Below, one piece after another: positions 1-64,000 of a stretch of 64,000 nucleotides of DNA (positions are counted from its first letter, which is position 1; each line of letters opens with the position of its first letter). Source of the DNA: Macrostomum lignano. Taxonomy: Eukaryota. The stretch is from assembly GCA_002269645.1 (NCBI GenBank), contig NIVC01002708.1, positions 1-64,000 of the forward strand, read 5' to 3'. A model generated the notes under the pieces. It saw nothing but the letters and a program-made list of their open reading frames with translations, did not search any database and had not been told where the DNA came from. Position numbers and translations under genes: made by a program.

Positions 1-112
1 AAATGAAGTGGCAAAGTTATGAATTCAATCGAAAACAGCGCAGACTCTATGGCCGCGCTGCCAACTTCTATGGACGAAATTAAATGACAATTTTATCAAA
101 CGAAAAATCCTA

Positions 113-750
113 TATTACTTGGTGTGGACGTATGGAAAGTTGCACTTGCATGAGTTTGGTGTCATTTGAAAGCGCAAGTCTCTTCTTTAAAATGACGATT
201 TTTCTCGCATGCATAAACTGTCTATGGCCAAATTCGATGCAGTAAATGAGAGGGGGCTGCCTCAGAAAACTAAGACTGCAGTTGCTGTGCTGAGTCAATA
301 ACAGTCTCGATCAATTGAGAGCGAGGTTAGGAGGGTCCTGCTGAACCAGATTCCCGAGAACTCTATACGCAGACGCCATCGACAAGATGCGAGACCGATG
401 GGAGAAGTGCGTCATGTCTGGTGGTGACTACGTTTAGAAAGACAACTCTGCCAACCGCGATGAGTGATTTTAACGTTGTTCGCTGTATAACAATTTTACT
501 TGTTATCACCTGTTTCTTACTGTGCTTTTGTTGTGTTTGTTTTGATTTTCTTGGAGTGATTAATAAAAGTTTTCTGCAGACACAGCTTGTGTAAGTCTAT
601 GACCGACCTTTCTCACTTAATTATTCATATCTATTGAAGCACATATTCAAATTCCTTGCAATTGTGTCATTTTAAAGAAGAGACTTGCCGCTTTCAAATG
701 ACACCAAACTCATGCAAGTGCAACTTCCCATACGTCCACACCGAGTAATA
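113..750 (+). mobile_element. Non-autonomous mariner-like element with about 84-bp inverted repeats and a degraded transposase C-terminus
   Basis: 113-196 is nearly the reverse complement of 666-750, with TA at the outer edges. Around 310-443 it encodes (with a frameshift and a stop) IESEVRRVLLNQIPEN/DAIDKMRDRWEKCVMSGGDYV*K, matching the mariner C-terminal RWxKCvxxxGDY motif. Confidence 0.7.
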
Positions 751-889
751 GTAACACTACCTTCCGGACGCTCCTCGTACAAAAGCAGTGACTTAAACCG
801 CTCTAAAATGACGAGATGTCGCGGTACAAGTCGCCAAGAAGTCGTCAAAGAGTCGCCTAAGGGTCAATTTTAAGGTTTTTATGTGTCTG

Positions 890-1268
890 CGACTCAGGGG
901 CCGTAGGGTCGTATCTGGGACGTGTCAGAGTCGCTGTAGAGTCACTGCGTTGCATTTAAAGTGCATCTGCGTCAATTAAATGAATGAGAATTGTACTTCC
1001 CATTTATATAACAACTCTATTAAGTTCACTTGAGTCAGTAGGAAGTTAAGCGCTAACATAACCATTTTCGGACAACTTTTTCGTAACTCTTTTACGATTC
1101 TGCCACTCACGCGATGCGATGGCTTGTGATTCAACAGTCGCCCCTCGGTCGCATTTTAAGTCGAAAGAGTCGTTAAAAAGTCACAAGAGTCGCCCCAGAG
1201 TCGCAGGTGGGTTCTTTGCAATGACCCTTCAGCGATTCTTGTCCCGTTTTCAACGTTTTCAACGGGAT
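890..1268 (+). repeat. Dispersed repeat copy (probable TE fragment); a second copy lies at 63160-63500 in the opposite orientation
   Basis: gtcgtatctgggacgtgtcagagtcgctgtagagtcactgcgttgc (about 909-953) and tttgcaatgacccttcagcga (about 1215-1235) match the reverse complement of about 63445-63490 and 63195-63217. Confidence 0.75.
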
Positions 1269-1604
1269 GGTAGAACGGATAGAGGTAGATAGAGAGGGAA
1301 TAGAAATAATTAGGCCAATTACAGGATTATAGCTCAAATAAGCTGTTTACAAAAAACAGCAATAAAATCTGCCTCGCACTGCATCGAGCAAAAGTACAAT
1401 GAATTAGAGAACGCAGGCTGTAAAAATGAAACGAAGTCTGAGTATGTTTACAGCTGCTGTTAGTTCAAAGAACCCTTCCCTCAGCATAGAAATTTAAATG
1501 TCCTAGCGTACTCAAAAACGTAGCACGTTTCACACTGCAAAATAACAAAATCCACCCCCGCTCCTAGACAGTCTACTATGAGTAGAAATGCAGGCTCAGC
1601 TCAC

Positions 1605-4600
1605 CTCGTGTCTCACTATAATGGTTGGCTGGCTGGACAAAAGCGGAGGCGTGGGATGGGCAGCGGAACTGGCAGCCACAGCCGGCGCCGGCGCAGCCTG
1701 ATGCTCTGGCTGCTGCTGCTGGAGGGACTGGCTAAGATTAAAACTCCAGCTGTTATTGGCTGTCCCAGTGCTGGGATTGGTAGAATTTGACAGCAGTCGC
1801 AGGAGCATGCCAAGCGTGTCAGTTCGATTAAGCGACTGCTGCTGCTGCTGCTGCTGCGACTGTTGCGACTGCTGCGACTGCTGCTGCTGTGAAGAAGTCG
1901 CTAACGGTACCGAAAGCATGGGATTGCCCAGCATGGATTGCCGCTGCTGTCCGAGGACGAGCCCTGGCTGCTGCCAACAGGCGGGGTGGTCAGCCCCGAG
2001 GCGCCGAATAGCAGCTGCTGAGCCTGCCGATGGCCCTCTAGCAAACCTTGAAGCAGCAGGGCCCCGTACTTGGCGTGGAAGGCTGATTGGAAGTGAAGGC
2101 CGATAAAATTCGAATTCTCTTCGTAGGAGAGAATGACTGTCTCGCAGCCAAAGAGCAGCTGCTGCTGCTGTGGAGGAGGCGGTGGAGGCGGCGCTGGCTG
2201 CGGCGCTGGCTGCGGCGGCGGAGTCGGGGGCACCGAGTCGTCCTCAGGCGGCAGGGGGCGCTTCGTTCCTGCCAGCTTGCTGCTCTGATGCTGCGTTTTC
2301 TTCATGTGCGAACAGCCGGCTGGGCAGCCGATCTGCTCTTGGCTGAGCAGCTCGCACACCTCGGCAATGAGATCGCGGTACGGCGAGGCCACGGCGCGGA
2401 CGCGGAAGGCGAATCGGCCGGCGAATTGCCAGTCGCCTCGGCCAGCCGGAGCGGCCTCCAGGCAGACGGTGACGCAGATGCCCTTCTTGCTGCCGCGGTC
2501 GACGTGCGAGCTGGGGCAGGTGATGGTCATCGGCACAGACACGTCAGCCTGGCTGCTGTCGGGGTGCACCGGCGGGCTGACGGTCAGCAGGCCCAGCACG
2601 CTGCTGTCTCCCAGGCAGACGTACTGGGCCGCTGATGTCAACAGCAGAAGAGCGGAATTGTAGTGCGCGGACAGCGACTCGGGGCCGCGCTGTGCGTACA
2701 CGGACCCGATTTTAGTCGGCAGCCGCCGGTTGCCGCTCTTCGAATTGGTGCCGTCATAGATGCCGCGCGCGTGGGCCTCGGCGCACTGGGCGCACTCGCG
2801 CAGGCTGGCCGACTTGTCGAAGATGAACACATTGAACACCATCCGGTATTGAAAGCGCCGATCGTAGCGGAAACTGCGGAATGAACATTGCTGCTCACAC
2901 TGTCACCTCACTCCCTGTACCCCTGCTCTCACTGCCACCTCACTCCCTGTACCCCTGCTCTCACTGTCACCTCACTCCCTGTACCCCTGCTCTCACTGTC
3001 ACCTCACTTCCTGTACCCTGCTCACACTGTCACCTCACTTCCTGTACCCCTGCTCTCACTGTCACCTCACTCCCTGTACCCCTGCTCACACTGTCACCTC
3101 ACTTCCTGTACCCCTGCTCACACTGTCACCTCACTCCCTGTATCCCTGCTCACACTGTCACCTCACTCCCTGTATCCCTGCTCACACTGCCACCTCACTC
3201 CCTGTATCCCTGCTCACACTGCCACCTCACTCCCTGTATCCCTGCTCACACTGCCACCTCACTCCCTGTACCCTGCTCACACTGCCACCTCACTCCCTGT
3301 ACCCTGCTCACACTGCCACCTCACTCCCTGTATCCCTGCTCTCACTGTTACCTCACTCCCTGTATCCCTGCTCACACTTTCACCTCACTCCCTGTATCCC
3401 TGCTCACACTGCCACCTCACTCCCTGTATCCCTGCTCTCACTGTCACCTCACTCCCTGTATCCCTGCTCACACTTTCACCTCACTCCCTGTATCCCTGCT
3501 CACATTGCCACCTCACTCCCTGTATCCCTGCTCACACTGCCACCTCACTCCCTGTATCCCTGCTCACACTGCCACCTCACTTCCTGTACCCCTGCTCACA
3601 CTGCCACCTCACTCCCTGTATCCCTGCTCACACTGCCACCTCACTCCCTGTATCCCTGCTCACACTGCCACCTCACTCCCTGTATCCCTGCTCTCACTGT
3701 TACCTCACTCCCTGTATCCCTGCTCACACTTTCACCTCACTCCCTGTACCCCTGCTCACACTGCCACCTCACTCCCTGTATCCCTGCTCACACTTTCACC
3801 TCACTCCCTGTATCCCTGCTCTCACTGTCACCTCACTCCCTGTATCCCTGCTCACACTTTCACCTCACTCCCTGTACCCCTGCTCACATTGCCACCTCAC
3901 TCCCTGTATCCCTGCTCACACTGCCACCTCACTCCCTGTATCCCTGCTCACACTGCCACCTCACTTCCTGTACCCTGCTCACACTGCCACCTCACTCCCT
4001 GTATCCCTGCTCACACTGCCACCTCACTCCCTGTATCCCTGCTCACACTGCCACCTCACTCCCTGTATCCCTGCTCACACTTTCACCTCACTCCCTGTAT
4101 CCCTGCTCACACTTTCACCTCACTCTCTGTACCCCTGCTCACACTGCCACCTCACTCCCTGTATCCCTGCTCACACTTTCACCTCACTCCCTGTATCCCT
4201 GCTCACACTGCCACCTCACTCCCTGTATCCCTGCTCTCACTGTTACCTCACTCCCTGTATCCCTGCTCACACTTTCACCTCACTCCCTGTACCCCTGCTC
4301 ACACTGCCACCTCACTCCCTGTATCCCTGCTCACACTTTCACCTCACTCCCTGTATCCCTGCTCACACTTTCACCTCACTCCCTGTACCCCTGCTCACAC
4401 TGCCACCTCACTCCCTGTATCCCTGCTCACACTTTCACCTCACTCCCTGTATCCCTGCTCACACTGCCACCTCACTCCCTGTATCCCTGCTTACACTGCC
4501 ACCTCACTCCCTGTATCCCTGCTCACACTGCCACCTCACTCCCTGTATCCAAGCTCAAAGGGTTACAAAAACTCTTTATATACAAGAATACCTGGCCACC

Positions 4601-4904
4601 AGAGACACCTCGTCCATTGGTTTTAGCCAAAGTGTGGGTATCACATCCGGGTGCTTGAGTATCTGGCAGTGAGCGGAGGCCGTGGCGCTGACAAGAGCCT
4701 CCTGGATCAGGGCCTGGTCCTGCGCTGACCAGCCCACAAAACAGTGCGGCACGCTGCTGCTCTTATTAAACCGATCGTGCAGCGTGGCACCCAGACTGGC
4801 CCGATTCTTAATGTCCACCCGGAACTCGTAGCTGCCGGGGTCGTCCGCTGTTTTGAAATATTCCTCACAGTTGGCATGCATGCTGACGTGCTCTCTTTGC
4901 CCTT
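1605..4904 (-). CDS. TP53-like: Divergent p53-family transcription factor (partial; exons 4904-4592 and 2873-1605, apparent 1-bp frameshift at about 1935)
   Basis: Phase-2 GT-AG intron 4591-2874 joins the two exons. By-eye matches to human p53: PGSYEFRV to GSYGFRL; CAEAH to CPHH; CPSSHVDRGSKKGICVTVCLE to [21 protein letters not shown] (ungapped); GRFAFRVRAVASPYRD to GRNSFEVRVCACPGRD (9/16 identical); GTKRPLP to STKRALP. A GTGAG donor at 1604 implies further exons to the left. Confidence 0.72.
2885..4550. repeat. Intronic minisatellite, about 32-bp unit (ctgctcacactgccacctcactccctgtatcc), roughly 50 copies
   Basis: Directly visible tandem array. It produces the spurious 581-aa and 594-aa ORFs. 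Confidence 0.97.
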
Positions 4905-5594
4905 CTAGTTAATAGCAAGACAGAGATTAGGCTGGACAGAGATTAGGCTGTTTTGAAGGTCATTAAGAAAGCCAAAATTTGCTCTACACGATGCTCTACG
5001 CGATGAACGCGTTAATAAATACGGTATTATGGCTGTTGCTATGCGAACATTTGATGTTGCTAGGCTAAAACGGCTGTTGCTATGCGAACATTGATGTTGC
5101 TAAGCTAATATTGATGTTGCTATGCTAGTTATCATATTTGCATGCAATGAATTTCAATAAAAAATAATGACACGTTAATTACTAACAACTTCTAGCTCCT
5201 GTATAAGAAATAAGGAACATCTAATTAGATTACTCTAAATAGTCAGAAAGAGTAACTCAAATTCAGTAAAAATTTATTTTTAAAAAGCTATGCAAATTTC
5301 TATGAAATTTTTATTTCATTAAAATATAGCTCGAATATAATTGAATCAATGTATCAAAGTTGCCAGCAAAGACCAGCATGACCGTTGATAAAATACTTTG
5401 CTTTATTGGCATTGCACGCAGATAAGTTAGTTATTTTTCTGAAATGAAAATCAGAATACAGTGATTATCATAAAATCATTCTAATCATAATTTAATCAAA
5501 GAATGAGTGACAAATTGAGAAATGTTGAAAATGGCAACACACGAAATCTGTTAAATCGTATGCAACAACATAGCAATATGCAACTCCAGCAGCC

Positions 5595-5840
5595 TTGTTG
5601 CTAAGCTACCATCCCAGTTGCTAAGCTACCAACCCAGCTGCTAAGCTACCAACCCTGTTGCTAAGCTACCAACCCAGTTGCTAACCCGCCAACGCAGTTG
5701 CTAAGCTACCATCCCAGTTGCTAAGCTACCATCCCAGTTGCTAAGCTACCATCCCAGTTGCTAAGCTACCAACACAGTTGCTAAGCTACCAACACAGTTG
5801 CTAACCCGCCAACGCAGTTGCTAAGCTACCATCCCAGTTT
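5595..5840. repeat. Minisatellite, 20-bp unit (gttgctaagctaccatccca)
   Basis: About 12 tandem copies. Confidence 0.95.
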
Positions 5841-5929
5841 CTTAAGTTAAAAATTCCGTTGCTACATGAAATCTAAAATGTATGTTTCTATGGTAAATTG
5901 GCTTGACCACTCGCGTCAATAAACAATGC

Positions 5930-7381
5930 CTATAGCTCAAACAGGGCAGCCTGTGGCACTTGTCCGCGCAAAGCGTCGCGAATCTGGTCCAAGCAGAGCC
6001 GCTGCATACTCAGCCGAGTCTGGCTCGTATGCGTGCCAAAGTGCGGCGTCACCCAGACGTTCAACCGGCTGTCGGACAGCAGCGGATGCTCGGCCGGCAG
6101 CGGCTCCGGCTCGGTGACGTCCAGCCCGGCAGCGGCGATGACGCCGGAGCGTAGGGCAGTCAGCAGAGCCTCCGTGTCGACGAGGCCGCCGCGGGCCACA
6201 TTGATGAGGGTCGCAGTCGACCGCATCAGCCGCAGAGTGTCGGCATTGATCATGTGCCGCGTGTCCGGGCCGAGCGGACAGGCCAGCACTACGAAATCGC
6301 AGCGTGGCAGCAGGTCGGCCAGGCTGGCGCAGTACTGCAGCTGGCCGCCGAGCTCCAACTCGAGCTGCGGCTCGGCCCGGCGGCGCTGATAATAGTACAA
6401 TCGGCAGCCGAAGCCCAGGCCGCAGCGGCGTGCTACGCAGCGGCCGATAGCGCCGAGGCCGACGATGCCGACGGTGGCGCCGGCGAGGTCGTTGCCAAGC
6501 GGCACAGCGGAACCGCCCCAGCTGGGCTGCTGGCCGGCCGGGGTGCGAATGTGTTCGAATACCTGGCGCTGACTGCGGGCCGTGTTCAGAATGTGCAGCA
6601 GGGCGGCGTCGGCGGTGGACTCGGCTATAACGCCGGGCGTGTGCGTTACTAGGATACGGCGAGATCTGCAAATAAAAATGCAGATAAGAGTTTTCTTGAG
6701 AATTTATCTAATTCTTACAAACGATGGAAACACAACTGGCAGTGCCGTAGCAGCAGGACTATCAAGGAGAGAATCAGTAGCAGGCTAGTAGAATTCACGG
6801 ATGCAGGGATAGACCTAGACGGGAAACTTGATTTCTAAGAAAATCTTTTTTGAAGGCTGACATTTCGCGGAAATGCACTACCGAGAGATGCTCATTTCAA
6901 ATGCAGAGGCATGAAAGGCACCAAAACAGGTATTAGGGCACCAAAACAGGCATTAGGGCACCAAAACAGGCATTAGGGCACCAAAACAGGCATTAGGGCA
7001 CCAAAACAGGTACTAGGGCACCAAAACAAGCATAGAGGTATTTAAATCAGGCATTAGAGGAGCGAAAATATCCATAAATTGATTTATAAACAGATTGAGG
7101 TGTATTTCTCACCTAAACATCTCCTGATTGATGTGCTCAACTCCAACGCCGTGATTGGCTGCAATTTTCAAATTCGGCAGCCGATCCAGCACTTCGGGGC
7201 AATCAATATAATTGGCCACCACGCAGATGACAGCGGCCGAGATTTCCGGCCACTGCCGCTGCGGCTCTGACTCAAATTCGTCAGTTGTCACTAAGCGAAA
7301 ATGGCGCCCAGCTTCGGCTAGGAATTCGGGCAACAATAAGCCGCTCCGCTTGGGGATGAGCAGGCCGGGCAGCTCAGCCAT
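5930..7381 (-). CDS. GRHPR-like: D-isomer-specific 2-hydroxyacid dehydrogenase (glyoxylate/hydroxypyruvate reductase-like); exons 7381-7113 and 6665-5930
   Basis: LPNLKIAANHGVGVEHI; phase-2 GT-AG intron gives ...EMFR/SRRILVTHTPGVIAESTADAA; Rossmann GIVGLGAIG; DFVVLACPL; LINVARGGLVD; AGLDVTEPEPLP; TPH catalytic His. ATG placed at 7381 because the ORF-track start at 7423 is TTG. Confidence 0.92.
6915..7030. repeat. Intronic minisatellite, 20-bp unit (ggcaccaaaacaggcattag)
   Basis: About 6 copies inside the dehydrogenase intron. Confidence 0.9.
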
Positions 7382-7654
7382 CTGCGGACATGCACCGACA
7401 AACAAGTTGTTGTGGCGTGACAAATTTTAAATAACATTTATTTTATATATATTATATTACTCTCAGGCATTTTCTAGTGTTTCTACTACAAGTAGGGTAG
7501 CTAAAAACGTCAATTATAATAATATCGGGCGGCCAAACCCAATTACTCCAAAACTAAGCTGACATCCCATCTGAGTTCCACTTATTGTTAAAATTAATTG
7601 CCAATTTTTGGCATATAAGATTGGCTAGGATAAAAATATTTCTACAACATCATC

Positions 7655-8330
7655 CATGGGATGGCCAATATTTGCCATAGACATTGACAGCTCTCACTTA
7701 CCCAATGGGATAGCAAATATTTGCCATAAAGATTGACAACTCTCATTTTACCCAACGGGATGGCCAATTTTGCCATAGACATTGACAGCTCTCATTTACC
7801 CAATGGGATAGCCAATATTTGCCATAAAGATTGACAACTCTCATTTTACCCAACGGGATGGCCAATTTTGCCATAGACATTGACAGATCTCATTTACCCA
7901 ATGGGATAGCCAAGATTTGCCATAGACATTGACAGCTCTCATTTACCCAATGGGATAGCCAATAATTGCCATAAAGATTGGACAACTCTCATTTACCCAA
8001 TGGGATAGCCAACATTTGCCATAGACATTGACAGCTCTCATTTATCCCCATGGGATGGCCAATATTTGCCATAGACATTGACAGCTCTCATTTACCCAAT
8101 GGGATAGCCAATATTTGCCATTGACATTGACAGCTCTCAGTTACCCTATGGGATGGCCAATATTTGCCATAGACATTGACAGCTCTCAGTTATCCAATGG
8201 GATGGCCGAGATTTGCTATAGACATTGACAGCTCTCATTTACCCAAATGAATGGCCAAGATTTGCCATAGACATGGACAGCTTTCATTTATCCCCATGGG
8301 ATGGCCAAGATTTGCCATAGACATTTATTT
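7655..8330. repeat. Minisatellite, about 49-bp unit (tttgccatagacattgacagctctcatttacccaatgggatagccaata)
   Basis: About 14 degenerate tandem copies. Confidence 0.95.
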
Positions 8331-9204
8331 ACTTCCATGGGAACTATACATACTCATACACAGCTTTTAACACTACAAATTAAAAGAATGGAAGTCAGCA
8401 GTTAATGCTAGGTTTGAAAATGTCAGACATTTCTTCTTGTACAAAGCGCGCCTGACACTTGCATTTTATTGACTGAAAAAATCTAACAACACGGCGAGTT
8501 AAATAAAACGAACGCTGTCACAAGAACACAAATAGGTGAAAAGAAACAATTTCTGTAAAAATGGGAAAAAAGAAACAAGCATAAACAATAAGAAATGAGC
8601 ATTTTCATAAGCACAGTAGGACTATTAATACCAAAAACTCCGTTCGCATGCTATGAAACATGGAATTTCTAATGAAATAAACGGAGAGCTATAAGTAGTA
8701 TATGACGATTACAAAATAGCCAACTAAACTCTATCGAGAGATTGTTTAAACATAATAACTACATTATTTAGATAATCTACCAGGTGAAAAAGATGATAAA
8801 ATAAAAATGCTTCAACGCAGCGCTTTAAAACATAAATTATGTGCGATACGTGTTTTGTTCAGCAATTCTTTTTTTATTATTACAAAGTACGGCAAGACAT
8901 CAATCGGCAACGACACTTGCGAATGCGCAAATAATATTGACAATGCAAAATGCAAAATCTGTGTTTTGGCTCAAGCAGCTGACGAGTGAAATTAGCACCT
9001 TTTCAAGACTAATATTGCTTGCAGTCTTGTAAAAAGTCATAAAATATTTAATGATATGAAATGACATCACATATTTAATAATTAATAAAGGAGCAAAGGC
9101 AGAGTTTCCCAGCACTTTTTTTACAGTGGTGAGCATTCTTGTAGGGCTTGGGAAGTAAATTGGATTGAAACGTAAGTAAAAAAGTAAAAGCAATTAAGGG
9201 GCTG

Positions 9205-9600
9205 TCAGGGGGTGTGTACATTGAAGTGGTGGGCTGCCAAGGGCGTGTGTACATTGGGGTGGTGGGCTGCCAAGGGCGTGTGTACATTGGGGTGGTGGGT
9301 TGCCATGGGTGTGTACATTGGAGTTGTGGGCTGCCAAGGGTGTGTACATTGGAGTTGTGGGCTGCCAAGGGCGTGTGTACATTGGGGTGGTGGGCTGCCA
9401 AGGGTGTGTACATTGGGGTGGTGGGCTGCCAAGGGTGTGTACATTGGGGTGGTGGGTTGCCAAGGGCGTGTACATTGGGGTGGTGGGCTGCCAAGGGTGT
9501 GTACATTGGGGTGGTGGGCTGCCAAGGGCGTGTACATTGGGGTGGTGGGCTGCCAAGGGTGTGTGTACATTGGGGTGGTGGGCTGTCAAGGGCATGTGTA
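9205..9600. repeat. Minisatellite, 31-33-bp unit (gtgtacattggggtggtgggctgccaagggc)
   Basis: About 12 tandem copies; explains the overlapping ORFs on both strands. Confidence 0.95.
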
Positions 9601-10214
9601 CTTCGATCGGGAAAAGGAATGACTAGTTGGGAACTTACCTAGAAATTATAATAGAGATAGGGGTCGGCTTTAATTGTACAGGGATACAAGATACAAGAAT
9701 CGCCGATATTAAAAAACTAATTAAAATTCAACATTCCTTTTATATAGCTCGTAATACAATGGAAAATATTAACAGCGATAATAGACCCTGAAAACCGTAG
9801 TGAAGTTGAAAGTAACACGGTAAAAATATGATAAATTACAAACAGTTATAAAGAACAGCAAGCTAAAAAATCATAATAAATGCTATTTTTGATCATCTTG
9901 AATAACAACGATGCATTCAGCCAAATGGGAACATGAAAATAATATTTAAAGTACAAACATTCGGTAAGAATTTTTTTTCGATTTTTTGCTATTTGCTTTC
10001 TTAAACAAAAAAATTCAAATATATGAACAGCAAACATCGCCTGGAAAATAGAACTTCGAACGCGCCAAAAGAATAGAGAAAACGTTTGCTTTACGCTACT
10101 TAGAGTGAGCGTCTGGTTTATGGAAAACGGCATAGCAAAATCAAGCACACAAATACTTGAGCGCAGTGCAAAAATACCAAATCTGTAGCTAAGACACGTG
10201 GCGCAGAACAGCAG

Positions 10215-10552
10215 ACTCAGATGGGAATCAGACTGGGGAACAAGGCGGAGTGACGGGGAATCAGACTGGGGAGCAAGGCAGAGTGACGGGGAAGCAGACT
10301 GGGGGAGCAGGGCGGAGTGACGGGGAATCAGACTGGGGGAGCAGGGCGGAGTGACGGGGAATCAGACTGGGGAACAAGGCGGAGTGACGGGGAATCAGAC
10401 TGGGGAGCAAGGCAGAGTGACGGGGAATCAGACTGGGGGAGCAGGGCGGAGTGACGGGGAATCAGACTGGGGAACAAGGCGGAGTGACGGGGAATCAGAC
10501 TGGGGAACAAGGCGGAGTGACGGGGAATCAGACTGGGGGAGCAGGGCGGAGT
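10215..10552. repeat. Minisatellite, 33-34-bp unit (gagtgacggggaatcagactggggaacaaggcg)
   Basis: About 10 tandem copies. Confidence 0.95.
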
Positions 10553-11364
10553 TTTGAGCAAAAGCAGACAGCAAAGTGAAGCGAATGAACAGGTCTGAGC
10601 CAAATTGACAAAACAAGCAAAACAGTAACACAAAAACAAGGCAAAAAGATCACGGGGCTGACGGGGTAACAGTTAAAGTGCACATCGGTTAATTAGCGCA
10701 ATAACGAATAGAGAAAGTCAACTAGAAAAAACGATTTAAAATAAAAATCTAAACTATAGCCTAGATGATAGGGACAGAGCGGCACAACCGAGGATATCAG
10801 AAAAAATTACCTAACGAGAGACCTTAGCTAGTATCCAAGTCCAGCAAAAATGCCCGCCATGGCCGCCAATTCACGACACAGTTTAAAGCTATGAAAAATT
10901 AGGAAAATAAAATTTAAACAATCTTAAAGTATGCAAAAACAGTGTTAACTAAATATTAAGAGGCTCTATAAGCAGATCGTTTTAAACAAACAGTGAATAG
11001 CTTTAGGATTAGCTGGGCCAACACAAACATATTGTGCTCAGGTTCATGCAGACGGCACAGTTGGCACAAGGACCTGCCTGACATTGGGAGGAGAAAAATG
11101 AGAAAAACTGCCATAATTCAACACACCTAAGTCATGTTAAAGTACCAACCCCCAGTACCAATATTAATATTATTAGGATCTTTTGGAAAACACAGCGCTA
11201 CAAGCAGCTGATTGCTGCTCTGCTAATATTAACCATTAACTGCAGCGACCGTAACAAGGATTTCAACTAACAAGCATAAACTCAAACGACTCGTCAATAG
11301 TAGATTATTAGAAATTGGCTTGGCCAGGCTGACTTTGAGAATGAATTCAAAAAATTGTCTGACT

Positions 11365-11431
11365 CAGACAGACAGACAGACACTAAGACACACAGAGAAT
11401 GACAGAAAGACAGACAGACAGACAGACACTA

Positions 11432-11468
<37 letters not shown>

Positions 11469-11471
11469 CTA

Positions 11472-11538
<67 letters not shown>

Positions 11539-11585
11539 GAGAGGGAGACAGACAGAAAGAAAGACAGAAATACAGAAATACAGAG
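11365..11585. repeat. (CAGA)n microsatellite
   Basis: Direct inspection. Confidence 0.97.
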
Positions 11586-11767
11586 ACACAAACGTTAACA
11601 TGGGCTGTCAGTCTTGAATATGCTTTTTACCCCTCTGTATTCGGATACAAAAAGCAAATGCTAGATAAGTACAAATAAAAAAGCTACGGTGGGCATTCAA
11701 TTTTATCGCAATTTTTCTCCCCAATATTTGGGCCATGAACCAACCGTGGCGGGCACTGGAAGCGAAA

Positions 11768-12566
11768 TCAGTGCGACCGGAGGCGGCCGCTGACAGTCGA
11801 GACGGAGGATGCCGACATTAGAGAGCCACCGCTGGCGCCAACGCTGACACTGAGGTTGCGACTGGCGCCGTCGCCGCCGCCGGAGCCGCGCCGAGTCACG
11901 GAGACGCGCAACGCTCTACGACTGGCTGCTGGCTGCTGCTGCTGCTGTTTCAATTGCTTGAGATTCTGCTTCCGCTGTTGCTGGTGCCTAGTCAGTTGAG
12001 GATCACTAGCCCTGCTGGGAACCATAGCAACGGCTGAGGAGTCGCCGCGACAATTATCGAACAGTTGCAGCGGCGGTGGCGGCGGCGGCGACGAGGAAGA
12101 AGACGACGACGGCGCGTGCGGCTGGTGCAGCGGCGGCGGGGATGAGGAGGAGTCCAGCGGGCCGAGCAGCGAGGCGATGTCAGCCAGGTCGGCGGCGCAG
12201 TCAACACTGTCGGAAGCCGGGGGCAGCTGGAACAGGTCGGCTGGCAGCAGCGACATGAGGTCGGAGGAGAGCTCACCGGACAGCTGGTCGGCGCCATCGA
12301 CGGTTAGCTGGCTAAGCGACGATTCTGTAGCTGCTGGGGGCGTCGGCGTCGGCGGCGGCAGGGACGCCGATTCGCTAACTGGCGGCGTCGGGGCTGTATT
12401 GAATGGAAAATAAAAAATCATATAGTTTAATCATAACACAGATCGCCTACTGAAAAGTAGCGAGAAAAGAATTTTAAGCAACTGTTTTATAGTCTGTACA
12501 AAAAGTATATATCTACATCATTTGCCGCAAACAAAATTAGAACAAACCCGGGAGCTTGTCCGGCAT
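11768..12566 (-). CDS. Hypothetical Pro/Ser/Gln-rich protein with an acidic segment; proposed exons 12566-12548 (MPDKLP) and 12393-11768
   Basis: GC-rich open frame with an acceptor aatacag at 12394. A phase-1 donor (ccgg|gtttgt at 12547) matches it, and ctaaccag precedes the ATG. No recognisable domain. Confidence 0.5.
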
Positions 12567-13602
12567 TTCCAAGAGCCTCTGCTGGTTAGTAGTCAGATTG
12601 AATATGACCAGCTATTTTTAAGTTACGAAATCATTTTTTTCTACTTTTAGGTTTCACAGTCCACAGACCGAAATTTCGCAACGCCTAAAAAGACGTCCCG
12701 GTGTTTTCGTGATGTACCACTAGGAAGTGAAATTCAACAGATGCTCAGCTCTTAAACGGCTCATATTTGTATTACTAAACATACGTATGTAAAAACGCAG
12801 GTAGGTAAGATTCGTGAGAACTTCATATTATACAATTGTCTACTGAAAGTCTAGGGAAAGTGCTCTATCAGTCATGTTGGGCCTACGGCAATTGACTGCT
12901 ACAGATTGAACTGCCACCCTAACCCTAAACCTAACCTAAAGCTCCTGGTCAAGTTTGTGTGGTACTTTGGGTGTAGGCATTAAATAACATGAAATAAAAC
13001 ATAATTAATAGTTTCCATAGCAGCGATACAAATGAAGGCGACACCAGTAAGCACGAGGGAGTAAAAATTATATTTTATAAAATGACTAAAAATAAGTTAC
13101 TGGGAATTCTGGGTACAGTGGGGACAATATTCAGACAATGGATCAAATTTAAAGGCTTACATGTAGATCATTAGTATGCTTATTAGCGCAAAGATTGCAT
13201 CACAACCAGTGCATCTACCTGCGGCGCCTTAGACATGACATTAAACAATCAATAACTGCATGCACACTTGAAATATCATTAAAACACTCGTTCCATTTTT
13301 GCACCTGTATAATAATTTGAGCAGAATCAAACTAGGAAAATTAAGCTACAATAAATAAAACAAAGTAAATAAATGGAGAGCTACGAACTTGGAATATACC
13401 AAAAGAAAGTAAAAATTTCCTTCTATACAATACAAATATCTTAGGATCGGCGACCAAATAGTAGAAATTGTCTCAGTCTTTTCTAGGCAGATTTTTGAGT
13501 CTATATAATATGGCCTGTATAGGATAACCGCTGTCTCTTATTATGGATTATATATTGCTACTAAAAATGACTGGGATAAATACAATAATAGCCTGATTTT
13601 GC

Positions 13603-14934
13603 TCAGCCGGCATCGCAGTCGGCAATCAGGCCAGCCAAATAGCTCGAGTCCGGCTGGAACTGAGAACAGGCAGCCACCGACAGATAATTGGCGCTGCGAT
13701 ACTTTTGGTACACGAATCGGTGCTGATGATGATGATCCTGATGGGGATGCTGGTGCCGCGACTCGGCGCCACCAGCCGCGGCTCTGAGCACGGCGCGAGC
13801 CAGGCTGGCGCAGACTGAGCGCAGTGACTCAGCTGAGTAGCCAGAGTAGAAGGCCAGCTGTTTGGACCAATCTCGCAATTCTGAGCCAAGCGAAACTCTA
13901 AGAGCGCCGGCGGCCAGCCGACTGGCCGGCAGGCAGGACAGATCGGTGCTGAGCGTGGCCAGCTCCAGCAGGTATTTAGCAATAAAGTGCAGCCGATTAT
14001 CGACGCCTGCTACCTTGGACAGTCGGCGCAGAAAGGTAATTGGCAGCGGAGGAAGCAGGTGAAAATCAAGCGCGCCAACCAGGCGAGTCTCCATAGTCAG
14101 AAGATCGCGCCGGCCACAGGCGCCGGCGCAGACGTGCAGCAAGTCGCCAAGGCTGATGCAGTAGACCTCTTCGAGCTTGGAGGCCAGCCAGAGCGCAGCA
14201 GCGCCCAGCGACTGCAACTGGTGCTTGGCTAAACACGAATCAACAGCCAGGTAGTGGTCTAGCAGGCGTACGGACAGGTGGAAAGTGTCCGATTGAAGCT
14301 CAAATCTGCCACTCAATTGAAGCAGCCAATCGACTAGGACAGCGCGAGATCGTTCAGTAATCTCGGCGTGTCCAGACAGTAAATTATTCGGCAAGGTGTA
14401 AGCTAATTCCCGTTCAGCCAGGTACACAAAGATGTCCTTAGCGTAGGCAGTTACCATGGTGCAGTGGCCTCGTTGATCAGCGTCTGGCACGTCAGCTGGC
14501 AGAGTCGCTGATCGATCCAAGCAGGGCAGCCTGCTTGGCTCAACTGGTGCAACCTCCACCGTAGATGTGGAGTCGGCCTCAGCGACTTTAACATCGGACT
14601 TGCATGTGTTGTCATTCTTATTACCTGTAGCTTTCTGACAAACAGAGCGGCGCAGCGACTGTTGCTGGCTATTGTTGGAGCACTGCCTCAGCGGCTCTCT
14701 AACAGGCTGCTGTCGACGTTTCCCGTTGATTTGCTGCTGAGAATCTTTTTGATTGACCGGCTGACTAATGCGACGTTGCTGGCGGAAATTCTGATAGCTT
14801 TTATCAGCAAAGCTGCGAATGTTCGACGCGACGAAGTCGTCCGGTTGTTGCTGTTGTTCTTGTTGTTCGCGTTGCTGCTTCCTTCGATTGCGCATGGTTT
14901 CAGCTAACAGACGCTGCGCCTTGTACATTGACAT
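13603..14934 (-). CDS. CCNB-like: B-type (G2/M) cyclin, intronless, divergent
   Basis: YAKDIFVYL, cyclin box ITERSRAVLVDWLL...LQSLGAAALWLASKLEEVY, cyclin-B signature FLRRLSK, AKYLLEL, and a D-box REPLRQCSN (14700-14674). ATG at 14934; the track start at 14994 is TTG. Confidence 0.9.
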   Translation of the reverse strand: MSMYKAQRLLAETMRNRRKQQREQQEQQQQPDDFVASNIRSFADKSYQNFRQQRRISQPVNQKDSQQQINGKRRQQPVREPLRQCSNNSQQQSLRRSVCQKATGNKNDNTCKSDVKVAEADSTSTVEVAPVEPSRLPCLDRSATLPADVPDADQRGHCTMVTAYAKDIFVYLAERELAYTLPNNLLSGHAEITERSRAVLVDWLLQLSGRFELQSDTFHLSVRLLDHYLAVDSCLAKHQLQSLGAAALWLASKLEEVYCISLGDLLHVCAGACGRRDLLTMETRLVGALDFHLLPPLPITFLRRLSKVAGVDNRLHFIAKYLLELATLSTDLSCLPASRLAAGALRVSLGSELRDWSKQLAFYSGYSAESLRSVCASLARAVLRAAAGGAESRHQHPHQDHHHQHRFVYQKYRSANYLSVAACSQFQPDSSYLAGLIADCDAG

Positions 14935-16249
14935 GCTTTTGAGATGTGCGAATAAATGAAGACAGAAATACAACAACCAAACCACTGATTGCAACGGGCC
15001 GCAATTTGGTTAGTAAAAATCGATTGCAAGGCGTGGCTAAATATAATTATTTCAAAAATAAATTTACGTACACGCTAGATAATACCAAGGCTTAGATTAG
15101 AAGAGCCTGGATTTATTGTATGCATTCCGTCCCCCCACCCACTATAACCAATCTAGTTAATATTTTTAATTAGTTCTTATCTATGGCCGATCACTCCCCA
15201 TGACTGCGATTGGACGGAAATTGGGGCGGGTTGGAGAGCGAGAAGCGCCCCGCCCCGCCCCGCCCCTCTAGGCACACAATTTCTAACAGTGTACATGTAC
15301 ACTGAAGAGCTGAAGTGAGTGCTCGTATTTTTCTGTTCAAATAAGTCTGATTTGTAACCTGTGTACATTTATTTTGTTTCACTAATAATTGGCCTTTAAA
15401 TGGAGAGCCGTAGCCTGGTGTATGTGCTCATTCTCAATTGCAGTCCCATGAATTTCGGGCTACATTGGAATCTCGGCTTGGCTTTGCTCGTGTAATTAAC
15501 GCCCTTGAGGCCAAATCCACAAAGCACAGTAAAGTGTGCAGCCCTTAGCCTAAAAAAGATGAATAGATAAAGTTTTTAGGACCGCTAAACACTCCTAGCT
15601 GTGTGAGTGTCATACATGCCCAACACCTGGCCGATTCGACCGGGTGGTGAGGTCTGGCCAAGGTAAGTTGCAAAAACGCCAACAAAAAAAATCGGACGTA
15701 ATACTAATTAGATGATGAGGAATTAACCTGAATAATAGTTAGTTACTCCTGCTGTTTACCCAAATTTACGTTAATTTTAGCTTTAGGGTTTCATAGGTAA
15801 GTCGCATTTTTGGTCAAAAAGTGAGTCGCACGGCCGGATGAAATTTCGAAGTTGGGCATGTATGGTGAGTGTGTGCCTGCGCGTAAGATTGTTGTATGCA
15901 TCCGTGCGCCGCGCTTATGTCTCTGCTCAGAGGAGTCGGCGGAATGAGCTGTAATGCCTCTTGCCGGTTTGTGACAATGTCGCTTAAAGTGTGCCAGGGC
16001 GTGGGGTTAGGGGACATCACAAACCCGAAAAAATCACAACTCTGAAAAGCGCTTTCCATCATCCTACAATCATAACTCCGAAAGTGGTAGCCTAGCAACG
16101 CCCAACGCTAATATGGTTTTCGGAGTTGTGATTTTTCGGGTTTGTGATGGTGACACCAGTGCGCCCCCAGGCCTATAAATGACTAACAAGTTGTTGTACT
16201 GGAAAATGGGTTTAAGCACCACCAAACTCTTCCAGCTTTTACAGCTATT

Positions 16250-16684
16250 TTAAAGATATAAACACATTTTAAGCTCAAAAGACTCACCGGCAGTAACTAC
16301 ACGCGGCATCGCTCTGTTGTAGGGCATCATTTTAATAACAAACGGACCGGTAGATTGCCGTTGGCACTGCTGCATCTGCGAATTTACAGATGCTGGCCGC
16401 AACGGCTCAGCTCGATGATGATGATGAAGCCCAAACTGATGCTGCACCGAGCTGGAGGCAGTGCACGCAGTCGGCACGGGCAATAGTTCAAAGTCAATAG
16501 CCAGACGGCTGCTTCTCCTAGCTGTCACCTGGTATCCGGGCCGACAGTCCGCGTCCGGCGAGTCGGGACTGTCCGGGTCGGAGGAATCGCATGTACTTTT
16601 AAGCACGCTACCGATAGGCAGTGCCACCAAGGCGCTCAGTGTGGATAATTCCAGAGTGAATCGGACTGGCAAAGGTGACGTCAT
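16250..16684 (-). CDS. Hypothetical protein exon (MTSPLPVRFTLELS...), probably spliced at a GTGAGT donor at 16287
   Basis: GC-rich ORF with an ATG at 16684 after a pyrimidine tract and AG, and a strong donor gccg|gtgagt. No recognisable domain; the downstream exon is not resolved. Confidence 0.45.
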   Translation of the reverse strand: MTSPLPVRFTLELSTLSALVALPIGSVLKSTCDSSDPDSPDSPDADCRPGYQVTARRSSRLAIDFELLPVPTACTASSSVQHQFGLHHHHRAEPLRPASVNSQMQQCQRQSTGPFVIKMMPYNRAMPRVVTAGESFELKMCLYL

Positions 16685-17824
16685 TGTTCTTCTTTGATGC
16701 AACAATGAGAAGCAAATTTAGTTTGCTGTCCGAACTGCTTTGGCATAAAACTCTCGATTGGGATATTATGTCTTTTTTCCTCGATGAAAGCTCGCGAATT
16801 GAATCAATTATTTTTTTGGTATAAGGAAGCTGCAATGATCAAGCTTCATTTGTTATAGAAAATAAAACTATTTCTATATATATCTATAATATCACAGCTC
16901 AGATCTTACTCTCAGCAGGGCGAGTTTTGTACTAACCGCGGCCACTTCTGCTTAACTTGCAGCGCTGGTGGTGAATGAGCTAACCTACTAGGCTAGTGAT
17001 ACTCATTAGTTACAGCTGAACTACTAATTTGAATAGGAAGCTCCATATGAAATAAATAAGAAAGCCATACGAGCGTGAATAAAGTGACTGAAATTTATGC
17101 AACTAGCAAGGCAGTACAAAAACGTTTATATATATACACCCGATGTGCAATTTTTCACACAATGTGCAGAGGGCATCCGGTACACGATGAATATGCACTA
17201 GCATTATTCATGGATGTCAAGGCTCATAAAGGGAGTTTCTGAGATCGAGATGTCAAGGCTCATAAAGGGAGTTTCTGAGATGTCAAGACTCATGGGGAGA
17301 GTAGCTTGAAATGCTGTGGCTTATGGGGCTTGCTAAGATGCAAAGGATCAATTGAGAGTGGTTGGTAGGCCAGACATCAAAGGGATAGTAAGAGTTAGGG
17401 TTTAGCCATGGCTTAAGTCGAGGCTCTGATGCTTTTTTGTTTTAAACATCGATTTCTACAAGAAAACTGGCAATAGTGGCAGTACAAGGTCAATAGCTAT
17501 GCACATGTAGTTTATTCAGAACTTTTTATTCCTTTTTCTGTAGCCTCCCCAACGTGGAGTGAAGATTGCTAGTCTATTCTAGCTCGTACACCTAATCATA
17601 GCTTGGCATTTTGACGGGAAATGTTTTTGAGTCGAATTTGTGCTAATGAACACTCGAAAATATTCGAGTTGACAAATGGACCAAATTATTTGAACATAGC
17701 ACATTTGATTTTTTTTAGACGATATAACCCTGATTTCTACGGCTTGATAGGACCAGCAAATGTAAATTGAGAAATGCACGCGAGCAATTTAAGTTTGTCT
17801 CTGTTGGACTTAAACTGCTTGCAC

Positions 17825-20800
17825 TCAGGCATTGGACAGTGGAGTCAGGGCGGCCAGGACATGGTCCAGTTTCTCCAAAGCATTAGCGCCAGCCAGCCGG
17901 TCCAATTGAACCCGGCGCCACTTGTCGCCGTTGCCGCCTCGATTAACTGAGACAACAAATTTCCTATTAGAATCCAGCTGCACTAGCAGAGAGCACTGGC
18001 CGTCAGGGGAGCGGAGCAGGCTAGCGGCCGGATCGGAGCTGTTCGCCAGCAGGTGCCAGCCGAGACTGGTGGAGGCGGAGTGCACGCACAGCAGGAGGTG
18101 CCGATCGGCCTCGCGCAGCAGGCAGGGCTGCAGGAGCCGTTTAACGTCGCCTAAGCGGGCAGCGACTCGCTGACCGCAGGTGGTGAGCAGAACAGCCTGC
18201 GGCGAGGAGGGGGGTGTCCAGCCTGATTTTGTATAGCCATTTTGAACCATCGTTAATTCCTGACCTCATAACTAAGGTAGCCAGTTGTCCAATTGCTAGT
18301 CGGACAAGCTAGTCGGACAAATAATGAAGACAGAACTGTCACTTAGCAGAAGCTAAATTTAGCAACAGACGGACAGTGACGTTTACGCTCGTAAAAAGTC
18401 GGAAGATGGTTGACGGGGGCGAGAGTCAGGCTATAATTAGGAGACGCGCAAGGAGAGGCCTAAAATTATCGATCGTGCAACTATTTGCACAGTTCTGAAT
18501 ACACGCACATGCACAAAGATAAAACGGCCCAATTGGGGGCTACTAAATCTGGGATTTTGGAGATGCGAAACTTAGGGATTGTGAGGCCGGGTGTAATTGT
18601 GGGTTGTGAAATTTAATTGGAAATGTGAATTTGACAATTGCCAACAAGCCCTACTCGCTACTTTCAGTAGTAAGCTGCGAATAGGCAATGAATTAACCAA
18701 TAACGCAGACAAACCTTCCTATCGCCGATGCTAATAAGCGCCCGGCTGCGCAACAGATCGTAGCTTCGACGAACAAATTCTACAGCTACGTGGGCGGATG
18801 TTGACGACCCGGTCTGCCAGTGCCAGACTAGGCGAGGCTCCGCCAACGGCCAGGCCTCCAGCAGGTTGGCAACTTCGCGATAGAGCGCCGAGTGCCGGCA
18901 GATGGCGGCCAGCCGGTCAAGCAGGCCGGTCTCCGGCTCCGGCACCGGCCGGGAGAACGGGCCGGCCTCGCAGCGCCGCTCGGACAGTCCGGCCGGAGCG
19001 CAGCTGGGGAACGGGCCGGGCTCCGGACGGGCCTGTTGGTGCCGCTTTAGTAGCAGGCATTCGAGCACGTTGCTTAGATAGTTTGGCCGGGGCAAGCGTT
19101 GTGCTTGCTGCTGCTGCTGCTGCTGCTGCTGGGATAAAGGCTTCGAGCTCTGATCGGTGAGTAGAACAAGCAACAGCTATGAATACACAGTGAGTACGAT
19201 TGAGATAGTTGGTGGGTGACCTAATCTGTAGATTTGGAAAGAGAAAGATCGCTGCCCAAAATCAAAGGATCTGGGAAGGCAGTCCAGATAAAAGATCTGG
19301 GAAAGCGGATATACAGCCTAAGGATCTGAGAAAAGAAAGCGGATGCACAGCCTGGGATCTGGGAAAGCGGATGCACAGCCAAGGATCTGGGAAAGCGGAT
19401 GCACAGCCTGGGGATCTGGGAAAGCGGATGCACAGCCAAGGATCTGGGAAAGCGGATGCACAGCCTGGGGATCTGGGAAAGCGGATGCACAGCCTGGGGA
19501 TCTGGGAAAGCGGATGCACAGCCTGGGGATCTGGGAAAGCGGATGCACAGCCTGGGGATCTGGGAAAGCGGATGCACAGCCTGGGGATCTGGGAAAGCGG
19601 ATGCACAGCCTGGGGATCTGGAAAAGCGGATGCACAGCCTGGGGATCTGGGAAAGCGGATGCACAGCCTGAGGAAGGTCTTATAGACGCAGCAATCTTAC
19701 CATCCCGGCGGACTGCTCCTGCTGCTGCTGCTGCTGTATCTCGGGTCCAACAACTTTGTACAGACTGACATTGGCGCACAGTCCAGGCGCCAACGGCAGC
19801 TCCACAGCGTCTGGTCCGGCGCGAATACCAGCCTGGACGCACTCGCAGCAGATGGTGTTGTACAGCTCTTGGGCTAGCAAGAGGCGCTGACTATTGCACA
19901 GGCTGACTCGCGGCAGCTCGGTTGCAGCCGGCTGCGGAAATAGCGACTCGCCAGACGACGTTCGCAGTGTCACCTGCGGGTGCAGATAATTGGATTGCAT
20001 AGATTTCCTGGCGCCTTGGTGGGCAACCATAGTCTAGCACACACTACTGGGCGATCGGAGTGTACAGTAGGACCATGTCCTTCCATTATTCAATAAATGA
20101 GTCGCGATGAGCTAGAAGAGGATTATCTATGACCTTCGCAGGCAGGTACAAAGCAAAATCTCACCTGCACACAAGCCTGACCATACAGGTGCCCCGGCAA
20201 TAGCACTTCGAAGCTGCTATCTTTGGCGGTCCGCAGCTCGAATCCGCCACTGTCCGGATAGCGGCTGCCGGCCGAGCGCAGCGATAGGTCGCCGCTAATG
20301 GTGTTGGCGACGCGGCGCAGCTTCCAGCACTGAGCGATCTGTTGCAACTCGAAGTTGCCAATAACCTCCTGCTGCAGCATTTGATTGCTGCCCCGGCCTT
20401 TTTCTAGCACCTCGGCGGCCGCTTGTACGCACTTTTTCTTGCCTTGAACAACTAGCTGGATTCGTTGTTCGTACTTCTCAACGTCGCGCTGCATCGGCTC
20501 TAAGGTAAGCGCCTGCGGCCGTTGACGCAGCGCAATCAACAGGTCCATCAGCGCAGTGGTCTCGTCAAGAGCCGCCGCTATCGACAAGCGAATCTGGAGG
20601 TGGAATTTGGAATTTTTTGTAAGCCTCATAAATCTGATCTAAGCTAATTGTGTGACGAACTATTTAGTTTCTGGGCTAATAGCAAAGCGGAACCAAATCT
20701 CATATCTAGAGGCTACTAGCGGAATCAAATCTTATATCTAGAGGCTACTAGCGGAACCAAATCTGATATATAGAGGCTACTAGCGGAACCAAATCTTATA

Positions 20801-21849
20801 TCTAGAGGCTACTAGCGGAATCAAATCTCATCTAGAGCTTACTAGCGGAACCAAATCTTATATCTAGAGGCTACTAGCGGAATCAAATCTCATCTAGATT
20901 TTACTAGCGGAACCAAATCTTATATCTAGAGGCTACTAGCGGAATCAAATCTCATCTAGAGCTTACTAGCGGAACCAAATCTCATATCTAGAGCTTAATA
21001 GCGAAACCAAATCTAGAGCTTACTAGCTGAACCAAATCTCATATCTAGAGCTTACTAGCTGAACCAAATCTCATATCTAGAGCTTAATAGCGGAACCAAA
21101 TCTAGAGCTTACTAGCGGAACCAAATCTCATATCTAGAGCTTACTAGCGGAACCAAATCTCATATCTAGAGCTTACTAGCGGAACCAAATCTCAAATCTA
21201 GAGCTTACTAGCTGAACCAAATCTCATATCTAGAGCTTAATAGCGGAACCAAATCTAGAGCTTACTAGCGGAACCAAATCTCATATCTAGAGCTTACTAG
21301 CGGAACCAAATCTCATATCTAGAGCTTACTAGCTGAACCAAATCTCATATCTAGAGCTTAATAGCGGAACCAAATCTAGAGCTTACTAGCTGAACCAAAT
21401 CTCATATCTAGAGGCTACTAGCGGAACCAAATCTCATATCTAGAGGCTACTAGCGGAACCAAATCTCATATCTAGAGACTACTAGCCGAACCAAATCCTC
21501 TGCAACACTCGGACTCAAAGCTCTAATTAGTAAATCTTACATTCTGCCAGTAGGACGCAGACTCTGCATTAGCTGGTCCCAAGCTTGCAGCCTGCTGCTG
21601 CCCTCCCCCAGTCGATAAATTTGAGTCATCGAGCTGCTCATCGGCTGAGCCAATAGTCGGCTCCACTTCGCTAACAAACTCTTCAAGATCCTCGTCCCAT
21701 TGTTGGAACTTGATCTTGCTAACCAGCTGGCAGAACGCCTCGGAAGCGGTTGGCGGCTTCTCGTGCACCTCGGAGCCGTCAGGATTGATTCGTTCAACGG
21801 TGTACTCTGGCAGGCATTCCGCAGAGATTTGAACGCCAGCTGGGTTCAT
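17825..21849 (-). CDS. MED17: Mediator subunit 17; exons 21849-21541, 20593-20165, 19973-19701, 19176 (or 19149)-18715, 18196-17825 (about 610 aa)
   Basis: All introns are GT-AG and phase 0. VQISAEC...INPDGSE resembles VRISIES...GLDGTE; WKLRRVANTISGDLSLRSAGSRYPDSGGFE resembles [38 protein letters not shown] resembles DPQIQAHW; the C-terminal EKLDHVLAALTP resembles YKMELLMSALSP. Confidence 0.9.
19270..19670. repeat. Intronic minisatellite, 29-bp unit (gggatctgggaaagcggatgcacagcctg)
   Basis: About 13 copies in MED17 intron 3. Confidence 0.95.
20688..21497. repeat. Intronic minisatellite, about 32-bp unit (ctagagcttactagcggaaccaaatctcatat)
   Basis: About 25 copies in MED17 intron 1. Confidence 0.95.
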
Positions 21850-24214
21850 GGCTGGTTAAAGCTGCAACGCAATCAACAGTTGGCTATAGTATGCAAATTT
21901 AATATCAAATCAACACCTAGATTTTAAATGGCAATAACTGCTGTATGGCCAATTTATTGCAGTTTGTGTAGACACCGATAACCAAATGTCACTCGCAATT
22001 AAAGTTGGGAATAGTAGAGCGTCGGGCCTTTTTTCAGTAGTCTGTCTGAGCATTGTCACTTAAATTTAAAGCGGCAGCTAAAATTTTTATATATTTTTAA
22101 TCAGGATTTGCGGCCTCAGCAGCATATGGGGTTAAGAGTATACATGTATATATCAATAGATAATTTTCTTACACAACAAATTGGCTATTTTAATGTTGAA
22201 ATTTTAAAAACTGTTTGTTAAAAAAGCAGAAAACAACTTCTTATTTGGCTACTTTTTCTGCTCTAAACTAAAAATTTGTATCAACTTTGAGTGATTGCAA
22301 TGCAACTTTTTTTTATCTTCTTGGCAGTGCATGTCTTTCTAGTGGAAGGGTGGTAGCATGTTTTGAAATGGGGTAGAGGAGATTAGTAGGCCAAGAACAA
22401 TAATAGGGGCCTAGGCCTAGCCTACTCAATATAATAGGCAATCCTTCAGTTTCTTGCTTTCAGTGTTGGGCTCGATACTCAAAAAAGTATTGGTGAAAAC
22501 CAATACTCTGAAACCCTTTCTAAAAAAAGTATCACCGATACCTGAAAGTCCGATATCCAAATTTGAGTATCGGCGATACCCTAATTCTAATACTCTATTC
22601 CAATATCCAGTTTTTGCAAAAAGAATGCTTAACAAATATAGATGCATATAATTAAAGCCTCTCAGACCTTCTCCTAGATTTTTAAGGCAAATAAAACAAG
22701 CTTAGCATTGTTTTAAATCATGAAGCCTTCAATAAAACTTATAAAATTAAAGTAACAAATGAAAACCAACAGTTGCCACTGTAGTCAATAATTAACTATT
22801 TACTAGCCTCTATAGTCATTCTTCTTTACACCTATTAGCACTGTCATTGTTTTAGTATAGTGTGGCAGCCTGTCAGTCTGCGATTGGTACACCTGTAGGC
22901 TTAACCTCAGCCTTGCTTTTAGGGTTGAGCACACTTACATGTACACATGTACTCAGCCAGCCAGACCAAATGTTTTAAGCTGAGGTAGAGACTTAAAGCC
23001 TTACCTCAGATTGGGCAACACATCACCTCTCTGCTCTCTATACATGTAATCCTAAGTAAATCGCGTACTTCTCTACCCTTTACTCAACTTGGCCTCACAA
23101 TATATGTTTCCAAAATAGTGGATTTATTTATTTATTGCTATATGCATGTACATGTATGCATGCACATATGTTTGTATATGCATGTACACATTGTTCACTA
23201 AATTGCTTGTGTTACTAGTAGTGTAGCACTAATGTATTTGCTAATGTAGAAATTTTATTATTAATTGGCAATCAGTGACTGACAGTGTTGCAGAACTTGC
23301 AACATGATAATTGACTAAATAATATCATTTTAATGATAATTACTAATTATTATATTAGCTTTTTGTGTTCTAGTTTGACTGTGGGCTTTTAATTTGGTCA
23401 CAGAGTTAAGCAAAGCCCAGAGAATGCTGACTAGTCTATGCATTCTCTGGGCATGCAAGCAAAAGTCTATTACTCCAATGCATTCAGTTGGTTTCATGGC
23501 CCACTGAAAATGTCTATGGCAAAGTCAGAAGAAAGCGAGGTCAAGGGGGCACTGAGCCCCCTTGCGGGGGTGTGGGGGCACAGCCCCTACATTAGCACAC
23601 TAGCACACAAGACAAAAAAAGAAATAATGAAATCCAAAAATTGTCTATAGCCAAAACTTGCTTGGTTTGCCTTTGTTTGGTCTGCAAATTGAAAAAAGAG
23701 TAACTAATACTAAGAATTATTAAGCAGCACTAAGCTTTACTTTTAAAATATACAAGTTGTAGAAACATTAACTAGATACTGGTACTTACATATGCATACA
23801 AGTTTTTTTACTTATTGAAGTTGGCCATAAATTATTGCAGCGGGCAGGATGCCGTGCATTTCTCCCCATTTCAACATGCCTAGGATAACTATGAAAAGCT
23901 ATATAAGCTAATTAATAAAGTAGGCGAAGGCTATTTTAAAAGTTCTAAAAACTTGCTTCAAGATTGAAAGTATTAATTATTTCAGCTTCATTAACCTAAA
24001 AGTGAATTATTTATCAATACTTTCTATACAATTATGCAACCATTTTATTTATTTTAACAAATTTTTGATTGTTTGGATACTCAAAATTTTAAAAGTATCA
24101 GCTATCAGACTATCAGGAAAATTTGAAAATTGTATTGGAAGTTACCAAAGTTTGATAATATAAAAAATTATCAACTTCCAATACTCCAATACCCAAAATG
24201 TGTTGCCAATAGTA

Positions 24215-25645
24215 TTGGAATTATTTAAACCCCTTTTTTGAACTTTTCTGAGCTACTGCCAATATGGCTAGCCAACCTCTAGCACTGTGCTCCCAGGAAT
24301 ACGCATTATTACAGACTGGGTGCTGACCAGTTGGGTGACAGAGATTCACAATAGACTAATTCGGCAAAAGCAAATTTGGCAACAATCTAGGCAAATTTGG
24401 CGACAATTAATGAAGGAAAAACAATTACATATGATTTGAATAATTCCTTTTGTAGAATGGTAATCTATAATGCAGATTAGGCCTAGCTTTCCCTTTTTAA
24501 CTGATTTTGTTTTATCTATCATTTATTCTTAGTGAGTTTTAAGTCCTTTCCAAGAAATGTTTGTTAATTTCAGGCTGAGCGGCCTTGTAAGCAAAAACCT
24601 TTGGGACTTGGAATAGGACTTTTCATTTTCTATTGTTTACAATGTTGGGGAAAGAATTTAGCCTTTTAACGGCCCCCCTTCATTTGATATGAACCATTTA
24701 AGGTGCCCAATTCATTCTAATTTGAACCCCCTTTTTGCGGCTATCTATCTGTTTTATTATTCTGCTATTAGTCACCCACCCCACCTCTGTGCATGCCCGC
24801 CAAAGAGTATATGCAGGGCGGTGACTGGTGCCTTGTTCCAATGCGTGAATCTCCTTTTATTCATCGTTTGGATGGCCTCTTGAGTATATAAGGCTCAAAT
24901 ATACTGTAAATTATGGTGGCGGTAGCTCTACCCTACTGAAAGTAACAAGCTTAGCAAATTGATGCATTAACCTATGGTGTCAAAATTTTAGTGTCAACTA
25001 TTTGAATGACTGCACCAGCAGCACCGCTACACGTACAATCACTCCACTACGATATGACTACCTTCCCCAGAATTTGAGGACCCCAGCAGTTGGAGTAAAA
25101 TAGGAGAAAGAATTTTGTTGTAATTGGTTTACGCAACATCTTTAGATTTATTTGTACAAACGCAATGCCAGTAGGAATTCAAATGTAGAATCTGCCCCTA
25201 TGTCATTTATGAGTGTTAGCAACTGACCAATTTCAAGTCAAACCCCAAGTTAATTTTCTTTTTCCACCCACACCTTATTTGCTTTAACTTATCTTTAGGC
25301 TAGCTATAAAAAGACATATTGCCAAATTTGCCTAGATTGTTGCCAAATTTGCTTTTGCATGCATCTTTACAAACCAATAGGCTGCCTACAACACATTGGC
25401 CAACCATTTAATAGTCAACCATTTGCTGCAACTGCAAAGCCAAGTTTCAAGCTGTGTATAGAAATAGCAACATTTTTTTTAAATGTATTGCAAAAGTTCA
25501 TGTGGTTCCAAGCTTCCCTTATCAGCACTTTGGCAATACCTTCTAGTGAATAATATACTATTACCCTATGTAGAACTCTGTGAACTCTTGCAAGAACTCT
25601 GTTCCTGTTGGACTTTGAAAATTTCAAAAAGGGGTTTAAATAATT
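24215..25645. mobile_element. Foldback/MITE-like element with nested inverted repeats
   Basis: Perfect 38-bp inverted pair 24364-24401 / 25321-25358 and an outer imperfect pair at about 24217-24245 / 25616-25644. Confidence 0.5.
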
Positions 25646-26268
25646 TAGAGCAGGAAACCAAAGGATTGCCAATATAATAAAATATGCTTAGGCTTAGGCC
25701 TATCAATTCCTTTATTAGCATGATCATGACTAGGACTCAGCCCCTAGACCTACTGTTTTAAGAAAGGAAAGGCCTTTGAACTTTATAATATTATGCATAT
25801 TCATTATTCATTCAAGTTAGGCCTATTAATTAGGCCCTAGTAAAATAATTCTATAGTAGGGCCGAGGGGCCTACAACTACAACTACAATACTATACTATA
25901 TATTGTAGATTATCCTATTAGTTGATTTGATTACCAAATATAGTAAATAGCCTAATTTATTTGTCTAGAGTCTAATATTATATAAATATCACTATAAACT
26001 ACACTAGGCCTATAGTCTAAGATAAACCATACGCAACTTAATTAATTATTGTCATGTGTCATGACTCATGTGTGGGTTTCCTGGCAGACATCCAGACAGA
26101 CATTCAACATGTTCAAAAAGATTGCCTGTAAATTAAAAAAATAGATGCAAGAAACGTATAACCGTTTTCAAGATATCGTTTTCACTGTCTGGAATATAAC
26201 TTATAAGTAAGCCAACATATAAGTAAAGTATCGAATGATTCGAATCGATCGATTGCACATTTTAAACT

Positions 26269-26304
<36 letters not shown>

Positions 26305-28334
26305 AGAATTTGGCTCAGGCAATTAGCCTGTTTGGCCAATATATTATACGGCATTGTATTTGGAAAAATTTTCGAAATAGAAGTGTTTATGTAGTATGTA
26401 TACAATACATACATACGATTCGACGAAGTATTGTAAAATATAAAGTATTTGAAAGAGCGCCAGAATTTTTACGGTATTTTTGGACGAAAAGTGACGTCCG
26501 ACTAACAACGAAACGAACAATTTAAAGTATTTAAATAAAAGAATTATAATATGGATATGAATATGAGTTTAAATATGAGTACAAAAATGGGTTCGAATAA
26601 CGAGGTATTGCTTTGATTACGAGATTGCGAGATAAGGTAAGTAAGATAAGTCAATTGCCAGTTTTTAATTAAAAATCAAATTCACACCAAAATAAATGTT
26701 GACGGACAGAACGTAAAATAGTTGTATTGTTAGAGTAGTGAGGGACCAACATAATAATAATATCATCCAGGCTGAATAAATCCAGTCACTTAACTCTATG
26801 GTGAACCTTCACTATTCGGCACAGGGGTTAACAGACGTTTCTGTAACGGGTCACTTTGGAGAAGTAGCTCCATATAGTGGATTGCAATGAGAGAGATTCT
26901 TCGCAAGAGATTCTTGAAGTAGTATTGATTCGCTTCAATTTAACCTCGTAATCTCGTGACATCGCTCAGAATATTAATGTATTGCAGTAAAATAGACTGT
27001 TAGCCTTAAATCTCGTCATAATCGAATTCTGACGACGCCTAGAAGTTTCAACCGTCAGTACACGGACTAAAGTAAAGGTGTCTTTGAACACGCGTACTTG
27101 TAAATGTAATCATGCGAGTAATAATAAACTGCTTGGATTTCTTAAACTATCCAAGCACTCAAAGCCTGGCGCGGTAACTGTTTATGGTTGTCCTAAGCAG
27201 GGAAGTGAAAGCACGACAGACTGCTGTTAATACATGCACATTGTACACGAGAGCATCGATTGTGGGGAACGAAGCGTATGTATAAAGCTAATTGGATCAT
27301 TAGATTTGCCCCCCCACCTGCCTCGCTTGACTGGAAAATTTAGACCCTTATGCAAAAATCGAATACGAACGTCATTGTGTTGTGTATTCAAACTGTAAGT
27401 GATCGATCGAACGATTATGGCGGTGTATATAGCAAACGATACTCAGCGACACTACACTTTACGGAACTATTGCAACCGCGAACTAGATCAGAAAAGTTTA
27501 TCAATGCAACTAGGGCTCTTTTAATGTGCTTAGGGACGAATTCTCGCAGCTGTTTTTGGGGGGTGGTTAGCTCACATGATAATGATTAAGAGGGCGGGTA
27601 CATCTAAATTTGAATGTGTACATACAGTCAAGCGTTGATAATGCCAACCGCGCATGCACCCCTGCTAAGTGATACGAAGAATTTCTAGTATTTTCGTGCC
27701 CTGCTCATTCGACTAAATGTAGTAGCCTTTAGTAGGGTCTAGTCTGTTGCGTCTTGCGTGCGCCACGTGGCTAAAATAAATCACTTCTACACGACTACAC
27801 AACATGTGCATGTACATGTAGGTGTGAAACTTAGCTCGATGTACATGTACATTACTCTTTTCTTACTTCTGGGAGTTTCTCTACAATGTGTTTTTGGCTT
27901 TGCGTAATTTATATTACTATTACATTATTTCAGAAACTAGCATGAAACAAACAAGCGAAATAAACAAGCGAACGACACTATACATGTCAGTGTAAATACA
28001 CCAAAGCATTAAGGGTTGCAATTGATAGCTTTACTTGAAGTATATAGTATATGTATAAATAATAAGTATTAACAATTAAAAGTTACAGGCTACAGATGGG
28101 GAGCGCCATTTCAAACAAAAAAAACAAACTTCAAGACCATAATTTGTGAATTAGCAAATGAAAGAACGGAGGAAAGCCAATGAAGAGAAATTAGTTTACT
28201 GTTACATTGTCTGCTAACGCGAAGGGATTGGTGCACGTTCCACAATCTAAATAACCTGGGAACACTTGTATTTTGTTGAAGATTATTGGCAAAAGAAGGC
28301 TTTGCTTCGAGTTGTTAATGCTTGCTTAACTTAC

Positions 28335-28467
28335 AAGTCAAAAAGCAAACAGGGAGCTCAGATTTCGGCTCCGCTGGTCCACAGGGGGCCTCCGGGCAAC
28401 CGAAGACTACGGGATGGGGAATTAAAGATTTTTTGCAGTCTTCGCACAGGCGCGGCATGGCCGACTT
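28335..28467 (-). CDS. Candidate short coding exon MPRLCEDCKKSLIPHPVVFGCPEAPCGPAEPKSELPVCFLT
   Basis: Branch-like gctaat, pyrimidine tract and AG at 28468, ATG at 28458, and a perfect GTAAGT donor at 28334. Locally GC-rich in an AT-rich background. Confidence 0.35.
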
Positions 28468-29219
28468 CTGGGAAGGCACACGAATTAGCAAAGCTTGGAT
28501 ATAATTAAGTAGCTAAGCTGGCGCACACTTACAACTTTGACAATTTAAGGTGCGGGGTACATACAAGCTTAGCAATGGACAGGCAGCTCAGCGTTACTGT
28601 TAGTAGTAGATTATATATTAACGCTATGCTTTGTTAGTCATGCATTACATACTCATACGATTATAGATATAGCGGGCTTAAAACAATCATTTTCTATTCT
28701 ACAAAAAAACTTGATAAATTTACAAGCACAAGTAAACGTACGGCTGGGATATAATTGATTTAGCTCCGGTACAAAAGGAAATTTTGCAATTAATGCCAGG
28801 TTGAGCTTAGATACGAGTATAGAACCAACAGGCTAAAAGAACATGAAACTCAAATCTCGCACGCTGTTTACCGAGCTATTCAAATAGCTGAAGGAAAATC
28901 AACTTTATCGATAGGCACACTTACAGACACAAGTACAAGTAAACCTGAAAATATGCATCAACTAAAGAACAAACGTTTAGGAGGGGCTCTAGTAACAAAA
29001 TTAAAGGGTAGAACATCGTTTCCGAAGTATGATTGATATAAGTTGAGCCGCATGAAGGCAAACAGACAGGCAGACAGACAGACAAACGGAGGGACAGACA
29101 GTTGGTCTTGCTAGCTAATAATTAGAGCAAAACAAATCATTTAATTAGAAGACTTACATTACAGAATCATTTCGCGCATTTGATATGATCATTGAGAATA
29201 GCTTCATACGAGATTAAGG

Positions 29220-29782
29220 TAGGGGATAAGCGCTGCCGTCTCTATGGAAACCAAGCGTATCAGAGACACTTGGATAAGCGCTGCTGTCTCTATGGAAACC
29301 AAGCGTATCAGAGACACTTGGATAAGCGCTGCCGTCTCTATGGAAACCAAGCGTATCAGAGACACTTGGATAAGCGCTGTTGTCTCTATGGAAACCAAGC
29401 GTATCAGAGACACTTGGATAAGCGCTGCTGTCTCTATGGAAACCAAGCGTATCAGAGACACTTGGATAAGCGCTGCTGTCTCTATGGAAACCAAGCGTAT
29501 CAGAGACACTTGGATAAGCGCTGCTGTCTCTATGGAAACCAAGCGTATCAGAGACACTTGGATAAGCGCTGCTGTCTCTATGGAAACCAAGCGTATCAGA
29601 GACACTTGGATAAGCGCTGCTGTCTCTATGGAAACCAAGCGTATCAGAGACACTTGGATAAGCGCTGCTGTCTCTATGGAAACCAAGCGTATCAGAGACA
29701 CTTGGATAAGCGCTGCTGTCTCTATGGAAACCAAGCGTATCAGAGACACTTGGATAAGCGCTGCCGTCTCTATGGAAACCAT
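29220..29782. repeat. Minisatellite, 48-bp unit (ggataagcgctgctgtctctatggaaaccaagcgtatcagagacactt), about 12 near-identical copies
   Basis: Direct tandem array with no spacers. Confidence 0.97.
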
Positions 29783-30637
29783 CATTTAAACAAAAATGAA
29801 TCATGGATTTTAACTTTCCTAATGTCGAACTAAAATAGTTGTTCTACAGGCAAAGACAAACAATACGCTTCCCAAATAAGTGCATATGAGAAGCGACGCT
29901 ATAGAAAATGACGCGAAGATAGAAAATGAAAGAATCTTAATTAGCAGAACCCTAGAAAACAAGAATACGATTCGGAATTATTATTAGGAAAACTGTATTA
30001 GCACAACGCTGTACAGGTAATGATAAACTGTATGGGGTGAATTTCAGTTAAGTTCCAGTGCAGTTTAAGAAAAAGTACACAGAAAGCACTCGCTCTTCTT
30101 AAGTTAAATTAAACAATAATTTTTTAAGTTAGTAATACGCACAAGAATATTTGATTTGCAAACGACACATTGCCACGAAATTTGGCCAGCGCGTGTCATT
30201 AATACAGAATAATTAAATAACAGTATTAAATAAACTATACCAATAATTTAGATAAGCGAAAGGGAAAAACACAATAAATTTAAGCAATGCATTAAAGTCA
30301 AATTTTTTATCCACTCGATTACTTGATAAGCAAAAGTGTTGCAAGGCTGGAATAAGCGCAACAGTATATGGTGCAATAATAATATTAATAATCCGCAGTA
30401 TACGTAGAGTACAGGTTAGAAAACTTAATAATTAAATGAATCAATTAAAAGGGACAACGAAAAAATGGCCTTCTTTTCTTAGAAAAATAAACTGTGGTGA
30501 AGAATTAAGCTACTACATATGGATAAATATATATTATACTCGCGGGTCTGATCGCAAGGCAGAGAAGAATTCGCGGTGTCGTTTTTTACAGTTCCTAAAT
30601 TTGGTGTAGCCTGGGACAGCCTGTTTGTTTATTTAGA

Positions 30638-31050
30638 GCAGGGAGTCCGCAAACTTTTATGACTCAAGGGCCCGATAAAGAATCCAGCTCGCCGCTGCGG
30701 GCCAGGTGAGACAGGGAGGGAGGAAAGGAAACGGAAAGAATATTAAAGATAAGATGAGAGATAAGAGAGGATAGGAAAGGCGAAAGATGAGACGAGAGGT
30801 AAGAGAGGAGAGGAGAGGCGAAAGATGAGATGAGAGATAAGAGAAGAGAGGAGAGGCGAAAGATGAGATGAGAGATAAGAGGCGAAAGATGAGATAAGAG
30901 ATAAGAGGACAGATGAGAAGAGATAAAAAAGACGTGAGAGAAGAGAAGAGACACAAACCCAGAGCGGGCCAGATGCGACGTATCAAAGGACCCGAGGGCC
31001 GAATAGAGAGGCTTCGCTGGCCGCATGTGGCACGGAAGGGGCTCATCAAA
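30638..31050. mobile_element. Probable non-autonomous hAT-like remnant with an internal GA-rich expansion (30715-30955)
   Basis: Starts cagggagtccgcaaacttt and contains gcgggccagatg / ggccgcatgtggc motifs typical of small hAT-derived elements. Confidence 0.4.
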
Positions 31051-31252
31051 GCAACTGTGCAAATCAGATCTTAGATTCAGGTAAATCCACTGCAGTTGAC
31101 ATAAACCCCAATTTTAATCCCCTTCAGAGCCCAACTGGAGAAGGAAGCCAAATAAGGAACTGTTAAAAACGGCCCGCCGTCCCAACAGAAGCAGTAGATG
31201 GGGGGGGGGTCTGGCCGCCAGTCCACAAGGTTAAGCATAATTCCGTATCCTG

Positions 31253-34200
31253 CTAATCGACATCGGCGTCGTCCTCATCGCCGCCGGCTATGAAGTTGCC
31301 ACCAACCGGATTGAACTTGCCGGCCGCGCCTCGCCCGCTTTTGTCATCGTCGTCGTCGTCCCCGCCTCCACCGCCGCCGCCCCCTCCTCCGCCGGCGGCG
31401 CCGCCAGTCTCCGAGCCGTCGTCGTCTTCAGCTAGGAAATCCCAAACTAAAATTGTATCGTCGTGCGACGAAGAGACAATTTGGAATTCGTCGAATTGCA
31501 AGCGGAACACTCGGCCGGTGTGCTCCACTAGGGTGCCGACGCACATAGCCGCAGGCGACGAGCGCGGATCCAATGCCGCCGGCAGGTCCCAGACTTTGAT
31601 TTTGCCGTCGTAGGCGCCGGAGACGATGCGCTTGCTATCGAATCGGATGCAGCGAACCAGCTCTTCGTGGCCTGCGGGTGGCGGCATTGAGCGCGCACAA
31701 TGTAGTCAGATTGTTGAAATTGGCGCGCAAACTTTTTGGTTTATATTAAAAAATTTTCTTGCATGGTAATTAGGTATCATCTGTTGCAGTGCGCTTATCC
31801 CAAGATTGATTAGATAGTGTCTGCGCGTTTATCCCTATATTGATTAGAAAGGATCTGCGCGCTTATCCCCATATTGATTAGATAGTATCTGCGCGCTTAT
31901 CCCTATATTGATTAGATAGTATCTGCGCGCTTATCCCCATATTGATTAGATAGTATCTGCGCGCTTATCCCTATATTGATTAGATAGTATCTGCGCGCTT
32001 ATCCCTATATTGATTAGATAGTATCTGCGCGCTTATCCCTATATTGATTAGATAGTATCTGCGCGCTTATCCCTATATTGATTAGAAAGGATCTGCGCGC
32101 TTATCCCCATATTGATTAGATAGTATCTGCGCGCTTATCCCTATATTGATCAGATAGTATCTGCGCGCTTATCCCTATATTAATTAGATAGTATCTGCGC
32201 GCTTATCCCCATATTGATTAGATAGTATCTGCGCGATTATCCCTATATTGATCAGGTAATATCTGCGCGCTTATCTACATATTGATTTGATAAAACCTGC
32301 GCTTACTTTCATTCCCATTGCATAAGGAACTGAGCTTCAATGGAATTGCAATTCCTTACCTTCCAGCACGCGCAGACAGCTGCCAGTCTCGATGTCCCAC
32401 AGCCGTATTGAGTTGTCGGACGAGCCGCTGACCACTAGACGGTCGCGATATTGCAGACAGGCGATGCCGCGCTTGTGACCGCTCAGGGTGCGCACAAATT
32501 CGCAGCTGGTTGTGTGCCACACCTTCAATTGAGTCGGCAAAGGAATACTCAGGTTGTATCGCGAAATGAGACCGGATGCAATATCTGCTTCACCCTGAAG
32601 CTTCAGTGTCCTCCCCAAAACTTCAGTGTCTTCTCCAAAACTTCAGTGTCTTCCCCAAAACTTCAGAGTCTTCCCCAAAACTTCAGTGTCTTCTCCAAAA
32701 CTTCAGAGTCTTCCCCAAAACTTCAGAGTCTTCCCCAAAACTTCAGTGTCTTCTCAAAAACTTCAGAGTCTTCCCCAAAACTTCAGAGTCTTCCCCAAAA
32801 CTTTAGAGTCTTCTCCAAAACTTCAGAGTCTTCCCCAAAACTTCAGAGTCTTCCCCAAAAGTTCTGTGTCCTCCTCAAAACTTCAGAGTCTTCCCCAAAA
32901 CTTCAGTGTCTTCTATAAAAACTTTAGAGTCTTCTCCAAAACTTCAGAGTCTTCCCCAAAACTTCAGAGTCTTCCCCAAAAGTTCTGTGTCCTCCTCAAA
33001 ACTTCAGTGTCTTCTCCAAAACTTCAGTGTCCTCCTCAAAACTTCAGTGTCTTCTCCAAAACTTCAGTGTCCTCCTCAAAACTTCAGTGTCCTTCTCTAA
33101 AACTTAACTTCTATGTTATTATAATCCTAAAACTTGAATTGCTATTATTATTATTATTATTATCCGCTCAACTAAAATGCCACTGACAAACTACTAGCCC
33201 CGCATAGCAGCAGCAGTAGTATATAAAAGCGAGCAAACCTTGATAGTTCGGTCGCCAGACGCAGACACAATATAGCGCTGGTCAAAATCTACAACGTTAA
33301 CAGCGGCCCGATGGCCAACTAACACACGGCGAAGAGTGATTTCTTTAGGCGAGACCATGTCCCACACGGCGATGGATCTGTCTTTAGAGCACGTGACCAT
33401 GAGACCCTCGGCGAAGCGCAGGTGCAGTACGGCCTCGCAGTGATGGTACAGAGTGTTTAAAGCTTCGCCGGAGTGCACGTCCCAGACGCGGACTGTGCTG
33501 TCCGATGAGCCGCTAATGATGATGTTTTCATCGTATTGAAGGCAGAGCACTGAGCCGGAATGCCCGGTGAGCACCTTGGGGATTAGGAGGGATTTAGATA
33601 TGGTTGAAAGCAGCTTGCCTAGCTAAGGCGATTTTACTTGATTTTTTAGTTGTAAATCAAGTTTACAAATCTGGAATTCTTATAGCAGATTCTCAAATCT
33701 CTACAGTTTATAGCAGATTCTCAAGTCTGTACAGTTTATAGCAGATTCTCAAGTCTGTAAAGTTTATAGCAGATTCTCAAATCTGTACAGTTTATAGCAG
33801 ATTCTCAAGTCTGTAAAGTTTATAGCAGATTCTCAAATCTGTACAGTTTATAGCAGATTCTCAAGTCTGTAAAGTTTATAGCAGATTCTCAAATCTCTAC
33901 AGTTTATAGCAGATTCTCAAGTCTGTAAAGTTTATAGCAGATTCTCAAATCTGTACAGTTTATAGCAGATTCTCAAGTCTGTAAAGTTTATAGCAGATTC
34001 TCAAATCTGTACAGTTTATAGCAGATTCTCAAGTCTGTAAAGTTTATAGCAGATTCTCAAATCTCTACAGTTTATAGCAGATTCTCAAGTCTGTAAAGTT
34101 TATAGCAGATTCTCAAATCTGTACAGTTTATAGCAGATTCTCAAGTCTGTAAAGTTTATAGCAGATTCTCAAATCTGTACAGTTTATAGCAGATTCTCAA

Positions 34201-36162
34201 GTCTGTAAAGTTTATAGCAGATTCTCAAATCTGTAAAGTTTATAGCAGATTCTCAAGTCTGTAAAGTTTATAGCAGATTCTCAAATCTCTACAGTTTATA
34301 GCAGATTCTCAAGTCTGTAAAGTTTATAGCAGATTCTCAAATCTGTACAGTTTATAGCAGATTCTCAAGTCTGTAAAGTTTATAGCAGATTCTCAAATCT
34401 GTACAGTTTATAGCAGATTCTCAAGTCTGTAAAGTTTATAGCAGATTCTCAAATCTCTACAGTTTATAGCAGATTCTCAAGTCTGTAAAGTTTATAGCAG
34501 ATTCTCAAATCTGTACAGTTTATAGCAGATTCTCAAGTCTGTAAAGTTTATAGCAGATTCTCAAATCTGTACAGTTTATAGCAGATTCTCAAGTCTGTAA
34601 AGTTTATAGCAGATTCTCAAATCTGTACAGTTTATAGCAGATTCTCAAGTCTGTAAAGTTTATAGCAGATTCTCAAATCTCTACAGTTTATAGCAGATTC
34701 TCAAGTCTGTACAGTTTATAGCAGATTCTCAAGTCTGTACAGTTTATAGCAGATTCTCAAGTCTGTAAAGTTTATAGCAGATTCTCAAATCTCTACAGTT
34801 TATAGCAGATTCTCAAGTCTGTACAGTTTATAGCAGATTCTCAAATCTCTACAGTTTATAGCAGATTCTCAAGTCTGTAAAGTTTATAGCAGATTCTCAA
34901 ATCTGTACAGTTTATAGCAGATTCTCAAGTCTGTAAAGTTTATAGCAGATTCTCAAATCTGTACAGTTTATAGCAGATTCTCAAGTCTGTAAAGTTTATA
35001 GCAGATTCTCAAATCTGTACAGTTTATAGCAGATTCTCAAGTCTGTAAAGTTTATAGCAGATTCTCAAATCTGTACAGTTTATAGCAGATTCTCAAGTCT
35101 GTACAGTTTATAGCAGATTCTCAAATCTGTACAGTTTATAGCAGATTCTCAAGTCTGTACAGTTTATAGCAGATTCTCAAATCTGTACAGTTTATAGCAG
35201 ATTCTCAAGTCTGTACAGTTTATAGCAGATTCTCAAATCTGTACAGTTTATAGCAGATTCTCAAGTCTGTAAAGTTTATAGCAGATTCTCAAATCTGTAC
35301 AGTTTATAGCAGATTCTCAAGTCTGTAAAGTTTATAGCAGATTCTCAAATCTGTACAGTTTATAGCAGATTCTCAAGTCTGTAAAGTTTATAGCAGATTC
35401 TCAAATCTGAACAGTTTATAGCAGATTCTCAAGTCTGTACAGTTTATAGCAGATTCTCAAATCTGTACAGTTTAAAGCAGATTCTCAAAACTTCAGCAGC
35501 ATAACTAACCATTATAAAATACTCACCTTGATGCACTGAAAGGTCCTCCGATCCCAAACCTTGATAGTATTGTCCCGCAAGCCGCTGACAATCTTGTCCT
35601 CGTCGTACTGCAAGCAATACACACCCTTGGACGCTTCGCTCTGGCACTGGATTTTGTGCAGCCTATACTTGCCGCTGCGCCAGTTGTTCTCAATGCGCTC
35701 AATATCCTGCAGTATTCTGGGATACAACTGCCTATAATAGGCATTATCTTTTGGTTGGCAGCCCCGCTGCGGCCTAAACAGATCCTGTAGCCAGCCTTTG
35801 CGCTCGGCTAAGCCGCGCCAGAGATTGTCGGAGCGGACCTGAAGTTCGATCAACTTCTTCCATAGCAGGCCGTCGGCAACAACCCGGCGCCATTCGCGGC
35901 AAACCAATTCGGCAGATTTGAGCGATTCGGCGTCTAAATAAGCGAGTATCTTCTCGGCCAGGTGGTCCAGGCCTCTAGCTGGCAGGGCGCTGATAAAGTC
36001 CCGCTGCAGCATGGGAGCCAGGAAGGCTTGCACCCTGCCGTGCTGATAATGCGTCATCTGCTGCAGCAGCGACTCTACAAAGTGCGTCTGCTCCTCCTCC
36101 GACCAGGAGCTGAAACGCTGGGCGCAGCCGCTGCATTCGTCAATGTAGCGCTGTGACAGCTC
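31253..36162 (-). CDS. BTRC: Beta-TrCP / Slimb F-box and WD40 protein; exons 36162-35527, 33574-33239, 32522-32360, 31671-31253 (5' start not found)
   Basis: D-domain [24 protein letters not shown]-box [32 protein letters not shown], and seven WD40 repeats nearly identical to beta-TrCP ([78 protein letters not shown]). Intron phases are consistent (0, 0, 1). Confidence 0.97.
31790..32295. repeat. Intronic minisatellite, 34-bp unit (tgcgcgcttatccctatattgattagatagtatc)
   Basis: About 14 copies. Confidence 0.96.
32595..33095. repeat. Intronic minisatellite, 20-21-bp unit (aaaacttcagagtcttcccc)
   Basis: About 24 copies. Confidence 0.95.
33678..35490. repeat. Intronic minisatellite, 28-bp unit (tttatagcagattctcaagtctgtaaag) with a 56-bp higher-order alternation
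   Basis: About 64 copies filling nearly the whole intron. Confidence 0.97.
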
Positions 36163-38380
36163 CTGGGGGTTGTGGCAGAAATTATTATTTTCTACTTTTG
36201 ATAACTTTAGTATTGAAAGCATTTTTATTACCAATCTTTCATAGTTTCATTTCAATTCCTATGCAATTGCATCTTTAAGGGGAGTTTACACATATTTCAG
36301 ATTTATTCTAGAAGGGATTATAGAAAAACATCATTTTTAAGGAAAATATTTGGCAATGATAATTTTTGCTAGTGAATTAGCATTCTAGCAACAAATTGAC
36401 TTCTTAAATATAATAGAAAGTGTAAGCTTATACACATATAGTCATGGGTAATATAATTCTCAACAGCTAAATTCAAATAGTAGCTAAAAACAGATTTATA
36501 GACACCCATTTTATTTCAATGTGACCCTTGGCTATAAGTAGGCTTTTAGTTTTAGAGTCAAAAATGCATATCACTAGCCATTTTTTCATTTTGTCTATAA
36601 TTTTGGGCTAATACTTCAGTTCAGTTGTCTTTATTTATAATTTTAATATATTAAAAAGTAACTAAAACTAAAACATTTAATATTTTAAAAATATATAGAG
36701 ACTTTACTAAGGGTCCCTTGACCTATACAAATTGTTTTATTGAACTTTTGTTTACTGATAAGTGAGCAAATAGGAAAAAATATTTTGTCAAATATAAATA
36801 GAATACAAATACAAATAGTTAATTTTAACTTGGTTCAAATCTCTATAGTCTTAGTTATTTAAAGCAGTGACTCGAAACAAGTGAGGAGTTCAAAGCAGTA
36901 CTTGCCAAATAAAGCAGAATTGTAAAGTGAACCTGTTTTAAGTAGCAAAAACGGCATTTTGCCAGTTGAATAAGCAAAATTATTTATTTAAAAATTCTTT
37001 AAAATTATAATTAACTTTATTCAATGATTATTGAATAAAGTGTTCTGCAAAAGAAAAAGGGATAGATTGCCTAGTGTCATATAAAAGGGAAGGAGATACC
37101 CAAAAATAAGAACATTTAGACAGATTAAGAATGATGCAGTACTAAGGTAAGTTGTAATAGACTGTAATTCCATGAAGGAAGTCAGAAAACCCCTTAATTA
37201 TTAGTAATGTCATTTTGAAATTTGTAGTTAGTAATCAACAATGTCTTGCCACTTAGGCACTGAAACTACCAAGGGTAAATTATACTGACAATAACCTATA
37301 GTCCATACTCCCAAAGATGCTATTTTTGGGAAATTCTTGAATGCAACAAGGTCCTAAGGAGTCTAGTGCCATGTGCATAGCATACATTAAGGAGTTGACA
37401 AAGTTTTTTTGGCATGCTCCTTGCAGCAATGCATGCTAAAAAAATTTTAGATATCACCATTGTCAGAGTCATGCACTATGCCATACAAAAATTTCTTGGG
37501 TCTTAAAACATGATGTGATATTTTTATTTTTTAAGCATTTTATGACAACTTTAAAATAAACATTATTTTTATTGATATAAGATAAAAAAGAATAACTATT
37601 TAGGTCACTACAAAATTTAAGCATTTTTAAAACTGTTGTTTGTTAGCACTCTCATTTCTAAAAGTTTTGAATACTTTTTCTAACATTGATTGGACCTTTC
37701 ATAGCCTGCATATATTATAACTCCCTTTCCTCTCTTTTGGTCTACTGGTCCATTGGTATACACTAGGTAGATTTGATCCAACCCTCTTGCATGCAATGTG
37801 TAGGGTAGAGCCTGACTAGGATCCCAATCCCAATCTTGACTTGGTCGGGACCCAGCTGTTTTTTCAGATTCCTGACTATGTTGGGAGTAAGTGTGTGGAG
37901 TTGGGAAAAGTCAGGCAGGATTATAAAAAGTTTTTTTTATATTTTAAGTATACCCTAAAAATTGTTTAGAAGCAATTTTGAAAGGACTAAATGAGGTAAG
38001 TGTGCCAAATTGATTTGTTTTTTTTAGTTTGAGCCTTTGAGGTTTTCTGATTTCTAGAATATCTTCACTTAAATGAATCAATCAACTTACTCAAACAAAA
38101 AGTAATTGAAAAGCCCGATTTTGTACTAAAAGTAATATTTGATAATCTTTAATTATTAATAATACTAACAAAATGAAAATTATAAAGTTCAGTGCAAAAA
38201 TATGACAATAGTCAAATAGGTTGAGGTTTGAAATTCACTAACTACTAAATTTTCTTTCTACTCAACTGCTCAACAAAACTTGACTTGAATACTCAGCTCA
38301 AACTCCCAAATTTCAATCAAGTACTTGACTTGACCAAAACTTAAGTTTGTCTGGGCTCTACAATCTAATAGTACTAACTT

Positions 38381-41063
38381 ATATGAGGGGTATCCCAAAA
38401 GTAGTGTTAATTTTAATCATAGCTCTCATTCTATAGCTTCCTGTGATTTAAAATTTTATGAACTAATAGCGGCGAATCTCTTCTACAAACTGCTTCTTGA
38501 ATTTTAAAAATCGATGCTGGAGAAAAAAGTTATACCCACAAAAGTAACAAAGCCTACACCATAGAGTTACACAAACTATCAAATTTTATAATATAGCTTT
38601 TTGCAGCCCATTTGGGCTTCTGCACATTAAATTTAATCAAAGATAGGTTTTCCAAAGTAAATGAGCTTTTGTCTATTGTCACAAGGGTGGCAGAGCAGCA
38701 TTTAATTTGGTCCAACAAGCATCAATTTGGTTCATAGCGACTATGAAACCCAATCAAGAGTTGCAGCTATAGAATTCAATTTATTTAAGCAAATTTCACT
38801 GTACTAAAGTAACACCTGATAACATCAGAAATGTATTCTACTTAACTATAATTATGGAACAGATTTTTTTAGCATAGTCGAAACTCTGCTGAGGAAAACA
38901 AAGATTAATTGACATTTTCTCCTGAAATGCAAGTAGGCACGAAATGCAGCATCTGCCAATACCAACCTGCACACTTTAAAGGTGTGATGGCAGCTGTAGC
39001 AGCCTCTGCAATCCACTGAAGTACCAGTATTCTCCATTGGCCAAGGGTGGTTGATCAAGCTCTAGTTGGGTGGCCAGGTCACTGAGCTCCTGTTTGATTA
39101 CAGCCTTCAGGCAGGAATGGGCAGCCTCAATAGGATTCAGAAATGGAGAATATGGGGGCAATTGGATGAGCTGGATCCTGTCCTAATGTACTTCCAGAAT
39201 CTGGGTTCCGTTATGAAACTGCGCACCATCCATAATGATGCGCACCTGTTGTTGGGCATCTAATCCATGAAGTTTGAGTAGGGACCACACAAGTTCATTG
39301 ATGCACTGCTGAAACAGATCACCAGTCATAGTCTGGCTCACAACTTTGTGGTAGACAAGTCCAATGGTTGGTGAAATTGCTTGCAGTACATTCACTTGAT
39401 GACCTCACTGAGAATAAATGGTGCACCATATATGCTGACCTTGATGACCATGACCTTGCATTCTTCGAGTCCAAATGTTAAATCCTGTCTTGTTCAGATA
39501 AATTAGAAGTCACAGGGTCAAGAGCTGTCAGCCATTCAGCAAACTCCTGTCTTCTTGCAACCATCTGCAGGCTGTTGCGCACTGCTGGAATGTCAGTATC
39601 TCTACCAAGAATTTTTAGCATAATCAGTTGCTTTTCCAGAGCTCTGCTGATAGTGGAGATACTGACAACTAACTGGAACTGTTGGTTTAGCTCCTGCTGC
39701 AGCATTTGCTGCAACATCAACAAAGGGTTTCTCTCAATTGCATTGAGTAGCAACTGGACCTAAGGCTCTAGGAATTTGCTTTGGCAATTGCCACCTCTTT
39801 GCAGACGATCTCTTCTGCCAGTGGTTTCAATGCACTGACAGATGCTTACATAAACCATTTTTTCTTTGGCATTTAGCAACGTTGCAATGTCCTTAGGGTG
39901 TTTATGTTTACCTCTATCAAGTGCTTCGATTACAAGCCTATGCCATTCATTTGACAGTCTAGCATATGGACCACAATCCTGGGGCTGAGCTTGCTTCTCC
40001 GCAGCTGTTGCAAATGAAGCTATGCTTCCATTCTCACTTGCTTGTGTCAGTCATGTCTAAGTTAAAAGCTAGGGGTAAACCTATAATCTACAGCCGCTAT
40101 GGACCAAATTGATGCTTGTTGGACCAAATTAAATGCTGCTATGCCACCCTTGTGACCATGAAAAAAGCTCATTTACTTTGGAAAACCTATCTTTGATTAA
40201 ATTTAATGCGCATAAGCCCAAATGGGCTGCAAAAAGCTATAGTCAACTTCTGCACTCATTCATTAAGAAGACATTGATAAATGTCTTGTTTAAGCAAAAA
40301 CAAGGCCCAATTGCAAAATGATGCTCTCTGTGGCTGCCTGAAATTAGTTTATGGATAAGATCATATGCAGAAAAATAAAGCAATTATTTATCGATGACCA
40401 TAAATTAAGCAATTAATTTATTACTTTACTTGCAAACAGAGGAGCTTATATTTTGCAATTTGTTCATTATTTCATTGCCCATACTTGACAACACACATGG
40501 ATGTGCACTCAGTTATTGCTCAGCGAAGTGCCATCATCACTCTTTGGGCCAGTGCCTCAGAAATTCACACAAAACTTTGCTCTGCGTATGGATCCTCTGC
40601 AGTCAGCAAAATGACAGTTTATTGATGGATGGAGTAGTTCAACGAGGGAAGGACTGATGTTGCAGATCAGCATTGGACAGGGTGGCCATATGTTCATTGA
40701 CCTGATGTACTGGCAGACTCTATTCTAGAGCTTCTTGACGAGGACTCCCAAATGATCATTAGAAAGATTGCTAACAGGTTAGACCAGCCAAAATCAACAA
40801 TCTATCAAAGCATACTCAGCATGGATCTTGTGAAGCTCAGCACTATGTTGCAATGTTGCAGTTCCTATAGTTTGTGTAACTCTATGGTATAGGTACTATT
40901 ACTTTTGTGGGTATAACTTTTGTTCTTTGGTATCAATTTTAAAAAGTCAAAAAGCAGTCTGTAAAAGAGATTTGCCACTATCAGTTCATAAAATTTTAAA
41001 TCATAGGAAGCTATAAAAAAGAGCTATGGCTAAAATTAACACTACTTTTGGGACATCCCTTAT
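38381..41063 (+). mobile_element. Mariner-like element (about 210-bp TIRs, internally deleted) interrupted by a second transposon
   Basis: tatatgaggggtatcccaaaagtagtg... (38381-38590) is the inverted copy of 40865-41063. Around 40625-40845 it encodes W..F.EGRTDVADQ..TG.P...ILELLDEDSQMIIRKIANRLDQPKSTI, a mariner N-terminal HTH pattern. Confidence 0.75.
38594..40239 (-). mobile_element. Tc1/IS630-type (DDE_3) transposon, about 1.65 kb, about 145-bp TIRs, TA target, decayed transposase
   Basis: 38594-38738 and 40096-40239 are near-perfect inverted repeats flanked by TA. Fragments include VVSISTISRAL (HTH), IIMDGAQFH and PPYSPFLNPIE, broken by frameshifts. Confidence 0.9.
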
Positions 41064-42140
41064 ATTAAAGTACAAGTTAGGCAAGTATAGTAATAGCACT
41101 TGACTATTAATACTAATTAATACACATGCATATATAATAATAATAAATGCATCCTTACTTAGCCATTGTATAACTAAATACGCCTGGATGCCAATGGTGA
41201 ATCTTGATCCCAATCCCAACCAATTGTAAGTTCCAACTTTTATAAATTGAATCCCACCTGGCTAGATTTTTCCTAGGACTATCCCAGCCAGGCTCTAGTA
41301 TAGGGCAACAATGTTCTCCCATGCATAGCGCATACTTGGGAATGTGGCCTATACTCAGTATCCAGCTAGTAAATAATTAAGAAATTAGTTATAAAAAAAG
41401 TTAAAGCATTAGTATAAGTTTTAGAGATTTTAGAAAAATTAGGTTAGAAAAAAACTTAAATGCAACATATTACAGTTCTAGTGTGCGGATCATATATCCG
41501 TATATGCCAGACCAAATTTGGGCATCAAGGACTTTGTATGCCAAAAACAAAATGTTGTGCTAAAATGTACACCAAAATTCCTAAAAAAGTAATACGGTTT
41601 TCACCAGTTGAGTTTTCTAAGAAAGGCTTTTGTATGAAAAGTGTTTTTAAAATATTATGAATGTTTTAAATTTAAACAAACTTAAATTATACCTACAAAA
41701 AATATGATGTAAAATTGATACTCTTAGCAAAAATTTACACTAATTTTATTCATTGTTAATTTCAAAAGAAGCAAAAATTTTATCACTGACAATACAAATT
41801 GTCTGATACTTTACATAAAAACATTAATTTACATTATAATTTTTATACATTGCGCCAATTTATTCACCAAAATTTGTATACCAAAAAAGTATATGTGGCT
41901 AAGTTACTTGTGTATGCCAACAAAGTTCACTAAGGGTTGTTTGTGTATACTGATTGTGTATACCAAGGACTTAGGGTAGCCATTTTATACGCCAGAAAAG
42001 TTCCAGCATACATGCATACTATCCACAACCTGGTTACAATTGTGGGATTAGATCAAATTAGAGGAAAAAGGGCTATCACAACTTGGTTTTAACAATGCAT
42101 TGTTGGGAAATGCATTGTATACCTGCTAGCTATCAGTAAA

Positions 42141-42731
42141 GGCAGTGCTTATCTCCACGGTACCGTAGGAATAATTTCTGTCTTATTCCAATGGTACCGT
42201 AGGGATAATTTTCTGCTTATCCGCATGGCACACTGACGAGATAGCTGCCCCATCTTCTACATATGCTGTGGGTTCATAATTTAGTTTAGTACTTACGGTT
42301 TGAGTGCAATATAACAACATAACTTTGCTTGGCCATTATTTCTATAGAAGTAAAGATTTAATGGCCTTTTTACGCAAAAAAACACTTTTTTATATTTATG
42401 ACGTATGATTTAAGATGAATTGCTCTAGTAATTGTTTACAATTTAAGAACTTTTAGCAACTAGTCTAATCCCGACATCCCCGAAAAGTCCATTGCCGCTG
42501 CTTCTGTAGACTTCTTACTAGACATGTAAATTCTCAATTTGTTTGTATAGATTATTGCATTGCTTCAACAATTCACCCGTGCGGATAAGCAGAAAATTAT
42601 TCCCACGGCATATGTAGAAGATGGGGCAGCTATCTTGTCAATGTGCCGTGCGGATAAGCAGAAAATTATCCCCATGGTACCGTTGGAATAAGACAAATTA
42701 TTCCTACGGTACCGTGGGGATAAGCACTGCC
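42141..42731. mobile_element. MITE with about 130-bp TIRs (GGCAGTGC...) and a 9-bp target-site duplication ATCAGTAAA
   Basis: 42141-42270 is the reverse complement of about 42600-42731; atcagtaaa occurs at 42132-42140 and 42732-42740. Confidence 0.85.
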
Positions 42732-45700
42732 ATCAGTAAAAATGTATAACCTAGACAATATAATGGCTACAACTTGGCCAAAAATGCTATGGCTGTCTAG
42801 TTATAATTAACACTAAAATTCCATAGTCCGGATGGTGTAATGTGGTACACCGGAAGGAAAAAGGAGGATTCCCAAGTGGTACGCCAGTGGTTCACCAAAA
42901 GAACATTTCAACTTTGAAAACGGTAAAAATATGGCGGACAAACTTTAATAATTATTAAAAAATAACAGATATAATCAGCGCTCAGAAATTTATTTACCAA
43001 TAATACTAGGCTAAATTATTTTATTAATATATTTATAAAATGATTAATCAAGTTATACAATGCAGGAAAAAATATATGCAATTTTTTACGTAAAATACAT
43101 TATTGTGTGATGTAGTCGTATTTTGTATGTTGTAATTTACGCAAAATTACAAAAAGTTTTTACTCTGGCAACAACACTTAAAAAAACTGATAAAAATAAT
43201 TTTAATATAATATAGAAATTATATACCTAGGCCTAGGACATTGCCAAGCTCAAAACTTCTAAATATACTAAATCTCTAATCTATATACTAAAAATCAATT
43301 ATCTAAAGCTTAAAAAGCAACAAATATATAGATAGCAATATATACATAAATAGTTACTTACTTTAGAGGCTGATTCAAGAGATAATGATGTACTGCTTTC
43401 AGCCTGTTCTGGATTCATTGATTGAGGTTTTTCTATTAATAGTATTGTCTTACAATTAAAACAATATTTAATAGGCCCTAGATCAGAGACAATCTAATCT
43501 AGGCAGTAATAGGCAAAGTTTGCCCTTAGAAAGAATCAAATGTTTAATTTAAAGTAGGTCTAATATATAAAAAATTAAGACGTTTCACTCTGGTACTTCT
43601 GGTACTAGGGCTGAAGTTGTGCTTATTTATAGTATTCGAAGTATGGTAATTTAAATTCAAGGCAGTGTTTCATACAACACAAATTAAAGATCACAATTAT
43701 ACAAAAAAGGTCCCTGGCTAAAGTAATCTTTAAGCTAAGTAAACAATTATGGCAAGTTAACAGCTAGCCTGCTAATCTTACTGTTTGCTTAAACAGGAAT
43801 GCTTAAACAGGAACCATTTAAATAGGCCTAGCTCAGTAAGGAATTATCGATTGGATGCGGTGTAACCCAGAAGGAAAACGGAGTTCTTTCTGTACTAGGT
43901 AGGCCAATGCTAAACTTCCAGAGGTAGGTAAGTACTAAAGAGAAAAGGAGAGATATCAAGTTCAGTCTACTACATTTATTTAATCTTATGCTTAATATAT
44001 GCAGAAAAAAACGTATTAAATTTTGAATAATTCGTTTTAAAAAGTTTTTAAAATTTGATAATTTCCCTGAACTTTCAAATATAACTAAGTCTCCTAATTT
44101 TTGTTCTAGTTTTTTAGTAAAACGCAAAACTTGTAATGAAATAAATAATATTCTTATTTTTGCATACAAGACAACAATGTTAAAAAACCTAAAAAAAAAC
44201 AAGAACGAGTTACTAAATAAGGTATACAGAATCTATAAGTAACTTTTGATTGTACAAGTGTAAATTATGAAATAAAAATATTATTTTGTACAAGTGTATC
44301 TAAATATATATCAATATATATCAATGCATGTGATCCATGTGTGAAAATACGAGTATGGTGCGATGTAGTTTCACGTTAAATCGTGAAATTTTATGTAAAT
44401 TCGTTTTTAAAAGTGTGTATGCATGTATTGCATGACATTTACTTTGTATATACATGTATACTTAGTATGAACTTGTACATATAACTCTAACAACTGCAAT
44501 AGATAAGCAGATCCAGAGTTAAATACGACAAATTCAGATTTATATATTTTAACTGAATTTGAGAGAAAAACATGCAAAACAAATCTGCTCCATCGAATCA
44601 AGGACGACGAGTTGATCTTTGGCCCCAGAATCAGACAGCTTAAATGAGAATGCAGTGAATTGCAGGTACTGAAATGGAGCTCATAGTTCAGCTCCGGACT
44701 ATACCTAATTTAATATCACAGATTTTTTACCTTAGAAGTATATACTCCAGCATTTGCGCTATGTTCCGAGAGGCTGTCTCTCGGCCCGAAAACTCCGGGG
44801 TTAGGGAAGCTACAGTCTATGGTCTGATCGAACCCGCGGTTTTCGCCAGGCGGCTGGAGTGGCTCATCTGGGTAATATAGAATCTGTGTTAATTACATCG
44901 TTTCGGTCAATCAGACCATGCAGCAACTGAGACAGCTCGCTCAACATTTCACTTTAAGTCCAAAGTCCCCTAGCTTACAGTGTAGCTAGGTGATTATAGT
45001 GCATAGCGCATGCAGTCCTCGGAAAACAAATACACGTATGGACAACTGCATTGTCTTTGACCTAGAAATTCCAGCTACACAGAGATTCTCTGCACAGTAG
45101 TTACTGTCAATATAATGAATCTGTAGTATATATAGGCTCAAAATTAATAGATTGAAAATTCTGATCGAAATTGTATCTCCAGCCACCTGGTCGGCCTTCT
45201 CCCCCGTAATTCAATGCGTTGCATGCATGAGGCTGGAGTTGCTGAGTCCATCATTTGCACATTGTACAGTAGCTGTTCGCACTGCCATGCCGTACACAAT
45301 TGTACAAGTGAGATATTGATAGAAAATAGGATTTTTATAACAAAATTGCATGTATTATGCATGTACAAATGTACATAATAGTATAATTTTGTCGTCAAAC
45401 GCTGAAAACTGAATTTTCGCGTTTTGAATTTCAGCTTTTGTTTTGAAATTGTATGCTACGAGGGGCATATGTTGAATCCTTGATTCATGCAGTTCTCAGA
45501 AATTCTGACTGTTAATCATTTCTGCAGTGTACATTGCGTGCATGAATTTGCCATTAATTGCACGCCCCGCAAGCTCGCATTTGCAATTGGGTACTGCAGC
45601 TCGGTGGGCAGCAGGCCCAGCTGAAATTGCCCTGCCATCGCGAGCATAGCATTGGACTGTGCGGATAGGCCTAACTACTGTAGCTGATTGTCGAGACGCG

Positions 45701-47342
45701 TTCGCAAATCCTTAGGGAGAAAATATGGGATCAAGCGCCGCCAGCAGACGGCAATTTATATTTCCTGCTTCTCCAGCGCTAGCTCCGCCACATTGCTTTC
45801 AGGATACTCCCGAGTATGCGCCGACAATGTTCTAGCGGAGCATTTAGTCGATTAGAAATTTGACCCTGGACATGCCAATCTGTATAGCCATGGCAGGGAA
45901 GCAAGATTCCCCTGCTTTTATGTGTACTTTTAAACCGAAATGCTTGTGAAACTAACTGTTTGACGAGCCACACCCAAGCAAGCGGATGCAGTTCAATGCC
46001 AGTCAGTCCGTATAGATGAGCAGTGAGTACATGTACCTTGAGTGAAATTGTCGCACCAATGCAGGTTGGCTGGGCTGTCGTGTTGATAGAGGCATTTTTA
46101 TGCATGAATTTAAATTATAAAATTTCGGTTTCGAATTTCGGTTTTAGAACGGCTAAACTGCATGTTACATCTAAATTCATTTCGACCCTTTCAAAAGCGT
46201 CAATATTGATGCTTTAGGCCTAGGGTGGTGATTAGTAATTTGCTTGAATGAAGTTGGTTAGCCAGCCTGTTTCAATTGCAACTATGCAATACATCATACT
46301 CGTACATGCATATAGCAGTTTCTTTTCAGATTTGCATAAGTGCAGGCGCTGGAAGATCGATGCGTGAATTGAAAAGAAAAGCTATAATAATCTCTCAAGT
46401 TCGAATCCCCTCGAGCTAATGGAGAAAAAATTTGATCGAGTGGAGAATTCTCGTCGCGTAGCCCCGCGGCAAAATCTATCGCGTCTCTCGAAGTTGGCAA
46501 ACGGCTCGTTTTATCTTATTTTTTCTCAGACGGCCCCGCCCTGTCTTCCCGGTCACCCGCATCCCCCGTTCTTTGCTCGCAATATGCATAGAAATATATC
46601 TCAGCGCAATATACACATTTAGCAACACAGCGGATCGCTCAGCCCGAGCTGAGCAGAGCGCAGGTTTCGCGTGCATGCCAGTCCGATGCCAGTCCGCTAA
46701 ATCCCCCCGGCCACCCTCTCCCCTCTCTGGCGATCAGTGATTCTCCGGACAGCACCGGCCGACAGCTGGGGGTGGGGCGAGGAATTAGAATCACTACCCA
46801 ACCACCCCGCCCCCATCCTTCAGTCTTCCTCCTCTTGCATCCTCTTGCAGGTCTCGCCATCGCGGCCGCTATGAGCTAATACTTCTCCGCCAACCCCAGC
46901 TTGCCCCTAGTCTTCTTCTGTGCCCCCCGCTCCGTGCAGCCAGCCAGTCTCTCTCAAGGGCAAATTTAAAAGAAAGAAAAACACTGAGACGCCGTCTAGA
47001 GGTTTGAACTACTGGTACACTTTTTCCAGCGTTTTCTAACCCTCCTTGGGACTAACTTCCCCCTCCTCTTGCGGCAAACTCTCCGTTATTTCCCTGTCCA
47101 TTCCTTTCCCAATTTTCCGTCTTTCTAACGTCGCGTCAGTGTTTCTCATTGGCTTTCCTTTCCTCACATCGCGCGTCCTCCATGAGAAAGACATTACATG
47201 ACAATTCTATACTTCTATACAGCATGTCCACCTAGCTGAGACTACTTTATAAAACACTGAACTCTCTGGCACTTTTATAGCCACAGCCCAGCTAGAAAAC
47301 GGAGTAAGGCATTTGCATTCACGGCAGCTGTAGCAGGAGATA

Positions 47343-48845
47343 ATGGCCCGGACTGCTCAAGCCACCGCTCGCGTGCTAGCGCAGCTGCTCGGCTTCATCA
47401 AGCACTGGTCAGTCAAGCTAGCCCGCCTGGCCGTGCTGGGCCTGGTTAAGTTCTCCATGTACTGCTGCATCAGCCTGCTGGGATTTGTTGTACTGCTCAC
47501 CCTGGTGGCCTTCGCTTTCACCGTCTACTCGGTAATTCGCTACGGTCGAGTCAACAACCACGCCATCGACCCGGCCGGCCTGGACGACGCAGACACGGAC
47601 CAGGAGGCCGGCTTACTGCACTACGAGGCGCTGCAGCGAAGTCCAATGTTCATGCGTCGGCAGCACCTGCAACAATTTCAGCAGCGTGCCGGCGCTGGAA
47701 CGGGCTCCGCTCTGAAGCCTTACGGCGACACCGAGAGTTTGGTGAAGCCAAACGACTTCATAGCTGACTACGATCCGTTTGCTGCCGTCGACCTGTCGCT
47801 GCAGGCGGCGCAGCCTCAGGATGAGCAGACACTGTTGATGAAGTCGCCAGCAGCCAGTCTAGTTCGGGTGTCGCTGAAGGTGACAGACGAAGACCCCAAC
47901 CGACGTTTGTCGCCGGAAGCGCGTCAGAGCCAAGCGGAACTGCTCAAATTGGAGGAGGCAGCCCGAGCAGCGTGTCAAAGCTCGCACCGCGGCGTGGCAT
48001 CAAACCCGTTCGCCAAGGTCGAATACCGCGTCATCGAGCGCAACTTGTGCAGCGGCGAGGTGGCCATTGTATTGTTCGTGCATTCGCACTTTGCTCACCT
48101 GTCGCGCCGTCAGCTGATCCGCAACACCTATGGCTCATTAACTAATGTGCGCGGCATCCCGATCCGTTTGGTCTTCTTTGTCGCCCTACCAAGCACGCCA
48201 GATCAGGAGGAGCTGCTGTCTAGGGAGAGCGCCATCTATCGCGACATCATAGTCGGAGGCTTTCCAGAGCGACAATCGAACCTGCTGCTCAAGAGTTACC
48301 TGGCTTTGCACTGGATAGTCAACTACTGCCCGTCCATTGAGTACGCTGTAAAGCTTGAGGATGACACATTTCTGGATGTTGTACACTTGACGAATTTCCT
48401 ACGCGTTATACCCGAGACGAAAGCCGCGAGCGAAAGCCAGGACTTTCTGTACTGCGCTGTGACGCCCAACCGCAGCCCGGTGCGCCGTGCCAAAAGTCTC
48501 TGGTACGTGCCCTATTCGGACTGGGTGTTGAACAAGTTCCCGCCCTACTGCCTGGGCTTCGGCTACGTGCTGTCGCGTGGCGCCGTCGCCAAGACGCTGG
48601 GCTGCAGCCAGAGCCTGCGCGCGGTCCGCCTAGACGATGTGCACTTCACCGGCGTGGTGGCAAAGTACGCCAAACTGCGCCAGATAAATTTCTGGAAGGG
48701 CCACGCTTTCGTGTGGATGGAGCCGTCCAGTTCTGGCCCCCCGAGTCTCAACGACTATATTTTCTTTGCCTCGAAGAATAACATTGTGCAGGACTACCTG
48801 TGGAAGAGGGCGTGGAAGAGCGCTGTAACCCGGATGTACTTTTGA
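47343..48845 (+). CDS. B3GALT-like: GT31-family beta-1,3-galactosyltransferase-like type II membrane protein, intronless
   Basis: N-terminal hydrophobic anchor, RRQLIRNTYG, ESAIYRDII, NLLLKSYLALHW...CP, KLEDDTF (KxDDD motif), FPPYCLGFGYVLS, DDVHFTG. Confidence 0.92.
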   Translation: MARTAQATARVLAQLLGFIKHWSVKLARLAVLGLVKFSMYCCISLLGFVVLLTLVAFAFTVYSVIRYGRVNNHAIDPAGLDDADTDQEAGLLHYEALQRSPMFMRRQHLQQFQQRAGAGTGSALKPYGDTESLVKPNDFIADYDPFAAVDLSLQAAQPQDEQTLLMKSPAASLVRVSLKVTDEDPNRRLSPEARQSQAELLKLEEAARAACQSSHRGVASNPFAKVEYRVIERNLCSGEVAIVLFVHSHFAHLSRRQLIRNTYGSLTNVRGIPIRLVFFVALPSTPDQEELLSRESAIYRDIIVGGFPERQSNLLLKSYLALHWIVNYCPSIEYAVKLEDDTFLDVVHLTNFLRVIPETKAASESQDFLYCAVTPNRSPVRRAKSLWYVPYSDWVLNKFPPYCLGFGYVLSRGAVAKTLGCSQSLRAVRLDDVHFTGVVAKYAKLRQINFWKGHAFVWMEPSSSGPPSLNDYIFFASKNNIVQDYLWKRAWKSAVTRMYF

Positions 48846-50584
48846 CACCACAAGAACGCTGGCGCATCCGTCCCGTTTGCAAAACTGTACACTTCTCGTT
48901 GGTGTTAAAAAATGAAAGATTGTCGCATTCGTCTGCTAAATTGAATTCAGCTGGTGCCAAGTCGGGCAAATTAGAAGCTCCAAGGGTCATAAAGTAGTTT
49001 GGCAACAGTTGTAACTTAAAATAAGCACCTGTGGCTGTTAGGCTTCAAGATTATTGCATTCAAAAGGTAAGACAGCATTCAAATATAAGTTTTCTACGGC
49101 TTACTTACCGATTTAGATTATGTAGCGTTGCTTTCCATAGCTAGGTGTTGTTGTTTTGCGTAACTTTTAAATTACGCCAAAAGTGACAATGTATGCATGC
49201 ACGAGATTTGACAACTTTTTAGGCTTTCAATGATTATGAATCATTAAACATCATATTTTAAAAGGTTGTAGCAGCAGGTGACAACATTCAGTCAGTTAAA
49301 TCACTAATACCATTCTGTACAAGGTAACCTCAGCTTTACCAGCCCTTTAAACTGCGTTTTGTTGGTTGGGATTTAATTCGAGTTGTTAATGAAGTAATTT
49401 TTGTCTCTTATTGTTAAAAGCACTGCCTCCACCAAGCAAAGGTCCCTGAAACGCTTGGACATTGAACTGGCTTTTCCGGGATACACTTGCCAAAAATATA
49501 TGCCACACGGTAAATTGAAGCATTCCACTATTGAATAGAAAATTATTGATCCTTTATTTATTAGAATTTGTTGTCAAGCGTTGTGCAGCTCATTTATTTC
49601 AAGCATCAATGCACTTCTATGCATTGCATTGACAAAATAGTGCAATAAATGAATGCTTTGGATGCTATATGGATATTTTCTCTCAGTAAACTGCCTTCAA
49701 GAACTTATTTAAGAATCAACTGTACGATGTACTCATAGGACCTTCGGTTTTATCCGTAAGCCTTAATTAGGTAGGCCATTCAGGGCTAACTAAGGGCTTC
49801 TTGACTGGAAGGACATTAGCCTGAAAAAAGGTGTAAACACTGAGGTGCGAAGGCTGGACAGACAATTTGGAGTGTCGAATCGATGAGAAGTACAATGTCA
49901 AATCAAAAAATATTCCTAAAGGACTTCTTTAAGGTATCTTTCTGACTCATTACACTGTTAACCTTAGAAGACGTGAACATTTCCTTGAAAACATCGTTGT
50001 TCGAATGTCAGCGTCTTTTGACGGTCTGCCAACAATTCAACCACTGAAAATTGACTACAGACCCTAACAATAACTCCAATCCTAAACCCTAACCTTACCC
50101 TAACCTTAAACCCTAAACCTAAGCCTAACCTAAATCGTCGGGAGTCAAAAGTCGCTTGCAGTAGATATAATCTGGCAGTCATATTGTGGCAAGCCAGTAG
50201 TCAGAAACCCTTCAAGTAGTGATAGAGGGAGGGAGAACTTTTGAAGCTTCCACCGAGGCATAGCTCCGCTCTCTCCTCACCAGCCTAAGTCAGGGCCTTG
50301 TGAGGCAAATGGCATCATCCCACAGGTGTGAATTGCATCACTGGAGCTGAGATTTGAGAAAAATTGACCACTGGTTTCGGGACAAACTTCAACAACAAGT
50401 AGGAGCAACATAGCAACATGTCCCTCCCCTTTTACTCCCGCTGTCACGCAGCGCAAAAGCTAAGCAATGTCATTAATTATTCAGTAATGGGTGAAACAAC
50501 CAGAAGTGCCGTCATTCGTCGTGTATCTGGGGCGTAGCCAGGGTCTTCCATTGGGGAGGCGTCGATTCATCTGAGAGTGCGCTG

Positions 50585-51532
50585 ATTTATCTAAGAGGGC
50601 GCCAATTTTTCTGAGAGGGCGCCAATTTTTCTGAGAGGGCGCCAATTTTTCTGAGAGGGCGCCAATTTTTCTGAGAGGGCGCCAATTTTTCTGAGAGGGC
50701 GCCAATTTTTCTGAGAGGGCGCCAATTTTTCTGAGAGGGCGCCAATTTATCTGAGAGGGCGCCAATTTATCTGAGAGTGAGCCGATTTATCTGAAAGTGA
50801 GCCGATTTATCTGAGAGTGAGCCGATTTATCTGAGAGTGAGCCGATTTATCTGAGAGGGCGCCAATTCATCTGAGAGTGAGCCAATTTATCTGAGAGGGC
50901 GCCAATGCATCTGAGAGTGAGCCAATTTATCTGAGAGGGCGCCAATGCATCTAAGAGTGAGCCAATTTATCTGAGAGGGCGCCAATTCATCTGAGAGTGA
51001 GCCAATTTATCTGAGAGGGCGCCAATGCATCTGAGAGTGAGCCAATTTATCTGAGAGGGCGCCAATGCATCTGAGAGTGAGCCAATTTATCTGAGAGGGC
51101 GCCAATGCATCTGAGAGTGAGCCAATTTATCTGAGAGGGCGCCAATGCATCTGAGAGTGAGCCAATTTATCTGAGAGGGCGCCAATGCATCTGAGAGTGA
51201 GCCAATTTATCTGAGAGGGCGCCAATGCATCTGAGAGTGAGCCAATTTATCTGAGAGGGCGCCAATTTATCTGAGAGGGGGCCAATGCATCTGAGAGTGA
51301 GCCAATTTATCTGAGAGGGCGCCAATGCATCTGAGAGTGAGCCAATTTATCTGAGAGGGCGCCAATGCATCTGAGAGTGAGCCAATTTATCTGAGAGGGC
51401 GCCAATGCATCTGAGAGTGAGCCAATTTATCTGAGAGGGCGCCAATGCATCTGAGAGTGAGCCAATTTATCTGAGAGGGCGCCAATTTATCTGAGAGGGC
51501 GCCAATTCATCTGAGAGGGCGCCAATTCATCT
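50585..51532. repeat. Minisatellite, 20-bp unit (atctgagagggcgccaattt) changing into a 40-bp higher-order repeat
   Basis: About 47 copies; alternation of gggcgccaatgc and gtgagccaattt units from about 50860. Confidence 0.96.
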
Positions 51533-51995
51533 ACAATTTGAATGCCAAAAAAATAATCATGACGTGAGTGTATGAAATACCGACAGCTAGACAAGGGGTG
51601 CCGTGGTGATTAGTCAGTCACGTGGTGTTAAATAATGAGTAATGCAAATTATACACTGTAGGCACACGTTGACATCCAGTGGGGTCAAACAAATTAACCA
51701 CAGAATGAAAAGAGAGAGTTAGCAGGTTGATTGGTGAGATAAATAATTAAATCTTAACAAATCTAAAAATCCAACCCTTTAATTGGTCACTTAATTAGTT
51801 GCGCTACGTATAAATTTTAGCTTAATTTTGAGTACAAATAGAGCTAGCGTTTTGCCTATATAAACACAACTTTTTGGTTGACTTATCATCACTGAGTTAA
51901 ACTCGCGAATCACATACAACTGGTTTAGCATCAGAAAAGTCAACAAGTGTGAAACTACAACCCACCAGATAGTAGAATATCAAATCAGCGGCAAG

Positions 51996-54900
51996 ATGAT
52001 TGCGCTACTGCTGCTGCTGATGCTGGCACCAGCTGGCCTCGCTGCTGCTCAACCAGCCAACGGAACTGACCAGTTTGGCAACTTGTGAGTGACGAATGAA
52101 CGAGAGATTTATTGCAGTCTGATTTCTACTTTATCTGCTGAAAATCATATTCTACCCGCTCCCTTCCCTGATCCCTTCCCTGATACCTTCCCCCATCTAT
52201 TCCCCGCTCCTTCCCCGCTCCCTTCCCCGCTCCTTCCCCGCTCCCTTCCCCGCTCCCTTCCCCGCTCCCTTCCCCGCTCCCTTCCTTTTCCCTATCCTCC
52301 ACATCCGTCTTTTCTCCTCCTCCAGGCGTCAGTATTCTTTGGGCTCAAATACCCAATGTGAATGGATGCACTCGCAGAACCCGCAAAATAAAATCTAAAA
52401 CCGCTCACCAAACGGCCCTAGGCACTACCTGGTACTGGCGCCCAAATTCGGTCGGCTGGGGTCCACTTACACGGTCAGCTGCTCTCTGCCTGGCGAGACC
52501 ATCGTCTCTGCTAGAGCTCAAATTTCCACCGTGAAAATGGCCGAGGGAGCTCGGAATCTCAGCGCCGAGGATTACTGGACCAGCACCGGCGGTGGCCACA
52601 ACACTGGAGACACAGGTGAGAGAAATTTCAATGCGAAAGATTTGGGAGTATTTTTACTCCTGGATAGAACTGCTGACAGAAGATCCGGACTTTTAGATGA
52701 GACGGTGTGTGAGTAAGCAACCCTGTGGGTGAGCAGCTCTGTGGGTGAGCAGCTCTGTGGGTGAGCAGCTCTGTGGGTGAGCAGCTCTGTGGGTGAGCAG
52801 CTCTGTGGGTGAGCAGCCCTGTGGGTGAGCAGCCCTGAGGGTAAGAAGCCCAATTCAAGCTTACGAAAAGGAAATCCCTCTAATTATTATTTTTAGATGC
52901 ACTAACCCTGTCACTGCCATTGGAAAATGACGTGAGTATTTTGTTTATTTTCGCTATCTTTCGTTCCAAGTTCCACCCAAAGATAATAAAATATACTGTA
53001 TGCACGAGATAATATAAATGTACAGTTAGTACATATCCTTGGTCTTTCGAAACTTAATAAAGCTTTTGGGATTCATAAATTTCCCATATCTCTTACTCAA
53101 TTATTCTCAAGCATTGTCACTGAGACCAACTAAAATAGCAAAAAATAATCTAAGTAATTTTTCTGTGTCTCTGGGGAATCACAACTATCACGTTTATAGT
53201 GCTATGGGAATTAAATCTATCAGTATAGGGATTAAATCTGTATAGGGATTAAATCATACGGATCACGTTTATACTGATCTGAGACAACTTTGCGCGTTTT
53301 TGTCCCTCAGGACTCGATTGACTTGTCAGGCAGCTACAAACTTAGCGTGGAACTGACCAGCTCAACCGGTTCCGTCTATCGCAACGAGACCAGCGTCAAC
53401 CTCCAGGGCCCCAGCTTTCTGACCTTCGTGCAGACCGACAAGGCCCTGTACCAGCCTGGGCAGACTGTCAAGTTTCGCGTCTTCTGTCTGGACGGCTCGC
53501 TTCGACCTGTGGCCGCCAACTTCACTGCGCTTATTAAGGCGAGTATAAATGCTTTCAGATGTCAATAGATGCTTTCAGATGTCTATAGATGCTTTCAGAT
53601 GTCAATAGATGCTTTCAGATGTCAATAGATGCTTTCAGATGTCTATAGATGCTTTCAGATGTCTATAGATGCTTTCAGATGTCAATTGATGCTTTCAGAT
53701 GTCAACTGATGCTTTCAGATGTCAATAGAAGCTTTCAGATCTCTATAGAAGCTTTCAGATCTCTATAGAAGCTTTCAGATCTCTATAGATGCTTTCAGAT
53801 CTGTATAGATCCGCTAAGCATCACCGCCACCCCTCTGTCCAGGACGCCCAGGGCAACCTGGTCGATCGACTGCGCCACGAGGTGCCTTCGGACCTGGCCG
53901 GAAACGTCTCCCAGACGGTGATGCGAGGCCAGTTCCAGCTGGCCGACCCGCCGAACCTGGGCACCTGGCGAATCGAAGTCAGCGGCAGCCGGGGCCAGAG
54001 CGAGTCCAAGAGCTTCTCAGTTGAGCGCTACACTTTGCCCAAGTTCACCGTGGAGGTGCACACGCCGGACTTTGTTTACGTCGATGACGACAGCTTCAAC
54101 GTAACGGTGGAGGTGCGGTACACCTACAAGCAGGCGGTGCAGGGCCTGCTAGTGGCTGACATCGGACCGTGGAACCCCTGCCGAACCTGCAAGAACAACT
54201 ACGACATGGTGAAGAGGTTCAGCGCCAGTCTGGCTGGCGAAAACAGCGATGGTCGAGCCGTGTTCACCTTCCCGATGGCCGAGTGGCGGGCCGAGCTGGC
54301 TGAGAGGATCAACAGAACTGGCCTGACCTTCAACATGCGGGCCAACTTTGCGGTGAATGTGAATGTGCGATTCACGGAGCGCTTTAGCGGTGAGCGGCCT
54401 CTTTATTGCGTTTATTGTCTTTACTGTCTGTCGGACGCATGTTTTATTTTCTTGCCTTCCTTAGCAGTATCATCGGTATGTTGCGTCTGTAGTGTCCGGA
54501 TCTGTCTGTCTGTATCCTGCTGTAGTCCTTTTTTCTATCTGTTTTGTCTACTGTCTGTTGTGTCTTCTGTCTGTTGTGTCTTCTGTCTGTTGTGTCTTCT
54601 GTCTGTTTTGTTGTGTCTTCTGTCTGTTGTGTCTTAATCTGTCTGTTGTGTCTGTCTGTTGTGTCTTCTGTCTGTTGTGTCTTTTATCTGTTGTGTCTTA
54701 ATCTGTCTGTTGTGTCTTAATCTGTCTGTTGTGTCTTTATCTGTCTGTTGTGCCTTTATCTGCCTGTTGTGTCTTAATCTGCCTGTTGTGTCTTAATCTG
54801 TCTGTTGTGTCTTTATCTGTCTGTTGTGCCTTTATCTGCCTGTTGTGTCTTAATCTGCCTGTTGTGTCTTAATCTGTCTGTTGTGTCTTTATCTGTCTGT

Positions 54901-57900
54901 TGTGTCTTCTGTCTGTTGTGTCTTAATCTGTCTGTTATGTCTTAATCTGTCTGTTGTGTCTTAACCTGTCTGTTGTGTCTTAATTTGTCTGTTGTGTCTT
55001 AATCTGTCTATTGTGTCTTCTGTCTGTTGTGTTGTGTCTTCTGTCTGTTGTGTCTTAATCTGTCTGTTGTGTCTTTATCTGTCTGTTGTGTCTTCTGTCT
55101 GTTTTGTTGTGTCTTCTGTCTGTTGTGTCTTAATCTGTCTGTTGTGTCTATCTGTCTGTTGTGTCTTCTGTCTGTTGTGTCTTCTATCTGTTGTGTCTTA
55201 ATCTGCCTGTTGTGTCTTAATCTGTCTGTTGTGTCTTTATCTGTCTGTTGTGTCTTTATCTGTCTGTTGTGTCTTCTGTCTGTTGTGTCTTAATCTGTCT
55301 GTTATGTCTTAATCTGTCTGTTGTGTCTTAACCTGTCTGTTGTGTCTTAATTTGTCTGTTGTGTCTTAATCTGTCTGTTGTGTCTTCTGTCTGTTGTGTT
55401 GTGTCTTCTGTCTGTTGTGTCTTAATCTGTCTGTTGTGTCTTTATCTGTCTGTTGTGTCTTCTGTCTGTTGTGTCTTCTATCTGTTGTGCCTTTATCTGT
55501 CTGTTGTGTCTTAATCTGTCTGTTGTGTCTTAACCTGTCTGTTGTGTCTTAATTCGTCTGTTGTGTCTTAATCTGTCTGTTGTGTCTTCTGTCTGTTGTG
55601 TCTTCTGTCTGTTGTGTCTTCTATCTGTTGTGCCTTAATCTGTCTGTTGTGTCTTAATCTGTCTGTTGTGTCTTTATCTGTCTGTTGTGTCTTCTGTCTG
55701 TTGTGTCTTCTGTCTGTTGTGTCTTAATCTGTCTGTGTCTTTATCTGTCTGTTGTGTCTTTATCTGTCTGTTGTGTCTTCTGTCTGTTGTGTCTTCTATC
55801 TGTTGTGCCTTAATCTGTCTGTTGTGTCTTAATCTGTCTGTTGTGTCTTTATCTGTCTGTTGTGTCTTCTGTCTGTTGTGTCTTCTGTCTGTTGTGTCTT
55901 AATCTGTCTGTTGTGTCTTTATCTGTCTGTTGTGTCTTTATCTGTCTGTTGTGTCTTTATCTGTCTGTTGTGTCTTCTGTCTGTTGTGTCTTAATCTGTC
56001 TGTTATGTCTTAATCTGTCTGTTATGTCTTAATCTGTCTGTTATGTCTTAATCTGTCTGTTGTGTCAATCTGTCTGTTGTGTCTTAATCTGTCTGTTATG
56101 TCTTAATCTGTCTGTTGTGTCTTTATCTGTCTGTTGTCTTCTGTCTGTTGTGTCTTAATCTGTCTGTTATGTCTTAATCTGTCTGTTATGTCTTAATCTG
56201 TCTGTTGTGTCTTAACCTGTCTGTTGTGTCTTAATCTGTCTGTTGTGTCTTTATCTGTCTGTTGTGTCTTCTGTCTGTTGTGTCTTCTGTCTGTTGTGTC
56301 TTAATCTGTCTGTGTCTTTATCTGTCTGTTGTGTCCTTATCTGTCTGTTGTGTCTTCTGTCTGTTGTGTCTTCTATCTGTTGTGCCTTAATCTGTCTGTT
56401 GTGTCTTAATCTGTCTGTTGTGTCTTTATCTGTCTGTTGTGTCTTCTGTCTGTTGTGTCTTCTGTCTGTTGTGTCTTCTGTCTGTTGTGTCTTCTGTCTG
56501 TTGTGTCTTCTGTCTGTTGTGTCTTCTGTCTGTTGTGTCTTAATCTGTCTGTTGTGTCTTTATCTGTCTGTTGTGTCTTTATCTGTCTGTTGTGTCTTTA
56601 TCTGTCTGTTGTCTTCTGTCTGTTGTGTCTTAATCTGTCTGTTATGTCTTAATCTGTCTGTTATGTCTTAATCTGTCTGTTATGTCTTAATCTGTCTGTT
56701 GTGTCAATCTGTCTGTTGTGTCTTAATCTGTCTGTTATGTCTTAATCTGTCTGTTATGTCTTAATCTGTCTGTTATGTCTTAATCTGTCTGTTATGTCTT
56801 AATCTGTCTGTTGTGTCAATCTGTCTGTTGTGTCTTAATCTGTCTGTTGTGTCTTGTATCTGTTGTGTCTTCTGTCTGTTGTGTCTTAATCTGTCTGTTG
56901 TGTCTTTATCTGTCTGTTGTGCCTTTATCTGCCTGTTGTGTCTTAATCTGTCTGTTGTTTCTTTATCTGTCTGTTGTGTCTTCTGTCTGTTGTGTCTTCT
57001 GTCTGTTGTGTCTTAATCTGTCTGTTGTGTCTTCTGTCTGTTGTGTCTTCTGTCTGTTGTGTCAATCTGTCTGTTGTGTCTTAATCTGTCTGTTGTGTCT
57101 TCTGTCTGTTGTGTCTTCTGTCTGTTGTGTCTTTATCTGTCTGTAGTTTCTGCATCAGGCTGTAGTTTCTGTATCAGTCTGTAGTTTCTGTGTCAGTCTG
57201 TAGTTTCTGTATCAGTCTGTAGTTTCTGTATCAGTCTGTAGTTTCTGTATCAGTCTGTAGTTTCTGTATCAGTCTGTAGTTTCTGTATCAGTCTGTATCT
57301 ACCTATAGTGCTTGTACCTATTGATGGTGCTATACGCTTGAATAGTTTACATGCTAAAATAAAAAAATGCTTTTTTTCAGAAATCGTGAAAGCTGTTGAA
57401 AAATCTTTCACCATCTACGGCAAAAAGTACAAGCTGGTTATGGAGACCCCGGACTTGCCCTACTTCCTACCCGGTTTCAAAGTGCCGGTGCACGTGAGCT
57501 TATGCTTGTTGTGTTGCAACTCAGAACGACTAAGTACTGAATTATGAGCACTAATTTATGATCCCCTATGGGGAATTTTCCCTCCCGCCGGCAGTTGCTG
57601 CTTAAACGGCCAAATGACGTCATCTTCACTGGCAACTCGACCGACGACATCCGCCTGTGGATGGAATTCAGCCACCGCGGCAAGCCAAAGAGCCTCGAAC
57701 TGTACAGGGCCGCCTGGTGCAGTCTTCCAGTCAGACTGGGCTCAGCCTCCTGGTCACTGTGCCCGAATATGTCGACTTTGTCACCGTCACTTTTATGGCA
57801 AGCCTTTTCGGCTCATGACCTGCGCCCCTACTCTTCGCTCCCCTCTTCCTCCTGTCCCCTCTTCTTCCGCTCCCCTCTTCCTCCGCTCCTCTTCCTCCGC

Positions 57901-60900
57901 TCCCCTCTTCCTCCGCTCCCCTCTTCCTCCGCTTCCCTCTTCCTCCGCTTCCCTCTTCCTCCGTTTCCCTCTTCCTCCGTTTCCCTCTCCCTCTGCTCCC
58001 CTCTCCCTCTGCTCCCCTCTTCCTCCGCTCCCCTCTTCCTCCGCACCCCTCTTCCTCCGCTCCCCTCTTCTTCCGCTCCCCTCTTCCTCCGTTCCCCTCT
58101 TCCTCCGCTCCCCTCTTCCTCCTGTCCCCTCTTCCTCCGCTCCTCTTCCTCCTGTCCCCTCTTCCTCCGCTCCTCTTCCTCCTGTCCCCTCTTCCTCCGC
58201 TCCCCTCTTCCTCTTCCCTCTTCCTCCGCTCCCCTCTTCCTCTGCTCCTCTTCCTCCTGTCCCCTCTTCCTCCGCTCCTCTTCCTCCTGTCCCCTCTTCC
58301 TCCGCTCCCCTCTTCCTCCTGTCCCCTCTTCCTCCGCTCCCCTCTTCCTCCTGTCCCCTCTTCCTCCGCTCCCCTCTTCCTCCTGTCCCCTCTTCCTCCG
58401 CTCCCCTCTTCCTCCGCTCCCCTCTTCCTCCGCTCCTCTTCCTCCGCTCCCCTCTTCCTCCGCTCCCCTCTTCCTCCGCTCCCCTCTTCCTCCGCTCCTC
58501 TTCCTCCGCTCCCCTCTTCCTCCGCTCCCCTCTTCCTCCGCTCCCCTCTTCTTCCGCTCCCCTCTTCCTCCGCTCCCCTCTTCCTCCGCTCCCCTCTTCC
58601 TCCGCTCCCCTCTTCCTCCTGTCCCCTCTTCCTCCTCTCTCCTATTCCCCCGTTCCTCTTCCTCCGCCCCTCTTCCTCCAATCTCCACTTCCTCCAATCT
58701 TTACTTCCTCCAATCTCTACTTCCTCCACCCTCTCTTCTGCCTGTACTTTAGCATTAATAATATCAATAATAACAGCAATAGCAATACAAAAAACCATTT
58801 CCAGGCGGAGCTGCTAGACGCGCAGAAAACTCTGTCATCTTTCAGTCTGAAGCCGTACTTGGCAAACACGGACGATTTTGTTACGACAAGCGTGCTATCT
58901 ACTTCTAATGGTGTCCATGTGAGATATTGCTGCTATTATTGAATCTGTGCATTACCATTTATTGTCAACAAAACTTCTATTAAAAATTTTGCAGGTGCAA
59001 GTCAACCAATCCAGTGGAATCAAACTGGCTTACTCTGCTGTAAGTAGTATCGTCCATTTCTATACAAAAGACTGTCTTTCCGTCCACTGGGCCAATTCAA
59101 CCTGCAGATTATTTCCCAAGACCAAATTCGACTTTGGAGCAAGCTGGACAAGTCCGACGAGACGCTGACAGAACTGAACTCGGAGCTGCTCGACGATTTC
59201 ATACCGACATTGTCGGCTGTGACTTTTGGCATCGTTGAAACCGGCGAGATTGTGGCGTCCTATGATGACTTTTCTCTGCCGAATGTCACGGGAAAGGTGA
59301 GGGCAGCTTTCTGACCCTAATTGCTGACCGCACTGGGTGGATGGATGTAGAGCTGATCTCATTTAATGCTGGGGTGTCAGCAGGGATGATCGCACTGGTT
59401 GCTCGGGGAGTCAGCAGGGATGATCGCACTGGTTGCTCGGGGAGTCAGCAGGGATGATCGCACTGGTTGCTCGGGGAGTCAGCAGGGATGATCGCACTGG
59501 TTGCTCGGGGAGTCAGCAGGGATGATCGCACTGGTTGCTCGGGGAGTCAGCAGGGATGATCGCACTGGTTGCTCGGGGAGTCAGCAGGGATGATCGCACT
59601 GGTTGCTCGGGGAGTCAGCAGGGATGATCGCACTGGTTGCTCGGGGAGTCAGCAGGGATGATCGCACTGGTTGCTCGGGAGTCAGCAGGGATGATCGCAC
59701 TGGTTGCTCGGGAGTCAGCAGGGATGATCGCACTGGTTGCTCGGGGAGTCAGCAGGGATGATCGCACTGGTTGCTCGGGGAGTCAGCAGGGATGATCGCA
59801 CTGGTTGCTCGGGGAGTCAGCAGGGATGATCGCACTGGTTGCCCGGGGAGTCAGCAGGGATGATCGCACTGGTTGCTCGGGGAGTCAGCAGGGATGATCG
59901 CACTGGTTGCTCGGGGAGTCAGCAGGGATGATCGCACTGGGTGGCCGGGGAGTCAGCAGGGATGATCGCACTGGGTGGCCGGGGAGTCAGCAGGGATGAT
60001 CGCACTGGGTGGCCGGGGAGTCAGCAGGGATGCTCGCACTGTGCCGCTCGCCCGCCCGCCCGCAGCTGAAGCTGAGCAGCAACCTGACGGACAACACCGG
60101 GGAGCCGCAGGCGGGCGTGCGCATCGGCATCGCCGGCCCGCCGAACAGCTTCGTGTTCCTGACTGGCATCGATGCCAGCGTGAATCTGATCCGCAGCGGC
60201 CAGGACATCCTTGAGGACACCGTGACGGGCAAGCTGAAGGGCAGCGTTCGCGCCTTCAAGAGCTGGATTCGCTGGTCTCGGGTGTTCACCACAGGCAGCG
60301 TGCTGAAGGTGAGGCGCGCCTTGCTCAATAAACTTTAATCTACCTATAGGTAATAACTGTGTTAAACCTGACGGCTGATTTCCATTTTTAGACGTTGAAT
60401 CTGCATCTGTTAACTGACGGATTTTTTGAATTGGGTATTGCTAAAGCATCAGATTATATATTTTGTGACGGAATACGTAATCTAATATGAATAAATTTCT
60501 AAATTACTTGTTAAACTACTTGTTTTAGAAAGGTACCAGAGACCCATTTTCGAACGGAGGCGTCTGTTCGATGAAGGATCTCCGATGATGTCTCTTTCGA
60601 TAAATCGAGCCCATGCGCCTGAAGGTCCTTCACCACCTGCTCAGCCTGAGAAATCGCAGAAGAGGACTTACTTTCCCGAGACCATGCTCTGGACTATGGT
60701 GGAGACTGAGTGAGCCTACTGTACTTGGCTTTGTGTGCGGTGATCCTACTCAAACTCGAACTCTGTTATCCTACTCAAACTCGAACTCTGTGATCCTATA
60801 CTCAAATTCGAACTCTGTGATCCTACTCAAACTCGAACTCTGTGATCCTACTCAAACTCGAACTCTGTGATCCTATACTCAAATTCGAACTCTGTGATCC

Positions 60901-63900
60901 TACTCAAACTCGAACTCTGTGATCCTACTCAAACTCGAACTCTGTCATCCTATACTCAAATTCGAACTCTGTGATCCTACTCGAACTCGAACTCTGTGAT
61001 CCTATACTCAAACTCGAACTCTGTGATCCTACTCAAACTCGAACGCTGTGATCCTATACTCAAACTCGAACTCTGTGATCCTACTCAAACTCGAACGCTG
61101 TGATCCTATACTCAAACTCGAACTCTGTGATCCTATACTCAAACTCGAACTCTGTAATCCTATACTCAAACTCGAACTCTGTGATCCTACTCAAACTCGA
61201 ACGCTGTGATCCTATACTCAAACTCGAACTCTGTGATCCTATACTCAAACTCGAACTCTGTGATCCTACTCAAACTCGAACTCTGTGATCCTATACTCAA
61301 ACTCGAACTCTGTGATCCTACTCAAACTCGAACTCTGTGATCCTATACTCAAACTCGAACTCTGTGATCCTACTCAAACTCAATCTCCATCAATGCAGTG
61401 CCTCAGGCCGGGCCAGCGAATCTCTGCAACTGCCAGACACCATCACGAGCTGGGATTTGACGGCGTTCGGCATCTCCAGCCGGCACGCCATCCAGACGGT
61501 GCAGCGCCCCTTCCAGGTGACGAGCTTCAAGAGATTCTTCGCCCAGCTGACGCTGCCGCACTCGTTGATCCGCGGCGAGTCGCTGCTTCTCCGGGTGCTG
61601 CTGTTCAACTTCGACTCCTCCAATCGGCTGAACATCAACGCCACCCTGTTGATCGACTCGAAAGCCTTCGAACTGACGGCGCTGACGGCCGCTGGACAGC
61701 CCGCTGAGCACGCGATTGTCAATGTGGAGGCAAACGGCGTCGGATTGGCGGTTTTCGGCCTGCGACCGAAACTGGTCTCCGAGGCGGCTGCGGTCACCGT
61801 GCGGGCCAGGTGAGCGGGGTTGAGACTAGAGATGTGAATAGATTAATGAGAAAAGCGGATAGACTGATTAAAGATGTGTGGTAGATGTGTGGTAGATGTT
61901 TGGTAGATGTGTGGTAGATGTGTGGTAGATGTGTAGTAGATGTGTGGTAGATGATGTGTGCCGCATCAAAGCGCATACACATAGAGTTCGCCGCATCCCT
62001 CAACCTGGCAGAGCCACCTGGCCAGACGGTCGCGCCGAGGTTGACGAGGTGACGCGTACGCTGCCGGTGCTTCCGGAGGGCCGCACGGTGAGGCGGGCTG
62101 TCACTGCCCTGCTGAGCCTGCGGGGCGATCCAACCGGTAGCAATTCGTCCGCCGAGACGGTTCAAAGTGCCGAGATGGTGGAAATTTACTGGCCGGAGGC
62201 GGTCCAGGCGGACGGGTCGATCCTGGTGCCCGGCTCCCAGCTCCTGTCCGTGTCGGTGGTCGGCGACGTCCTCGGCCCAGCCATGGACGGCATCGGCGGG
62301 CTGGTGCGGACTCCGCGCGGCTGCGGCGAGCAGAACATGGTGGACTTCGCTCCCGCGGTCTTCATCTATCGGTACCTCCGTTCGGCGGGCAGCGACAGCT
62401 CCGCCACGGCCCGCCTGCGCCAGAAGGCCCTGGACGCCATGCGCACCGGCTACCAGAGGGAGCTGACCTACCGACGGGACGACGGCTCCTACAGCGCTTT
62501 CGGCAAGGCCGACGCAGCCGGCAGCGTCTGGCTGACTGCCTTCGTGCTCAGCGTGTACGCCCAGGCGGCCGAGTTCATCGCGGTGGACCCAGCTGCGGTG
62601 ACGGGCAACTCGATCATGTTCCTGCTGAGCCGCCAGGACCCGTCTGGCCGCTTCACCGAGCCCGAGGGCGCTCGGGTGCTGGACACCAGCCTGCAAGGTG
62701 AAGCCGGCAAAGCCTCTCTTGGAATGTCGGCCTTCATCTGCTCCGCACTGATGGACGTTCGAGACGCTGTGGAATTGCTGCCGGCCCTGCGGACGCCTGA
62801 GTGGCCGCTGCTGCCCGTGTCCACCGCGCTGCGCCGCTGCGTCGACCTCTTTAAGCTGGAGTTCAAACAGCGGCTGGCCGATTTTGACACGCGCGACATG
62901 GCGCTGGCCGCCTACTTCTTATGGCGCGCCCGACTGGCTGGCGAAGGAGGAGACGCGACGAAGAGCCTGGCGAAGCGCGTCTGGGAGGCCTTCAATGCCC
63001 GCGCCGAGAGTGACCACTCGGCGAGACTGTACTTCTGGAAGGTGAGCTTGCCAGACGGGAACTCCTCTTGACAGTTTCTAGGCATTTTGCAGCGGTCAGT
63101 TGGATCTTTCAAACGCTGCAAGTTGAGCAGAGTTGGTTGCCAGGTTTAGTGTTCAATTGACTGATCCCGATGAAAGCGTTGTCACCGTGACAATAGTCGC
63201 TAAAAGGTCATTGCAAACAACTCACTGGTGACTCTAAGGACTTCTGGGCGGCTCATGCGACTGTTTAAAAACTCAGACGACTGCAATACGATTGTTGAGT
63301 CACGAGCGTATCACGTGAGTTGTAGAATCCCAAAACTCGCGAAAAAGTCCTCCTAGAGTAGAGATAGAGTTTTTACAAAAGCGAAATTCGATTTTATTGA
63401 GTAGTTACTACATGTAAAGTCAGTGACGCAGATGCCCTTTAGACGCAACGCAGTGGCTCTACAGCGACTCTGGCAAGCCTCAGATACGATCAATCGTAGA
63501 AACACCACTAGTTGAGAATTTCACTGCTTTTTGTCGGAATAATAGACGTTCCCTGTTTCTGCAAACCTTGCGTCCTTCATACGCTCGTATAGAGTTAAAA
63601 ATATGCATGAATTTCATATCCTTTTATACTCTAGTGGTGCTTGTGCTTAGAGTAGCTATAATAACACTTGTTTCCATTTAAATTTCATTCGTGTTGCGTC
63701 ACGGATTCTCAGGGTTCAGTGGAGGTCACCGCCTACGGCGTCCTCACCGCCCTGCTGGCCGAGTCGAGCAGCGAAGCCGCGGCGGCCAAGGCGGCTTTGC
63801 CGGCCCTGCAATGGCTGGTCAGCAAGCAGACGGACCAGGGCGGCTTCCACGACACGCAGAGCACCGTGGTCGGCATCCGCGCCATCGCCGCCTTCGCCAC

Positions 63901-64000
63901 GGCCACTGGGGCCTCCGGACCGACTCGGGCCCGAATTGAAATCTTCGCCAAAGCCGCCGCCGTCGCCGCCACCAATTCCAGCACCGTGATCAACATCGAA
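51996..64000 (+). CDS. CD109-like: Thioester-containing protein (TEP/CD109/alpha-2-macroglobulin family), 3'-partial. Exons: 51996-52084, 52422-52615, 52897-52931, 53311-53538, 53843-54389, 57381-57493, 57595-57797, 58805-58918, 58995-59039, 59108-59296, 60066-60308, 60392-60434 (end uncertain), 60529-60709, 61399-61809, 62012-63041, 63713->64000
   Basis: Signal peptide MIALLLLLMLAPAG; FVQTDKALYQPGQTVKFRV; PNLGTWRI; FSVERYTLPKFTV; RTYFPETMLW; LPDTITSW; FFAQLTLPHSLIRGE; LPEG; PRGCGEQNM thioester motif (62319-62333); YRRDDGSYSAFG; GSVWLTAFV; VEVTAY; GGFHDTQST. Splice phases are consistent throughout if two GC donors and one 1-bp frameshift are accepted. Confidence 0.93.
52165..52290. repeat. 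CT-rich short tandem repeat (cccgctccctt) in TEP intron 1
   Basis: Direct inspection. Confidence 0.85.
52722..52840. repeat. 16-bp tandem repeat (gtgggtgagcagctct) in TEP intron 2
   Basis: About 7 copies. Confidence 0.92.
53550..53810. repeat. 20-bp tandem repeat (gatgctttcagatgtcaata) in TEP intron 4
   Basis: About 13 copies. Confidence 0.95.
54540..57300. repeat. Large TG/TC-rich minisatellite (tgtctgttgtgtcttaatc variants), followed at 57145-57300 by a 19-bp array (tgtagtttctgtatcagtc)
   Basis: About 2.7 kb in TEP intron 5; source of the Cys/Val/Leu-rich spurious ORFs. Confidence 0.96.
57828..58740. repeat. Polypyrimidine minisatellite (cctcttcctccgctcc) in TEP intron 7
   Basis: Almost purely C/T on the plus strand; source of the Pro/Ser-rich and Arg/Gly/Glu-rich spurious ORFs. 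Confidence 0.95.
59368..60040. repeat. 35-bp minisatellite (ggggagtcagcagggatgatcgcactggttgctcg) in TEP intron 10
   Basis: About 19 copies. Confidence 0.96.
60738..61382. repeat. 25/27-bp minisatellite (gtgatcctactcaaactcgaactct) in TEP intron 13
   Basis: About 24 copies. Confidence 0.96.
61875..61958. repeat. 11-bp tandem repeat (gtagatgtgtg) in TEP intron 14
   Basis: About 7 copies. Confidence 0.9.
63160..63500 (-). repeat. Second copy of the dispersed repeat at 890-1268, in TEP intron 15
   Basis: Reverse-complement similarity over about 340 bp. Confidence 0.75.

Follow-up and report, generated by a model that had tools for sequence, protein, structure and literature searches.

The minus strand at the start of contig NIVC01002708.1 of the flatworm Macrostomum lignano raises the question whether a protein of the p53 family, too divergent for automated annotation, is encoded there. 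The window, i.e. the whole stretch of 64,000 nucleotides analysed, was examined regarding gene structure, similarity to p53, p63 and p73, and relatives of the encoded protein. With a probability of roughly 80%, we regard the gene, BOX15_Mlig030740g1, as coding for a very divergent p53/p63/p73-family transcription factor. A new member of a known family, and not a new kind of system, is the most likely interpretation. The expectation that automated annotation would label it hypothetical was correct: NCBI lists a "hypothetical protein", UniProt only a "SAM domain-containing protein". No paper naming BOX15_Mlig030740g1 was found in a literature search.

Positions 1-4881 of the window (minus strand) are exons 1 and 2 of this three-exon gene (Table 1). 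Splicing of 4592 to 2873, as proposed in the original prediction, was confirmed by the GT..AG sites and by an identical junction in the deposited protein PAA59970.1 (P0001; Macrostomum lignano, 698 aa). The minus-strand read and its translation yielded a protein with all five motifs quoted in that prediction; it was 100% identical to P0001 over residues 1-304, a range spanning the junction. In the window, exon 1 did not differ from its counterpart in L001, where the deposited gene is located. The span of 1605-4904 formerly assigned to the gene had to be corrected, as 1605 is the boundary to the intron 2 donor and not the gene end. Exon 3 (codons 521-698), coding for the SAM-like domain, is located off contig NIVC01002708.1 and outside the window. 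Exon 2 contains the remaining p53-like domain, the basic motif GTKRPLP, a Pro/Gln-rich linker and a Gln-rich region. Intron 1 consists almost wholly of a 32-bp tandem repeat (2891-4557, about 52 copies, 94% matches).

Table 1. Features of BOX15_Mlig030740g1 in the window (residue numbers refer to the spliced protein)
Feature	Position	Strand	Basis
In-frame TAA, ten codons 5' of ATG	4911-4909	minus	minus-strand read
ATG	4881-4879	minus	minus-strand read
Exon 1, codons 1-96 + 2 nt; holds GSYEFRV and CQILKHPDVIPTLWL	4592..4881	minus	translation; deposited gene
GSYEFRV, aa 16-22	4836-4816	minus	spliced translation
CQILKHPDVIPTLWL in exon 1	4668-4624	minus	MAFFT, versus p53 CQLAKTCPVQLWV
Intron 1; donor GT 4591-4590, acceptor AG 2875-2874	2874..4591	minus	junction as in P0001
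Exon 2, codons 97-520 of intact gene; starts at 2873	1605..2873	minus	translation; deposited gene
CAQCAEAH, aa 124-131 (C124, C127, H131), candidate L2/H1 zinc ligands	2771..2794	minus	translation; alignment ambiguous
Best-conserved p53-like core	2372..2518	minus	BLASTP, hhalign, HMM of C-terminal half; conserved in P0002
CPSSHVDRGSKKGICVTVCLE, aa 216-236	2518-2456	minus	spliced translation
GRFAFRVRAVASPYRD, aa 249-264	2419-2372	minus	spliced translation
GCPAGCSH (C280, C284, H286), Cys/His motif past H2-like helix	2306..2329	minus	paralogue comparison
GTKRPLP, aa 299-305, basic motif	2249..2269	minus	BLASTP
IGLHFQSAFHAKYGALLLQGLLE, aa 354-376, proposed oligomerisation segment	2036..2104	minus	position after basic motif
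C-run one base short, CC versus CCC in sister contig NIVC01002207.1	1935..1936	minus	contig comparison
Intron 2, 5' part; donor GT 1604-1603	1..1604	minus	contig NIVC01002708.1 ends within intron 2

As a result of the one-base deletion in the C-run of exon 2, the reading frame changes and ends in a TAG at 1903-1901. If this deletion were real, the window copy would be a true null allele or pseudogene, its protein ending at residue 420 and lacking both the Gln-rich region and the SAM domain. The gene is also uncalled on NIVC01002708.1, as would fit a dead copy; however, the call is missing because the contig stops inside intron 2. Furthermore, apart from the deletion the 1,559 nt of exon sequence agree between the two contigs, and the intron differences (about 20) are likewise nearly all single-base indels. 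Indels of this type are typical of assembly errors with long reads. A null allele is considered unlikely, and the frameshift is most likely an assembly error in an intact gene.

In the MAFFT alignment seven motifs were collinear with p53, among them the exon 1 segment CQILKHPDVIPTLWL as a further motif opposite CQLAKTCPVQLWV, and 18 columns were invariant across 39 sequences. The best-conserved core is composed of an L3-like part, CPSSH...KK (C216, H220, K226/K227), an S9-like part, ICVTVCLE, and the S10/H2-like part GRFAFRVRAVASPYRD. The latter corresponds to the loop-sheet-helix DNA-contact signature of p53 (G266-D281, GRNSFEVRVCACPGRD) with 9 of 16 residues identical, BLASTP, hhalign, HMMER and MAFFT agreeing on the register. 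Here R256, A259, P261, R263 and D264 match R273, A276, P278, R280 and D281 of p53. The residue correspondences claimed beforehand were reproduced with BLASTP, hhalign and MAFFT alike: R273, R280 and D281 are kept, and R248/R249 are replaced by K226/K227, C277 by S260, R282 by L265 and C242 by H220. Neither the PROSITE-type p53 signature nor the minor-groove residue R248 was found; TCPSSHVDRGSKK shares only C, S and S. The motif GTKRPLP was aligned by BLASTP with the nuclear-localisation region of p53 (K305/R306) and p63 (GTKRPF). For GCPAGCSH there is no counterpart in p53.

Detection of the family by standard searches was examined as well. The Pfam profile P53 (PF00870, gathering score 27 bits), named in the original prediction as its first check, gave no match even at E<=10 with the spliced protein, full-length P0001 or the C-terminal half. 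No p53 was found in the PDB by phmmer with the protein or by a two-sequence profile of the protein and its paralogue P0002; ribosomal L19, the best PDB match of this profile (E=0.18), was taken as chance.

Directed comparisons, picked after the resemblance had been seen, led to significant values. With BLASTP, human p53 was matched with E=0.005 (query 184-327, p53 206-322) and human p63 with E=1e-4 (query 177-304), the latter with about 27% identity over about 130 residues and extending through GTKRP(L/F). The p63 sequence used is an exact match to PDB 2RMN across the DNA-binding domain. A further BLASTP match, of residues 297-403 with the SAM region of p63 (E=0.19), was judged not significant. 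The profile of protein and paralogue was aligned by hhalign with vertebrate p53 at P=3.7e-4 (probability 36%) and with p53, p63 and p73 together at P=1.7e-4 (probability 49%). A vertebrate p53 HMM scored 8.1 bits for the whole protein (P=6.9e-5; reached by 2 of 20,000 shuffles) and 13.1 bits for the C-terminal half of the domain (P=3.7e-6; none of 20,000 shuffles), and correction of the latter P value for about 25,000 families gives an E of about 0.1. With this HMM, the score of the N-terminal half was not above chance (P about 0.05). Exon 2 was the top match of the p53 HMM among the 464 open reading frames of the window. An engineered fusion (P0005) was included in the p53 HMMs and in profile A1, which was used for the vertebrate p53 hhalign comparison and the oligomerisation test; P0006 took its place in alignments A3 and A4, which were made later.

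By these sequence comparisons residues about 177-304 were shown to be similar, in register, to that half of the p53/p63 DNA-binding domain which extends from S5/S6 to H2. The p53 register assigned in the original prediction is supported for the C-terminal half of the domain; the N-terminal half was not significant. A homology to p53 that lies below standard detection is likely.

An exhaustive search of 1.84 billion representatives revealed, besides the protein itself, P0002 as the only relative (UniRef A0A1I8GLG0, M. lignano, 486 aa; 26% identity, E=7.5e-10). Homologue searches with the domain and with the paralogue fragment yielded nothing, and no orthologues of other species were found. In a library-wide scan the only Pfam match of P0002 was P53 (17.1 bits, E=0.0053; profile positions 91-189 of 193), a match that does not reach the gathering score; its search against the PDB gave no p53. 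The region best conserved between both proteins is the p53 signature region. They share the L3 motif TC..(S/T)H, the helix motif GR..FR.R.V.SP.RD, the equivalent of E258 and GCxxGCxH, which reads GCRMGCGH in P0002. In contrast to the protein described here, P0002 reaches Pfam P53, has no SAM match and is without the segment matching residues about 100-125, which may be a gap in its gene model.

Structure prediction and comparison with p53, also suggested as a check, were carried out with two AF2 models. The single-sequence AF2 model was unusable (pLDDT 36.8), and its top Foldseek matches, T-box and STAT beta-sandwiches with E>=0.23, were noise. A model with pLDDT 53.6 and pTM 0.52 was obtained with 37 p53 rows in the alignment. 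Its top 50 PDB matches in Foldseek were all p53, p63 or p73 domains (E from 8e-6, TM 0.5-0.59), a circular result that is not independent because of these p53 rows.

Chance resemblance has to be discussed at this point. P0001 and P0002 would then be a lineage-specific M. lignano family with a SAM domain and unrelated to p53. The negative Pfam and PDB searches, the N-terminal half at chance level and the hhalign probabilities of only 36-49% agree with such an origin, as does the fact that every significant test was aimed at a family picked after the resemblance had been seen and that the sole p53-like model came from a p53-seeded alignment. However, the C-terminal half scored above every shuffle, and in a scan of the whole library P53 was independently obtained as the only Pfam family for the paralogue. 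The matching residues are those with DNA-contact or structural function (R273, A276, P278, R280, D281, C238, E258), the seven motifs are collinear, GTKRP follows the domain at the position known from p63, and the p63/p73 architecture would be completed by the weak SAM domain at the C-terminus. Chance is therefore regarded as quite unlikely. The original prediction of a fast-evolving p53-family gene is partly supported, by the match of the C-terminal half and by the Pfam match of P0002; the Pfam and PDB searches with the protein itself speak against it, and the structure prediction was not independent.

For the zinc site a C-H-C-H arrangement had been proposed. The equivalent of C238 is C216, and His at the position of C242 (H220) was found in both paralogues, in agreement with this proposal. 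The assignment of C176/H179 was ambiguous: the L2 pair C127-x3-H131 (CAEAH) differs in spacing from C-x2-H of p53 and from C-x4-H of P0002, and MAFFT alternatively paired RRCP with RRLP, by which C176 would be lost. The L2-like and L3-like loops would be held by zinc through C127 (or C124), H131, C216 and H220, a putative Cys2His2 version of the Cys3His site of p53.

Outside the core domain, a SAM_2 match of the full gene was detected at residues 575-609 (E=0.014, 16 bits versus a cut-off of 20.5), encoded by exon 3. The best PDB match of the tail was a SHIP2/EphA2 SAM construct (E=0.54). The full gene thus appears to end in a weak C-terminal SAM domain, as in p63 and p73. The segment IGLHFQSAFHAKYGALLLQGLLE had been suggested as a possible oligomerisation domain, but no similarity to the tetramerisation domain of p53 was revealed: in the hhalign comparison of residues 328-424 with the p53 profile the tetramerisation region was unmatched (probability 0.8%, in a different region), and Pfam P53_tetramer gave no match. 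Its position after the basic motif and its predicted helicity are still compatible with oligomerisation. An N-terminal transactivation domain of the FxxLW type was not found, and P53_TAD was not matched. Exon 1 has no such domain because the p53-like domain starts at residue 16; an upstream unannotated exon may exist.

For a p53-family protein of this kind the following mode of action is proposed. The domain would adopt the beta-sandwich fold of p53, its roughly 70 additional residues being accommodated in loops. The loop-sheet-helix would contact DNA, with R263 (R280 in p53) reading a major-groove guanine, R256 (R273) holding the phosphate backbone and K226 (R248) reaching the minor groove. 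Lys instead of Arg in L3 and Ser instead of C277 could change the DNA specificity. Degeneration of a p53/p63-derived protein to another role, e.g. a SAM-mediated scaffold without p53-like zinc and DNA binding, would fit with a divergence so extreme that Pfam misses the protein, with the exchanges R248/R249 to KK, C277 to S and R282 to L, with L2 ligand spacings that differ between the paralogues (C-x3-H and C-x4-H), with the insertion of about 70 residues seen by MAFFT and with the absence of a transactivation and a detectable tetramerisation domain, but it is very unlikely, since two paralogues of only 26% identity keep the DNA-contact helix, the Cys...His pair of L3 and E258, a pattern to be anticipated if binding of DNA and zinc is under selection, since His is a competent zinc ligand, and since, according to a study in which M. 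lignano is mentioned (PMC11398382), a p53-type motif marks accessible epidermal-lineage chromatin across flatworms.

Among the known systems, human TP63 and TP73 are most similar, p63 being the best pairwise match over the S5/S6-to-H2 half and the GTKRP motif. R273, A276, P278, R280, D281, C238, S240/S241 and E258 are kept, and the order of domain, basic motif, linker and a SAM-like C-terminus is the same. In contrast to TP63 and TP73, the protein does not match PF00870, is extended by insertions of about 70 residues in the N-terminal domain half, carries His at the fourth zinc ligand, KK for R248/R249 and an extra GCxxGCxH, and has neither a recognisable oligomerisation domain nor an N-terminal transactivation region. 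A precedent for a very divergent p53 relative with SAM is CEP-1 of Caenorhabditis elegans, which was barely seen by profiles and confirmed by structure, and which retains a C-terminal SAM and Cys3His zinc ligands. The own Pfam family of CEP-1 was not matched by the M. lignano protein.

Smed-p53 and p53-1/p53-2 of Schistosoma mansoni belong to the same phylum, are also without recognisable transactivation and tetramerisation domains and are likely functional analogues. For the schistosome proteins a PF00870 domain but no SAM was reported (PMC9478680); the M. lignano protein is without a PF00870 match and has a SAM-like C-terminus. Flatworm p53-family genes control stem-cell and epidermal lineages, and a second paralogue, which handles DNA damage in parasites, was not found in the 19 free-living flatworm genomes or transcriptomes surveyed (PMC9478680). 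By analogy, control of stem-cell or epidermal lineages or a response to genotoxic stress is probably the role of the gene described here.

The two proteins may furthermore represent an M. lignano-specific p53/p63-like subfamily unseen by Pfam, an interpretation we put forward tentatively and with some doubt. At least two paralogues (26% identity) would belong to it. Their metal site would be altered, with His as fourth ligand, a displaced Cys/His pair in L2 and the added conserved GCxxGCxH as possible second site; Lys would take the place of Arg in DNA contacts, and the SAM domain would have been kept. If this is true, at least two p53-family genes exist in a free-living flatworm, which contradicts the view that only parasites possess a second paralogue (PMC9478680), and one copy could serve the genotoxic stress response. 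If the gene and its paralogue are recognised as p53/p63-like, the p53 zinc site could be compared biophysically with a naturally occurring Cys-to-His variant, and it would be evident that p53 relatives of fast-evolving lineages can escape annotation by domain profiles. In M. lignano, which serves as a transgenic model of regeneration and stem cells, both genes would be concrete targets for RNAi and irradiation experiments.

Translation confirmed the splice of the original prediction (4592 to 2873, minus strand), which preserves the frame, together with all of its quoted motifs. When 1.84 billion representative proteins were searched exhaustively with HMMER, the deposited 698-aa protein PAA59970.1 of Macrostomum lignano was retrieved, which shares 100% identity with the spliced protein over residues 1-304 and thus the splice junction. 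It is named 'hypothetical protein BOX15_Mlig030740g1' in GenBank and 'SAM domain-containing protein' in UniProt. The gene lies on contig NIVC01002207.1 of GCA_002269645.1 and has three exons, two of which are carried by the window. On the window contig, NIVC01002708.1, no gene was called at the p53-like locus, and no paper naming BOX15_Mlig030740g1 was found in the literature. Intron 1 (1,718 bp) consists almost entirely of a 32-bp tandem repeat (+ strand consensus CTGCTCACACTGCCACCTCACTCCCTGTATCC), which generates long spurious + strand ORFs of 581 and 594 aa.

Features of the p53-like gene and its surroundings (window positions unless stated; aa, residues of the spliced protein)
Feature	Position	Strand	Details
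Exon 1	4881-4592	-	ATG 4881-4879; in-frame TAA upstream at 4911-4909; donor GT 4591-4590
Exon 2	2873-1605	-	acceptor AG 2875-2874; donor GT 1604-1603
Exon 3 (codons 521-698)	NIVC01002207.1, 16528-17085		past contig end, missing from window
Intron 1 repeat	2891-4557		about 52 copies, 94% matches
GSYEFRV	aa 16-22		
CAQCAEAH	aa 124-131		
CPSSHVDRGSKKGICVTVCLE	aa 216-236		
GRFAFRVRAVASPYRD	aa 249-264		
GCPAGCSH	aa 279-286; 2306-2329	-	directly after H2-like helix
GTKRPLP	aa 299-305		
IGLHFQSAFHAKYGALLLQGLLE	aa 354-376		proposed oligomerisation segment
D-isomer-specific 2-hydroxyacid dehydrogenase	5933-7387	-	two exons; 2-Hacid_dh, 2-Hacid_dh_C
Cyclin, A/B-type	13603-14994	-	463-aa ORF; Cyclin_N E=4e-30, Cyclin_C E=3e-18
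beta-TrCP/Slimb-type F-box protein exon	35512-36234	-	beta-TrCP D domain, F-box, WD40 start
beta-1,3-galactosyltransferase-like gene	47343-48845	+	intronless 500-aa ORF; Galactosyl_T E=3e-33
alpha-2-macroglobulin/thioester-containing protein exons	53789-54637; 61337-63071	+	MG3, A2M, TED domains
Skewed region	54000-59000		extreme AT skew, -0.57 to -0.65
Ser/Pro/Leu-rich long repeat ORFs	57568-58942		
Other tandem-repeat arrays	4919-5839; 6917-7033; 7656-8325; 19209-19842; 29192-29833; 32451-33186		

Judged from sequence comparison, BOX15_Mlig030740g1 is very probably a highly divergent p53/p63/p73-family gene overlooked by automated annotation (probability about 0.8). This assignment is based on the C-terminal half of the DNA-binding domain, the weak Pfam match of a paralogue, collinear motifs and the domain architecture; its basis is neither a standard profile match nor an independent structure. 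The match to the Pfam P53 profile, which was the primary test of the original prediction, was not obtained, an outcome that counts against the prediction on its own terms: at E<=10, Pfam-A gave no P53 match for the spliced protein, the full-length deposited protein or the C-terminal half alone. With phmmer against all PDB sequences, hundreds of p53/p63/p73 chains among them, low-complexity noise only was found. A profile of the spliced protein and its paralogue detected no p53 in the PDB.

The directed comparisons by BLASTP, hhalign and HMM were positive, in a single common register. BLASTP aligned residues 184-327 with human p53 206-322 (E=0.005) and residues 177-304 with human p63 (E=1e-4), the latter alignment extending through GTKRP(L/F). 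The p53 query was a 100% database match, and the DNA-binding domain of the p63 query was identical to PDB 2RMN. By hhalign, the spliced protein with its paralogue reached P=3.7e-4 (probability 36%) against 16 vertebrate p53 sequences and P=1.7e-4 (probability 49%) against p53, p63 and p73 together. An HMM of 107 vertebrate p53 sequences scored the whole protein with 8.1 bits (P=6.9e-5; 2 of 20,000 shuffles) and the C-terminal half, against residues 170-309, with 13.1 bits (P=3.7e-6; none of 20,000 shuffles). The N-terminal half was near chance (P about 0.05). Exon 2 ranked first of the 464 stop-to-stop ORFs in the window, both with the whole p53 HMM (E=0.03) and with its C-terminal half (E=0.0068). 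The directed tests were aimed at the p53 family post hoc, after the resemblance had been noticed, and the best P-value, scaled to a library of about 25,000 Pfam families, corresponds to E of about 0.1.

Independent support came from a paralogue and its pattern of conservation, from global collinearity and from the architecture. Besides the deposited protein itself, the search of 1.84 billion proteins yielded a single relative, a second M. lignano protein, UniRef A0A1I8GLG0 (26% identity, E=7.5e-10). Its single match in the library-wide Pfam scan was PF00870 (E=0.0053, 17.1 bits, profile 91-189 of 193; E=0.033 for the fragment alone), spanning the region aligned to p53 in the spliced protein. 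Both paralogues keep TC(P/M)(S/T)(S/T)H, the equivalent of E258 and GR..FR.R.V.SP.RD(L/I)..EV. The elements kept between them are exactly the p53 signature elements. In the N-terminal half, the two best local HMM alignments placed GSYEFRV at S1 and NVFIFDKSASLRECAQCAE at S4-L2, in correct order. A MAFFT alignment of both paralogues with 37 vertebrate p53 sequences added a further motif to those of the original prediction, CQILKHPDVIPTLWL (72-86) aligned to p53 CQLAKTCPVQLWV (135-147). The alignment contains 18 invariant columns, including (p53 numbering) G105, H193, Y205, D208, C238, S240, L257, E258, G266, R267, F270, R273, P278, R280, D281 and E285.

At its 3' end the full gene encodes a SAM-like domain (Pfam SAM_2, E=0.014, residues 575-609), and a SAM construct was the entry in the PDB that matched the tail best. 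The same order of parts is found in p63 and p73. The very divergent CEP-1 of C. elegans likewise retains a SAM domain. The segment proposed for oligomerisation did not resemble the p53 tetramerisation domain, and nothing but its position after the basic motif fits. Exon 1 encodes no transactivation domain.

The predicted change of zinc ligand C242 to His is supported by the alignment and is plausible; the His is also kept in the paralogue. For the complete C-H-C-H site the equivalents of C176 and H179 are uncertain. In L2 the candidate ligands are C127-x3-H131 (another Cys stands at 124) and, in the paralogue, C-x4-H; the MAFFT alternative pairs p53 RRCP with RRLP (146-149), which would remove the ligand. 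A C-H-C-H site is a reasonable hypothesis rather than an observation. GCPAGCSH corresponds to GCRMGCGH in the paralogue. This conserved GCxxGCxH, which has no counterpart in p53, p63 or p73, could be part of a rearranged or second metal site.

The AF2 model from the single sequence was unusable (pLDDT 36.8), and Foldseek returned noise only, the top matches being beta-sandwich transcription factors with E of at least 0.23. A second model was calculated from the MAFFT alignment with the paralogue and 37 p53 sequences, which is no natural deep alignment (pLDDT 53.6, pTM 0.52, 68 residues at pLDDT >=70). Its top 50 PDB matches were all core domains of p53, p63 or p73, among them that of the homologue from the annelid Alvinella, with E from 8e-6 and target-normalised TM of 0.5-0.59, a result made circular by the seeding. 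This model indicates compatibility with the p53 fold only and was not counted as a test.

Schistosome p53-1 and p53-2 were reported with the PF00870 domain and without tetramerisation or SAM domain (PMC9478680). Compared with these proteins and Smed-p53, the DNA-binding domain of the M. lignano protein is more divergent; compared with the schistosome proteins, the SAM-like end is kept. Smed-p53 and p53-1 control stem-cell and epidermal lineages and p53-2 the genotoxic stress response, and 19 data sets from free-living flatworms yielded no second p53 paralogue (PMC9478680). A p53-type motif is reported to be a conserved epidermal-lineage marker in flatworm chromatin, in a study mentioning M. 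lignano (PMC11398382).

At the p53-like locus the two contigs are 99.3-99.5% identical, window position 1 corresponding to position 14888 of NIVC01002207.1. Upstream, at about 9300-14860 of the window, identity falls to about 96% with gaps. The contigs differ chiefly by single-base indels and may represent haplotypes, a recent duplication or redundancy of the assembly. The single exonic difference is CC at 1936-1935 of the window instead of CCC, which shifts the frame and leads to TAG at 1903-1901. Since the exons are otherwise identical and nearly all intron differences are single-base indels, this frameshift is very probably a long-read assembly error.

The neighbouring dehydrogenase gene (protein P0003), upstream of the p53-like gene, also maps to two contigs; its record on NIVC01002708.1, 7387-5930, agrees with its coordinates in the window, which identifies the window as positions 1-64000 of this contig. 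An older gene model of 945 aa (P0004) fuses both genes with an acceptor near 4867, which hints at read-through or operon-type transcription. The skewed and repetitive DNA between the alpha-2-macroglobulin exons probably represents intronic tandem repeats. Further tandem-repeat arrays are intergenic and intronic, with measured periods of 16-49 bp and repeat-derived ORFs in several frames.
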